Below are positions 1 to 64,000 of a stretch of DNA of 64,000 bases, piece by piece. Under the pieces are notes generated by a model. The model was not told where the DNA came from, did not search any database, and saw only the letters and a program-made list of their open reading frames with translations. The stretch lies in contig CAWASG010000001.1 in assembly GCA_963784615.1 (NCBI GenBank), positions 1,824,046 to 1,888,045 of the forward strand, read 5' to 3'. The number at the start of each line of letters is the position of its first letter. The stretch's first letter is position 1. A program made the position numbers and the translations under genes. This stretch comes from an uncultured Gammaproteobacteria bacterium. Lineage in GTDB: Bacteria; Pseudomonadota; Gammaproteobacteria; Legionellales; Legionellaceae.

Positions 1-993
<993 letters not shown>

Positions 994-1001
994 TTATCCT
1001 C

Positions 1002-1868
1002 TTATAAAGCGGCTGCACCACCGACAATTTCTGCCAATTCTTGCGTAATAGCAGCCTGCCGGGCTTTGTTATAAGCCAATTGAAATTCTTTTATTAACTC
1101 GCCTGCATTGTCTGTAGCACTTTTCATGGCGATCATTTTAGCGGCCTGTTCACAGGCTATATTCTCGACAACCGCTTGATAAGCCTGCAATTCGATATAA
1201 CGGAAGAACAAATCATCTAGCAATTCTTTCGCATCCGGCTCGTAGATATAGTCCCAATGATGACCCAAAGACTGGCTTTCTTCTTCTGAAACAGGCAATG
1301 GAAGCAACTGCTTCATCGTAGGCTTTTGCGTCATGGTGTTGATAAATTCATTGTAAACGACATGAAGTTCATCAATTTCACCACGATCAAATGCATCCAT
1401 CATCACTTTAACAACGCCAATAATATCCTGAACGCCGAGTGTGTCGCCGAGTTGATCAACGGATGCAATCACACGTCCGCCTGAGCGTTTGAAAAAGGCT
1501 TGGCCTTTACGACCAATCACGCAAACATCAACTTCGCGACCATCTGCATGCCATGACCGCATGTGGTTGAGCGCTTCTCGCAGAAGATTGGTATTCAACC
1601 CACCGCACAATCCACGATCCGAGGTCACCACAATGATACCTACGCGTTTAATCTCGCGGGGAATCATAAAAGGATGGCGATACTCGGATGTTGCTCGAGC
1701 GATATGTTTAACCACGTCATAAATTTTATTGGCATAAGGTTTTGATGCGCGCATTCTTTCTTGCGTTTTCCGCATTTTGCTTGCAGCGACCATTTCCATT
1801 GCTCGTGTGATTTTCTGCGTGTTTTTAATACTTGCGATCTTTGAACGGATCTCTTTAGCACCAGACAT
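1002..1868 (-). CDS. atpG: ATP synthase F1 gamma subunit
   Basis: 288 aa, [34 protein letters not shown] is the typical gamma N-terminus. Sits between atpA and atpD. Confidence 0.93.
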
Positions 1869-1925
1869 AATCTTGCTTCGCCCTTTTGATTATGGCGCGA
1901 AAAAGTCGCGCCTCATCTACGGGAC

Positions 1926-2094
1926 TGTAAAACAATAACTCATACAGTTTAGCGCCCATCTTGCCGTCATCTTGCTCCGATCGGATCTTCGAAAAAGTGC
2001 AGGTGTACTTGTTGTACATCGAGCTTTTTCGAAGATCCGATCGGAGCAAGCTAACAGCAATCTGGGCGCTAAACTGTACGAGTTATTATTTTAC
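1926..2094. repeat. nested palindromic element F in the atpG-atpA intergenic region
   Basis: Outer 32-bp arms are GTAAAACAATAACTCATACAGTTTAGCGCCCA and its near-perfect complement. Inner 27-bp arms (CTTGCTCCGATCGGATCTTCGAAAAAG) are perfect. A GGCGCGAAAAAGTCGCGCC hairpin lies at 1895-1913. The element produces the mirror-image spurious ORFs that begin MLRSDLRKS on both strands. Confidence 0.8.
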
Positions 2095-2156
2095 CGTCCC
2101 AAACCGAATTACTGCGTCACTGCCCTATATAAACAGCACTATAAGGCGTTGACTAG

Positions 2157-3710
2157 TTACCAACTACCAGACTGCTTGAAACTTTCAACAGCTGATTTTA
2201 ATTGTGCTTCAATTTCAGCATCATAATTGCCCGTTTCATTAATTTTATGAAGCAGGGCTGCATGTTGTCCGTGCATAAAATCTTGCAAGGCAGCTTCAAA
2301 TGCGCCGATTTCGCTAACAGGAACATCATCAAGATAGCCCTTTTCAGCCACAAACAATGACAATGCCATTTCAGCGACAGATAACGGTGAATACTGCTTT
2401 TGTTTCATTAATTCAGTAATCCGTTGACCGCGCTCTAGCTGTTTGCGGGTCGCTTCATCTAAATCTGATGCAAACTGGGAAAACGCTTCAAGCTCACGAA
2501 ATTGCGCCAATGCTAATCGTGTTCCACCACCGAGCTTTTTCATGATTTTAGTTTGTGCCGCACCACCCACTCGCGATACAGATAGACCGGAGTTAATAGC
2601 AGGCCGAACACCTGAGTTGAATAAATCAACATCAAGGAAAATCTGACCGTCGGTAATAGAAATAACGTTGGTTGGTACGAATGCAGATACGTCGCCAGCT
2701 TGTGTCTCAATAATCGGTAATGCCGTCAAAGAGCCTGTTTTACCAGTTACAGCACCTTTAGTCAGTTTTTCAACTTCAGCAGCATTGATACGTGCAGCGC
2801 GCTCTAATAATCGAGAATGTAAATAGAAAATATCGCCAGGATAAGCTTCACGACCTGGTGGACGCTTAAGTAACAACGAAATTTGTCGGTATGCCCATGC
2901 TTGTTTGGTCAGATCATCATAAACAATCAGTGCATCTTCACCACGCTCCATGAAATACTCACCCATGGTACAACCTGCGTAAGGTGCAATAAACTGCATG
3001 GCAGCAGAATCAGATGCGCCGGCAACTACAACAATCGTGTGAGCCAATGCGCCGTGATCTTCTAGTCTACGGACAAGAGCAGCAACTGAAGAGGCTTTTT
3101 GACCAATCGCAACGTAAATACATTTAACGCCGGTGTTTTTTTGATTGATAATGGCATCAATAGCGATTGCCGTTTTACCCGTTTGTCGGTCACCAATAAT
3201 TAGCTCTCGCTGTCCTCGACCAACAGGGATCATCGCATCAACGGCTTTCAGACCGGTTTGAACGGGCTGATCAACTGATTGGCGAGCAATAACGCCTGGC
3301 GCTACTTTTTCAATCGGTGATAATTGAGCACTTTCAATGGGCCCTTTACCATCAATTGGATTACCTAATGCATCAACAACACGACCCAATAAACCAGGGC
3401 CTGTTGGGACTTCAAGAATACGACCGGTACAACGGCCTTTATCACCTTCTGACAGATTATTTGCATCACCCAAAATAACCGCACCAACCGAATCACGCTC
3501 CAAGTTCAACGCTAATCCGTAAACGCCGCCGGGAAACTCAATCATTTCACCCTGCATGACATCGTCAAGACCATGCATACGAACGATGCCGTCTTTCAAG
3601 CTAATAATAGTGCCTTCGTTTTTCGCTTCAGTGACAACGTTAAACTGTTCTATTTTCTGTTTAATTAATTCGCTAATCTCAGACGGATTTAAAGCTGCAA
3701 ATTCTGACAT
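2157..3710 (-). CDS. atpA: ATP synthase F1 alpha subunit
   Basis: 517 aa with a [10 protein letters not shown]-loop, in the conserved operon position. Confidence 0.95.
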
Positions 3711-3747
3711 AAAGTCTATCCTCTTAAAGTTATTCCGGATCCGTTTT

Positions 3748-4296
3748 TTATTCGGCCAGGTCGCTAGCCAACTTCAATAATTGACCTCGTACCGAGCCAT
3801 CAATCACCAAGTCCCCTGCTTGAATCAGTGCGCCACCTAAAAGTGATTCATCTATACTCATTTCAAGGGTAACTTGCCGCTGCAAACGTTTGGTCAACTT
3901 TTCAATTAAATGTTGTTGTTGCATATCGGATATCGGGGCAAAACTGCTGACATTAACGGTCAACGTTTTTTCTTGATCTGCTCGTAATCGTTGATATTGG
4001 GTATAGATCCCGGGGATCAACAGTAACCGCTTATTTTCCGCCAGCAAAGCCACGAAACATTCGATCGATTTTACATCAACGTCCAGTTTCAAACGTACAA
4101 CTACGGCTAAAAGCAGCTGCTGTTGTTCAGTTATGGTTGTTGCTGGGTTATTGATAAATTGGATGCACTCAGGCAGCAATATGCTCTGCGCCATAGCAGC
4201 CAATATATCTGACCAGGCAGCTAACTGTTTTGTTTCTACTGCTAGTTCAAAGACTGCTTTCGCGTATGGTCTTGCAATCGTTGTAATATCTGACAT
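3748..4296 (-). CDS. atpH: ATP synthase F1 delta subunit
   Basis: 182 aa with an OSCP-like N-terminus ([16 protein letters not shown]), in operon position. Confidence 0.88.
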
Positions 4297-4297
4297 A

Positions 4298-4768
4298 TCA
4301 AAGCTCTTCGATCAAGTTATCCATCAATGCATGGCTGGTTTTTTCGTCTACTTCGCGCATGATAATCTTTTCAGCACCGGCGACTGCAAGCGTTGCCACG
4401 CGACTACGTAACTGTGCTTTAGCGTGATTTACATCTTGAATCAATTGTTCTTGAGCAAGCTTAGAAACTTTCTGTGCTTCATCGCGAGCGTCTGCTTTAG
4501 CTTCTTCAATGAGCTGAGCGGCTCGTCGGTTTGCTTTTTCAACGATATCTGCGGCATTCGCTTTAGCTTGTTTCAATTCATCTTTGACTCGATGTTGAGC
4601 AAGTTCAAGCTCGCGTTGACCGCGCTCTGCAGCAGCGAGACCATCAGCAATTTTATCCTGACGCTCTTGCAATGCTTTTTCTAGCGGTGGCCAAACAAAT
4701 TTCATGGTAAACCAAACAAATGCCATGAAAACCAGCATTTGTACTACCAACGTAAAATTAATGTCCAA
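4298..4768 (-). CDS. atpF: ATP synthase Fo b subunit
   Basis: 156 aa with one N-terminal TM helix followed by a long charged coiled coil, in operon position. Confidence 0.88.
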
Positions 4769-4863
4769 GGTCTTTTCTCCTGAAATGAACTACGGATCAC
4801 GTCCGAAGTTACTTCGGACGTGATCCTTGGCGCGTTTTCACGCGCAAAGTGGCTCATGGATTA

Positions 4864-5262
<399 letters not shown>

Positions 5263-5281
5263 AACTTCTGCGACCTAAACC

Positions 5282-6549
<1,268 letters not shown>

Positions 6550-6626
6550 TAGAATAATCAAACATAATGGCCGTATTATTTCGAGGCTGTGGGCAGGATA
6601 GGTACATCGCTTTGCGGGCCCATCAT

Positions 6627-6658
6627 GTTGGGCTTCGCTCTCGCTCAACCCAACCTAC
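6627..6658. repeat. half REP (right arm only, GCGAGAGCGAAG subtype) upstream of atpI
   Basis: GTTGGGCTTCGCTCTCGCTCAACCCAACCTAC. Confidence 0.8.
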
Positions 6659-6668
6659 GTTATAGCCA

Positions 6669-8468
6669 TTATCCTTCTGATACTTCCTGAGCCAGGCCTT
6701 TGCTTATTTTTCCCCACGTCAAGATGCGGGCTATCTGCTGATTTGAGTTTAAATACAACACACCGCTACGATCGCTCATACCCATTGCCGGAAAAAGTAA
6801 TAATTGATTCAATTGGTTCACTAAAACAAAACTATCCATGCCTAACGCATACAGGCGATTATAGCTATTCCATTGTTCTGGCCAGTTTTTATAACCCATT
6901 TGATTATTAAAAACCCAAGGCATGTCGCAGAAAATGATCCCATCCAAATCGCGATCCTTTTGTGCATTTGCGCTGCCTGAGTACACGGCGGATGTCGCAT
7001 ACACAGGAACATCGCCAACAAAATAATATCGCAACATCGGCATGATTTGTCGCGCCTTGGAAGGATATGCCAATAAAAAGATCATATCAAAATCTTGACG
7101 CCGTCGTGGTTCAATTTGCGCTTTTGGATCAACAACATGCTGGTTAGTTCGCGAGGGTCGTTCCATTTCCGTCGCGTGCAATAATTGTTTCACGGCAGGC
7201 GCTATGCTGTCGTGTTCACCAAATCTTAACGTATCAACCACCTCGCCACCGCCAGCACGCCATTGATTCATGAACGCAGCTGCTACTTCGTCACCCCATG
7301 GACCCGTTGGTGCGATAACCAGGGTTCGCTTATGACCATTTTTTCGTGCCCGCACGGCTACTTGTCTTGCTTCGCTGACAGGTGACAAACCAAATTGATA
7401 AGCATTCTGCTTAACATTCTGCGCAACATCATTGAGCAACAACGTTGGTACAGGGTGATTAATGGAAGCAATAGCCGACACATCAGCTTTACCTAATGGA
7501 CCCACCACATAATCTGCACCTTCTGCAATGGCTTGTTGATAGAGCGAAAGCGCACTGGCTTTATCTGTATCGTAGACTTGAACCGCCAAATTACCAGAGC
7601 GCTGTGCTGTAGCATAAGCTTGCATGAATCCATCACGAACCGCATTGCCAGGCCCGGCGAGCTTACCGGATACTGGTAATAGGAGTGCGATTTTTTTAGG
7701 TGTGGCAAATAAATAGGGCTCAACCGTCGTTAATGGCGATGGTAGAATCATATTACCAGGATGATTTCGGTAGCGTGACTTCCACTGTTCCAAACTCGCC
7801 AAAGTATCATGTACATGTTCAGGGTTTGTGCGTGAAATAACGGCCAGCTGTATCCAGCCACCGAGGTCTGAACCTTCATGGGCCTCAGCGGCAAAGGCAT
7901 TCAGCTCTTCTGCTGGTAGCGTTGTGAGCATCAACCATAATGCGCGTCGATTGTTAGAGCGTGCAGACTCTGCGGGCAATAAAGCTTCCAGCTTAACGCG
8001 CTCGTTAATTGCATCCATCATGTTTTTGGTATTGCGATACGCTGTTGCTAGCATTTCATGATATTGAACTTGATAAAATAAAGGCATACTATCTAATTCG
8101 TGAATAGATGAAAGCGTTGCGATTGCAGATTTCGACTGGCTACGGATTAAATCAACTTTTGCGAGTAATATCTGTTTTTCTCGTGCTAGTTCAGGAGGAA
8201 GAGCATCTAATGATGATAATATTTTAAGCCCTTGTTGCCATTGACCGTCATAAATAAGACGACCGGCCGCCAGAATCTCTGATGATTTCTTTTCATTCCC
8301 AGCCTGATTGTTAGCCATAGAGAGATACGCTGTAGCGGGCATACTAAAGGGACTGGTTAATTGTTGGTCAGCACGAAAATGGCTTTCAGCCACTTTTGTA
8401 CATTGAGTGAGAAATATAGCAGTAAAAATCAGCAGAAACCGCTTTAACAACGCATTATTTGGTAACAT
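6669..8468 (-). CDS. lpoA: LpoA-like penicillin-binding protein activator lipoprotein (TPR N-terminal region plus periplasmic-binding-protein-like C-terminal domain)
   Basis: About 600 aa with a signal and lipobox-like LTQC. Divergent from rsmI, matching the E. coli yraL-yraM arrangement. Start placed at the internal Met (MLPNNALL...). Confidence 0.6.
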   Translation of the reverse strand: MLPNNALLKRFLLIFTAIFLTQCTKVAESHFRADQQLTSPFSMPATAYLSMANNQAGNEKKSSEILAAGRLIYDGQWQQGLKILSSLDALPPELAREKQILLAKVDLIRSQSKSAIATLSSIHELDSMPLFYQVQYHEMLATAYRNTKNMMDAINERVKLEALLPAESARSNNRRALWLMLTTLPAEELNAFAAEAHEGSDLGGWIQLAVISRTNPEHVHDTLASLEQWKSRYRNHPGNMILPSPLTTVEPYLFATPKKIALLLPVSGKLAGPGNAVRDGFMQAYATAQRSGNLAVQVYDTDKASALSLYQQAIAEGADYVVGPLGKADVSAIASINHPVPTLLLNDVAQNVKQNAYQFGLSPVSEARQVAVRARKNGHKRTLVIAPTGPWGDEVAAAFMNQWRAGGGEVVDTLRFGEHDSIAPAVKQLLHATEMERPSRTNQHVVDPKAQIEPRRRQDFDMIFLLAYPSKARQIMPMLRYYFVGDVPVYATSAVYSGSANAQKDRDLDGIIFCDMPWVFNNQMGYKNWPEQWNSYNRLYALGMDSFVLVNQLNQLLLFPAMGMSDRSGVLYLNSNQQIARILTWGKISKGLAQEVSEG

Positions 8469-8544
8469 ATAAGTCGACTCGAAACACAAGAATGCAAAAG
8501 GATATACCATGATCAATATTTCATCAAGTAAAACATGGTTTATT

Positions 8545-8638
8545 GGAGGCGTTTGTAGGTTGGGTTGAGGCTGGGAAGCCGAAGCCCAACATGGATGGTT
8601 TTGTTGGGCTTCGGCTTCCCAGCCTCAACCCAACCTAC
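8545..8638. repeat. REP-like palindrome in the lpoA/rsmI divergent region
   Basis: Full copy with GAGGCTGGGAAGCCGAAGCCCAAC arms. Confidence 0.9.
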
Positions 8639-8703
8639 GCGCTCAAGCCAACACTCATAAATTTGGTGAATCATTACATTTAATTTGAATAAGGAACACC
8701 TAA

Positions 8704-9543
8704 ATGTCAGAAACCGGTACTCTCTATATCATCGCAACACCAATTGGCAACCGGGATGATATTAGCCTTCGCGCAATTCAAACGTTGAAATCAGTCGATA
8801 GTATTTTGGCTGAAGACACGCGTCACTCAAAGCAATTATTATCACCACTGGGCATCTCAACACCGCTTATTTCTCTGCATGCACATAACGAAGCCGACCG
8901 TTTAGATGATTTTATTACCGCTTTACAACAAGGCAAGACTTTTGCACTCATCAGCGATGCAGGGACACCACTCATCAGCGACCCAGGTTTCCCTTTGGTC
9001 AGAAAAGCGCGGCAACTTGGCATTCCTGTTGTTCCCGTCCCTGGCGCATGTGCTTTGATTACCGCTTTATCTGCTTCAGGTGTGCCGTGTGATACATTCA
9101 CTTTCATCGGATTTTTACCGGCCAAATCTGTTGCTCGCAGTAAGATATTAGCCTCTATTGAAAACACTGAACACACTGTTGTTTTTTACGAATCGACTCA
9201 TCGCATTAAAGAATGTTTGCTTGACATTGCTAGTGTGCTCGGCAGTGACCGTGAGCTGGTTCTCGCGAAGGAATTAACGAAAACGTTTGAAGCGTTTGTA
9301 TCGGGCAGTTGCCAAACCATTCAAGATTGGCTGGATGCAGATTCTGCTCGCTGTAAAGGCGAGTTTGTACTTATTCTGCCACCATGCGAAGTGGCTCCAA
9401 AAACGAACCACGAACAGCTTTTATCGATATTGCTTACGGAATTGCCGCTGAAACAGGCCGTTAAAATTGCCTGTCAACTGACTGGAGAACCCAAGAACGA
9501 GTTGTATCAATTAGCCTTGTCACTTACCAATACAAAAACTTGA
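8704..9543 (+). CDS. rsmI: 16S rRNA (cytidine1402-2'-O)-methyltransferase
   Basis: 279 aa; N-terminus [36 protein letters not shown] is the tetrapyrrole-methylase-like RsmI signature. Confidence 0.88.
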
Positions 9544-10860
9544 AAAAATTTCACCCAATAAATCATCAGCTGTGAATTGCCCTGTTATCTCACATAAAGC
9601 GAGATGAGCAAGACGCAGGTCTTCGGCGAGTAATTCACCGGCGCGATGTTGGGTTAATTGCTGTAAACCGGTAGCTAGAAAATCGTAAGCTTTATTCAGC
9701 GCGTCAATATGACGACGTCGGGCTAAGAATTTTCCTTCAGATGCTTGATAACCAACGACTTCTTTTATTTTATCTTTTAATAACGACAACCCTTGGCCAT
9801 GCTTTGCTGAAATATAAATCGTATTGCCTTCGCACTTTGGTGAGTCAGCAGAAGTATCAATTTTATTCAATAAACGAATCACGGGAACATGAGGAGGTAA
9901 TGCGGCTTGAATAGAATCGTCTAGGATCAGCGCGTCATCAGGATGTTGTCTGTCAATCACTAATAACACGCAATCTGCACGCCCAAGTTCAGCCCACGCT
10001 CGCTTTATGCCTTCTTTTTCAACCACATCATCACTGTCACGCAAACCCGCCGTATCAATCAGATGCAATGGAATATCATCTAATAGAATCTGTTCTCTCA
10101 TAACATCACGTGTTGTGCCAGGAACATCAGTCACAATAGCCACATCTCGCCCGGCTAGCGCATTAATCAGTGTTGATTTGCCTGCATTCGGTCGTCCGGC
10201 AATGACAACCGATAAGCCTTCTCTGATAATGGCGCCTTGATGTGCTTCTGAACGGATGTTGGTTAGAGTAGAAATAAGACTGTTTAATTTTGTAACAATG
10301 GTGCCGTCGTTAAGAAAATCAATCTCCTCTTCAGGAAAATCAATCGCTGCTTCTACAAATAAACGAAGGTGAACGATTTTCTCATTGAGTTGATTGATTT
10401 GTTTTGAAAACTCACCTTGTAAAGAATGCATCGCCATGCGTGCGGCGGTTAATGAGTGGGCATGAATCAGATCGGCGATCGCTTCGGCCTGTGTCAAATC
10501 CATTTTATCATTCAGAAAAGCCCGCTCGGAAAACTCACCCGGCTTGGCACAACGAGCACCTTGTTGAATACAGGCTTGAATGATTTGATCTAAGACAATG
10601 GGTGAACCATGTAACTGTAATTCAGCTACATCTTCGCCGGTGAATGAGTGTGGTGCTTTAAAATAAAGCAAAATACCTTGATCGATTATTTGATGATGTT
10701 CATCATAAAAATCTCGATAATAAGCTGTTCTGGGCGTTAATGAATCATCATGCGAGAGGTGCATGGCAATCGAGGAGGCATCTCGTCCTGACAGACGAAC
10801 AATGCCGACCCCGCCTCGACCAGGCGGGGTCGCTATTGCAACGATAGTATCATCTATCAT
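9520..10860 (-). CDS. mnmE: tRNA modification GTPase MnmE
   Basis: 446 aa with a [15 protein letters not shown]-domain and a C-terminal CIGK motif, downstream of yidC. Confidence 0.93.
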
Positions 10861-10873
10861 TTAGGCGCGATCC

Positions 10874-12586
10874 TTATTTAGCAGGAATAGCTTTTTTAGA
10901 CACTGGTTTTTCACCGCTGTATTTTTGGGTAATGTACCATTGTTGCAGAATCGATAACGTGTTATTCACAACCCAATACAATACCAGACCGGATGGTAAA
11001 CTCCACATCATAGCAGTAAATAAGACCGGTAAAAACATCATGATTTTAGCTTGCATTGGATCTGGTGGCGCCGGATTTAACCGTTGCTGAATTAACATGG
11101 TCAATCCCATAATAATAGGCAACACATGATAAGGATCTGCAGCAGACAAGTCATTAATCCATAGAATAAAGGGCGCCTGGCGCAGTTCAACGCTTTCGAT
11201 CAACATCCAATACAATGCCATAAATACTGGAATTTGCACTAATATCGGCAAGCATCCGCCTAAGGGATTCACTTTTTCTTGACGATAAAACTCCATTGTA
11301 GCCTGGCTTAATTTTGCTTTATCATCGCCATAGCGCTCTTTCAAAGCAGCAAGCTTCGGCTGAAGGCGTCGCATATTCGCCATGGATTTATAACTGGTGG
11401 TCGACAATTTGTAAAAAGCAATCTTAATGAGCACCGTTACCAATACAATCGACCAGCCCCAGTTTCCAACAATGGAATGAATTGCCGTCATGATTGAAAA
11501 CAGAATCGATGAAATAAACCAAAGCAAACCGTAATCTACCGTTAAATCAAGCCCTGGTGAAATGGCACGTAATACATTAGAACTTTCTGGTCCGATATAC
11601 AGTTTAGAACTAACGACTTGTTTTTGCCCTGCATCCAGCGTAATCGGCTGACTGACTGAGCCAATGGTAAAATCATTGTTATTCGCTCGTGTATAAAAAC
11701 GACTGGATTGTTTGTCATCTGGTATCCAAGCGCTTAAAAAGTAATGCTGTTGCATTGCAATCCACCCACCTTGAACATTCGCGTCCAGGTTGGTTTTAGT
11801 CATATCTTTAAAATTCACTTTTTGGTAACGATGAACCCCTGGATTTGAATAAGATGCACCAACATATGAACCCATATGAAACATGCTGGATTTATCTTCT
11901 TGCGGCGAAGTCCGCAGAAGCTGTGTATTCATGTAACCTTTCCAGCTCGCTTGACTATCGTTAACCAGATCGTATTCAACATTGATGAGGTAATTTCCGC
12001 GGGTAAAAATAAATCGTTTAACAACCGTTAAGCCATCGTCATTGTGGCCTTTGAGCTGCACTACCAATTTGTCTTGATCAGTAGACAATTCATATTGTGG
12101 TTGTTCGGATTGAAAATCCCAATTCAATGTTTTAATGTCTTGATTTTGAACGACAAACAAACTGCTATTGGCTACATAGCGTTCATTGGGATTGTTTTGT
12201 AATAAGGTAACCGGCGTATTTTTGTCCTCAACACTCTCGGGGTATTGCACCAGTTTCGCTTGCACTATATCGCCTTGGCGCAAATCAATTTGTAAATCTA
12301 GGACATCAGTACGTACATGCACGATTTTGGATGATTCAAGCGTTTTGTTTTGTTCGGCTGATGACTGCGTAGCAACGACTGCTGTATTTGAGTGTACGCT
12401 ATTACTGGCATCAGTCACATGCATATCAGGCAGCAGTTGACCATCGGATGTTTGAGACGTTGTTTGCTGTTCAGCAGCTGATGTTGTAACAGGCGCAACG
12501 TAAGGGTAATCTTTTTCCCAATTGATCCATAGTGAGTAAACAACCAACCCTAGGGCTGCATATAGAACTACACGTCGAAAATCCAT
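10874..12586 (-). CDS. yidC: membrane protein insertase YidC
   Basis: 570 aa with an N-terminal TM helix, a large periplasmic domain and a conserved C-terminal 5-TM core. Conserved rnpA-yidD-yidC-mnmE synteny. Confidence 0.93.
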
Positions 12587-12831
12587 TATATTTTCTCTTT
12601 ATTAGGTAAAACGGGATCATAACCACCACAAGACCACGGGTGGCACTTTACTATTCGGCTGCACGCTAAATAAACGCCTTTTAGAACACCGAAATGTTCT
12701 ATGGCATCTAATGCGTATCTGGAGCAACTGGGATAAAACCGACAACGTGATTGAAGGCATGGACTAATCACATATTGATAAACCTTGATTGGAAAAGAAA
12801 TGATCTGACGTATCATCCCAATTTGCCCCAT
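12586..12831 (-). CDS. yidD: membrane protein insertion efficiency factor YidD
   Basis: 81 aa with a [12 protein letters not shown] motif. An alternative ATG at 12816 overlaps the rnpA stop as ATGA. Confidence 0.8.
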
Positions 12832-13142
12832 GCCTTATTCAAATTAACAATCAATGTTGGATTTTTGACATTTTCTATACCGCGTTTAGCGAGGACAATA
12901 ACATCTAAAGCGGGCAATGTTGTTGTTCGAAACGTTTCTCGTAATAGTCGTTTTACTCGATTTCGCTCGTGTGCTTTGGCGACTGTTTTTTTAGCTATTG
13001 CCAAGCCCAGGCGTGCATGTCCAATGTCATTGTTACGATATAGAAAAATAAACTCTGAGGTTACCCACTTGGTTGCTTTGCTAAAAACGGCGTCATAATC
13101 AGCTTTTTTTAGCAAGCGTTTGTTTCTACAAAACTCGTTCAC
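12813..13142 (-). CDS. rnpA: RNase P protein component
   Basis: 109 aa basic protein immediately downstream of rpmH. Confidence 0.85.
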   Translation of the reverse strand: MNEFCRNKRLLKKADYDAVFSKATKWVTSEFIFLYRNNDIGHARLGLAIAKKTVAKAHERNRVKRLLRETFRTTTLPALDVIVLAKRGIENVKNPTLIVNLNKAWGKLG

Positions 13143-13277
13143 TTATGCGGATAATTTCAAACGACCTTTTGCACGTCGTCGTTTAATCACTAATCGACCA
13201 CCGCGAGTTGCCATTCGAGCACGAAATCCATGATCCCGTTTACGCTTTAAATTACTAGGTTGAAATGTACGTTTCAT
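13143..13277 (-). CDS. rpmH: 50S ribosomal protein L34
   Basis: Hand-translated minus-strand [47 protein letters not shown] (44 aa). Below the ORF-track length cutoff; canonical L34 upstream of rnpA. Confidence 0.9.
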
Positions 13278-13427
13278 AATAATCCTGCCATCAATATTTT
13301 TAGAGTTGGCAATGATATGAAGTTTTTAAAGTATTGTCAATTGCGATTTTGAATAAATATGCATGAAAAAAACACAGGGTTCTTTATTCAAAAACAAGGG
13401 GTCGATTCCACAAAAATAATACCAGAG

Positions 13428-13587
13428 ACCGTTTCCTTTGGTTTTGACAGGAAAACCATACTTCAACGAGGGGTGGCGTGGTGGTGCTTATTTTGCGCGC
13501 GGAATGCAATGAGCACGGAAAATAAGTACCACCATGACAGGCCCACGAGGATCCGTTCTTCAACCTGTCAAAATCAAAGGGAACGGA
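13428..13587. other. structured foldback element, 160 bp (candidate ncRNA or small MITE)
   Basis: A 23-bp long-range inverted repeat (CCGTTTCCTTTGGTTTTGACAGG / CCTGTCAAAATCAAAGGGAACGG) encloses a GC-rich core. The core has a nested 14-bp helix (GTGGTGCTTATTTT / AAAATAAGTACCAC). Confidence 0.4.
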
Positions 13588-13604
13588 TGATAGTTCAATC
13601 ATAA

Positions 13605-14546
13605 CCCATTTTAGGTATTCAATTATTTTATCTGAAACATACAAACAGGCTCAGTTATTATTAAATATCTTTAAATATTTAACTTAAATTTATTATAATG
13701 CCGCGCTTTTCTGTTAATCATTTTTAAAAATGCATATTTATCATGATATTAAGTCAACTTTTATCTTGTTGGTAAGGGCTGATTTTAAGGGATACTTATA
13801 TATGGATAACTTCACTGATGTTTATTTTCGATTAAATTACCCACGGATTAAAGTGGTTATTCACATGATTATACGGAGCTTATACCTCTGTTGTTCACTG
13901 GAATATCTTACTTAAATCACCCCTTACCGTATTTTAGATACATTTTTTTAGCAGAAGGTTCAGTATTATCACTTTTGTTTTCTGTGATAGTCGGTATATG
14001 CTTACTTCTTTCACTATGTGTGTATATGGTGTAATTCGTTTTAATAGAGCTACTGACTGTCCGAGATCAATGCAAACCTCTTTCGTCTACGATATTTAAT
14101 TTAATCAGGACAATTTTATGAAAAGAATGCCGTGAGTTTTTTTGTATGTATGTAGCATTCTTTTCACCGCAGTTATTATTATATATCTTTAAATATTTAA
14201 CTTATATTTATTATAAGGTCGTACATTTCTGTGGATATCCTTTATAATGCTCAGATTTTCAATCTAGTTACGACGATTTCATCATGTTTATAATGATTGT
14301 ATGCAGGCACGAATAAACTAGGGGTAACTTTCTATTTATATTACGCTTGTACTCTATTAACAGGTTTGTTGTAATGAGGATCACACTATACCCACAGGAT
14401 TCAAATCTGGTTCTACTAGATTTAATCACTGTAGATGATGTAAACTTTTTTCAATTTCACGCACAATTGACCGTACAGTTTTTACCTTATTTCGGTTTAT
14501 ATATTTTCTTTTATTTTTTAGTGCTTCAATTTATGAGGAGTTCTTA
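13605..14546. promoter_or_regulatory. candidate oriC / dnaA control region
   Basis: An AT-rich 0.9-kb gap between divergent rpmH and dnaA. DnaA-box-like 9-mers, each one mismatch from TTATCCACA, are at 13801-13809 (TATGGATAA), 13857-13865 (TTATTCACA) and 14230-14238 (TGTGGATAT). Two about 45-bp direct repeats lie at 13654-13698 and 14171-14216. Confidence 0.5.
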
Positions 14547-15938
14547 GTGTCTTTTGATGTTTGGCAACAATGCTTGGGGTTGTTAAAGGAAGAGTACCCT
14601 GCTCAACAGTACAATACCTGGCTACGGCCTTTACAAGTAAAGCTTGACGACTGTCATTTGATATTGCTTGCTCCTAATCGTTTTGTTTCTGAGTGGGTCG
14701 AAAAGAACTTTTTTCAAAGAATAAAAGAACTTGTCGCTCAAATTAGCTCCAATACAATTACTAAGGTCAGTATTTGTGTCGGCAATAAAGTTGTGACAAC
14801 TGACGATGGCGATGATGCCGCTGGTGGAACAGCTGTGGCTTTAGAACAGAAAAATGCTGTTCCTGCTACTGTTTCATCCCCTAAAAAAATTATCGATCAT
14901 TATAAAACCAGTTTTCTCAATAAAAACTTAACTTTTGCTACTTATGTTGAGGGTAATTCAAACCAGTTACCCAAAGAAGCCGCTCGTTTAGTGGCTGAAC
15001 GTCTACCCGGACAAGATCCTTCTGCTCATAATCCATTATTTATTTACGGCGGTGTTGGATTAGGTAAAACCCATTTAATGCATGCCATTGGAAACAAGAT
15101 TCTTGAAAACAAACCCGATGCCAAGGTTCTTTATCTTCATTCCGAGCGTTTTGTGGCCGATATGGTTAAAGCGTTGCAAACAAACTCTATTAATGAATTT
15201 AAACGGTTTTATCGTTCTTTAGATGCACTATTAATCGACGATATTCAGTTTTTTGCGGGAAAAGATCGTTCTCAGGAAGAGTTTTTCCATACATTCAATG
15301 CGTTACTTGAAGGGCAACAGCAAATCGTATTGACCAGTGACCGTTACCCTAAAGAAATTGAAGGTGTAGAAGAAAGACTTAAATCTCGTTTTGGCTGGGG
15401 ATTAACGGTAGTTGTTGAACCGCCAGAGTTAGAAACGCGAGTTGCAATTTTATTGAGTAAAGCTGCTCAATCTAATATTGAATTGCCCTATGAGGTTGCA
15501 TTTTTTATTGCAAAACGAATTCGTTCCAATGTTCGTGAGCTTGAAGGCGCTCTTCGACGCGTTATTGCAAATGCTCAGTTTACAGGCAAACCCATTACAA
15601 TTGATTTCGTCAATGATGCATTACGCGATTTATTGGCTTTACAAGATAAGCTCGTTACTTTGGAAAACATCCAAAAAACAGTAGCAGATTATTATAAAGT
15701 GAAAGTAGCAGATATTTTATCTAAAAGACGGAGTCGCTCGATAGCAAGACCTCGGCAGATGGCAATGGCATTAGCTAAAGAATTAACCAATCATAGTTTG
15801 CCTGAAATTGGTGATAGTTTTGGTGGACGAGATCATACAACTGTTATCCATGCCTGTAAAAAAATTAAAGAGCTTATTATGGAAGGCGGAGAATTTTCTG
15901 AAGACCACAAAAATTTATTGCGTATCTTATCGTCTTAG
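14547..15938 (+). CDS. dnaA: chromosomal replication initiator DnaA
   Basis: 463 aa with a GTG start preceded by GAGGAG. Has the AAA+ [15 protein letters not shown] motif and a C-terminal DNA-binding helix-turn-helix. Confidence 0.95.
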
Positions 15939-15944
15939 CCGGAG

Positions 15945-17057
15945 TTGTTTATGTTTGAATTAACCAGTAGTAAAGCTCAGCTGATGACACCGCTTCTCAC
16001 CGTCGCGGGTGCTGTTGATAAAAAACAATCCACTCCTATTTTATCCAATATTTTGATGAAGTTGACTGAAAATCATTTGCATTTGACAGCAACCGATTTA
16101 GAGATACAAATAACCGCATGTATACCCTGTATTACCCACGGAAACACTGGGGCTATTACTGTTCCTGCTAAGAAAATTGTTGATATCATTCGTTCTTTAG
16201 ATGACGATGCTAATCCCACGATTGCCTTTCATGATGGTATTTTGGCAATTAAAGTTGGTCGAAGCCAGTTTAAATTAGCCACCCTGTCTGCGGAAGGGTA
16301 CCCAAGTAGTCAGGATGAAGTGAGTGAGGTCGAGTTTTCTATACCACGCACCGTTTTATTACATCTTTTTCAATCAACCCATTTTGCCCTAACCCAAAAC
16401 GATGTTCGCTTTTTTTTGAATGGTTTGCTCTTGGAGCTTGATTCACAGTCCATTTCCGTTGTCGCTACCGATGGGCATCGCATGGCGATTTCGCGTTGCT
16501 TGATCCAGCAAAATAATCAACATCATCGTTTACTTATTCCGCGTAAGGCCATTCAGGAATTGTTACGTTTACTGACTCACATTGAAGATGAGAACGTATT
16601 CATTTCTGCGGGAAAAAATCATTTCAAATTTGTCAGTCAGCAATATACTTTTGTTTCGAAGTTGATCGAATCTCGTTTTCCTGCTTATGCGAAAGTGATT
16701 CCAAGAGATCAGGATAAGCACGTGATCATTGACCGTGAATTATTGAAGCGTTCTCTTTCGCGCATCATGATTTTAGCGAATGAAAAACTACGTGCAATTA
16801 CATTATTTATTCAACCGAACCAACTCACTCTAATTGCTAATAATCAGCAAAAAGAAGAAGCTATCGAAGAGTTGATGGCTCAAACCGTGGGCGGGGAACT
16901 TGAAATTAATATTAATGCGAGTTATTTATTTGATGTACTTAATTACATTGAAGGCGAAACTATTCGGTTGTCATTTTCTGATACCAACCAGAGTATTCTG
17001 GTTGAATCGATTCTCGATCCATTGTATCAATATATTATTATGCCGATGAAGCGATGA
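15945..17057 (+). CDS. dnaN: DNA polymerase III beta sliding clamp
   Basis: 370 aa, follows dnaA in the conserved order. Confidence 0.93.
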   Translation: MFMFELTSSKAQLMTPLLTVAGAVDKKQSTPILSNILMKLTENHLHLTATDLEIQITACIPCITHGNTGAITVPAKKIVDIIRSLDDDANPTIAFHDGILAIKVGRSQFKLATLSAEGYPSSQDEVSEVEFSIPRTVLLHLFQSTHFALTQNDVRFFLNGLLLELDSQSISVVATDGHRMAISRCLIQQNNQHHRLLIPRKAIQELLRLLTHIEDENVFISAGKNHFKFVSQQYTFVSKLIESRFPAYAKVIPRDQDKHVIIDRELLKRSLSRIMILANEKLRAITLFIQPNQLTLIANNQQKEEAIEELMAQTVGGELEININASYLFDVLNYIEGETIRLSFSDTNQSILVESILDPLYQYIIMPMKR

Positions 17058-18106
17058 GTGTTTGTCAACTTAACATTCATTCATTACGGAATATTCATCA
17101 AGCCAAATTAACCCTTCACCCTTCGTTTAATGTGTTTCACGGTGCTAATGGAAGTGGAAAAACATCAGTGCTCGAAGCGATTTATCTTTTATCGGCAGGC
17201 TATTCTTTTAAAACCCGTGAAACGCTTCCTTTGGTTCGCTATGGCGAGCGCCATTTAACGGTCTATGCGCGAACATTTTCTGATGAAACGGTTAGCCTTA
17301 GAAAAATTATTTCAGGACCTACGCAAGTTAAGTTGAATACTCAGTCCTGTCAGAAGAATAGTATGCTGGCCCGGTTTATTCCTTGCCAAGTGTTTTACCA
17401 AGATATTTTTCAAATCATCGATGCTGGCCCTTCTGTTCGTCGCAGTCTGATGGATTGGGGAGTGTTTCACGTGAAACATGAGTATCATGAGTTATGGCGT
17501 AACTATCGACAGGTATTGAAACAGCGTAATGCATTACTTCGCCAGCGGCCTTCTCGAAATAACATTTTGCCGTGGGATCGTCAGCTGGTTGAATTGGCCA
17601 ATGACTTAAATCAACTTCGACAAGATTACTTTAAAGAATGGCAGGTTGCCTTTCAGCAGTTTCTCTCTCAGTTAAGTGATATTGAATGCACGATTAATTA
17701 TTATCGTGGTTGGCGTGACAATGGAAAGACCCTTGATGTGATCCTGGAAGAGCAGTTTGCAGCCGATTGCCAACGTCAATATACACAATCAGGCGCCCAT
17801 CAAGCGGATATTCGGTTTGAAACGACCAATGCAACCGCAAAACAAGGCTTATCACGCGGGCAGCAGAAGATTATATTAATTGCCCTGAAGCTCGCTCAAG
17901 GACATTTACTGGAAAAAAATTGTATTTATTTGTTTGATGATATCACGGCAGAATTGGATATTAATCATGTTAGGCAATTAATGCGTTGTTTGCAGGATGT
18001 AAAAGGTCAAAAAATTATGACTGTATTAGATCCGGTTTCCCTTCAATCAGTATTAGATACAACAGAAGTTCAATATTATCATTTGAATCAGGGAACTGTT
18101 GTATGA
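17054..18106 (+). CDS. recF: DNA replication/repair protein RecF
   Basis: 350 aa with a GANGSGKTSVLEAIY Walker A motif. Follows dnaN. Confidence 0.93.
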   Translation: MSVCQLNIHSLRNIHQAKLTLHPSFNVFHGANGSGKTSVLEAIYLLSAGYSFKTRETLPLVRYGERHLTVYARTFSDETVSLRKIISGPTQVKLNTQSCQKNSMLARFIPCQVFYQDIFQIIDAGPSVRRSLMDWGVFHVKHEYHELWRNYRQVLKQRNALLRQRPSRNNILPWDRQLVELANDLNQLRQDYFKEWQVAFQQFLSQLSDIECTINYYRGWRDNGKTLDVILEEQFAADCQRQYTQSGAHQADIRFETTNATAKQGLSRGQQKIILIALKLAQGHLLEKNCIYLFDDITAELDINHVRQLMRCLQDVKGQKIMTVLDPVSLQSVLDTTEVQYYHLNQGTVV

Positions 18107-18111
18107 CATGT

Positions 18112-18537
18112 TTATTTCCACCATTTTGGTTTTATGAGTTTAACTTTGAGTTGCCATCCATTTTTTTCAACAGTTGCGCGCACTAATTCACGAATTTTTC
18201 CAAAATCGTATGCATAATCTTCACCGCCCAATACAAATCCTTCGCCACTTCCTGAGCGCTCAAGTCCTTTGACAATGTAACTTTCTTTGGAAAAACCGGA
18301 TGTCTCACCCCCCCATCCAGAGGATTTTTTTGAGATCATATCCCAGTAATAGACCGTTTTCTTATCCGCATCTAACAAGGCACGGCCAGAAAAGCTAATT
18401 CTGATGTTGTTTACCCATCCCTTGGATTCCGAATTTGTTTTAAAATCAAGAATATTGGGATCTACCTGCTTTACATGAAGGAGATCATTGGCAAGTGATA
18501 AGAGGTCATGTATCAGGGGTTCATTTGTAGTGTCCAT
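18112..18537 (-). CDS. hypothetical protein (141 aa, Gly/Ser-rich centre, no recognisable family)
   Basis: Intact ORF convergent on the recF 3' end and apparently co-oriented with the upstream TM2-domain gene. Occupies the position where gyrB normally lies. Confidence 0.5.
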   Translation of the reverse strand: MDTTNEPLIHDLLSLANDLLHVKQVDPNILDFKTNSESKGWVNNIRISFSGRALLDADKKTVYYWDMISKKSSGWGGETSGFSKESYIVKGLERSGSGEGFVLGGEDYAYDFGKIRELVRATVEKNGWQLKVKLIKPKWWK

Positions 18538-18577
18538 TTCAATGTCTCCAAAAGAAGTGCAAACAAGTAACGAGATA

Positions 18578-19822
18578 TTATTGAATCGTCATTGCCTCAT
18601 AGAATTTTTTAGCAATAGGCAGATCCTTGTCATATTGTGACTCTGTAGAGGTATACGACCAGTTATATAATGGGGATTGAGCATCTTTGGTTACTACAAA
18701 GTCGAGCCGTTTGAATAATTGATTGTTATGAGTAAAAGTAGAAAGCAAATATTCACCCTTAAATTGTTTTGGATTTTGCGGGAGTTCTGCAGCACCTTGA
18801 TCTAAAAATTTCGCATTAGGATCAATTTTACCAATCTGATTTTTAAGAGAGTTAACATATTCTGTTGTGGTTAAATATTGCCCATCTGGGTTTTTCGCAA
18901 AAATCATAGTTACGATAATCAATGACTCATATGAAGATGTGCCTTTTTTTCCTCTGCAAAAAAATGACCCTGCAAGTTTTGAGCCATAATCCCAGTTTTT
19001 CAGACAAATTACAGAAAAATAGCCTTTTGGATCTTTGTAAACAAAAATGTCATTAGAAGTGGCGTCTGTAGGCGTTGAAAGGGCTTTTTCGGATTTGCTA
19101 CTTTCCAAATTTGTTTCAAGAAACGCTTTGTATTGCGCATCTTGCTCACTTTCTTTTGGATTGATCAGCAAGCCGAATATCTTCCATTGATTATCCTCTT
19201 TAATTAAAAGGTATTGGATACCTATAACCGTACCGTCTTCCCCTTTCAACGTTCCTGTTACTATCCCTCGACTATTGTTAATTTCCCTTTTTGAAAATGA
19301 CGTACTTGCATTGTGGCTCAGGGGAGGATATCGATTTATAAATTCCTTAAACTGATCAAGAGAATGACTGCTTTGAAATTCTTTTGCAGTATACGCGTAG
19401 GATCCTTGAAAATCATTCATTCTTGCAGCTTCAAGATGTTTTTCAATCACTTTAACCAAGCCGCTGGTTAAAAACATTGCGAACATGGTAATAAGGAAGA
19501 CGATAATGACAATCTCAATTATCGTTGCAAGTATGATGCTTAGCCCTTTTTTTAACATGGATGGATCACTTATGCAGGTTAATAAGCGTCCTTGTTTGTC
19601 CTTAAAGGAGTTACTGATAATCGAAATGGCGTCAATCAAAGACCATAATCCAAAACATCCGAAGGTGACGAGCATGAGTAATCCAGTCCAGATTTTACCC
19701 ACATAAAGTCGATGCAGACCAAACACACCGAAAAAGACACACAAAAAAAGAGCTGTTAAACCTGATTTTGAACTTTTGTTTGCAGTCTGTTGGGACTGTT
19801 GCTCAACATTGGTGATTGTCAT
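18578..19822 (-). CDS. TM2-domain membrane protein with a large C-terminal extracytoplasmic region
   Basis: 414 aa. The N-terminal LFLCVFFGVFGLHRLYVGKIWTGLLMLVTFGCFGLWSLIDAISII matches the TM2 double-helix motif. A third TM helix follows, then about 280 aa of mixed alpha/beta sequence. Confidence 0.6.
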   Translation of the reverse strand: MTITNVEQQSQQTANKSSKSGLTALFLCVFFGVFGLHRLYVGKIWTGLLMLVTFGCFGLWSLIDAISIISNSFKDKQGRLLTCISDPSMLKKGLSIILATIIEIVIIVFLITMFAMFLTSGLVKVIEKHLEAARMNDFQGSYAYTAKEFQSSHSLDQFKEFINRYPPLSHNASTSFSKREINNSRGIVTGTLKGEDGTVIGIQYLLIKEDNQWKIFGLLINPKESEQDAQYKAFLETNLESSKSEKALSTPTDATSNDIFVYKDPKGYFSVICLKNWDYGSKLAGSFFCRGKKGTSSYESLIIVTMIFAKNPDGQYLTTTEYVNSLKNQIGKIDPNAKFLDQGAAELPQNPKQFKGEYLLSTFTHNNQLFKRLDFVVTKDAQSPLYNWSYTSTESQYDKDLPIAKKFYEAMTIQ

Positions 19823-19920
19823 GCTTTCATCCTTGAATTTGATTTCATAGTTTAAGCATAGACGATTTTTAGCAATAGATTATTATGGACTGTTGCAGAT
19901 GAGGGTTTAGGTTTAGCTTG

Positions 19921-19952
19921 CGTAGGTTGGGTTGCATCTTTATGCAACCCAA
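19921..19952. repeat. mini-REP (GTAGGTTGGGTTGCATCTTTATGCAACCCAAC)
   Basis: Compact variant at the recF-side synteny break. Confidence 0.7.
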
Positions 19953-19974
19953 CAAGAGCTACTGCGGATGGATG

Positions 19975-20442
19975 CTAGCGTGTATGTACAGTTGGATTGT
20001 GTTCGTGTGCATGCACTTGCACATCGGCTCGCCCTTGATCATGGCTGTGTTCATGGCCATGACCATAAGCTTGTTCATTGACGTGTCCATGTTCATGGAT
20101 ATCTTGAGGAGGAGCGCCTCTCATCCAATGATGTGAAAGCCATTTCCACTTTCCGCACCGTCCGTGTCGACCAGGGGAAACGCAACCCCAGTAGCCGGAA
20201 ACCCAGACAGCTGAACGTGACGCCCTTGGATTAGAGCATTCTTGATGCGGCGGTATCCACATGTTATCAATCCACATCCCTCTGGTGACATAACAATGGG
20301 TATAACCCTGGGGTGGTGCGACGATAACTTGTGCAGGCGGTGGCGCTACGGATATGGAAATGTCAATACCAGTGTGATGTCTGGCTTGGGCCGTGAGGCT
20401 CATTAGTAGGATAGACAATAAAGCAAAACAACGAGTAAACAT
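19975..20442 (-). CDS. secreted Trp/Cys-containing protein with a His-rich C-terminal tail (possible periplasmic metal binder)
   Basis: 155 aa with a signal peptide (MFTRCFALLSILLMSLTAQA). The tail HEHGHVNEQAYGHGHEHSHDQGRADVQVHAHEH is repeatedly HxH. Confidence 0.55.
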   Translation of the reverse strand: MFTRCFALLSILLMSLTAQARHHTGIDISISVAPPPAQVIVAPPQGYTHCYVTRGMWIDNMWIPPHQECSNPRASRSAVWVSGYWGCVSPGRHGRCGKWKWLSHHWMRGAPPQDIHEHGHVNEQAYGHGHEHSHDQGRADVQVHAHEHNPTVHTR

Positions 20443-20652
20443 GAAATACCCCTTAATTCAGGTGAACGGTTACATGGATTAAATATATCGCTCAAAATAA
20501 TAACATGTTCATATTTTTACTGATAGCAGAATAGAAACGATAATTTCTGTTCACAACGTTCTCCCCAATGTTTAATATGAAAACCTTGCAATACTCTATC
20601 TTCGTCTACTATAGTTAAGTCATTCTTAATACGAAACATAAAAGTGCTGACC

Positions 20653-21762
20653 ATGGCAAAAATTGGCTTATATCTAGCAGGCGGTGGTGCTCGCGGTGCT
20701 TATCAGGCTGGCGCTCTGAAAGCTATTGGCGAAATATTACAAACGGATAAGTTGCCGTTTACGATGCTGAGTGGCGTAAGCATAGGGGCAATCAATGCTT
20801 CGGTGCTTGCCCAACATGCTGACGATTTTTTGATGGGGATCGATTGCCTTGAGCGTTTATGGTCCAATATCCATTGTGATCAAATATTTAATACAAGTAA
20901 CTTTGAGCTCGGGAAATCAGTCGTCCGTAATTTAGGTCAATTTTTGGTAAAACAACGTCGGTCAGGTTTTTTACTGGATACGGCGCCATTGAATGACTTT
21001 GTGGATAATAATATTAATTTTGAAAGAATTCGCAATAATATTGCAGAAAATCATTTGGAAACATTTGAAGTCATTGCGAACTGCTATGAAACAGAACAAA
21101 CCGTGTCTTTTTACCAGCACTCTATACCAGGATTTGAAGATTGGGCCTACCATCGACACATCAGTCGATCTGCTGTTATCAATAAGAATCACATTATTGC
21201 TTCTGGATCACTGCCACTTTTTTTCCCAGCCATAGACATCGATGGTTTGCATTATGGGGATGGGAGCGTTGGGTTGATCTCACCTCTTCGCGGGGCGTTA
21301 CGATTTAATGTCGAAAAAGTGATGATTATTGGAACCCGTCAACTACCCCACACAATTAAGCCAGACATATCGAATGGCGAGGATATTGGCTTTGCTCAAG
21401 TGCTTGGTAATATGCTCAATGGTCTATTTCTTGATAATCTTGATAGGGACATTGAGATGGTTAATCGTATGAATGAGATCGCTCGTTTGCTGTCGATTTG
21501 GAATAAGCACAAATCGCCCTGGCGACCGATTGAGACCCTCTATCTGCGTCCTACCACGAGCATGGCTGCGATGGCTCAAGACCATTACAAAGCAATGCCC
21601 ACGTTATTACGCATGCTCTTAAACGTTCTGGGAGCAAAAAATCATTCGGGCGACTTATTAAGCTTTTTGTTGTTTGAAAAGGAATTTACACAGCAATTAA
21701 TTGAAACAGGGTATACCGATACCATGAATCAATATAAATCAATTGTCGCGTTTTTCGAGTAA
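20653..21762 (+). CDS. patatin-like phospholipase
   Basis: N-terminal GLYLAGGGARGAYQAG oxyanion motif plus the GVSIGAINA nucleophile-elbow GxSxG. Start taken at MAKIGL. Confidence 0.8.
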   Translation: MAKIGLYLAGGGARGAYQAGALKAIGEILQTDKLPFTMLSGVSIGAINASVLAQHADDFLMGIDCLERLWSNIHCDQIFNTSNFELGKSVVRNLGQFLVKQRRSGFLLDTAPLNDFVDNNINFERIRNNIAENHLETFEVIANCYETEQTVSFYQHSIPGFEDWAYHRHISRSAVINKNHIIASGSLPLFFPAIDIDGLHYGDGSVGLISPLRGALRFNVEKVMIIGTRQLPHTIKPDISNGEDIGFAQVLGNMLNGLFLDNLDRDIEMVNRMNEIARLLSIWNKHKSPWRPIETLYLRPTTSMAAMAQDHYKAMPTLLRMLLNVLGAKNHSGDLLSFLLFEKEFTQQLIETGYTDTMNQYKSIVAFFE

Positions 21763-21769
21763 TGTTTCG

Positions 21770-21895
21770 TAACTCAGCAGGTACGTCATCCAGAGGACGT
21801 CTGCTATGTGAAGGATCTCCCCTAAGTAATTAAAGCTATAACATTCAGGAGATCCTTCGCGCAAAAAGACGCGCTCTGGATGACGTACCTAGGGA
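21770..21895. repeat. palindromic element E between the convergent patatin and aroE genes
   Basis: AGGTACGTCATCCAGAG / CTCTGGATGACGTACCT arms plus GAAGGATCTCC / GGAGATCCTTC, and an internal GCGC-AAAAAGAC-GCGC hairpin. Likely a bidirectional transcript end. Confidence 0.7.
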
Positions 21896-22663
21896 ATCCG
21901 GCATAACCTCATGCCAAATCAAAAAAGCTTCAGCGGCTTGTTCGATGAGCATTCCCAGACCATCGATTGCTGGTGATCCATGCGATTTTGCCCATTGTAC
22001 GAAGGGCGTCATTTTATCTCGGCTGTAAGCTAAATCGTAGCAAAAGGGGTGATTGGTGAGAATGGTGTCGGGTAATGTCAGGGTGTTATCCTGAAGACTT
22101 GCAGAAGTTGCATTGACGACAACGTCATAATGTTCGGTGAGTGCTTCAAATCCACATGTCTGTATTTCCGGAAAGTAAGTTTTTAGTGCGTGGGCTTTGT
22201 CTACGGTACGATTGCTGAGAATTAATCGTGCGGGATGGGAGTTGAGTAGTTCGCCAATGACGCCGCGTGCCGCACCGCCAGCACCTAATAACACGATTCT
22301 TTTGTCTGCCAAGTCAATATAGCGACTTAAATCACGCATTAAGCCAACGCCATCGGTATTATCAGCATGGAGTTTGCCATCCGCCATCCAGAGCGTATTC
22401 GCCGCACCGGCCTGAAGACAGCGAGCTGTTTTTATTTGTGCCATTGCAAACGCACGTTCTTTAAATGGCAGGGTAATATTAAGTCCTTTGCCGTCAGGTT
22501 CATTAAAAAAATCAATGACATATTGTTCAAACAGCGCCACGGGCACCTCGATTTTGTCATAACGAAGTGAAATGCCGGTTTGTTCGGCAAATTGTTGATG
22601 GATAATGGGCGACAGGCTATGGGCGATGGGATTGCCCATCACCGCATATAATGGAATATTCAA
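21845..22663 (-). CDS. aroE: shikimate dehydrogenase
   Basis: 272 aa; N-terminal YAVMGNPIAHSLSPIIHQ and an internal NATSAS motif. The C-terminus reads into a palindromic element. Confidence 0.88.
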   Translation of the reverse strand: MNIPLYAVMGNPIAHSLSPIIHQQFAEQTGISLRYDKIEVPVALFEQYVIDFFNEPDGKGLNITLPFKERAFAMAQIKTARCLQAGAANTLWMADGKLHADNTDGVGLMRDLSRYIDLADKRIVLLGAGGAARGVIGELLNSHPARLILSNRTVDKAHALKTYFPEIQTCGFEALTEHYDVVVNATSASLQDNTLTLPDTILTNHPFCYDLAYSRDKMTPFVQWAKSHGSPAIDGLGMLIEQAAEAFLIWHEVMPDSLGTSSRARLFARRIS

Positions 22664-22674
22664 TGTTCCTCCAA

Positions 22675-25251
22675 TCAGTGGGCCCGACTTTTTTCGACAA
22701 CTTCACTTAAATCTCTCGATAACGTCATTCCTGCCAAGATAGTTAACTGTTCTTGCATCAGCGCCTGTCTTGGGGCATCCAGTCTTTGCCAGCGAGTAAA
22801 TGGTGTTGCTAAGCGCGCGGCGACTTGTGGATTAATGGCGTCGAGCTTAACTAGCATTTCGGTTAAAAAAGCATAGCCACTGCCGTCTATTGCATGGAAA
22901 TGTCGCGGATTGAATTGGGTAAAAGCGCCGATAAGTGCACGGACTTTATTGGGGTTTTTCATTTGAAAGGCGGGATGAGAAAGCAGTAATCTGACTTGAG
23001 CAAGGGTTCCCGGAACTTCTGAGCTTGCCTGTACTGAAAACCATTTATCCATGACCAATTCATTGGCTGACCAATCGGTATAAAACGACCCGATCGCCTG
23101 TTCGCGTAGCGCTTTTTGTGAGGCGTTGGCTAACAACATAAAACTCGCGAGCTTTCCTGACATGGTGCGGGCTTTGGTAAATTGTTCCTGACAGAAGGGC
23201 AGAGTTGTTGTTTCGTCGGCCTTCATCATGAGCCAGAGGCATGTATTTCTAAGTTTACGGCGTCCATATGCAGCATATTGCATGACGCCATCCTCCTGTT
23301 CCCACAAAGTTTCGTAAGTTGTTTTGGCAGCATTAAATAGTGCTTTGCCCAACGCTTGTCGATAGGCATCTCTGACCTCTTCCACAAGTCCCACGTCTAC
23401 GGTTTGCAAAGTCGCGGCGACATCCTCGAACTGTGGCGGCGTTAATACATCGGCGCGCAGTCCCATATCGAGTGATGCATTCGTTAAAACCTGGTGATAA
23501 GCATCAATGAGTTTAGATGATAGTGACCATGTGTTGGAAGGAGATTGTAGCCACGTTTTGAGGGTATTTAATGCCAAGGTTTGTCCTGCATTCCATAATG
23601 CATAGCCATTAGTTTCGAATTGCAATAACCCTAATAGTTCTTCTTCAGTTTGTGTGTACTGCAGTTTAATCGGTGCGGAAAAATCACGTAACAAAGAAAC
23701 CAGTGGTTTTTCTTGTAATCCTTCAAATCGATATTGCGTTTCAGATTCTTTGAGCTCAATTAATGTGTCATTTAATAGCTTACCTGTTGTGCTTAATAGC
23801 GCGAGACGAATGGGAATATGAAACGGCTGTTTCTGTTGGCACTCGGGCGTTGGTGGGCAGGTTTGGCTTAATGTCAGGGTTAAACAACCGTTTTGAAAGT
23901 CACTGTTGACGGACACTTCGGGCGTACCTGCCTGGCTATACCAACGTTTGAATTGCGTTAAATCAACATGATTGGCATCTTCCATGGCGGCAACAAAATC
24001 ATCAATGGTGACGGCCTGTCCATCGTGGCGTTCAAAGTAGAGATCCATGCCGTGTCGAAAACCAGCCTCACCCAAGAGGGTGTGTTGCATGCGAATCACT
24101 TCTGAGCCTTTATTGTAGATGGTTGCGGTATAAAAATTATTAATCTCTTGATAGGACTCGGGGCGAACCGGATGTGCCATGGCACTGGCATCTTCTGGAA
24201 ATTGGGAACTGCGTAGTACCCTGACCTCAGCAATTCGATTCACGTCTTGTGAATTCATGTCCGCAGAAAATGCATGTTCACGAAATACCGTTAAGCCTTC
24301 TTTCAAGCTCAGTTGAAACCAGTCGCGACAGGTGACGCGATTGCCTGTCCAATTATGAAAATATTCATGACCGACAACGCTTTCAACGTCGATATAATCT
24401 TGATCAGTTGCTGTTTCTGGGCTGACGAGAATATATTTGGAATTAAAAATATTAAGACCTTTATTTTCCATCGCGCCCATATTGAAATCACTGACGGCGA
24501 CGATCATAAACAGATCAAGGTCATATTCTCGTCCAAAGCGTTCCTCATCCCAGCGCATGGATTTTTTCACGGAGGCCATGGCGTGAGCGCATTGAGGTTC
24601 GTTGCCATGCTCTACATAAATGTGTAGTGCAATAGAGCGACCGGATTGGGTGGTGAATGTATCCGTTACACAGCCGAGATCGCCGGCAACCAGGGCAAAT
24701 AGATAGGATGGTTTTTTAAAAGGATCTTCCCAAACGACCCAATGCCGGCCATCACTGGTTTCACCGGCGTCGATTGGGTTGCCGTTGGACAAGAGTATTG
24801 GATAAGACGCTTTGTCGGCGCTGATGCGGGTGGTGAAGGTGGTGAGTACATCGGGTCTATCAGGGAAAAAGGTGATACGACGAAACCCTTCTGCTTCACA
24901 TTGGGTACAGAATAAATGATTTGAGCGGTACAGACCGGACAGGGAGGTGTTGTTTTGCGGTTGAATGCGAACGACTGTGGTTAAGGTAAATTCATCCGGG
25001 CATGTTGGGATGATTAAGTTGCCGTCTGTCAATTGATAGGCTTTTTGTTCTAGTGCCTGATGATTGAGTTGAATACTGATTAATTCAAGCCCGTCCCCAT
25101 TCAAACATAATTCACCAGGTTGTTCGCGCTTAAAAGCGATGTGGCTTGTGACCAGGGCGTGGTCCTCATACAGGTCAACGGTTAAGTGAAGCGATACAAC
25201 CGCAAAGGGGTAAGGTTTATATTCGTTACGATAGATTGTTTTATTTTGCAT
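22675..25251 (-). CDS. pepN: aminopeptidase N (M1 family)
   Basis: 858 aa with a GAMENKGL exopeptidase motif and an HEYFHNWTG...E zinc motif. Confidence 0.95.
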   Translation of the reverse strand: MQNKTIYRNEYKPYPFAVVSLHLTVDLYEDHALVTSHIAFKREQPGELCLNGDGLELISIQLNHQALEQKAYQLTDGNLIIPTCPDEFTLTTVVRIQPQNNTSLSGLYRSNHLFCTQCEAEGFRRITFFPDRPDVLTTFTTRISADKASYPILLSNGNPIDAGETSDGRHWVVWEDPFKKPSYLFALVAGDLGCVTDTFTTQSGRSIALHIYVEHGNEPQCAHAMASVKKSMRWDEERFGREYDLDLFMIVAVSDFNMGAMENKGLNIFNSKYILVSPETATDQDYIDVESVVGHEYFHNWTGNRVTCRDWFQLSLKEGLTVFREHAFSADMNSQDVNRIAEVRVLRSSQFPEDASAMAHPVRPESYQEINNFYTATIYNKGSEVIRMQHTLLGEAGFRHGMDLYFERHDGQAVTIDDFVAAMEDANHVDLTQFKRWYSQAGTPEVSVNSDFQNGCLTLTLSQTCPPTPECQQKQPFHIPIRLALLSTTGKLLNDTLIELKESETQYRFEGLQEKPLVSLLRDFSAPIKLQYTQTEEELLGLLQFETNGYALWNAGQTLALNTLKTWLQSPSNTWSLSSKLIDAYHQVLTNASLDMGLRADVLTPPQFEDVAATLQTVDVGLVEEVRDAYRQALGKALFNAAKTTYETLWEQEDGVMQYAAYGRRKLRNTCLWLMMKADETTTLPFCQEQFTKARTMSGKLASFMLLANASQKALREQAIGSFYTDWSANELVMDKWFSVQASSEVPGTLAQVRLLLSHPAFQMKNPNKVRALIGAFTQFNPRHFHAIDGSGYAFLTEMLVKLDAINPQVAARLATPFTRWQRLDAPRQALMQEQLTILAGMTLSRDLSEVVEKSRAH

Positions 25252-25272
25252 GGGGTTCCTCTGTTGGACATT

Positions 25273-25311
25273 GGACAGAACAGCATGAAAAAAGACTCAT
25301 GCTGTTCTGTC
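25273..25311. promoter_or_regulatory. perfect 16-bp hairpin with an AAAAAGAC loop, 20 bp upstream of the pepN start codon
   Basis: GGACAGAACAGCATGA-AAAAAGAC-TCATGCTGTTCTGTCC. It shares an exact 18-nt core (CATGAAAAAAGACTCATG) with the hairpin at 59380-59415. Confidence 0.6.
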
Positions 25312-25495
25312 CAAGCAATGTTGTGATAGGATTTGAGCAAAAGCGCATGCTTCTTTTTGCATGCGCTTTTGCTTAAACTCCAATCTGTGATCTATACTCA
25401 AAGTAAGGATTAGTTTCTCGTTTTTAGGGAATAAAAACCAGTTTTTTTTGAAATAAAAATACCCAGCAGAAAGAGAAAAACAAGGGAGAAGCATT

Positions 25496-27427
25496 ATGAG
25501 CACGCAAGAGTTTTTGTCTGACTATACCAAGCGCTTTGTGGATAACAAAGAAGAAGAGATGAGCCTGCAGGAATATTTGGATCTCTGTGCAACAGATCCA
25601 TCGGCTTATGCGAATCCAGCGGAGCGGTTGTTAATGGCCATTGGCGAACCGGAGTTGGTTGATACTCGTCACGACCCGGTGTTGTCTCGATTGTTCTCCA
25701 ATAAAATCATTTCGCGTTATGCCGTGTTTAAAGACTTCTATGGATTGGAAGAGCCGATTGAGCAAATCGTTGGTTTTTTAAAGCACGCGGCACAGGGGCT
25801 TGAAGAAACCAAGCAAGTCTTGTATCTCTTGGGGCCTGTGGGTGGCGGGAAGTCGTCGCTGGCGGAGAAACTCAAAGAGCTCATGCAGAAAGTCCCTTTT
25901 TATGCGATCAAAGGCTCGCCAGTGTTTGATTCTCCCTTGTCGCTGTTTAACCCGGAAGAAGATGCTGAGTTGTTACAAGATCGCTTCGGCATTCCTTCAC
26001 GTCATTTACGTTATACCTTGTCTCCATGGGCCATTAAACGACTCCATGAATACAATGGTGACATTAACCAGTTTCGCGTGATTAAAGTCAGGCCTTCACG
26101 CTCAAAGCAAATTGCGATTGCAAAAACCGAACCAGGCGATGAAAACAATCAGGATATTTCATCACTCGTCGGTAAAGTGGATATTCGAAAATTAGAGCAA
26201 TTTTCTCAAGATGATCCCGATGCCTATAGTTATTCCGGCGGATTGTGTCGTGCTAATCGGGGATTGCTCGAATTTGTGGAAATGTTCAAGGCACCGATTA
26301 AAGTCTTGCACCCCTTGCTGACGGCAACGCAGGAAGGGAATTACAATGCTACGGAAGGGTTGTCATCGATTCCTTTTGAAGGGATTATTTTGGCGCATTC
26401 CAATGAGGCTGAATGGCAAACCTTTAGAAATAATAAAAACAATGAAGCGTTTATCGATCGTATCAATATCGTTAAAGTGCCTTATTGTTTGCGTTTTTCT
26501 GAAGAGAAGAAAATTTATCAAAAATTATTGGATAACAGTTCTTTGTCGAAAGCGTCTTGTGCACCGGGTACTTTAGAAATGTTAGCGCAATTTTCCGTGT
26601 TGACTCGCCTGAAAGATCCACAGAATTCAAACATATTTTCTAAAATGCGCGTGTATGACGGGGAGGGTATTAAAGATACCGATCCGAAGGCCAAATCCTA
26701 TCAGGAATACCGTGATTTTGGTGGCGTTGATGAGGGCATGAGTGGTATTTCAACGCGGTTTGCTTTCAAGATTTTGTCTAAAGTATTTAATTTTGATCAC
26801 ACCGAAATTGCCGCTAACCCGGTTCATTTACTCTATGTTCTTGAGCGACAAATTGAGCAGGAGCAATTCCCGCAAGAAATTCAAGAAAAATACCTGGCTT
26901 ATATCAAAGAATATTTATCACCTAAATACGTCGAGTTTATTGGCAAAGAGATTCAAACGGCCTATTTAGAATCGTACTCAGAGTATGGCCAAAATATTTT
27001 TGACCGATACATCACTTACGCGGATTTCTGGATTCAGGATCAAGATTATCGTGATCCGGATACAGGCGAAATTTTTGACCGAGAGTCTTTGAATGCTGAT
27101 TTAGAGAAAATTGAAAAACCAGCAGGGATCTCCAATCCAAAAGATTTTCGTAATGAGGTGGTGAATTTTGTGCTTCGGGCACGGGCGAATAATCACGGGA
27201 AAAATCCGAAATGGAATAGTTATGAAAAATTAAAAACTGTGATTGAGAAAAAAATGTTTACGAATACTGAGGATTTATTACCGGTGATTTCGTTTAATGC
27301 CAAAGCCTCTGAAGATGACAAGAAAAAACACGCGGACTTTATCGACAGAATGGTGGATAAGGGTTACACCGCCAAGCAAGTTCGATTGTTGTGCGAGTGG
27401 TATTTACGGGTGCGTAAATCGCAGTAA
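25496..27427 (+). CDS. yeaG: PrkA/YeaG family serine protein kinase
   Basis: 643 aa with an LLGPVGGGKSSLAEKLK P-loop. First gene of the conserved yeaG-yeaH-ycgB triad. Confidence 0.92.
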   Translation: MSTQEFLSDYTKRFVDNKEEEMSLQEYLDLCATDPSAYANPAERLLMAIGEPELVDTRHDPVLSRLFSNKIISRYAVFKDFYGLEEPIEQIVGFLKHAAQGLEETKQVLYLLGPVGGGKSSLAEKLKELMQKVPFYAIKGSPVFDSPLSLFNPEEDAELLQDRFGIPSRHLRYTLSPWAIKRLHEYNGDINQFRVIKVRPSRSKQIAIAKTEPGDENNQDISSLVGKVDIRKLEQFSQDDPDAYSYSGGLCRANRGLLEFVEMFKAPIKVLHPLLTATQEGNYNATEGLSSIPFEGIILAHSNEAEWQTFRNNKNNEAFIDRINIVKVPYCLRFSEEKKIYQKLLDNSSLSKASCAPGTLEMLAQFSVLTRLKDPQNSNIFSKMRVYDGEGIKDTDPKAKSYQEYRDFGGVDEGMSGISTRFAFKILSKVFNFDHTEIAANPVHLLYVLERQIEQEQFPQEIQEKYLAYIKEYLSPKYVEFIGKEIQTAYLESYSEYGQNIFDRYITYADFWIQDQDYRDPDTGEIFDRESLNADLEKIEKPAGISNPKDFRNEVVNFVLRARANNHGKNPKWNSYEKLKTVIEKKMFTNTEDLLPVISFNAKASEDDKKKHADFIDRMVDKGYTAKQVRLLCEWYLRVRKSQ

Positions 27428-27442
27428 AATCAGAGTTCTGCG

Positions 27443-27526
27443 TAGGTTGGGTTGAGGCTGGTAAGCCGAAGCCCAACAAAACCATCCATGTTGGGCTTCG
27501 GCTTACCAGCCTCAACCCAACCTACG
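27443..27526. repeat. REP-like palindrome between prkA and yeaH
   Basis: Full copy (GGTAAGCCGAAG subtype), followed by two AACCTACGTGC partial repeats. Confidence 0.9.
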
Positions 27527-27589
27527 TGCTCAATCGAACCTACGTGCAACCTAGGGACATAAGCAGTAATCACAGGGGGTAACCAAGCC

Positions 27590-28852
27590 ATGACGCAACT
27601 TATCGATCGTCGACAAAATGCTGGTAAGAAAAGCACGGTTAATCGGCAGCGATTTTTGCGTCGTTATGCAAAGCAAATTAAGCAAGCGGTGACCGATGCG
27701 ACTGGCAAGCGTAAAATAACGGAAATTGCCAAGGGTGAACAAATCACGATTCCGGCCAAGGATATTGCTGAGCCGCGGTTTCATCGTGGTGAGGGCGGCA
27801 AGGTCGAACGCATTCTTCCAGGTAACGATGTCTTTAATGCAGGCGATCGCGTAAAACGTCCTGATGGCGCTCAGGGTGATGGCGGTGGCAGTGAGGCGAG
27901 TAATCAAGGTGAAGGGGAGGATGATTTCGTCTTTCAAATCTCAAGAGAAGAGTTTTTAGAAATTTATTTTGAAGATTTGGAATTACCTGATTTAGTAAAA
28001 AAAGAATTGGCGAGTCTGCCGAATTTTAAAACGGTGCGTGCGGGCATCACCAGCAGCGGCACGCCAACGAATATCAACGTCCCTCGCTCCATGCGTCAAG
28101 CAACAGGGCGTCGTGTGGCGCTCTCATCTCCACGCAAACAAGAATTACGCGAAACACAAGCTGCACTGGATGCCTTGCTTGCAGCAGACAGCCCTGATGA
28201 AGCTGAGAAGCTTCGCTTGCAAGAGCGTATTACTTTCTTGCAAGGACGCATCAACGCTATTCCCTTTATTGATACCTTTGATTTACGTTACAACAGTCGT
28301 GTACGCGTCAAAGTGCCCACAGCACAAGCCGTGATGTTTTGCGTGATGGACGTTTCAGGTTCGATGGATGAAGCGAAAAAAGACATCGCCAAACGCTTTT
28401 TTATTCTGTTGTATCTTTTTTTAACGCGAAATTACAAAAAAATTGATTTGGTTTTTATCCGCCATCACACGTCAGCCAAGGAAGTGAATGAGGAAGAGTT
28501 TTTCTACTCACGTGAAACCGGCGGGACGGTGGTATCGAGCGCACTCGAGTTGCTCTATGAGACGATTCAAAAGCGTTATAACCCTGCCGCGTGGAATATT
28601 TATGTTGCCCAGGCGTCTGATGGGGATAACTGGAATGCTGATTCGCCTTATTGCCTGGAGTTACTCGAAGACAAAATTATGCCGCTGCTGCAATATTTTG
28701 CTTATATCGAAATTATGCCGCGTCATCATCAAAGCCTGTGGGAAGTGTATCAAACGATACATGACCAGCATGCTAATTTTGCGATGGAAAATATAGATAC
28801 GGTGGCTGATATTTATCCAGTCTTTCATGAGTTATTTAAAAGGAAAGTCTGA
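27590..28852 (+). CDS. yeaH: YeaH family protein (DUF444, vWA-like)
   Basis: 420 aa; N-terminal LIDRRQNAGKKSTVNRQRFLRRY is characteristic. Follows prkA. Confidence 0.9.
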   Translation: MTQLIDRRQNAGKKSTVNRQRFLRRYAKQIKQAVTDATGKRKITEIAKGEQITIPAKDIAEPRFHRGEGGKVERILPGNDVFNAGDRVKRPDGAQGDGGGSEASNQGEGEDDFVFQISREEFLEIYFEDLELPDLVKKELASLPNFKTVRAGITSSGTPTNINVPRSMRQATGRRVALSSPRKQELRETQAALDALLAADSPDEAEKLRLQERITFLQGRINAIPFIDTFDLRYNSRVRVKVPTAQAVMFCVMDVSGSMDEAKKDIAKRFFILLYLFLTRNYKKIDLVFIRHHTSAKEVNEEEFFYSRETGGTVVSSALELLYETIQKRYNPAAWNIYVAQASDGDNWNADSPYCLELLEDKIMPLLQYFAYIEIMPRHHQSLWEVYQTIHDQHANFAMENIDTVADIYPVFHELFKRKV

Positions 28853-30375
28853 TGAGAAAGAAAAAACCGCTGTCAACCACATCTGAATGGACGTTTGAAT
28901 TACTCAACGACTACGATCGTGAGATAGGCCGTTTGGCCAAAGCATTTAAGCTGAGCACTTATCCCAATCAAATCGAAGTGATCACCGCTGAGCAAATGAT
29001 GGATTGTTATGCCTCGGTTGGTATGCCGATTAATTACCATCACTGGTCTTATGGAAAGCATTTTATTGGTGTTGAGAAAAGCTATCAACGCGGCGAAATG
29101 GGGTTGGCTTATGAATTGGTGATTAATTCCAATCCCTGTATTGCGTATTTGATGGAAGAAAATACGATGGCGATGCAGGCCTTAGTAATCGCCCATGCCT
29201 GTTATGGCCATAATTCGTTTTTTAAAAATAATTATTTATTTAAAATGTGGACGTCCGCGGATGCAATTGTGGATTATTTAGTGTTTGCCCGGCGCTATAT
29301 CAGTGAATGTGAAGAGCGATACGGCATCGATGAAGTTGAGTCTACGCTCGATGCTTGTCATGCCTTGATGAATTATGGTGTTGATCGTTACAAGCACCCG
29401 AGTAGCTTGTCATTGCAAGAAGAAAAAATTCGCCAGCAAAATCGCGAGATGTATTTGCAAACGCAGGTGAATGAATTATGGCGAACGATCCCGCAGGCCA
29501 AAGGGGCGTTAAAAGACATCGAGAAAAAGCGCTTTCCTGAAGAGCCGCAAGAAAATCTGCTCTATTTTATCGAAAAAAATGCGCCACTTCTGCAACCTTG
29601 GCAACGGGAGATTGTGCGTATTGTCAGAAAAATGGCGCAGTATTTTTATCCTCAAGGACAAACCAAAGTGATGAATGAAGGGTGGGCAACCTTCTGGCAT
29701 TATACGTTGATGAATGCGCTTTATGATGAGCGCTTGGTGACGGATGAGTTTATGCTGGAAATTTTGCAAAATCACACCAACGTCATTCGCCAACCGGCCT
29801 ATAATAGCCCTCATTTCAGTGGCATCAACCCCTATACGCTGGGTTTTCATATGATGCAAGACATCCGGCGTATTTGTGAAAATCCTACCGATGAAGACAA
29901 ACAATGGTTCCCGCATTTGGCCAATACAGACTGGCTGACAAGCCTTGATGACGCCATGCGTAATTACAAAGATGAAAGCTTTATCGCCCAGTTTTTATCA
30001 CCGCATTTGATGCGCGAGTTAAAGCTGTTTCATATGGTTGATGATACTCAGAATCCTGAATTATGGATTCAATCGATTCACAACGACCAAGGCTACCAAC
30101 ACATCCGGGAAGCCTTATCCAGTCAATACAATTTAGGTAATCAAGAGCCCAATATTCAAGTCTATTCGGTGGACATAGAAGGCGATCGCTCACTCACCCT
30201 TCATCATACACAACATAATCGCGTGCCACTGGGCGCATCGACGGCCGAGGTATTAAAGCATTTGTACACGTTATGGAAGTTTCCCGTCGTGCTTAAAACC
30301 GTTGATCTGCAACAAAAGGTTACCGCAGAATATCACTGCCCGCCGAAAGCAGAGGCAAGTGGCACGAAACCGTAG
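28852..30375 (+). CDS. ycgB: SpoVR family protein
   Basis: 507 aa, third member of the PrkA-YeaH-SpoVR module. Its TAG stop lies inside the GTAGG head of a mini-REP element. Confidence 0.9.
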   Translation: MRKKKPLSTTSEWTFELLNDYDREIGRLAKAFKLSTYPNQIEVITAEQMMDCYASVGMPINYHHWSYGKHFIGVEKSYQRGEMGLAYELVINSNPCIAYLMEENTMAMQALVIAHACYGHNSFFKNNYLFKMWTSADAIVDYLVFARRYISECEERYGIDEVESTLDACHALMNYGVDRYKHPSSLSLQEEKIRQQNREMYLQTQVNELWRTIPQAKGALKDIEKKRFPEEPQENLLYFIEKNAPLLQPWQREIVRIVRKMAQYFYPQGQTKVMNEGWATFWHYTLMNALYDERLVTDEFMLEILQNHTNVIRQPAYNSPHFSGINPYTLGFHMMQDIRRICENPTDEDKQWFPHLANTDWLTSLDDAMRNYKDESFIAQFLSPHLMRELKLFHMVDDTQNPELWIQSIHNDQGYQHIREALSSQYNLGNQEPNIQVYSVDIEGDRSLTLHHTQHNRVPLGASTAEVLKHLYTLWKFPVVLKTVDLQQKVTAEYHCPPKAEASGTKP

Positions 30376-30410
30376 GTTGGGTTGAGGCTAGGAACCTCAG
30401 CCCAACCCAC
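30372..30410. repeat. degenerate mini-REP overlapping the spoVR stop codon
   Basis: GTAGGTTGGGTTGAGGCTAGGAACCTCAGCCCAACCCAC. The spoVR TAG stop is the TAG of the element head. Confidence 0.7.
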
Positions 30411-30454
30411 GGCGTTCATTGACAAAAGTCGCACATCGTTCTAATATGTTAAAT

Positions 30455-30751
30455 ATGACAATAAAAAAAATACATTATGAATTTTCAGCTGATAAAAATC
30501 GCACTTTAATACAGGAGCGAGGTGTTAGCTTTGAAGATGTTATATCGGCATTAGATAACGAGAAATTGCTTGATATTCTCAAGCACCATAATGATTTGAA
30601 GTATCCAAATCAAATGATCTATGTCATTAATCTTAATGGATACATATATTTAGTGCCATTTGTAAGAAAAAATGAGCACGTCATTTTTCTCAAAACTATT
30701 TTTCCAAGCCGAAAACTGACCAAAATATATTTAAGTGATAGGGGTGTGTGA
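30455..30751 (+). CDS. brnT: BrnT-like toxin (DUF497, RelE/ParE-fold ribonuclease family)
   Basis: Track ORF 30419..30751. Start taken at MTIKKIHYEFSADKNRTL. The ERGVSFEDV...VPFVRKNE..IFLKTIFPSRKLTKIY pattern matches BrnT, and the 4-nt ATGA overlap with the next gene is typical of TA pairs. Confidence 0.7.
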   Translation: MTIKKIHYEFSADKNRTLIQERGVSFEDVISALDNEKLLDILKHHNDLKYPNQMIYVINLNGYIYLVPFVRKNEHVIFLKTIFPSRKLTKIYLSDRGV

Positions 30752-31047
30752 TGAAAAAAATACAAGACGTGTTTAATGTTCAACTTGATCAAGAAGAGAA
30801 AGAACTTTTGGAGTCGGTTGAGCGTGGTGAATGGCAAACGGTAAAAACAGTTGAAGAAGAAATGGCTCTTTCTAAGGAAGCTGCAGCAAATTTTCATCGT
30901 AAAGATGAGCGTATAACGCTTCGTCTCTCGAGTGGCGATCTTGATCGTTTAAAACAAAAAGCGGCTTATAAAGGCCTGCCTTATCAAACATTTATCGCTA
31001 GCGTGTTACATGAGTACGCGGCAGGACACTTTAAAGAAGTAGCTTAG
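30748..31047 (+). CDS. brnA: BrnA-like antitoxin (ribbon-helix-helix)
   Basis: 99 aa; the C-terminal RITLRLSSGDLDRLKQKAAYKGLPYQTFIASVLHEY is the BrnA RHH motif. Translationally coupled to brnT. Confidence 0.7.
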   Translation: MMKKIQDVFNVQLDQEEKELLESVERGEWQTVKTVEEEMALSKEAAANFHRKDERITLRLSSGDLDRLKQKAAYKGLPYQTFIASVLHEYAAGHFKEVA

Positions 31048-31220
31048 GGCCATTTAATCTTAGCCCGCATGAACTGTTTTTTTCAATCCATACGGGCTGA
31101 TGATTCACTGTTGTGGTGTAGACGTTGGCAAATCAGCTGGCAAAGACATTTTTGCAGCAGCCGTTGCCAAATCCGATAGCCTTTGTGGGTTTCTTCCCGT
31201 TTTTTCGGTTGAAAAGAACG

Positions 31221-32780
31221 TCAGGCCATCAGGGTTTCTCGTAAGCTTTGTTGTATTTCTGCTGTAATCACTCTTGCTTGTCCTGCGTTGGCATCAATTT
31301 GTGCAATGGCTGCTTTATTCTCAGCGATTCGTCGATTGGCCTCGGCGGTTGATTGTTGTGTTCCCAGTTGGCGGATGGTCTCATGATAGACGCCATCAGC
31401 AGGAAGAATTTTGGTAATTTGTAAATCAGAAATACGCAGCCCCCAATCTTTCGCTTTTTCATCTAGCGCATTAACCAAGTCATCATGAATTTGGCTCAAC
31501 TTTTCGGTTCTTTTTGAGCTATGATGCGCTTCATCAGTATGAAGAGATGGTGCTATATCCGCCGAACTAAAGCGACTAAGAATAGTACGTAGAGTACCAT
31601 CAGCGAAAGTCTTCAAAAAGTTAATAATAGAAGAGATACCTAGTCCCACGGTTTTCAGTGGTTCCTCTACTCGATAAACCAACATTGATTCTGCTTGCAT
31701 CTCGATTTGATCACTACACATCACGGTCAATGGCGGTAATACAACACCTTGAGGGCTTGTTGTAATTATGGCATTAAAAAAATTGCCCTCTTCTTGTTTT
31801 ATTTCATGTTTACCCGGCCCTTTAGTGATAACACCTATCTGCGTATTGATAACGGCGACTTGGCCTTCTTTAACCGTAATGATTTTATAAGCACCTAAAT
31901 CCACCACATCATTTTGAATCGATACTTTTTTAACAAAAATATGATCCGCGGGCAAAACATGTCTTCCGGGTTCGAGTAAACAAAATATCCCCTTTTGGTA
32001 GGACTCACCTAATTCGCCATTACGGATGGTCACATAACGTTTATTGCCCAGTCTAAAATCGTCATGACCAATATGTTGTAAGCCGTTAGTTTGATCAAAT
32101 GTTTCATTATCATAGGTCTTGATTTCATGAATGCCAGGATGCAATTCTACAAAATTTCCTGCGGCATCTGTTTTGACACCTAAATAACCCTCTTTAATTC
32201 TCACTAGCTTGATAGGGCCAAAATCGATGTAATCATCAGCGATATTTTTAACACCATTCAAAACCTCTCCAGCAGCGATATTGATCTCATGCACGCCTTG
32301 ATCCAACCGGATAAGCCGGCTGTTTGCATCCGTTTTGTATCCTATTTGATCGCCTCGGACTCGGACGATTCGTAGAGATCCAAAATGACTATCGGGATTT
32401 GTAATGGGTTGAATATCTGTCGCTGGATTAAAGCGTTCATTATTCGAAACATCAATGATATGAATGCCAGGATTTAGTCTTATAAGCGTGCCGTTTGAAT
32501 TTGTTTTATAAGCGATTTGATTCGCATCAACACGAACTCTTTTAAATGGGCCAAAATCGATATAATCTAACGATTTGTTAAAAATTTCGCCAAATGTATC
32601 GAAAGGGTAAGGACGAAAATGAAGTCCTTCTTCAATCAGCTCGGTAGTTCCATCGTTAGACTGAACCAAACATAACTCATCCGATTGAACCCGCCGGATG
32701 CTTTTTGCTAAAGCAAGCCAACCAATAACCGGGATAGCCAAATATACAGCTCCCAATACATATTTAAAAAAGCTATTCAT
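31221..32780 (-). CDS. membrane-anchored SPFH (band-7) domain protein with six N-terminal tandem about 55-aa repeats
   Basis: 519 aa with an N-terminal TM helix. Six repeats follow the motif [D]FGP.K.V.V..GQ.G.KTD..G..I.L.PG.HEI. The C-terminal domain (MLVYRVEEPLKTV ... coiled-coil AEANRRIAENKAAIAQIDANAGQARVITAEIQQ) is stomatin/HflK-like. Confidence 0.7.
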   Translation of the reverse strand: MNSFFKYVLGAVYLAIPVIGWLALAKSIRRVQSDELCLVQSNDGTTELIEEGLHFRPYPFDTFGEIFNKSLDYIDFGPFKRVRVDANQIAYKTNSNGTLIRLNPGIHIIDVSNNERFNPATDIQPITNPDSHFGSLRIVRVRGDQIGYKTDANSRLIRLDQGVHEINIAAGEVLNGVKNIADDYIDFGPIKLVRIKEGYLGVKTDAAGNFVELHPGIHEIKTYDNETFDQTNGLQHIGHDDFRLGNKRYVTIRNGELGESYQKGIFCLLEPGRHVLPADHIFVKKVSIQNDVVDLGAYKIITVKEGQVAVINTQIGVITKGPGKHEIKQEEGNFFNAIITTSPQGVVLPPLTVMCSDQIEMQAESMLVYRVEEPLKTVGLGISSIINFLKTFADGTLRTILSRFSSADIAPSLHTDEAHHSSKRTEKLSQIHDDLVNALDEKAKDWGLRISDLQITKILPADGVYHETIRQLGTQQSTAEANRRIAENKAAIAQIDANAGQARVITAEIQQSLRETLMA

Positions 32781-33025
32781 AAGATTTCCTTAGTGAGTGA
32801 AGTGTTTTACCATTGAGATTATACGGGGCGGATTATTAATGAATTATTAAGTGATCTGTAATTACTGACCGCACAGGGATGTGGATGATGAGCGCAAACA
32901 GCCCCCTAATCACAACCAAAAATCAAAAAAAATGGCGTATACTTACAACCATCGCCAGTACAAGTGAGAATAAGGCAAAGTTACTTAGAATTTGTCAATG
33001 AAACGCTACTAGGTGAGCGAGGCGC

Positions 33026-34015
33026 GTGATGAAAAAAAACAAGATAGAGGTAAGCCCCTTTGACGCTCGCGGGCCTGATATTTATCAGGGTGAAGACCTG
33101 CGCATCCAACAAGCTTTAGGGTGTCATCTTAAAACAAAATTGGTGCATGACATCGATGCTCTAGCGAAATGTTGGGAGGGGAGAAAAAGAAATTATCTTC
33201 CTGCGAATACAGGTCCGTTGGCGAAAGACTGGTCCCGTGAGGCATTGGTGAAAGCCATGGAGGCCAATTTAAATGTGCATATGACCTATTTTGCACAATA
33301 CCTTCCTCAAGTTGAACTCATCCGGGTTCCTGGATATACCATCGTGAACTCGGGCTTATGGGATGACACGTTTAATTATGTCGTTGATGCGGATTTTTCC
33401 TCAGCCGAGGCGGACAAGAAAATAGCCGAAATAACCGATTACTTCGCAGAGAAAAACATTCCCTTCTCATGGTGGGTAAGTCCACATGATAAACCAGACG
33501 ATTTGCCAAGCCATTTAGAAAAGCAGGGTTACGTGAACACCGAAAATAACTGTGCCATGTATTTTGATTTGGATGCGTGGGATGGGCAGATCTCCTTACC
33601 GCCCTCACTTGAAATTAGACGCGCGACGGATGAAACCACATTGCGAGACTTTGCATTGGTATTGGCCAATGATGAAGCCGCGTTTGCACAGTATTTTTCC
33701 TGGGTCGCGTCGATATTAACCAACGAGGATCCCATCGAATATTATGTGGGTTATGTGGATGGCAAGCCGGTTGTTCGCGGTTTATCCTGCTATTCTGCCC
33801 AAGTGGCGGGGCTGCATTGGCTCTCAACGGTTCCTGCCGAGCGCAAGAAAGGCTATGGTGCGGCCATGCAGCAACACCGATTAAAACGCGCAAAAGAATT
33901 GGGTTATCATATCGCTGTTTTGCAAGCATCTGATGAAGGGTATGCTTTGTACCGGCGCTTAGGGTATCAAGAGTGTGGGTATTTTCGCGAGTTTAAATTA
34001 AGTTCTCGTGTCTAA
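33026..34015 (+). CDS. GNAT family N-acetyltransferase (two-lobed)
   Basis: 329 aa. The C-terminal GLHWLSTVPAERKKGYGAAMQQHRLKRAKELGY...LQASDEGYALYRRLGYQE is a canonical acetyl-CoA-binding motif A/B. Confidence 0.75.
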   Translation: MMKKNKIEVSPFDARGPDIYQGEDLRIQQALGCHLKTKLVHDIDALAKCWEGRKRNYLPANTGPLAKDWSREALVKAMEANLNVHMTYFAQYLPQVELIRVPGYTIVNSGLWDDTFNYVVDADFSSAEADKKIAEITDYFAEKNIPFSWWVSPHDKPDDLPSHLEKQGYVNTENNCAMYFDLDAWDGQISLPPSLEIRRATDETTLRDFALVLANDEAAFAQYFSWVASILTNEDPIEYYVGYVDGKPVVRGLSCYSAQVAGLHWLSTVPAERKKGYGAAMQQHRLKRAKELGYHIAVLQASDEGYALYRRLGYQECGYFREFKLSSRV

Positions 34016-34028
34016 ACTAGTACTTCAT

Positions 34029-34222
34029 CCATTTAGTTTTGACCGGTTGATATAGGCAGATTAACACTATTTTGAACAGCGTCGTTGCGAGCGAAGCGCG
34101 GCAATCCAGAGTTCAGAGCACGGTACTCTGGATTGCTTCGTGCCTCGCAACGACGCCACCTGCAAGTTCATCGTTACTGCTTATATTGAAGCTACTGGCG
34201 TGAACCGGTCAAAACTAAATGG
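34029..34222. mobile_element. MITE family A, copy 1 (194 bp)
   Basis: Terminal inverted repeats CCATTTAGTTTTGACCGGT / ACCGGTCAAAACTAAATGG. Core palindrome CGTCGTTGCGAGCGAAGCGCGGCAATCCAGAG..CTCTGGATTGC. No coding capacity. Confidence 0.85.
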
Positions 34223-34292
34223 AAACGGTAATAGTAATGACCATTACTAAGTTATTTTGAATTTATGTCAATATCCTGACGTATAATCAGGA

Positions 34293-34435
34293 CCGTAGTC
34301 TGGGTGCCGCCCGCTCAATATTATAATTACACACGAAACTTGGTGCGGCAACCGGGTTGGGTATGATGCGGCGTTAAGGAATCAACACCGTATTCAATGT
34401 TGACGGGGCACTAGCCACCCGGCTGCCTCGCCGTT
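34293..34435. repeat. foldback repeat family C, copy 1 (ends 5 bp before the ATPase stop)
   Basis: CCGTAGTCTGGGTGCCGCCCGCTCAATATTATAATTACACACGAAACTTGGTGCGGCAACCGGGTTGGGT...GGAATCAACACCGTATTCAATGTT. About 88% identical to copy 2. Confidence 0.8.
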
Positions 34436-34439
34436 GAAA

Positions 34440-43559: not shown

Positions 43560-44377
43560 AAAAACAAGTTTTAATGTTTTCATTGAGTTTTCCGCTTTTA
43601 TCTCTTGCATTAATGACCTGCGTGCAGGCATCGACTTGGGATGATGTGTGGCTTACGCAAAATCAACAAGCACAACAGTTGATGGGCAGCCATCAATTTG
43701 CGGAAGCGGCGAAGCGATTTGAGGATAGTCCCTGGCGAGCCACGGCGGCTTATCGTGCGGGTCAATACGACACTGCCGCTTCGGGTTTTCAGTCATTAGA
43801 TACAGATGAGGGTTACTACAATCAAGGCAATGCGTTGGCGCACATGGGGCAATATGAAAAGGCCTTAAAAGCCTATGATCATGCATTAAGGCTTAATTCC
43901 AAGCATGAAGATGCGCAATTTAATCGAAAAGTGGTTGAAGAGTTAATTAAAAAAGATAAGCAAAAACAAAGCAAAGAAAATAAAGATAAACAAGATCAAA
44001 ATAAGCAAAACCAGGATAAGCAAAATCAGGACAAGCAAAACCAGGACAAGCAAAACCAGGATAAGCAAAACCAGGACAAGCAAAATCAGGACAAACAAAA
44101 TCAGGACAAACAAAATCAGGACAAACAAAACCAGGACAAACAAAACCAGGACAAACAAAACCAGGACAAACAAAACCAGGACAAACAAAATCAGGGTAAA
44201 CAAAATAAAGACAAGCAGAATAAGAATAAGCAAAAAGCGAATTTATCCGCCGCTGAAAGTGAAAAGCAACGCGCCAAGGAGCAGTGGTTACGCTTGATCC
44301 CGGATGATCCGGGCGGCTTAATGCGGCAAAAATTTATGCGAGATCACTTACGTAGACAACGTGGATGGGACCAATGA
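43556..44377 (+). CDS. batC: BatC-like TPR protein carrying a long KQNQD pentapeptide repeat
   Basis: Signal peptide plus TPR (YNQGNALAHMGQYEKALKAYDHALRLN), then about 15 copies of (D/N)KQNQ encoded by 15-bp DNA repeats. Start overlaps the batB stop as ATGA. Confidence 0.7.
   Translation: MKKQVLMFSLSFPLLSLALMTCVQASTWDDVWLTQNQQAQQLMGSHQFAEAAKRFEDSPWRATAAYRAGQYDTAASGFQSLDTDEGYYNQGNALAHMGQYEKALKAYDHALRLNSKHEDAQFNRKVVEELIKKDKQKQSKENKDKQDQNKQNQDKQNQDKQNQDKQNQDKQNQDKQNQDKQNQDKQNQDKQNQDKQNQDKQNQDKQNQDKQNQGKQNKDKQNKNKQKANLSAAESEKQRAKEQWLRLIPDDPGGLMRQKFMRDHLRRQRGWDQ
43975..44215 (+). repeat. 15-bp tandem repeat (CAAAAYCAGGAYAAR, about 15 units) within batC
   Basis: Encodes the (D/N)KQNQ pentapeptide repeats. 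In-frame and coding, not a CRISPR array. Confidence 0.9.
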
Positions 44378-44417
44378 TACAAGATATATACAAGTCAAGG
44401 GTTAACTTAGTGGCTGC

Positions 44418-44603
44418 AAGTGGCCCAGTACCTTCGGCGCAAACAGCGACAATGAACTTGCAAGGTGTGGTTGCGATTGCCCCCAGTACCTTCGGTACAA
44501 ACAGCAACAATGAACTTGCAGGTCGCGTCGTTGCGAGCGAAGCGCGGCAATCCAGAGTTCAGAGCACGGTACTCTGGATTGCCGCGCTTCGCTCGCAACG
44601 ACG
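44418..44603. mobile_element. rearranged MITE-A-derived element between batC and batD
   Basis: Perfect copy of the A core palindrome (44526-44603), preceded by two tandem about 40-bp copies of the A inner arm (CAGTACCTTCGG..CAATGAACTTGCAGGT). Lies inside the Bat operon transcript. Confidence 0.75.
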
Positions 44604-44628
44604 GAAACTGGCAGATTTTATCCAAATT

Positions 44629-46332
44629 GTGAAATTTATTGAAAGAGGAGATAAACGGCGGTTTGTCATCACCACTGGCATTTTTCTCTTTTTGTTTATT
44701 CTTTGCCAAGGCACTGGAATTGCTGCATCAACCATGCAAGTTGAGCCAGAGCAAATTAATGTGAATGACACCTTTCATTTAATGTTGACGTCTGACAATG
44801 CCCAGTCAGGCGGTTTGCCGAATCTCACGCCATTGCAAAATGACTTTACGATTTTAGGCACTGAACGTAGTCTTTCCTACAGTATGGTGAACGGGCAAAC
44901 CAATTCACGTAGCCAGTGGATAATTCTGTTGCGTCCCAAAAAAGTGGGCAAATTGGTCATCCCGGCGATTAAGATTGGTCAGGAACAAACACAATCGGGT
45001 GTTATCAATGTCAGTGGTGAAGGTGTTCCTTCTACATCGCCTGATCAAGTGCAAAGCGGCGCCGATGGGCTGATGTTAAAGACTGAGGTCAACACGCCTA
45101 ATCCCTATGTGAATCAGCAAGTGTTGTATACCGTCAAATTATTGAGTAATGCGCAGTTGCTAAACGCAGAATATCACCCGCCCAGCGTCGAAAATGCACT
45201 GATGATCCCCTTGGGTGATGGACGACATTATCAGACGCAGGTCAATGGTGAATTGTATGCAGTAGAAGAACAACAATATGCCATTTTTCCGCAAAAAAGC
45301 GGGCCACTTACATTGCACCCGCCTTCGTTTCAAGCAGCGGTTTATGATCAAGTCCCGCGACGAGTGACCGTTGAGGCCAAAACGACCCCAATAAACGTTC
45401 GTCCGGCGCCAACCGATTATCAGGGAATAAATTGGCTTCCTGCCAAGAAAATTACTTTGGCAGAAGTTTACGATCCGCCCAAGCAAACAATGCAGGAGGG
45501 CGATACACTAACGCGTACGGTGACTTTAACCGCAGTTTCCATGCCAGCGCAGTTATTACCAGCATTAACCTTCGCTGCGAATGATGATTTCAATGTGTAT
45601 CCTGAAAGTCCGGAAGTGAAGAATACGGTCAGACAGAATGAGCTTTTGGGCACATCAACTATGAAAGTGACTTACTTATTGAATCGCGATGGCCGCATTA
45701 CCATTCCTGCGCTTGAGGTTCCCTGGTTCAATACAGAAACCGGTAAAACAGAAATCACATCATTACCAGCGCATACTTTGATGGTTAAGGCCAACAAAGC
45801 GGCGCAACCTGCGAAAGCGAGCTCATCTTTATTGGGCAAAGCATCTTCGCTTTCATCAAAGACAACCAAGACGTCTATCGATAACACAACGACCACACCT
45901 GCCTTGCCCCGATCATTTGTATGGGCATTTGTGACTGGTTTTGGTTTGGCATTTGGGTTGATGGGGTTGGTCTGGTGGTTGTGGCCTGGCAAAGGGGTTA
46001 AACGCAATTCTCAGAGTTCAGCGGCGATTAAACGTTTGGAAGATGCTTGTCAAAAGAACCGCCCGATTCATGCGCGGGATGCTTTATTAGCATGGGCGCG
46101 TAGTCAATGGCCTGAGGCGAAAATTCTGAACTTGAATGATATTGCCATTTTAACACGTGATGCCTCGCTGAAAAAGCATCTTCAGGCGCTGACACAGGTA
46201 CTTTACCATTCGAAGCAAACTGCCGCGTGGGAGGGTGATGGCTTGTGGCGTTGTTTTAATGCTTATCGTCAACTTAAGCCCGGAAAAACACAAAAAGCGT
46301 CTACACGCCTTCCGCCGATCAACCCAGTGTAG
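44629..46332 (+). CDS. batD: BatD-like oxygen-tolerance protein
   Basis: The track ORF (44365..) starts inside a MITE-A derived element. Start moved to the in-frame GTG at 44629, giving a plausible signal peptide (MKFIERGDKRRFVITTGIFLFLFILCQGTGIAAS). Large periplasmic region and a C-terminal TM (FVWAFVTGFGLAFGLMGLVWWLW). Confidence 0.7.
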   Translation: MKFIERGDKRRFVITTGIFLFLFILCQGTGIAASTMQVEPEQINVNDTFHLMLTSDNAQSGGLPNLTPLQNDFTILGTERSLSYSMVNGQTNSRSQWIILLRPKKVGKLVIPAIKIGQEQTQSGVINVSGEGVPSTSPDQVQSGADGLMLKTEVNTPNPYVNQQVLYTVKLLSNAQLLNAEYHPPSVENALMIPLGDGRHYQTQVNGELYAVEEQQYAIFPQKSGPLTLHPPSFQAAVYDQVPRRVTVEAKTTPINVRPAPTDYQGINWLPAKKITLAEVYDPPKQTMQEGDTLTRTVTLTAVSMPAQLLPALTFAANDDFNVYPESPEVKNTVRQNELLGTSTMKVTYLLNRDGRITIPALEVPWFNTETGKTEITSLPAHTLMVKANKAAQPAKASSSLLGKASSLSSKTTKTSIDNTTTTPALPRSFVWAFVTGFGLAFGLMGLVWWLWPGKGVKRNSQSSAAIKRLEDACQKNRPIHARDALLAWARSQWPEAKILNLNDIAILTRDASLKKHLQALTQVLYHSKQTAAWEGDGLWRCFNAYRQLKPGKTQKASTRLPPINPV

Positions 46333-46361
46333 CGTGTCGACCTATAGACGTACCAGGGATC

Positions 46362-46488
46362 ATTCCCATTAAGGGAAATAATCGGACGTAGGTTGGGTTG
46401 AGCGAGAGCGAAGCCCAACAGGCCGGTTAAGCAGATGTAGAGTTGTGCTCATACTTGTTGGGCTTCGCTAACGCTCAACCCAACCTAC
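46362..46488. repeat. long-form REP (GCGAGAGCGAAG subtype) with a conserved CCATTAAGGGAAATAATCGG leader
   Basis: Downstream of batD. The right arm is degenerate (GCTAACGCTCAACCC). Confidence 0.85.
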
Positions 46489-46551
46489 GTCCAGGAATCC
46501 TGCAAGACAGTTGCTACGCGTAACTTAATGGTAATGACACAATGGATGCTT

Positions 46552-46806
46552 TTAGTAAGTGGGCGCGTTTGAGGACATGAGCTCCTCTTTAAGCTCAGCG
46601 ATTATTTTTCTTGGAAAATCCACTCTTTTTAGCTCATATTTTTCTGGATATGCCAGTTTATTTTTGATGGTTTGTTGGACCACATCTTGATTTGGCTCAA
46701 CTAGCTTGGGCCGATATTGTGGATTGAATAACCCCATATCTAACGTTGCTGCATAACGGTTTGTAAAGGTTGGTTTTGCAAAAAACGTTTGTGTTCTTTT
46801 AAACAT
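46552..46806 (-). CDS. hypothetical small protein (84 aa)
   Basis: ORF downstream of, and co-oriented with, the 461-aa gene. No recognisable family. Confidence 0.4.
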   Translation of the reverse strand: MFKRTQTFFAKPTFTNRYAATLDMGLFNPQYRPKLVEPNQDVVQQTIKNKLAYPEKYELKRVDFPRKIIAELKEELMSSNAPTY

Positions 46807-46841
46807 AATGAGTCTCCTTTATGGGTTTAGAGCTAGACGCG

Positions 46842-48227
46842 TTAAACGGGTACTGTCGGTTTTCTGCTACTATTTTTATCATAAATAGCATACGAGTTTG
46901 TCATTTTTTGTTTTAGGGCATCAACCAAAAGATCTGCTTGCAAGGGATTCATATAGATTTTTTTGTAACAGGATCGATAAATCTCCAAGGCTTCGTCATC
47001 ATTGGGTAGTCGTAACAAAGATGACTGGTGCGTTCTCTTGTAAGATTTAAGGATGTCTTGCTTTAATTGGGTAAAAAAACGCTCGTCGATGACGATATCT
47101 TGACTCCAGAGAAAAGCGGTTAGCATTGTGCTAAAGCTTCCTTCATGAAAACAGTTGGCTTGGAACGCCAAGTCTAAATTATCGGTTGCAAATGCCCATC
47201 TTAAGGTGGCTTCCATCAGGCTACCGATAGGAACTTCCTCTGGTGCGACCCAGTTGAGTGACCCGGAGTAAGGATAGACCAGTAAATTGCTTGGAAGCAC
47301 CCGTTTTGTGACTTCTTTGTCTGCCTGTAAGCCAATCGATGCAAAAAATTCGCCGATAAAATTCTTTCCTTTGTTGTGTGTATCGTAGATGTTGGATATA
47401 TGCTTTCCTTTTTCTGTAGTGGCATATACCTGAAATCGTTCATTTTCAGCGAAGTCCTCTATACAGAATGTCGTGATATTTGCTGGCAGCATTTCCTTTT
47501 CTAATAGTGGGTACGGTATATCTCTATATTTCAGACAAGCGAATTTTTTTCTAGGAAAATGTTGGGCCAGCCATATGGTTGAGCGGCCGCCGCCAAGAAG
47601 AATAATAGACTCAGGTACATCTGCACGTGCAAGTTGATACAATTCAGTATGTGAGCGCTCGGGAAAGCCTGACAATCCGTGCTTGATCCTCGGCGTGCGA
47701 AAAGAGTTGTAAAAAAATGTGTTATTTGGTGTTGTCCAACAGTGTCCATCAACCTGTACAAAGTAATTTTGGGGATTTCTCGTAATGATGGGAGAGCCGG
47801 AATAGAGAGAAATGCCTATATTTTTCAATTCACATTTAACGGCTTCGAGAAGATTTTTGTATTGTTTCCAGGTAATGGGTTTTTCTTCAGGTTGTTCGGG
47901 ATATATCTTTAGGAACTCTTGTTGAATATACCGAGGTAACCCATTAAGAGATTGTCCCCAGCTTAAATGATCATAATCGGGATGTATGTTATCCATCCAA
48001 AAGCGTGGCACGATAACACTTAATTCATTATGTGCTGCCTGGCCATGCATTTTCAGCGCGAAAAGGGAAAAAAATAACCCGGAATTGTTCACAATGGCAA
48101 TTTCTGGTCGGATGGGGTTAAAGAATCTGAGATGGCGACTTTGGTTAACCAATCTACCACCTATCGGGAGTAAGGGCGTTCTATCAAATATTGAGGGTAA
48201 GACAGTTTTGTCAAAAATAAAGCGCAT
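46842..48227 (-). CDS. hypothetical protein; tentatively a lysine/ornithine N-monooxygenase-like flavoprotein (K_oxygenase family)
   Basis: 461 aa. A mid-protein ESIILLGGGRSTIWLAQ resembles the NADPH-binding GGGQSAAE motif of IucD/PvdA, and HPDYDHLSWGQ resembles the IucD HPHFSWHPG segment. The N-terminal FAD motif is degenerate. Lower GC than its neighbours. Confidence 0.35.
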   Translation of the reverse strand: MRFIFDKTVLPSIFDRTPLLPIGGRLVNQSRHLRFFNPIRPEIAIVNNSGLFFSLFALKMHGQAAHNELSVIVPRFWMDNIHPDYDHLSWGQSLNGLPRYIQQEFLKIYPEQPEEKPITWKQYKNLLEAVKCELKNIGISLYSGSPIITRNPQNYFVQVDGHCWTTPNNTFFYNSFRTPRIKHGLSGFPERSHTELYQLARADVPESIILLGGGRSTIWLAQHFPRKKFACLKYRDIPYPLLEKEMLPANITTFCIEDFAENERFQVYATTEKGKHISNIYDTHNKGKNFIGEFFASIGLQADKEVTKRVLPSNLLVYPYSGSLNWVAPEEVPIGSLMEATLRWAFATDNLDLAFQANCFHEGSFSTMLTAFLWSQDIVIDERFFTQLKQDILKSYKRTHQSSLLRLPNDDEALEIYRSCYKKIYMNPLQADLLVDALKQKMTNSYAIYDKNSSRKPTVPV

Positions 48228-48305
48228 ATCCTTGTCTCTTTATTGATGGGGTACTGTTTGTCCAGTTTATGTCAAACATAATCAATACGCAATACGTAGC
48301 ATCAC

Positions 48306-48400
48306 TGCCATTAAGTTAAGGGAAATAATCGGGCGTAGGTTGGGTTGAGCGAGAGCGAAGCCCAACAAAACCGTCATGTTGGACTTCGTGCGCGTACACC
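48306..48400. repeat. long-form REP with leader; right arm decayed
   Basis: CCATTAAGTTAAGGGAAATAATCGGGCGTAGGTTGGGTTGAGCGAGAGCGAAGCCCAAC, then a degenerate right half. The copy is itself embedded in a larger inverted repeat (48296-48440), 50 bp upstream of tRNA-Leu. Confidence 0.8.
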
Positions 48401-48489
48401 AATCATTTTTTTCTTAACTTAATGGCAGCGATACGTAGCATAGTCGCTATTGACAGAAATGATATATTTCGATACCTTTGTCAGCCATT

Positions 48490-48573
48490 GCCGAGGTGGT
48501 GGAATTGGTAGACACGCTAGCTTCAGGTGCTAGTGGGGGTAACCCCGTGGAGGTTCGAGTCCTCTTCTCGGTA
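48490..48573 (+). tRNA. tRNA-Leu (anticodon CAG), type II with long variable arm
   Basis: Hand-folded as GCCGAGG/TCTCGGT acceptor, GTGGAATTGGTAGACAC D-arm, CTAGC-TTCAGGT-GCTAG anticodon arm (CAG), GGGGG-TAA-CCCC variable stem and GGAGG-TTCGAGT-CCTCT T-arm. Same architecture as E. coli tRNA-Leu. Confidence 0.85.
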
Positions 48574-48656
48574 TTTTAAGGCGCATATTTATTAAATATT
48601 AGACAGTTAGTGCCTGGTCATGATATCATTTATACTTTCAATCTGCGAATCCCTCA

Positions 48657-49526
48657 ATGCATTTTAATATTATCGGCGCTGGTCGTTTAGGTACTAGCCT
48701 TTCATCCGCGCTTATCAATCGAATGCAATGGCAGCTCACCGCTATTTGCAATCAACATTTGGATACCGCTCAGCATCAAGCTAGACTATTACACAGTGGG
48801 CAAGCTGTCGCATCGATTGATGCATTACCTCATGCGCCGGTTACGTTTATCACCACATCAGATGACGGATTGGCGGCAGTCGCTGAGGCGCTGGCCGCCA
48901 ATCCGTTTCTTAAGCCTGGTGATAGGGTCGTGCATTGTAGTGGTGTATATTCATCTGCGATATTACATCCATTGAAAAGCCGCGGATGTCTGGTGGCAAG
49001 TCTACATCCGTTGAAGGCTTTTCCTTCGAGAATACCTAACGCAGAGGCTTTTGCTCACTGTGATTGTGTGGTTGAGGGCGATGATCTGGTGGTGACTTTT
49101 CTTGCAAAGCTGTTTGGTCAATTGGGCGCAAAGGTGATATCCTTAAGTGCTGAAAAAAAACAGTTGTACCATGCGGCAGCAACGATGGCATCGAATTATT
49201 TGGTGACACTTGCAAGCAGCGCAACGTCGTTGTTGATTGATGCTGGAATAGAAGCATCGCAAGCAAAATTGATGTGTGAACGTTTAATGGAGAATAGTTT
49301 ACACAACATAAAGGGGAGTGCTCGTGCAGAGCAAGCGCTCACTGGCCCCTTGATGAGAGGAGATATGAATACCTTACTCCTGCATCTCAATGCCATTAAG
49401 AGCCCTCATATTGAGGGATTATACCGGGCAGCAGGGCTTGCCACGCTGCCTTTAACCAATCATAGTGATGATCACTTAGCGGCTTTAAATGCTCTGTTAA
49501 CTGAGTCGATATCATCGTTAAATTAA
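48657..49526 (+). CDS. Rossmann-fold DUF2520-like putative NAD(P)-binding protein
   Basis: 289 aa; N-terminal FNIIGAGRLGTSLSSAL is a GxGxxG dinucleotide-binding motif. Confidence 0.6.
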   Translation: MHFNIIGAGRLGTSLSSALINRMQWQLTAICNQHLDTAQHQARLLHSGQAVASIDALPHAPVTFITTSDDGLAAVAEALAANPFLKPGDRVVHCSGVYSSAILHPLKSRGCLVASLHPLKAFPSRIPNAEAFAHCDCVVEGDDLVVTFLAKLFGQLGAKVISLSAEKKQLYHAAATMASNYLVTLASSATSLLIDAGIEASQAKLMCERLMENSLHNIKGSARAEQALTGPLMRGDMNTLLLHLNAIKSPHIEGLYRAAGLATLPLTNHSDDHLAALNALLTESISSLN

Positions 49527-49543
49527 TACATAGGAGTCCCTTA

Positions 49544-49798
49544 ATGGGTCTGATTCAAACATTAAAAACGATTTTTTCTCGTTTTACAGGAAGCGCTTCA
49601 CAATCAGGAACCATCAAGTTTTTTGATCGGAAAAAAAGATTCGGCTTTATTGTCGCCGGGAAAAAAGAATATTTTTTCCATGCAACATCAACAAATCCGA
49701 ATGATTTCCGTGCATTACGTGACGGTGCGAACGTTACTTTTCATGTGATACAAGGTAAAAAAGGCGCACAAGCTGACAATGTTCAAGTGATTGTGTAG
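49544..49798 (+). CDS. cold-shock domain protein (CspA family) with a 20-aa N-terminal extension
   Basis: GTIKFFDRKKRFGFI ... FFHAT ... matches the RNP1/RNP2-type cold-shock fold. Confidence 0.7.
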   Translation: MGLIQTLKTIFSRFTGSASQSGTIKFFDRKKRFGFIVAGKKEYFFHATSTNPNDFRALRDGANVTFHVIQGKKGAQADNVQVIV

Positions 49799-49804
49799 TG
49801 ATGC

Positions 49805-49887
49805 GTAGGTTGGGTTGAGGCTGGTAAGCCGAAGCCCAACATGACGATTTTGTTGGGCTTCGGCTTACCAGCCTCAACCCAACCTAC
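49805..49887. repeat. REP-like palindrome between the convergent csp and secreted-protein genes
   Basis: Full GGTAAGCCGAAG-subtype copy. Confidence 0.9.
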
Positions 49888-49895
49888 GCGCCACC

Positions 49896-50822
49896 CTACG
49901 GTCTATTATAATTATCATACGCTCGTGGCTCTTCAACGAACGCTGTATTAAACGCACGCATATCAAGCACTGCGCCATCGAAATTCATAAAATCGGTTTT
50001 CATATCAGGTAAATTATAAAAACGAATATCACTCGCATCTGTTGCCAGTGTGTGCTGATGCGCTGTAGCCGCTATCTCCGCAACGCTATTGTCATGTGTT
50101 TTTACAAATGCTCGTCTGGCACGTAGAAAGCGCGCATTAAACTTGGCTGAATTCCATAATTGAGCATCGAGTTTATTCACGATACCGGCTAATTCAATAT
50201 ACGCTTTATCCGATGCGCAGACGATAAGCGTAGGGGTTTTTACCCAGGCGAGACTGAACCAGCTGCTCCCCTGCATTTCCAGGTGTTTTAACGCCGCAAA
50301 GCCCGTTAACTGCAGCTTCGCATGTTCGGCTAATTTGACATGTAAATGTCGACTCGTAACCCCACTGATATGGGTAAATCCATCGCCTCTGATTTCGACG
50401 TAACTTAACAGGACAGTTCCCTTGAGTGTCGTTGATCCATGATTATCAATGAGCAGTCGCTCAAGATTAGCACGCAAATGCTCGCCGGTTATTGTTCCAG
50501 TCCCATGATACTCGAGGCCATTCAAATAATGGGTGCGAATATCTGCTGATACGGGCTCATAAGGCAATGCAGGATCTTTTAATGAGAGGTATAAAACGCC
50601 CTCCACAACTTCAATTTTGATATTGGCAAGATCTTCCGGGTTACCTATCAGCGTTAAGGCTGGTTTATTGTATCCAGTATGTAAATTAACGTTGATGTTT
50701 CCGTGTATTTTAACAGCGGTAAACAATGGGATCGGCATGGTTTGTGCGGGGGAATGCTGGGGCTTTGCATAGCCGCCATGAATTAAAAATAAACATGTTA
50801 ACCCCAAAATCCACGCTCGCAT
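49896..50822 (-). CDS. secreted hypothetical protein (possible DUF2807 / beta-helix GIN-like)
   Basis: 308 aa with a signal peptide (MRAWILGLTCLFLIHGGYA) and a repetitive alternating beta-strand pattern. Confidence 0.5.
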   Translation of the reverse strand: MRAWILGLTCLFLIHGGYAKPQHSPAQTMPIPLFTAVKIHGNINVNLHTGYNKPALTLIGNPEDLANIKIEVVEGVLYLSLKDPALPYEPVSADIRTHYLNGLEYHGTGTITGEHLRANLERLLIDNHGSTTLKGTVLLSYVEIRGDGFTHISGVTSRHLHVKLAEHAKLQLTGFAALKHLEMQGSSWFSLAWVKTPTLIVCASDKAYIELAGIVNKLDAQLWNSAKFNARFLRARRAFVKTHDNSVAEIAATAHQHTLATDASDIRFYNLPDMKTDFMNFDGAVLDMRAFNTAFVEEPRAYDNYNRP

Positions 50823-50894
50823 CTCTCATCTTCCTGTTTACAATGATGTATCTACATTAGAGTAAGTTGGGCTAATGCGCAACTAAGTACGCCA

Positions 50895-51088
50895 TCCATT
50901 TAGTTTTGACCGGTTGATATAGGCAGATTAACACTATTTTGAACAGCGTCGTTGCGAGCGAAGCGCGGCAATCCAGAGTTCAGAGCACGGTACTCTGGAT
51001 TGCTTCGTGCCTCGCAATGACGCCACCTGCAAGTTCATCGTTACTGCTTATATTGAAGCTACTGGCGTGAACCGGTCAAAACTAAATG
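50895..51088. mobile_element. MITE family A, copy 2 (194 bp, about 99% identical to copy 1)
   Basis: Same terminal inverted repeats and core as 34029-34222. Confidence 0.85.
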
Positions 51089-51119
51089 GAAACGGTACTA
51101 AGTTAGGAGCGATGTACGT

Positions 51120-51166
51120 GTAGGTTGGGCTTCGGCCTTGGGACTTGGGACCTCAACCCAACCTAC
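51120..51166. repeat. compact REP variant
   Basis: GTAGGTTGGGCTTCGGCCTTGGGACTTGGGACCTCAACCCAACCTAC. Confidence 0.7.
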
Positions 51167-51180
51167 GTCCAATCTATGGG

Positions 51181-51684
51181 ATGAAGCAGTGCTTTTTCCG
51201 GAATAATACGTTAAACTTCTGGGCTATTAATACTCAACGTTGCGCGATACACATGGTTTTTGGAAGCAGCCCACAAGATACCCGTCCGCTCTTTTTTTCG
51301 AGTTGGAAAAAATACCTGCAAAAACACCCGCTCACGCCACTAGAGCAGCAGTTGGTAGCGGTGATGCTTGATCATCCAGAATATCATGCTTATTTGGAGC
51401 AATCGGCGAGTGCCGTTGCGTTTTCATCTGGGCTTGGCGGTATTGAACATGACAACCCATTTTTACATATGGGGTTGCATTTGGCGCTACGCGATCAAGT
51501 CACCCTCAATCGGCCTACAGGAATAGCGAGTATTTATAATACCCTGCTTGAGCAACATCCCAGCTCACATCATGTGGAACACATCATGATCGAGGCACTT
51601 GCTGCATGTCTCTGGGAATCCAATCGTTCACAACGCATTCCTGACGACGTTGCCTATCTGAATGCATGTAAGGAGCTTATTTAA
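51181..51684 (+). CDS. DUF1841-like protein
   Basis: The track ORF start (51145) lies in a compact REP variant, so the start was moved to MKQCFF. The [16 protein letters not shown] motif resembles DUF1841. Immediately upstream of ubiE. Confidence 0.5.
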
Positions 51685-51686
51685 CG

Positions 51687-52439
51687 ATGGTTCATTCCAA
51701 GAAAAAAACGCATTTCGGTTTCCAAACGGTGGCACTAGAGGAAAAAGAAAAAAAAGTGGGGGAAGTGTTTCATTCCGTCGCCAAAAACTACGATCTGATG
51801 AACGATCTGATGTCACTTGGCATCCATCGTTTGTGGAAACAGTTTTCCATCGGCATGAGTGGTGTGCGCGCCGGGCAAACCGTGCTTGATTTAGCGGGCG
51901 GGAGTGGTGATTTGACCCGCTTATTGAGCCAGCGTGTCGGCGAGAAAGGTTGTGTTTACCTCGCAGACATTAATGCCGCAATGCTTGGGGTTGGTCGCGA
52001 TCGTCTAACGGATCTTGGGCTTTTGGATAATATTCGGTTTGTGCAAGCCAATGCAGAGTGCCTGCCTTTTGCCGATGATCGATTTGATTGCATCACGATG
52101 GCATTTGGATTGCGTAATGTGACAGACAAGCAGACCGCACTGGAGTCGATCTACAGGGTATGCAAACCCGGTGGCAAGGTGATGATTCTGGAGTTTTCAA
52201 CGCCGACGATTCCCGTTTTAAAACCGTTGTATGATTGGTATTCTTTTAATTTGTTACCCCGGTTGGGCCAGTTGTTTGCTGGTGACGCAGGTAGTTACCA
52301 GTATCTTGCTGAATCCATTCGCATGCATCCACCGCAGGATGAATTAAAAGCAATGATTGAAAAGGCAGGATTTGAAGACTGTTATTATCATAATTTAACC
52401 GGCGGCATTGTTGCGTTGCACATTGCGCACAAATATTGA
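51687..52439 (+). CDS. ubiE: ubiquinone/menaquinone biosynthesis C-methyltransferase
   Basis: 250 aa with the SAM motif [11 protein letters not shown], and the [34 protein letters not shown] UbiE N-terminus. Confidence 0.93.
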
Positions 52440-52446
52440 GACAACC

Positions 52447-53055
52447 ATGATTAAACAGTACGCGTTAACCGCCCTGCAAAAGGCGACCCATCATGCCCTG
52501 AGATTGGATGAATCCATGCCTGGCAAACTCGCGGCTCTCAATGAGCGGGTGTTAAATATCATTATCACGCCTTTAAATCTTGGTTTTTATATTCAATTTA
52601 TGGATGGGGAAATGATTTTTTTGGAAGAATACGCCGGCGATGTTGATACGACCATTCAGAGTAGTCCGCTGGGTTTCATCCGCTTAAGTTTGCTACCGGC
52701 ATCCAAAGTGCGTTCCTTGTTTAACGACAATATCCGTATTAGTGGTGATGTTGAACTTGGCCAGCAGGTTAAGCAGATATTTGATGAAATTGATATTGAT
52801 TGGGAAGGGCATTTGGCACAGTTTACTGGCGACGTCATTGCCTATCAACTTGGATCTTTTGTACGGAAAGGGATGGCTTTTAAGCAACAAGTTAGCCAAT
52901 CCATGCGGCAAAATATGACAGGTTTTTTACAAGAGGAATATCGAGCGTTGCCCTCTCGTGAAGAGGTTAGCGACTTTTTTAATGATGTCGATGAATTATC
53001 ATTGGATGTCGAGCGTTTGAGCGCTCATGTCAACTTGCTGGTTAACCGATCATGA
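52447..53055 (+). CDS. ubiJ: ubiquinone biosynthesis accessory factor UbiJ (SCP2 domain)
   Basis: Start taken at MIKQYALTAL. Sits between ubiE and ubiB as in the E. coli ubiE-yigP-ubiB order. Confidence 0.75.
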   Translation: MIKQYALTALQKATHHALRLDESMPGKLAALNERVLNIIITPLNLGFYIQFMDGEMIFLEEYAGDVDTTIQSSPLGFIRLSLLPASKVRSLFNDNIRISGDVELGQQVKQIFDEIDIDWEGHLAQFTGDVIAYQLGSFVRKGMAFKQQVSQSMRQNMTGFLQEEYRALPSREEVSDFFNDVDELSLDVERLSAHVNLLVNRS

Positions 53056-54701
53056 AAGCAATTAAACAATTTCTGCGATTACTCTATATTCAGCATATCC
53101 TGGCTAAAAACGGTCTTGAAAGGCTTATTGTGGATATCCATTTGTTCGCCCCCTTTCGTTTTGTTATCTACCTCAATCCATGGAATTGGTTTCGCCGCAT
53201 CCCTTTAACACGAGGGGAAGCACTGCGACAATCATTGGAACAGCTCGGGCCCTTATTCGTTAAGTTTGGCCAAGCGTTGTCAACGCGCCCGGATATTTTG
53301 CCAGAGGACATTGCGCTTGAATTATGTAAGCTGCATGATAGCGTCCCACCCTTTTCAAGCGAGAAGGCGCTGGAGATCATTGCGGCAACATACGGACAAT
53401 CTGCATGGGATGTGTTTGCTGAATTTGATATAAACCCCCTGGCCTCCGCTTCCATTGCGCAAGTGCATGCCGCGACATTGAAAACTGGGGAAGACGTGGT
53501 TGTCAAAATTTTACGTCCCGGCATGCGTGCGGTGATGGAGAATGATATTGGGTTATTAAAAAAAATCGCCAGTCTTGCCGAGCGGTATTGGAAGGAAAGT
53601 GCGCGCTTTAAACCGTGTGAGGTCGTGGCTGAATTTGAGCGTACCTTATTGAATGAACTGAATTTGCAGCGTGAGGCGGCGAATGGCAGCCAATTACGGC
53701 GAAATTTCAATGGGTCGCCGTTGTTGTATATCCCCGAAATGTATTGGGATTATGTGCGGCCGAATATTTTAGTGATGGAGCGCATCTACGGCATTCCGGT
53801 GTCGAGTATTGATCGCTTGCGTGCTCATGGTGTGAATATTAAAAAATTAGCCGAGACCGGCGTGGAGATTTTTTTCACGCAAGTGTTCCGCGACTGTTTT
53901 TTTCATGCGGATATGCATCCAGGTAATATTTTTGTGTCGCTAGAGCATCCTGAAGAGCCACAATACATGTGCGTTGATTTCGGTATTATTGGTACCCTCA
54001 ATGAGATGGATCAGCGGTATTTGGCAGAGAATTTACTGGCATTCTTTAATCGTGATTATCGGCGCGTGGCGCAGCTGCATATTGAATCGGGCTGGGTTGG
54101 GCGAGATGTGGCGGTTGAAGATTTTGAAAGTGCAATTCGCATGGTGTGTGAGCCGGTGTTTGAAAAACCACTCAAGGATATCTCGTTTGCTTTTTTGATA
54201 CTGCAATTGTTTCAGGTGGCACGACAGTACCATATGGAGGTTCAGCCTCGCTTGGTGCTATTGCAAAAAACATTACTGGCTGTAGAGGGCTTGGGGCGGC
54301 AGCTTGATCCTGATCTAGATTTGTGGTGCACCGCCAAACCGTTTCTGGAAAAATGGGTGCGAGAAAAAATCGGTTTCAAGACGTTCATTAAAAATTGCCG
54401 GGCAAATCTCCCCTTTGTAGTAGAGCAACTGCCGAACATGCCGCGGTTGTTGCATGATGTTTTAATGCAAATGAAAGCACAATCGATTCGCGACTTGCAG
54501 AATGCTTCACAGCCGAAGCAGGAAGAGACTAAAACTACACCGCAGTGGCGCAATGGTTTTGCTACGGGATTATTGATTGCCATGTCGGCGATTGCGGGTT
54601 TAAGCTATTTTAAGCTGGTGAATCAGCATGAATTAATGGTTGTTGCTGTTGGCATGGGCGCGCTGGGGGCGTTGGTGATGTTGTTGACCAGCCGTATTTA
54701 A
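53052..54701 (+). CDS. ubiB: ubiquinone biosynthesis regulatory protein kinase UbiB
   Basis: 549 aa ABC1/ADCK-type kinase domain (LGPLFVKFGQALSTRPDILP, HADMHPGNIFV) with a C-terminal TM. Confidence 0.93.
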   Translation: MKAIKQFLRLLYIQHILAKNGLERLIVDIHLFAPFRFVIYLNPWNWFRRIPLTRGEALRQSLEQLGPLFVKFGQALSTRPDILPEDIALELCKLHDSVPPFSSEKALEIIAATYGQSAWDVFAEFDINPLASASIAQVHAATLKTGEDVVVKILRPGMRAVMENDIGLLKKIASLAERYWKESARFKPCEVVAEFERTLLNELNLQREAANGSQLRRNFNGSPLLYIPEMYWDYVRPNILVMERIYGIPVSSIDRLRAHGVNIKKLAETGVEIFFTQVFRDCFFHADMHPGNIFVSLEHPEEPQYMCVDFGIIGTLNEMDQRYLAENLLAFFNRDYRRVAQLHIESGWVGRDVAVEDFESAIRMVCEPVFEKPLKDISFAFLILQLFQVARQYHMEVQPRLVLLQKTLLAVEGLGRQLDPDLDLWCTAKPFLEKWVREKIGFKTFIKNCRANLPFVVEQLPNMPRLLHDVLMQMKAQSIRDLQNASQPKQEETKTTPQWRNGFATGLLIAMSAIAGLSYFKLVNQHELMVVAVGMGALGALVMLLTSRI

Positions 54702-54769
54702 TCATTTTTTGTCATGATTCACCAGAACACGACGTTTGAAAGGTGCCGTATGTACGCGTAGTTTGAGTA

Positions 54770-54887
54770 CGTAGGTTCACCGCCATCAAGTTTAGGAAAT
54801 TAATCGGAGTAGGTTGGGTTGAGCGAGAGCGAAGCCCAACAAAATCGTCATGTTGGGCTTCGGCTTACCAGCCTCAACCCAACCTAC
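54770..54887. repeat. long-form REP with the GTAGGTTCACCGCC...TAATCGGAGTAGG leader, between ubiB and tatA
   Basis: Hybrid arms as at 40075. Confidence 0.9.
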
Positions 54888-54902
54888 ATCCAGGAGTTCA
54901 TC

Positions 54903-55064
54903 ATGGGTTTAAGTGGAATCAGTCCTTTGTCTTTATTGCTTATTTTATTGATTGTTGTGGTTTTGTTCGGCACAAACAAACTTAAAACGATTGGTAGTGA
55001 TTTAGGCGAAGCCGTGAAAAATTTTCGCCGCGCCCTGAATGATGATGGCGATAAGCCGTCATGA
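54903..55064 (+). CDS. tatA: twin-arginine translocase subunit TatA
   Basis: The track ORF (54819..) begins inside a REP element (MSESEAQQN...). True start is the ATG at 54903 after CAGGAG: MGLSGISPLSLLLILLIVVVLFGTNKLKTIGSDLGEAVKNFRRAL. Confidence 0.85.
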   Translation: MGLSGISPLSLLLILLIVVVLFGTNKLKTIGSDLGEAVKNFRRALNDDGDKPS

Positions 55065-55285
55065 GTACCGGTGAGCTTCTTCTCACCGCATTCATTGCAA
55101 TGCTGGTCTTTGGTCCCAATCAATTGCCTACCCTTGCACGTCAGCTAGGCGCGCTGATTAAACGGGTTAATGATTATAAACAGCAGTTGTTTTTATTCCT
55201 CGAAGCGCAAGGCCAGGAACACCAGTTACAGGACAATATAAAAAAAGCGGCTGAAGCGGATGAGAAATACAACTCCCGTCAATAA
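55061..55285 (+). CDS. tatB: twin-arginine translocase subunit TatB
   Basis: 74 aa, LLLTAFIAMLVFGPNQLPTLARQLGALIKRV. Overlaps the tatA stop. Confidence 0.75.
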   Translation: MSTGELLLTAFIAMLVFGPNQLPTLARQLGALIKRVNDYKQQLFLFLEAQGQEHQLQDNIKKAAEADEKYNSRQ

Positions 55286-55543
55286 AGAAATCCAAACAAC
55301 CACAACGGAATTTTATTTCCCATGCCATGCTCAATGTCATCGCCGGCCAAAAAGGCATGGTCTACATTTTGAATTTGTGACGTATTTTTTTTTGGTTGAT
55401 CTGAGGTCTTCATGGATCGCACTCCGAATTTATCGCATAAATATTAGTAATGCAATCCTAGTTTAGATGGTATTTTTTAGGAATGCAATCCGGCCTGCCG
55501 ATCGCCAGCAATTCTGCCGTAAAAGTAGATGCTCAGTAGGATC

Positions 55544-55666
55544 ACCCTCTTCCATTGATGGGAGAGGGTGCCCGACAGGGCGGGTGAGGGTAGTTTAAGT
55601 CGTCATGTTTTGATCTACCCTCATCCGCCCTGTCGGGCACCTTCTCCCGTCAACGGGAGAAGGAAC
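55544..55666. repeat. palindromic element D overlapping the tatC 3' end
   Basis: 28-bp arms GGGTGCCCGACAGGGCGGGTGAGGGTAG / CTACCCTCATCCGCCCTGTCGGGCACC, flanked by two small hairpins (CCCTCTTCC..GGAGAGGG and CCTTCTCCCGTCAACGGGAGAAGG). Confidence 0.8.
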
Positions 55667-56410
55667 TTCGTTGCTAGTGACGGTTCTACGGCGGGGAATT
55701 GCTAATCGACTACCTAGGCCCCTACAAAACCCACCCGATAATATAATGCCGAGTTCGTACAATAAACATAGCGGAATCGCTAGCGTTACTTGTGATAAAA
55801 CATCGGGTGGTGTGAGTAACATGCCGAGGATAAAGGCGGTGACTATCCAATAGGGGCGGGCTTTTTTCAATGTCGCGATGTTCATTATGCCGGTTTTGAC
55901 CAGTAATACACAGATCAATGGCACTTGAAAACACAGGCCGAATAACACCATCATTCGCAAGATAAACTCAATTGTGGTGGTAATTTCGGGCATAAACTGT
56001 ACGCCGAAGGGTACGGCGCTGACAAAAACGTGTAAGACAAAGGGTAATACGCCATAGAAGAAAAATAGGGCCCCCAGACAAAACAAGCCCGTGCTCAGAA
56101 CAATGGTGAAACCCAAGCCTCGACGCTCCTCTCGGTATAAGCCGGGCGCGGCAAATCGCCACCCATGAAATAAGGCCAGCGGTGTTGTTCCGAGTAACGC
56201 CAGATCGGCAGCGAGGGTTATCGGGATGAGTACCGGCGTGGTCATGTGGGTCGCTATCAAACTGTCTTTTTGTGGTAGCACCTGTAACAAGGGCGAGATG
56301 ATCACATGAAAGACGTCTGCAGAAAAGCTATAAAACAATAAAAATAACACGATGAACCACACCGCGATGATGATGCAGCGGCGACGTAATTCTAGAATAT
56401 GTTCAAGCAT
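55595..56410 (-). CDS. tatC: twin-arginine translocase subunit TatC (inverted relative to tatAB; the C-terminal about 23 aa are encoded by palindromic element D)
   Basis: 271 aa, six-TM TatC (LEHILELRRRCIIIAVWF...). It lies on the opposite strand, convergent with tatA-tatB. The tail ...VPSPVDGRRCPTGRMRVDQNMTT is a translation of the 55544..55666 palindrome. Confidence 0.85.
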   Translation of the reverse strand: MLEHILELRRRCIIIAVWFIVLFLLFYSFSADVFHVIISPLLQVLPQKDSLIATHMTTPVLIPITLAADLALLGTTPLALFHGWRFAAPGLYREERRGLGFTIVLSTGLFCLGALFFFYGVLPFVLHVFVSAVPFGVQFMPEITTTIEFILRMMVLFGLCFQVPLICVLLVKTGIMNIATLKKARPYWIVTAFILGMLLTPPDVLSQVTLAIPLCLLYELGIILSGGFCRGLGSRLAIPRRRTVTSNEVPSPVDGRRCPTGRMRVDQNMTT

Positions 56411-56431
56411 AACAGCAAACCTTGTGTTGAA

Positions 56432-56523
56432 GTAGGTTGGGTTGAGGCCCCAAGGCCGAAGCCCAACATCGATACCACGGAGCCGTTGTTGGGCTTCGGC
56501 CTTGGGGCCTCAACCCAACCTAC
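56432..56523. repeat. REP-like palindrome (GGCCCCAAGGCCGAAG subtype) upstream of tatC
   Basis: Full copy. Confidence 0.9.
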
Positions 56524-57308
56524 GCGATACTGTCTTGCACGCAACGAATAATCTCATCAATATCACCGTCCAATGGCAATACATGTGCGGAATGCTCCAG
56601 CCAGTGGATGTGGGCATTGGGTAGGCCGGCAAATTGGGCGGCGATATTGCTGGAGGGTACCACTTCGTCATAGCGACCGAGAAACACATCTGTTGGGCAC
56701 GTTGGGGGCTTGAATTGAAACGCGCGAATCAATGTTAAAATTTCGATGATTTGCCGCACCGGGAGTAGACGATAAGACAGCTCGGGATGGCCTTTTGTTA
56801 GCAGGTTGCCAGCACGATTGGGTATATTTCGCAGTCCGATGGCATGCAGAACACGGGCGGCGAATAACGTCAGGGGCACATTCACACAAACGGACAGTGC
56901 CGGCGCCAGTAGAAACAGATGATTCAAGCGAAACCGGCTGCTCAAATGACAGGCTAACAGCCCGCCTAATGATAGGCCCATCACATCAACCGCGCGATAT
57001 TCTTCAACTAACTGTTCGCAGTTTCGCTCCGCGCAATCAAGCCAATCCGCGGCGCGCGCCTGGGTAAAAGCGGCTACGCTATCACCATGCCCGGGAAGTG
57101 CTGGGCAAATGACGCGGTCGTACATGGTGAACGCCGGCAGCAGCCGGCGATACACGGCAGGGGATGATGAAAATCCATGTAACAATAATAAAGCCCGGTT
57201 CTGACCCTCGCCTTTGATGTCAATCGGCGCCAGCAACCCCGCATCCGCAGCTGCCAATGCGCCTACCCGCGCACCTCGGTGCATATAGAGAAAATCATCG
57301 TGTTTCAT
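56520..57308 (-). CDS. alpha/beta-hydrolase fold esterase/lipase
   Basis: 262 aa with LLLLHGFSSSP, a GLSLGG nucleophile elbow and a C-terminal HSAH. Confidence 0.75.
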   Translation of the reverse strand: MKHDDFLYMHRGARVGALAAADAGLLAPIDIKGEGQNRALLLLHGFSSSPAVYRRLLPAFTMYDRVICPALPGHGDSVAAFTQARAADWLDCAERNCEQLVEEYRAVDVMGLSLGGLLACHLSSRFRLNHLFLLAPALSVCVNVPLTLFAARVLHAIGLRNIPNRAGNLLTKGHPELSYRLLPVRQIIEILTLIRAFQFKPPTCPTDVFLGRYDEVVPSSNIAAQFAGLPNAHIHWLEHSAHVLPLDGDIDEIIRCVQDSIA

Positions 57309-57405
57309 GAGCCCGTCCCAATGATGAGTTTGATTTTTAGAGTATGCTTATTTTTGTACTATAATGAAAGGTAAGAACATCATTAATTTTGTAAGGAGAA
57401 TGATT

Positions 57406-57978
57406 ATGGTCCCTAATCCCAATGACGTCCCTGGTGCTCGTCCCCTAACCCCGTCTGCCGCTCCTGCTCCTGCTCCTGCTGCTGCCGCTCCTGCTGCTGC
57501 CACCACCGCTGCTGTCACCACCGCTGCTGCTGCCGCCGCTCCTGCTGCTGCCACCACCGCTGCTGTCACCACCGCTGCTGCTGCCGCCGCTCCTGCACCT
57601 CCCCTTACACCGCGAGAAAGATGGGATAAAATAAATAAGGCGGAGAGAGATGCAACAAAAAAAAACCCGGGTACTACTCCTGGCGATATATTAAATGATA
57701 TATTCAAGATGGCCCCGCATGCGGCAAAAAATGCTGTTGAGGCTGTCAAAGAGGCTCCGGGTAATATCATAGAGTCTATCCGAAATGCTCCGAAAAATGT
57801 AAAAAATGCTATTAATTCAGTCGCCACCAAAGTTAATTCGTCAGCTGCGAAAGTTAGTGCCGTGGCTGGTGCTATAAACAAGGCCAATGCCGCGCGTCGC
57901 CTTGCGAGCAATATGAAGCAGCCAGCGAATACCAGCATCAAACCACCAGGCGCAAGCCCTAAAGGTCCCCAACCTTGA
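57406..57978 (+). CDS. low-complexity Ala/Thr/Pro-repeat protein followed by a Lys/Asn/Ala-rich helical C-terminal half
   Basis: A TATAAT box at about 57360 is followed by AGGAG and an ATG at 57406. Two exact 17-aa repeats (APAAATTAAVTTAAAAA) are encoded by a 51-bp tandem DNA repeat. The opposite-strand ORF (57348..57941) is the GC-rich mirror and was rejected. Confidence 0.6.
   Translation: MVPNPNDVPGARPLTPSAAPAPAPAAAAPAAATTAAVTTAAAAAAPAAATTAAVTTAAAAAAPAPPLTPRERWDKINKAERDATKKNPGTTPGDILNDIFKMAPHAAKNAVEAVKEAPGNIIESIRNAPKNVKNAINSVATKVNSSAAKVSAVAGAINKANAARRLASNMKQPANTSIKPPGASPKGPQP
57486..57587 (+). repeat. 51-bp exact tandem duplication (GC-rich) within the Ala/Thr/Pro-rich gene
   Basis: GCTCCTGCTGCTGCCACCACCGCTGCTGTCACCACCGCTGCTGCTGCCGCC, two copies. 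Confidence 0.9.
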
Positions 57979-58108
57979 TGACACCCAAAATATTGAGGTT
58001 TGGGCGCATTTTTTAATGATAAATTCCTCGCGTCGATGCGGCGCGTAAACCGGTTGACGTACGGATATCGCTTGGTGATTTAGAGAGTCGCGTGCGTCAA
58101 CCAGATTT

Positions 58109-58175
58109 TGTTGGGCTTCGCTCTCGCTCAACCCAACCTACTCCGATTAACTCCCTTACTTAATGGCCAGCGAGG
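58109..58175. repeat. half REP plus inverted copy of the long-form leader
   Basis: GTTGGGCTTCGCTCTCGCTCAACCCAACCTAC followed by CTCCGATTAACTCCCTTACTTAATGGC (the reverse complement of the leader). Confidence 0.8.
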
Positions 58176-58184
58176 TTACGGAGT

Positions 58185-59201
58185 TCAATTGTCTTGCATC
58201 AACTTATGCGGCAAGCTTTCTATACGTCCAGCTTGTGTCACCAGTACGTAGTTTAATTTCCGCTGCAATTCGCTGATGGAATCGGCTCCTGCATAAGTTA
58301 AGCCGGAACGCAAACCACCAACGATGTCAGCAATAATACCTTCCTGTGCTGCGCGGTAAGGTACTTCGGTTGAAACCCCTTCGGCGGTTTTCCATTCATG
58401 CATTTGCCCGAGGAAGTCTTCCTGTGCTTCGCGCGATGCCATGCCGCGGTAGAATTTGACTTGTGAACCGTCTTCTTTCGTTATGATTTCACCCGGTGTG
58501 GACTCTGTGCCCGCAAGCATGCCGCCAATCATGACAAAATCAGCGCCAAAGGCCAGGGCTTTAACGATGTCACCAGAGGTGCGAATGCCGCCGTCAGCAA
58601 CAATGGAGCGATCGGAGCGCGCGCAATCCTGGATGCAGGTCAGCATGGGAATACCGAAGCCGGTTTTAATTCGCGTACTGCAAACTGAGCCGCCGCCGAT
58701 GCCGGCTTTGATGATATCGGCACCGCAAGACGCCAGGTAATCCGCGCCCGCATAGGTCGCGACGTTGCCGGCCATAATGCAGCGGTCGCCAAGTAATTGT
58801 CGCAGGCTTTTTAAGGTTTTGCCGACGTATTTTGCATGTGCATGCGCTACGTCTACGCAAAAGAAATCCGCGCCGCCATCACGCAAGGCTTCGGCGCGTT
58901 CCAGTTCTGCGGCTGTGCAGCCGATGGAAACAAACGTCTGGCCTTTGCAGGCTTTGAATTCTTTGAGATTGTCTTCGATGGTTAAAAAGCGATGCAAGAC
59001 ACCAATGCCGCCTTTACTGTACATGAAATTCGCCATCCCGCTTTCGGTGACGGTGTCCATGTTGGAGCTCATGACGGGTAAAGATAACGTCAGTTTGTTT
59101 AAACGATCGGTTGAGCTGATATCAACCACGCGTCGAGATTCATGATGATTGTAGGCGGGAATGAGTAACACATCATCAAATGTAATTGCTTGTATAGACA
59201 T
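58185..59201 (-). CDS. guaC: GMP reductase / IMPDH-family oxidoreductase without CBS insert
   Basis: 338 aa TIM-barrel with FDDVLLIPA, GIGGGSVCSTR and a catalytic Cys. Same length and layout as E. coli GuaC. Confidence 0.8.
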   Translation of the reverse strand: MSIQAITFDDVLLIPAYNHHESRRVVDISSTDRLNKLTLSLPVMSSNMDTVTESGMANFMYSKGGIGVLHRFLTIEDNLKEFKACKGQTFVSIGCTAAELERAEALRDGGADFFCVDVAHAHAKYVGKTLKSLRQLLGDRCIMAGNVATYAGADYLASCGADIIKAGIGGGSVCSTRIKTGFGIPMLTCIQDCARSDRSIVADGGIRTSGDIVKALAFGADFVMIGGMLAGTESTPGEIITKEDGSQVKFYRGMASREAQEDFLGQMHEWKTAEGVSTEVPYRAAQEGIIADIVGGLRSGLTYAGADSISELQRKLNYVLVTQAGRIESLPHKLMQDN

Positions 59202-59379
59202 AATAAACCTTCATCTTGAGTTTGGACTGAACCGCATGAAAAAGACGCATGTAGTTCAGTCTAAAAATAATTGGCCAAGTTTAATCGAGGGTTTGAATTT
59301 AATATCCCCGGTTAATCGCGAATAAAAAAACGATATACTGCGCAGTATAATACCGCCCTACAACACTATTTGTACAGTG

Positions 59380-59415
59380 CCGCATGAGTCTTTTTTCATG
59401 CGGCACTGTACAAAC
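59380..59415. promoter_or_regulatory. perfect 17-bp hairpin with a GTCTTTTT loop, immediately after the PhoH2 gene stop
   Basis: TGTACAGTGCCGCATGA-GTCTTTTT-TCATGCGGCACTGTACA. The T-run is in the loop, not 3' of the stem, so this is not a canonical terminator. Adjacent is the ATACTGCGCAGTAT perfect palindrome (59334-59347) overlapping a TATAAT. Confidence 0.6.
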
Positions 59416-60819
59416 TTACAAATGCTCGGCGGCATAATATGCAAGCCTTGATCGTTCTCCACGCGTTAACGTCATGTGGGCGCTGTAGTCCCAATGCTTG
59501 AATCGATCTACGGCAAACGTCAATCCTGACGTGGTTTCACTCAAATAAGGCGTGTCAATTTGCTTGATATCGCCCAAGCAAATAATTTTACTGCCAGGGC
59601 CTGCACGTGTGACTAATGTTTTGATTTGTTTTGACGTGAGGTTTTGTGATTCATCGATAATGATATAGCGATTTAAAAACGTGCGTCCGCGCATAAAATT
59701 CAGTGAGCGGATTTTAATTTTATTTTGTAGCAAGTCCGCGGTGGCTGCGCGGCCAAAGTTGCCGCCCTCTTGTACGCCTTGCAGTACCTCAAGGTTATCC
59801 ATGAGCGCGCCCATCCATGGCGTCATTTTTTCTTCTTCTGTGCCGGGTAAAAAGCCAATGTCTTCGCCGACAGGGATAGTGACTCGGGTCATTAAGATTT
59901 CACTATAACGCCTGTGGTCGAGAACCTGGTTTAATCCCGCTGCAATCGTTAGCAGCGTCTTCCCGGTTCCGGCGGATCCTTGCAGTGTCACGAAATCAAT
60001 ATCTGGGTCTAATAATAAATTCAGCGCAAAATTCTGCTCACGGTTGCGCGCAGTAATCCCCCAAATAGCATGTTTGGGCTCGGTGTAATTGCGTGCCATT
60101 TCGACGGTGGCTTTATTGCCGACTACTTTTTTGACAATGGCTTGAAATTGATTGTCATGTGTACTGATACAGTCATTGGGGTTCCAGTGTTGCGTAAATG
60201 CACCACTCAGAGAATAAAACGTCCGTCCCGTTTCTTGCCAAGCTTCAACGGTCTTTGCCTGCGTTGACCAAAAATCGTTATCGACTAAATGCAGCCCGCT
60301 GTGGAGTAAATTGACGTCATCCAACACTTGATCATTATAATAATCTTCGGCGGGAATGCCTAAGATACCGGCTTTAATTCTGAGGTTAATGTCTTTCGAG
60401 ACAATGACAACCAATCGATCCGTTAATTTTTTTTGTAACCCTATCGCGGTTGCCAAAATGCTGTTGTCGGCTTTGTGCCCGGGCAGTGATGCCGGAAGCA
60501 GTTGATCAAAATCGCCGGTTTGGAAAAACAAACGGCCATGGGGTTTAACGTCCTGACCGGATAAAAAACTGGGAATGGGTAGCCCTGCGGAAATGTCTTG
60601 ATGGGTCGCGTTCGTCATCAATCCCACCAGAATTCGATTGGTTTGGCGTACATTCTGCGCAACTTCAGAGAGACCGGTTTTGTGGGCATCCAGCTCTTCA
60701 AGCACCACCATCGGCAAATAAATATCATGCTCTTCAAAACGGTAAATGGCCGTTGGATCATGCATTAAAATATTGGTATCCAGAACAAACAACCTGTGCT
60801 CTTTACTCGCTCTTTCCAT
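59416..60819 (-). CDS. PhoH2-type protein (N-terminal PIN domain fused to a PhoH-like ATPase)
   Basis: 467 aa: a PIN domain (LFVLDTNILMHD) followed by a P-loop (LQGSAGTGKTLL). Confidence 0.85.
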   Translation of the reverse strand: MERASKEHRLFVLDTNILMHDPTAIYRFEEHDIYLPMVVLEELDAHKTGLSEVAQNVRQTNRILVGLMTNATHQDISAGLPIPSFLSGQDVKPHGRLFFQTGDFDQLLPASLPGHKADNSILATAIGLQKKLTDRLVVIVSKDINLRIKAGILGIPAEDYYNDQVLDDVNLLHSGLHLVDNDFWSTQAKTVEAWQETGRTFYSLSGAFTQHWNPNDCISTHDNQFQAIVKKVVGNKATVEMARNYTEPKHAIWGITARNREQNFALNLLLDPDIDFVTLQGSAGTGKTLLTIAAGLNQVLDHRRYSEILMTRVTIPVGEDIGFLPGTEEEKMTPWMGALMDNLEVLQGVQEGGNFGRAATADLLQNKIKIRSLNFMRGRTFLNRYIIIDESQNLTSKQIKTLVTRAGPGSKIICLGDIKQIDTPYLSETTSGLTFAVDRFKHWDYSAHMTLTRGERSRLAYYAAEHL

Positions 60820-61005
60820 GTGGTATCCCTATTCAAATCGTTTGGAAGCAGTTTTTTTATTGTGATGAGTCTCGCTTGAGGCGTCAAGTCGTTTATTCTC
60901 TAGTTTGCCTTACAATTTCATTACAGAAACCTGCATTCTTTTGGTTCACTTCCAAAAAGAGTTGTGGTAGTATGCCCAAGATTTTTCTAACTTTGGAGTA
61001 CAATC

Positions 61006-61515
61006 ATGGCAGATCACGATCTAGAAAACGCACAAGAAAGCTCAGAAGCCGCAGTCAGACCCACAGTAAAAATTATGCAATATTGGAAGACTGCATTAGC
61101 GGCGCTAGCTACTGTAGGTGCCATAGCTACATGTATCTATTTTCCACCAGCAGCTCTTTTTCTTTCGCCAGCGGTTGAATTTCTAGCAGGAAGCATGAGT
61201 TTTGCCGGTATTTGGGCTGGATTCGCTGCATTTGGAACAGTTGTTGCCGGTGTTGCTGCACTGACCTTTGGTGTGACTCGTTTATTGTTAGAAGGCTTTG
61301 AAGCTTTGGTGAATACATGCTGTGCTGGTACTGAGCCAGAAAACGAAGAAAACGATGTCAATGTTGACGACAATTCTGCGCCTGTTGAGAACAAAGAACT
61401 GGACGGTCAAGAGCTTCAAGCTCCAGTTGTTCACAGAGGTCCTCTGGGTGCTCCTGCTGCTGCTGTCCTTATTCCTGTTCCCAATGAAGAACAAGCTGCA
61501 TCACTAGGCTTGTAA
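61006..61515 (+). CDS. hypothetical membrane protein with an acidic C-terminal tail
   Basis: 169 aa with two to three TM helices and an E/D-rich tail. It has its own RBS (GGAG) and is followed by a canonical intrinsic terminator. Confidence 0.55.
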   Translation: MADHDLENAQESSEAAVRPTVKIMQYWKTALAALATVGAIATCIYFPPAALFLSPAVEFLAGSMSFAGIWAGFAAFGTVVAGVAALTFGVTRLLLEGFEALVNTCCAGTEPENEENDVNVDDNSAPVENKELDGQELQAPVVHRGPLGAPAAAVLIPVPNEEQAASLGL

Positions 61516-61582
61516 AAGCGCTTATCGGTCGAACCCGCGGCCTGTCCCGCGGGTTCCAAGTGACTGGTAATCTCAGTAGTTT

Positions 61583-61606
61583 AACGCGGCCTTGGCCGCG
61601 TTTTTT
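61583..61606 (+). terminator. rho-independent terminator of the 61006..61515 gene
   Basis: AACGCGGCCTTGGCCGCG followed by TTTTTT. A 10-bp GC hairpin precedes it at 61531-61556. Confidence 0.8.

Positions 61607-64000: not shown

Follow-up and report, generated by a model that had tools for sequence, protein, structure and literature searches.

A predicted membrane-anchored SPFH protein of Legionellaceae with six tandem SPFH1-like modules and relatives in giant viruses and protists

Introduction

Structural work of 2022–2026 has shown that SPFH proteins build membrane-attached cages, and has identified the vault as another SPFH assembly, one with numerous SPFH1 modules and, alone among such assemblies, without a membrane. 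How the vault arose and what most SPFH cages do are still open questions.

The domed rings formed by SPFH proteins are made of TM, SPFH1, SPFH2, CC1, CC2 and CT segments (PMC12624060). In the major vault protein (MVP), modules R1–R9 have been described as SPFH1-like and the shoulder as SPFH2 (PMC12915596, PMC11348225). In the retrieved passages of three sources, bacterial and archaeal homologs of MVP have already been proposed in silico, in Myxococcales, Cytophagales, cyanobacteria, Herpetosiphon and Asgard archaea (PMC3762200; bioRxiv 10.1101/872010; PMC12962969); those passages mention neither Legionella nor a membrane anchor.

Results

Gene layout and membrane anchor

The features of the gene and its surroundings are listed below by position in the window (the whole 64,000-nucleotide stretch of DNA analyzed), with the evidence for each in parentheses.

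31221..32780, minus strand: whole ORF, 519 aa plus stop, with TM helix, six beta-modules, SPFH2 core and truncated coiled coil (from the ORF list)
32700..32768, minus strand: predicted N-terminal TM helix, residues ~5–27, YVLGAVYLAIPVIGWLALA (Kyte-Doolittle and model)
32559..32699, minus strand: module R0, residues 28–74, diverged and membrane-proximal (HMM 30–55, 10 bits, E 3e-5)
32388..32558, minus strand: module R1, residues 75–131 (BLASTP vs. R2 E 1e-13, vs. R3 E 1e-14; HMM 30 bits)
32226..32387, minus strand: module R2, residues 132–185 (BLASTP vs. R1 E 1e-13, vs. R3 E 1e-11; HMM 24 bits)
32055..32225, minus strand: module R3, residues 186–242 (BLASTP vs. R1 E 1e-14, R2 E 1e-11, R5 E 1e-6; HMM 32 bits)
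31902..32054, minus strand: module R4, residues 243–293 (pairwise BLAST weak; out-of-clade repeat HMM 32 bits)
31731..31901, minus strand: module R5, residues 294–350, SPFH1-like lead-in of the Band_7 match (HMM 16 bits; R3 vs. R5 E 1e-6)
31395..31730, minus strand: SPFH2 alpha/beta core, residues 351–462 (Band_7 match, model, Foldseek)
31224..31394, minus strand: C-terminal helix, residues 463–519, truncated coiled coil (helix 463–518 in the model; family alignment)
31105..31236, minus strand: out-of-frame remnant of the conserved C-terminal tail, 'NPDGLTFFSTEKTGRN...PQQ*' (tblastn and three-frame translation)
30419–31047, plus strand: neighboring toxin-antitoxin-like pair (Pfam)

The protein was identical to a 519-aa ORF product present in public assemblies (P0001). 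The AlphaFold model of the full protein had a mean pLDDT of 85, and that of the repeats alone a pLDDT of 91.7. Scans for a promoter and a terminator gave nothing above shuffles.

The first-pass annotation had described a single N-terminal TM helix, and this was borne out: the prediction covered residues ~5–27 (Kyte-Doolittle 19-residue mean 2.0), the model showed a helix over residues 2–27, and the hydrophobic N-terminal helix was conserved in the alignment of the close family. Its 'P-h-h-G-W' motif was found again in distant relatives, many of which had hydrophobic or Cys-rich segments directly N-terminal of the first module. The charges flanking the helix do not settle whether the bulk of the protein is cytoplasmic or periplasmic.

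SPFH domain

Residues 302–489 matched Pfam Band_7 (PF01145, clan CL0433; E 6.5e-18, 65.8 bits, cut-off 23.6), as the check proposed for the C-terminal domain had asked. The elements of the model in this part were strands over residues 298–371 (core strand 360–371), a helix over 374–444, strands over 448–460 and a helix over 463–518. The SPFH2 region of the model matched stomatin, prohibitin, HflK and the MVP shoulder in Foldseek; matches to stomatin, prohibitin, HflK, erlin and flotillin ranged from E 1e-10 to 1e-6. When the PDB was searched by sequence with a HMMER profile, PH stomatin (E 3e-6), QmcA (E 3e-5) and HflK (E 4e-4) were retrieved and MVP was not. No NCBIfam family matched, the HflK/HflC equivalogs included, and the sole PHROGs match was the generic SPFH-core family phrog_200. 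By sequence profile and predicted fold, the protein is thus a member of the SPFH/Band_7 superfamily (stomatin/prohibitin/flotillin/HflK-C).

Tandem beta-modules

Six tandem beta-modules with a period of ~53 aa followed the TM helix. R1, R2 and R3 shared 35–44% identity with one another (BLASTP E 1e-11 to 1e-14), and R0 and R4 were far more diverged from them than they were among themselves. A repeat HMM trained solely on proteins from outside the Legionella clade recovered all six modules, at residues 30–55 (10 bits), 76–110 (30 bits), 133–167 (24 bits), 187–220 (32 bits), 244–276 (32 bits) and 295–326 (16 bits). The repeat region totaled 146 bits with this HMM, and the best of 300 shuffles reached 11.8 bits; together with the pairwise BLASTP results, this provides the statistical support that had been sought for the repeats. 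The strand pattern of R0 in the model matched that of the remaining modules.

The earlier reading, six repeats followed by an SPFH domain, was right in the number of modules, but the sixth is the SPFH domain's own lead-in. R5 forms the N-terminal beta portion of the Band_7 match, so that five modules have been added to one complete SPFH domain. The proposed resemblance of the repeats to an SPFH lead-in held within the protein itself, R3 matching R5, the start of Band_7 (BLASTP E 1e-6). Profile searches, Pfam and hhalign gave no sequence-level link from the repeats to canonical SPFH1 or to MVP repeats. In Pfam, the repeat region and its single repeats gave only chance-level matches, to CzcE and SPP1_Dit, both below cut-off, and sequence profile searches of the PDB with the repeat region and with an 81-sequence repeat-unit alignment returned nothing relevant.

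Similarity to the major vault protein

MVP chains ranked top in the PDB for the full model (Foldseek, E 1.6e-13, 570–640 columns aligned) and were the sole matches at probability ≥0.96 for the repeat-only model, in agreement with the vault-like layout first proposed. Structures of HflK/C, QmcA, stomatin, prohibitin and erlin aligned over only ~220 columns.

Sequence comparison gave a different picture. The Pfam Vault models (PF01505, PF17794, PF17795 and PF17796) had no match up to E 10 in the protein, the repeat region or single repeats; MVP_shoulder (PF11978) had no match in the protein, in which Band_7 alone was found; and none of the 63 relatives scanned carried a Vault or MVP_shoulder model, whereas real MVPs carried all of them. 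In hhalign, the C-terminal half of the family was colinear with the shoulder, cap helix and cap region of MVP (probability 92%, E 5e-7). The reversed-MVP control, however, still scored E 1.6e-3, so that much of this signal is coiled-coil composition. The SPFH2 core alone aligned to MVP 523–647 with E 0.0085, and the C-terminal tail alone was not significant against MVP; in view of this and of the control, we dropped the resemblance of the tail to the MVP cap region as independent evidence. The 34-column repeat core was not significant against the MVP profile either (probability 3.7%, best at the start of MVP R6). The MVP profile contained vertebrate sequences only (Neff 1.7), taken from the best 120 homologs listed, and a more diverse one might perform better. 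Judged by the sequence family models, the protein is not a member of the MVP family, and its profile-profile link to MVP is weak once the control is taken into account.

Damaged 3′ end of this copy

All other family clusters (21 of 21) extended ~70–130 aa further at the C-terminus, and the full-length members carried a conserved polar C-terminal tail. When homolog tails were searched with tblastn, they matched a second frame, and the remnant found there aligned to the C-terminal tails of P0002 and P0008, the latter a full-length member of 593 aa from Legionella sp. CNM-4043-24. The position of the remnant in another frame shows an internal deletion of ~87 codons with a frameshift. Thus, of the coiled-coil tail described previously, helix 463–518 is present, but it is cut short: the window copy is missing the larger part of the coiled coil as well as the conserved tail, and with them the CC2/CT region, which would close the cage and is present in the 21 other clusters. 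In this genome, a copy without these parts is probably impaired or undergoing decay, and it may be nonfunctional.

Gene neighborhood

The adjacent BrnT/BrnA pair had been named from the letters alone. The CopG/BrnA-antitoxin-like gene scored above the Pfam cut-off (38 bits), whereas the BrnT-like gene remained below it (24 vs. 34.5 bits). Other neighbors were a GNAT gene and an ATPase matching the PADLOC candidate PDC-S27 (E 7.8e-87); the SPFH protein itself had no PADLOC match. The BrnT/BrnA neighborhood was not kept in the relatives examined and is therefore uninformative on function. No HflC-type paralog, NfeD or FtsH gene was adjacent here or in these relatives, and no second SPFH gene was found in the window, where hflK-hflC pairing was looked for, or in the relatives. 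A partner of the stomatin-NfeD type (QmcA-YbbJ) was absent here, and three TM-clade relatives had unrelated neighbors. No conserved partner gene was found among the relatives examined, which leaves no basis for naming a cargo or client.

Family and distribution

The close family comprised 22 clusters, patchy within Legionellaceae; the three with a taxonomic label were all Legionellaceae, and one cluster came from a named isolate. A scan of genome contigs gave two loci only, both in Legionellaceae MAGs. With the repeat-only profile, 228 relatives were retrieved, among them Thecamonas trahens XP_013753352.1, Harvfovirus AYV80399.1, Amoebozoa transcripts, a 624-kb IMG/VR contig and proteins on bacterial contigs bearing Legionellales-type genes. 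Band_7 was present in 44 of the 63 repeat-profile relatives scanned, a set that includes the Thecamonas and Harvfovirus proteins. The number of modules detected by HMM was 2–9 per protein in the wider family; close relatives had 4 to 7 modules with R0 counted. R0 was present in nearly all full-length relatives, yet the HMM detected it in few.

The Thecamonas and Harvfovirus proteins share the repeat module and carry automatic annotation only ('Band 7 domain-containing protein' and 'prohibitin domain-containing protein', respectively). Relatives of this type are longer (800–900 aa), with long low-complexity N-terminal regions, and some have Cys-rich hydrophobic patches instead of a clean TM helix. 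Bacterial forms of ~900 aa were located among ankyrin, eukaryotic-kinase, thaumatin and DUF5630 genes. In a neighbor-joining tree, a giant-virus-like clade lay near the Legionella clade, a hint only given identity distances and no support values. The family is so far undescribed and is common to Legionella/Legionellales-like bacteria, giant viruses and protists; this spread points to horizontal exchange inside amoebae, in either direction.

Discussion

Alternative explanations

A true MVP ortholog, that is, a bacterial vault obtained from an amoebal host and forming closed soluble vault particles, would fit both the top structural rank of MVP, with the whole protein and with only its repeats, and the colinear C-terminal half. 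Legionella is also known for eukaryote-like genes, relatives occur in Amoebozoa, and bacterial homologs of MVP were proposed earlier (PMC3762200, bioRxiv 10.1101/872010). This origin is nevertheless highly improbable: the Vault and MVP_shoulder models missed the protein, its single repeats and all 63 relatives; HMMER on the PDB gave stomatin, QmcA and HflK instead of MVP; the repeat profile was not significant against MVP; and reversed MVP largely reproduced the hhalign signal. The predicted TM helix, against a vault without membrane association (PMC12624060), and six modules of variable number, against nine, argue in the same direction. The HMMER matches could instead indicate an ordinary HflK/HflC- or stomatin-type protease regulator whose N-terminal beta region is an uninformative spacer, and one source does label relatives 'regulator of protease activity HflC'. 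We consider this very unlikely, given the negative NCBIfam result, the lack of an adjacent paralog, NfeD or FtsH gene here or in relatives, and five well-supported additional modules with a confident fold that HflK/C, QmcA, stomatin, prohibitin and erlin do not have; it was set aside for want of conserved neighbors.

Two further explanations depend on the genomic setting. The position of the gene between the BrnT/CopG-like pair and the PDC-S27-like ATPase would suit a component of an anti-phage defense island working with both, but none of the relatives examined has these neighbors and PADLOC did not match the SPFH protein. This reading was set aside as weakly refuted, and there is scarcely any chance that it is correct. 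Dot/Icm signals usually sit in the C-terminal tail, and the conserved polar tail of full-length members is among the points in favor of a Legionella effector, secreted through Dot/Icm, that would imitate a host SPFH scaffold and work on the membranes of the host instead of in the bacterial envelope. The restriction of labeled close-family members to Legionellaceae, their patchiness, the homologs in protists and giant viruses, the varying genomic context and the eukaryotic-type genes around the ~900-aa forms are in line with it. On the other hand, the strongly hydrophobic N-terminal helix (KD ~2.0) is expected to enter the bacterial inner membrane, the window copy has lost the tail, and our literature search found no paper tying an SPFH protein to Legionella effectors. 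We judge an effector to be unlikely, although it is the likeliest of the four.

Proposed assembly

The explanation that we favor as a whole, and hold to be reasonably probable, is a membrane-anchored SPFH protein with six SPFH1 modules; full-length family members would form a membrane-capped cage, and the window copy is probably impaired. That the protein is a multi-SPFH1 SPFH protein with a predicted membrane anchor is the overall result. The SPFH1 subdomain is present in six tandem copies, five of them added and one adjoining the SPFH2 core. Judging from the behavior of all structurally solved SPFH proteins, full-length members most likely line up laterally to form a large ring, which the TM helices would keep on the membrane. 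The stacked beta-modules would make a tall barrel wall, as MVP repeats do in the vault, and the far end would be shut by the SPFH2 domains together with the long coiled coil and conserved C-terminal tail. The outcome would be a membrane-capped cage enclosing a membrane patch and a lumen, a 'half-vault' on the membrane. The variable number of modules suggests that wall height is tuned by repeat gain and loss. More tentatively, and with doubt prevailing, these proteins may represent a new class of SPFH assembly: tall membrane-anchored 'half-vault' cages with a variable SPFH1 stack, whose genes circulate among protists, giant viruses and Legionella.

The truncation lowers the significance of this particular locus. 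For the family, the combination of a membrane anchor and a multi-SPFH1 wall with repeats whose sequences still clearly resemble one another and the lead-in of the SPFH domain itself offers a tractable model for the evolution of the wall and for the effects of its height. The distribution of the family is a further instance of genes passing between organisms that encounter one another within amoebae, and it opens the possibility of a role in host interaction.

Comparison with known systems

In the retrieved passages, the proposed prokaryotic MVP homologs likewise have several MVP-like repeats (five in the Asgard form), a Band-7-like shoulder and a long helix; they were found through BLAST or reciprocal structure matches to MVP and are described as soluble. 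The Legionella family, in contrast, is missed by MVP sequence models, carries a predicted TM anchor and is spread over Legionella, giant viruses and protists. The earlier reading knew of no such layout in characterized bacterial SPFH proteins; prokaryotic MVP homologs have been published in silico (PMC3762200; bioRxiv 10.1101/872010; PMC12962969).

With MVP itself the protein shares, in the predicted model, the N-to-C order of an array of ~55-aa SPFH1-like beta-modules, an SPFH2-type shoulder and a long helix, a C-terminal tail being a further shared feature of the full-length family members. It differs in its predicted N-terminal TM anchor, the vault having no membrane association (PMC12624060), and in having six modules rather than nine, with a number that varies among close relatives. 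In addition, the repeats of the family are more alike one another than MVP repeats would predict; this and the variable number fit an independent, lineage-specific expansion.

Among membrane SPFH proteins, HflK/HflC, QmcA, stomatin, prohibitin and erlin have one SPFH1 module each, compared with six here. If the family does represent a new class of tall membrane-anchored cages, it would be a living structural intermediate between the one-module membrane cages (HflK/C, stomatin, prohibitin) and the nine-module soluble vault, and would illustrate a route by which tandem duplication of SPFH1 could have produced the wall of the vault.

Domain organization

The open reading frame at 31221..32780 (-) encodes a 519-aa protein without an NCBIfam match, in which residues 302-489 match the Pfam Band_7/SPFH domain (E 6.5e-18; 65.8 bits against a cut-off of 23.6). 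The domain is preceded by units of ~53 aa, and six modules (R0 to R5, from the N- to the C-terminus) were delimited:

residues 27-74, module R0
residues 75-131, module R1
residues 132-185, module R2
residues 186-242, module R3
residues 243-293, module R4
residues 294-350, module R5, the beginning of the Band_7 match

R1, R2 and R3 were mutually 35-44% identical (BLASTP, E 1e-11 to 1e-14), and R3 matched R5 at E 1e-6. A repeat HMM trained, against circularity, solely on proteins from outside the Legionella clade placed modules at 30-55 (10 bits), 76-110 (30), 133-167 (24), 187-220 (32), 244-276 (32) and 295-326 (16). The repeat region totalled 146 bits, compared with a maximum of 11.8 bits in 300 shuffles. 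The six tandem repeats and the SPFH/band-7 domain reported by the first-pass annotation were thus both recovered, but the sixth module is the SPFH domain's own lead-in and not a separate extra repeat. The order is a TM helix, five added modules, a complete SPFH domain (an SPFH1-like beta sub-domain and the SPFH2 alpha/beta core) and a helix.

Predicted structure

In the AlphaFold2 model, built from a 22-sequence family alignment (mean pLDDT 85), helix 2-27 precedes six all-beta modules. The alpha/beta core consists of strands to 371, helices at 374-444 and a strand at 448-460, after which residues 463-518 form one long helix. When the full model was compared with the PDB using Foldseek, major vault protein (MVP) chains ranked first (9z4w, 9r86, 9bw6, 7pkz, 6bp7 and 4v60; E 1.6e-13 to 4e-10), with 570-640 columns aligned; only ~220 columns were aligned for stomatin, prohibitin, HflK/C, erlin, QmcA and flotillin. 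Residues 27-297 were also modelled separately (pLDDT 91.7), excluding any contribution of the SPFH core. MVP chains again led the matches (E 1e-4 to 9e-3); no others reached a probability of 0.96-1.0, and all the rest (adhesins, Ig-like proteins, viral glycoproteins) stayed below 0.25. Because MVP was matched without the SPFH2 core, the module is predicted to resemble the SPFH1 sub-domain. The vault-like layout proposed from sequence alone is therefore upheld by structure prediction, MVP being the best PDB fold match of both the full protein and its repeats.

Sequence relationship to MVP

At the sequence level, the protein falls outside the MVP family. The Vault and MVP_shoulder models matched neither the protein, nor its repeats, nor 63 relatives; true MVPs bear PF01505, PF17794-6 and PF11978. 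Among PDB sequences, the family profile matched PH stomatin (E 3e-6), QmcA (3e-5) and HflK (4e-4), and MVP was absent from its matches. The repeat profiles matched neither MVP nor canonical SPFH proteins. The MVP profile used for comparison was made from vertebrate sequences, and the human sequence was checked against the PDB (1-893 of 893). A deep profile of the C-terminal half of the family was colinear with MVP 525-849 (probability 92%, E 5e-7), with the reversed MVP profile still giving E 1.6e-3. The SPFH2 core alone reached only E 0.0085 against the MVP shoulder, the coiled coil alone barely exceeded the reversed control, and the C-terminal tail alone was not significant against the MVP profile. 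Given these negatives and the reversed control, MVP orthology is not demonstrable, and the likeness is one of architecture and structure within one superfamily. The high similarity of R1-R3 and the variable module number among close relatives fit an independent, lineage-specific repeat expansion.

Family distribution and membrane anchor

The close family (word-indexed search) comprised 22 clusters (48-73% identity, 486-651 aa), with one named member, Legionella sp. CNM-4043-24; a scan of species-representative genomes found two Legionellaceae MAGs. The gene neighbourhoods of three relatives had nothing in common with the window or with one another, so it is a stand-alone gene. A repeat-only profile, run exhaustively with HMMER over 1.84 billion representatives, returned 228 proteins at E <=1e-3 (74 at E <=1e-10). 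Modules numbered 2-9 per protein (iterated repeat HMM), and Band_7 was present in 44 of the 63 relatives scanned. Members include the genome-encoded Thecamonas trahens XP_013753352.1, Harvfovirus AYV80399.1, sequences from the amoebozoans Phalansterium and Soliformovum, and an MMETSP protist protein with nine modules. A clade of 850-970 aa occurs on a 15.4-kb contig of densely packed ORFans with a dynamin gene (L012, ENA contig NODE_2463) and on a 624-kb IMG/VR contig (L014, IMGVR_UViG_3300032132_000708), which together indicate giant viruses. In a crude tree this clade adjoins the TM-anchored Legionella clade. Two 900-aa members are on bacterial contigs, and one of these contigs has a gene repertoire of Legionellales type (ankyrin, eukaryotic-kinase, thaumatin and DUF5630). 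The window protein thus belongs to an undescribed family common to Legionella, giant viruses and protists.

In 51 of 134 proteins the first module comes directly after a hydrophobic helix, which often carries the P-h-h-G-W motif; members of the giant-virus-like clade instead bear hydrophobic, Cys-rich patches at this position. With such segments beside the module array, membrane attachment looks like a predicted family trait. Seven relatives (P0075, P0081, P0111, P0139, P0104, P0142 and P0166; giant-virus-like, some protist) show a Cys-rich patch, e.g. 'CFLGYCVCCCTCGL', and no clean TM helix. The Legionella-clade motif 'P-(V/I)-(V/L/I/F)-G-W' (window protein residues 14-21) is repeated in P0088, P0107, P0108, P0162 and P0164, which are distant and probably eukaryotic. 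Its recurrence there suggests that the TM anchor is ancestral and not a bacterial addition.

Truncated 3′ end

All 21 other clusters continue 70-130 aa past the end of the window protein, through further coiled coil and a tail of conserved sequence, 'NPVFVQP.LG.T...G.TFFST.K'. Homology in the frame of the window ORF ends at '...AEIQQ', and a remnant of the tail was found out of frame:

31236..31105 (-), conserved-tail remnant ('NTTKLTRNPDGLTFFSTEKTGRN...', '...NPDGLTFFSTEKTGRN...PQQ*'), overlapping the ORF 3′ end

Its last codon looks like the ancestral stop. As read from the sequence, the window copy has a deletion of ~87 codons and a frameshift, and is without the tail and most of the coiled coil. 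The coiled-coil tail of the first-pass annotation accordingly survives as the long helix 463-518 and not as a full coiled coil. An independent assembly contig was 100% identical over 4.1 kb, so a local assembly error is probably not the cause, although the same isolate may underlie both assemblies. The closed end of solved SPFH cages is formed by the CC and CT regions (PMC12624060), and the window copy is therefore probably impaired.

Genomic surroundings

20644-21762 (+), patatin-like phospholipase gene (E 3.9e-23)
25496-30375 (+), conserved prkA - DUF444 (yeaH-like) - spoVR operon, immediately upstream of the toxin-antitoxin pair
30419-31047 (+), small overlapping BrnT-like and CopG/BrnA-type gene pair
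34440-35900 (-), 486-aa ATPase (Pfam ATPase_2, AAA_16, DUF234), two genes from the SPFH gene
36192-38585 (-), 797-aa protein with a signal-peptide-like hydrophobic N-terminus and a eukaryote-type thaumatin domain
39041-42631 (+), MoxR AAA+ ATPase - DUF58 - VWA cluster (BatA-type arrangement)

PrkA is 88-95% identical to that of many named Legionella species, which places the window in this genus. Patatin-like phospholipases are well represented among Legionella effectors. The adjacent BrnT/BrnA pair was confirmed for the antitoxin (38 bits, over the cut-off), but the BrnT-like first gene scored 24 bits, under the Pfam cut-off of 34.5; the pair was not found in the neighbourhoods of the relatives examined. 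A homologue covering the full length of the thaumatin protein (26% identity, E 5e-41) lies at 1979-4309 of L011, a Legionellales-like contig that also bears a 902-aa SPFH-repeat family member. The MoxR cluster is the far-side boundary of the accessory stretch with the SPFH gene. At ~10000-20000 GC skew changes sign, its cumulative curve being lowest near 10-14 kb, and at 12-20 kb GC content falls to 36-38%; the shift could reflect foreign DNA, or else the origin or terminus of replication.

Interpretation

The window protein is an SPFH protein of a TM-anchored, multi-SPFH1 kind. It is best read as an SPFH scaffold attached to a membrane, in which stacked SPFH1 modules would lengthen the wall, the family scaffold presumably forming a tall cage on the membrane. 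The five extra modules, together with the absence of partner genes, contradict an ordinary regulator of the HflK/C or stomatin type, and a true vault orthologue is unlikely in view of the MVP membership tests. The neighbouring ATPase matches PDC-S27, a PADLOC candidate for anti-phage defence (E 7.8e-87), but the SPFH protein itself has no PADLOC match and its neighbours are not conserved, so that a role as a defence-island component finds no support. A putative translocated effector mimicking a host scaffold is possible. A literature search on Legionella SPFH effectors and giant-virus SPFH proteins returned nothing relevant.

In the accessible text of earlier reports, prokaryotic MVP homologues are proposed on in silico grounds for Myxococcales, Cytophagales, cyanobacteria and Herpetosiphon (PMC3762200; bioRxiv 10.1101/872010), and likewise, with five repeats, for Asgard archaea (PMC12962969); that text mentions neither Legionella nor a TM-anchored form. 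SPFH proteins are composed of TM, SPFH1, SPFH2, CC1, CC2 and CT regions and form domed rings on membranes, the vault being the exception without membrane association (PMC12624060). The current structural view of MVP agrees with the first-pass annotation that lead-in repeats followed by an SPFH domain constitute a vault-like layout, which stands as an architectural statement. The Cys-rich patches before the first module of some relatives recall stomatin and flotillin, whose membrane hairpins are palmitoylated.

Follow-up and report, generated by a model that had tools for sequence, protein, structure and literature searches.

REP doublets (REPINs) are reportedly mobilised by RAYT transposases, and in Legionella pneumophila tatC is said to lie apart from tatAB. 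Repeat elements that lengthen the 3' ends of protein genes have been documented (PMC3184786), and the Rickettsia palindromic elements (RPE; Ogata et al. 2000, cited in PMC3184786) are placed, in the account given by the citing paper, in-frame within protein genes. Here we describe a locus, contained in the whole 64-kb stretch of DNA that was analysed (the window), in which tatC adjoins tatAB in convergent orientation and in which a palindromic element has entered the 3' end of tatC and displaced its stop codon.

Gene organisation of the ubi-tat locus

Pfam assignments place ubiE (51687-52439; Ubie_methyltran), ubiJ/SCP2 (open reading frame listed as 52408-53055; SCP2), ubiB/ABC1 (53052-54701; ABC1), tatA (54903-55064; TatA_B_E) and tatB (55061-55285; TatA_B_E) one after another on the plus strand, the last 2 genes overlapping by 4 nt. 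TatA and TatB are 89-91% and 67-72% identical, respectively, to the proteins of 2 of the related loci surveyed below (L001 and L004). The tatC gene (55595-56410) is encoded by the minus strand and specifies a protein of 271 aa; it is recognised by its open reading frame and by a Pfam TatC match over the full length of the profile. The same strand carries, upstream of tatC, an alpha/beta-hydrolase gene (56520-57308; Abhydrolase_6), which is probably its operon mate and which is also adjacent to tatC in L001-L006. The identity of TatC is clear from its match to PF00902 (183.1 bits, curated cut-off 25.1, E-value 7.7e-54), in which residues 3-213 cover positions 1-208 of the 208 in the profile.

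An earlier interpretation of this DNA, made from its letters and open reading frames (the sequence-only reading), had described an intact ubiE-ubiJ-ubiB-tatA-tatB order, a tatC on the opposite strand to tatAB and convergent with tatB, and palindromes on either side of tatC. Our analysis bears out these points: Pfam recovers the gene order, which is the same in relatives, the open reading frame listing together with Pfam gives the convergent orientation, and an inverted-repeat search finds a palindrome, element D, on one side of tatC and a REP doublet (56432-56523) on the other. The same reading had placed a candidate promoter between 56410 and 56530; a simple consensus scan of this interval returned no sigma-70-like promoter. 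Presumably, tatC would still be co-transcribed with the hydrolase gene.

Gene order in relatives and age of the convergent arrangement

The distribution of the convergent order was surveyed by scanning one genome per species and then running tblastn with the window proteins against 89 loci. A convergent organisation, in which ubiE-ubiJ-ubiB-tatA(-tatB) faces tatC, was found in at least 5 distinct Legionellales relatives with TatC identities of 42-72%. The most similar ones form 2 taxa, represented by L001-L003 (TatC 72%) and L004-L006 (70%), in which ubiE-ubiJ-ubiB-tatA-tatB faces the tatC-hydrolase pair and the start of tatC overlaps the hydrolase stop, and the more distant ones are L012 (51%), L028 (42%) and L029 (45%). 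In the remaining Legionellales-type loci (L010, L011 and L013-L022), including that of Legionella fairfieldensis, tatC was found without tatA in its flanks, of which at most 8 kb on either side were covered, and less at contig ends. Collinear Legionellales-type loci numbered 0 among those examined, and about 60 non-Legionellales gammaproteobacterial loci were collinear, often with the full ubiE-ubiJ-ubiB-tatA-tatB-tatC series.

These relatives also decide how the orientation of tatC should be explained. The sequence-only reading had proposed a repeat-mediated local inversion, that is, a recent event in which the palindromes flanking tatC recombined, and it had named inverted relatives lacking flanking repeats as a finding that would refute it. 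Palindromes are indeed present on both sides of tatC and ubiEJB-tatABC collinearity is the norm outside Legionellales, but the at least 5 distinct relatives carry the inverted order without palindromes: none was found flanking tatC in 5 convergent relatives, the sole weak pair (in L004) lying inside tatB, and the head of the REP family and the core of D, both described below, occur in 0 of the 89 related loci. In L004, the start of tatC overlaps the hydrolase gene and its end shares 6 nt with the end of tatB, and neither side could accommodate a repeat. An inversion caused by the repeats would have left repeat-free relatives uninverted, whereas these relatives are inverted too. Moreover, the adjacency of the hydrolase gene and tatC is conserved, and D is absent from the closest relatives.

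The repeats themselves argue in the same direction. D (55545-55663) showed no reported similarity to the REP doublet at 56432-56523, so these 2 elements are not homologous repeats and cannot be recombination partners. The only homologous pair at the locus consists of the REP doublets at 54809-54887 and 56432-56523; these enclose tatA, tatB and tatC together, and recombination between them would therefore not give a convergent tatC. We accordingly abandon the proposed recent inversion, to which we now give almost no weight. Since repeat-free relatives are inverted and collinear Legionellales-type loci are absent from the survey, the inversion must be ancient, and we consider it very likely that the convergent tatC is an old rearrangement common to Legionellales-type genomes that predates the adjacent repeats, with the repeats, the TatC tail and an ATPase gene deletion (see below) all coming later. 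The survey thereby establishes convergence of tatAB and tatC as a trait that Legionellales-type genomes have across the lineage, and it illustrates that repeats beside a rearranged gene are no proof that they caused the rearrangement, since here they would have arrived long after it.

Synteny around tatC is nevertheless not fixed in the clade, because the closest relative (L007/L008, 88% TatC identity, on short contigs) has different tatC neighbours, with an autotransporter gene upstream and unrelated sequence downstream.

An ATPase gene relic in the tatC-tatB interval

Between tatC and tatB, on the minus strand, we found a relic open reading frame of 44 aa (55279-55413), whose origin was established by blastn, pairwise alignment to L009 and comparison of translations. 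The relic joins, in frame, the first ~7 codons of an AAA_14/DUF4143 ATPase gene to its last ~36, the interior having been deleted. In L001 the intact gene occupies the interval between tatC and tatB; in L009 it follows tatC, and its protein there matches Pfam AAA_14.

The relic bears additionally on the suspicion that the arrangement is an assembly error in which tatC was mis-joined or flipped at the repeats, palindromic repeats being classic sites of misassembly. The ATPase relic borders on tatB in exactly the same way as the intact gene of L001, the hydrolase-tatC junction recurs in the independent assemblies L001-L006, and the junction on the other side is found as tatC-ATPase-tatB in L001 and, for its tatC-ATPase part, in L009. 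Since each of these adjacencies is seen again in assemblies made independently, we judge a misassembly of this kind to be exceedingly unlikely and treat the convergent arrangement as genuine.

REP doublets in the spacers of the locus

The REP doublet in the spacer between the hydrolase gene and tatC (56432-56523) has arms of 40 nt that are 98% complementary, and another doublet with a GTAG head, made of 2 inverted repeats, occupies the ubiB/tatA spacer (54809-54887). The 15-mer head of this family, GTAGGTTGGGTTGAG, is present as 21 half-sites in the 64-kb window against 0.01 expected by chance. Its members in the window are small-hairpin units that pair as inverted doublets, their arms 9-35 nt apart, and 6 of 13 elements follow a stop codon at a distance of no more than 30 nt. 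The GTAG-headed family thus has, in the window, the features by which REPs and REPINs are recognised, being composed of short imperfect palindromes in many copies that are mostly extragenic, and it shares with D the inverted 2-unit organisation that forms a long hairpin. No RAYT-like open reading frame was detected in the 64-kb window by a crude motif test (HUH plus RF[WY]D in open reading frames of at least 90 aa).

Both spacers are wider here than in relatives. The hydrolase gene and tatC are separated by 109 nt with the REP inside, and the same 2 genes overlap by 4 nt (ATGA) in L001 and by 1 nt in L004; the gap between ubiB and tatA measures 201 nt here, 10 nt in L004, and in L001 the genes abut or overlap. 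The terminal GTAG of the REP at 56432-56523 supplies the TAG stop codon of the hydrolase gene, whose product, with 262 aa, has the same length as in L001.

A 216-nt insertion displaces the tatC stop codon

The 3' end of tatC was compared with those of L008 (88% aa identity) and L009 (79%) by pairwise and three-way DNA alignment. This comparison delimited an inserted block of 216 nt (55495-55710) that is absent from both relatives. It interrupts the gene 5 codons ahead of the ancestral tatC stop, between ...GGTA and GCCGGATTGCATTCCTAA, the latter being the displaced ancestral 3' end (55494-55477, minus strand). This end, GCC GGA TTG CAT TCC TAA (AGLHS*), is now untranslated and corresponds to the terminal codons of L008, GTC GGA TTG CAT TCC TAG (VGLHS*), with the same motif in L009; it is this alignment of GCCGGATTGCATTCCTAA to the L008 terminus that places the landing point of the element 5 codons before the native stop.

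The block contains element D, whose core (55545-55663) consists of 2 arms of 54 nt (55545-55598 and 55610-55663) that are 85% complementary. Self-complement alignment revealed weaker outer arms that widen the palindrome to 197 nt (55507-55703). The RNA of region 55495-55715, folded on the tatC strand, reached -118.8 kcal/mol, with a z-score of -11.45 against shuffled sequences. The current tatC stop, a TAA at 55595-55597, falls in the central (apical) loop of this hairpin. A consensus scan detected no terminator at D, and Rfam returned no family at the gathering threshold for 54600-56700, with sub-threshold matches to long-hairpin miRNA models as the only ones. The D hairpin may act as an RNA 3'-end or insulator structure between the convergent transcripts.

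A possible target-site duplication, GTCGATTAGCAATTCC versus GCCGGATTGCATTCC, was considered for the insertion; its left copy, however, is complementary to the outer arm on the other side of the palindrome and more probably belongs to the element.

The repeat-derived tail of TatC

The consequences for the protein were assessed against Legionella-like TatC homologues, which measure 228-245 aa. The core of TatC is intact: its Pfam match is full length, and it retains the 62 columns that are invariant in an alignment of 20 Legionellales TatC sequences, necessarily so, as the window protein is itself one of the 20 rows. The conserved core ends with LYELGI(I/V)LS, and homologues finish 4-16 residues past LYELGI, compared with 46 for the window protein. 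Of its 271 residues, ~234 are native and the remaining 37, RLAIPRRRTVTSNEVPSPVDGRRCPTGRMRVDQNMTT, derive from the repeat. That a repeat has replaced or lengthened the native C-terminus is therefore supported by the insertion relative to L008 and L009 and by the ancestral end still recognisable downstream. The extent that the sequence-only reading had given for the tail, about 23 codons read through D, needs correction: 23 is the correct count for the D core, and the full contribution of the insert is 37 codons.

An AF2 model of TatC, built on a shallow alignment and with a mean pLDDT of 67.8, was helical up to residue 233 and showed no secondary structure over residues 234-271, where pLDDT was mostly low and fell below 50 at 232-248 and 254-261. 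The tail is basic, with 8 Arg against 3 acidic residues. Its composition would suit the cytoplasmic side according to the positive-inside rule, as deduced from the sequence, and this is the one feature in favour of an adaptive extension that could, for example, modulate TatBC assembly or stability. The tail is nevertheless missing in every homologue, including those of 88% and 79% identity, and AF2 predicts no structure for it. We thus consider a functional extension very improbable, and the tail is better regarded as a presumably cytoplasmic and tolerated addition. A frame open over 46 codons has a probability of ~0.1 by chance, so its openness provides no evidence of selection.

A further question is whether the long tail is translated as the sequence suggests. 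Just upstream of the insertion junction, the stretch 55715-55745 contains GGG, TTTT and GGGG runs, and the three-way alignment shows there a 7-nt indel relative to L008. The other 2 frames reach a TAG within ~10 codons past the conserved core, and the junction read in the ancestral frame is GTA GTC GAT TAG, a stop. Because both other frames terminate early in this homopolymer-rich stretch, a sequencing indel could create or abolish the long tail, and a 1-nt error or mutation in 55715-55745 would turn a long-tailed TatC into one of normal length, or the reverse. The tail could then be an artefact of a homopolymer indel error, the insertion being real and the true TatC having ~232-236 residues, an explanation favoured by the early stops, the 7-nt length difference, the stop at the ancestral-frame junction and the 2.23 Mb size of the source contig, which suggests a long-read assembly. 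The sequence, which comes from one assembly only, bears no direct sign of error, however, and genuine frameshifts beside insertions are common; we regard the artefact as unlikely, while granting it appreciable weight. As the native stop is displaced under either frame, the C-terminus of TatC is altered regardless. For annotation, it follows that ~37 of the 271 TatC residues are repeat-derived and that their frame hangs on a homopolymer-rich stretch.

Element D belongs to a widespread REP-like motif

Each D arm comprises a small hairpin, CCYTCTCCC-loop-GGGAGARGG, followed by the 23-mer core GTGCCCGACAGGGCGGRTGAGGG. D is a single-copy element within the 64-kb window, and its core has at least 130 exact occurrences in at least 120 metagenome stretches. 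The hairpin half precedes the core in 110 of 130 occurrences among the matches listed, and a second inverted arm was located 21-96 nt away in 32 of the 114 listed D-type units with enough downstream sequence. Single D arms also match unannotated intergenic DNA in replicons of Sinorhizobium, Rhizobium, Shinella, Xanthomonas and Nitratireductor. The structure of the arms, their recurrence in metagenomes and the existence of paired inverted arms together identify D as a REPIN-like doublet whose REP-like motif is very widespread, and it may resemble the rhizobial intergenic mosaic elements (RIME).

The core-bearing metagenome contigs among the matches listed range from 38% to 72% GC, and the window has 44%. 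Identity of the core across contigs of such different composition could mean spread between phyla or a shared trans-acting enzyme. A general association of D units with DUF559 was also considered and discarded, since only 4 of the 130 listed occurrences are beside a DUF559-like open reading frame, all of them on low-GC contigs. That D is a recent arrival from this widely shared family and created a translated, tolerated 37-residue TatC tail is a combined claim that we hold to be quite improbable; if true, it would provide a fresh case of a widespread element adding a translated tail to a membrane protein of an essential pathway.

Discussion

We propose the following history for the locus. The ancestor would have carried ubiE-ubiJ-ubiB-tatA-tatB on one strand and, facing them on the other, the hydrolase gene, tatC and the AAA_14 ATPase gene, with translational coupling of tatC to the hydrolase gene. 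At least 4 families of palindromic repeats would have colonised the genome later, and the entry of GTAG-headed REP doublets into the ubiB/tatA and hydrolase/tatC spacers would have uncoupled genes that formerly abutted or overlapped. As the alignments show, a separate element of 216 nt with a 197-nt palindrome inserted 5 codons before the tatC stop, and the ATPase gene was lost by in-frame deletion. The tatC frame thus runs 37 codons into the insert and ends at the TAA in the hairpin loop, so that the last 5 native residues are swapped for an arginine-rich tail that is predicted to be unstructured.

Compared with the tat genes of Legionella, the locus is alike in that tatC is not co-oriented with tatAB. 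In L. fairfieldensis and several Legionella/Legionellaceae MAGs, no tatA was found within the tatC flanks (up to 8 kb), whereas here tatC still adjoins tatAB, although convergently. This convergent and adjacent tatC looks like an intermediate or ancestral state of the order, and the convergent tatAB/tatC arrangement is probably older than the complete unlinking of tatC seen in Legionella.

Regarding REPINs, the GTAGGTTGGGTTGAG family has the GTAG head, the hairpin units, the inverted doublets and the many copies, and D shares the doublet architecture. The window differs from described REPIN systems in that a crude motif test found no RAYT-like open reading frame in its 64 kb and D is single-copy there. 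RPE, as presented in the citing source, resemble the tatC insertion in being palindromic repeats of ~100-200 nt that are located inside a coding gene and read as protein. In RPE, however, the frame stays open and the host protein resumes, whereas in tatC a stop codon midway through the element ends translation and the protein lacks its native terminus; as the element is not read to its end and the ancestral codons remain untranslated downstream, the tatC insertion is not RPE-like.

The nearest parallel is found among the repeats that extend the 3' ends of genes (PMC3184786), in which, as here, a palindrome at the end of an open reading frame displaces the stop and adds repeat-encoded residues. 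The tatC insertion is a new example of this documented phenomenon, distinguished by another repeat family, by another host gene, which here encodes a translocase component of an essential pathway, and by a stop codon located exactly in the apical loop. It thereby shows, to the base, how a palindromic repeat has rewritten the C-terminus of a conserved membrane protein while leaving the ancestral stop visible.

Gene neighbourhood of tatC

In the nearest TatC relative (regions L007 3-1028 and L008 751-922 of two short contigs, with 88% TatC identity), an autotransporter beta-domain gene stands upstream of tatC in place of the hydrolase gene found there in the window, and the sequence following tatC is unrelated. 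Even this clade thus shows a fluid gene neighbourhood around tatC. On the far side of the hydrolase gene, the window carries two overlapping ORFs of 197 and 204 amino acids on opposite strands (57348-57978), which span a duplicated Ala/Thr/Pro-rich block in which AAAPAAATTAAVTTAAAAAAP is present twice; at the matching place, between guaC and the hydrolase gene, relatives encode a gene without a Pfam match on the strand equivalent to the plus strand of the window.

A remnant of an ATPase gene beside tatC

The end of tatB is overlapped by the stop of a 44-amino-acid ORF on the minus strand (55279-55413; MKTSDQPKKNTSQIQNVDHAFLAGDDIEHGMGNKIPLWLFGFLY), a remnant of an AAA_14/DUF4143 ATPase gene from which about 370 codons were lost by a clean, in-frame internal deletion. 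This gene is intact beside tatC in the relatives L001 and L009. Upstream of the relic, also on the minus strand, we found two copies of a near-palindromic 12-mer about 30 nt apart (GGATTGCATTCC and GGATTGCATTAC; 55446-55491), which may serve as an operator; L009 has kept this pair in front of its intact copy of the ATPase gene.

Palindromic repeats within the window

Directly after its ATPase gene, L009 ends (about 2385-2416) in a partial copy related to a third palindrome family of the window, which has TTAAACCGGAATCCGAGCCACGACCGTTAGGGAGTGGAGCAGTT arms that are 91-100% complementary and is present there in two copies (62250-62350 and 38791-38891). Long palindromes were also located at 1921-2100, where the 77-nt arms are 90% complementary, and at 44519-44610, where the arms measure 40 nt and are 93% complementary, so that the 64-kb window holds at least 4 unrelated palindromic repeat families. 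Units of the REP family are usually located no more than 30 nt past stop codons (6/13 in the window), and in two cases the GTAG head of the repeat is itself the source of the TAG stop: that of a 511-codon open frame ending at 30375 (REP at 30372-30386) and that of the hydrolase gene, ending at 56520 (REP head at 56520-56523).

Distribution of the element D core

The 23-nt core (GTGCCCGACAGGGCGGRTGAGGG) of the palindromic element D (window 55545-55663) has exact matches in at least 120 metagenome stretches (L090-L209), with GC contents of 38-72% among the matches listed. On low-GC contigs (39-44% GC), DUF559-like ORFs (LRKNSTPGEIRLW...FRRQ) adjoin D-type units (L127 2314-2908; L161 595-1046; L188), and in L127 and L161 the ORF is bracketed by two such units. 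A general association between D units and DUF559 was rejected because only 4/130 occurrences among the matches listed show a DUF559-like neighbour. Single arms of D are also matched by intergenic DNA of rhizobial and Xanthomonas replicons.
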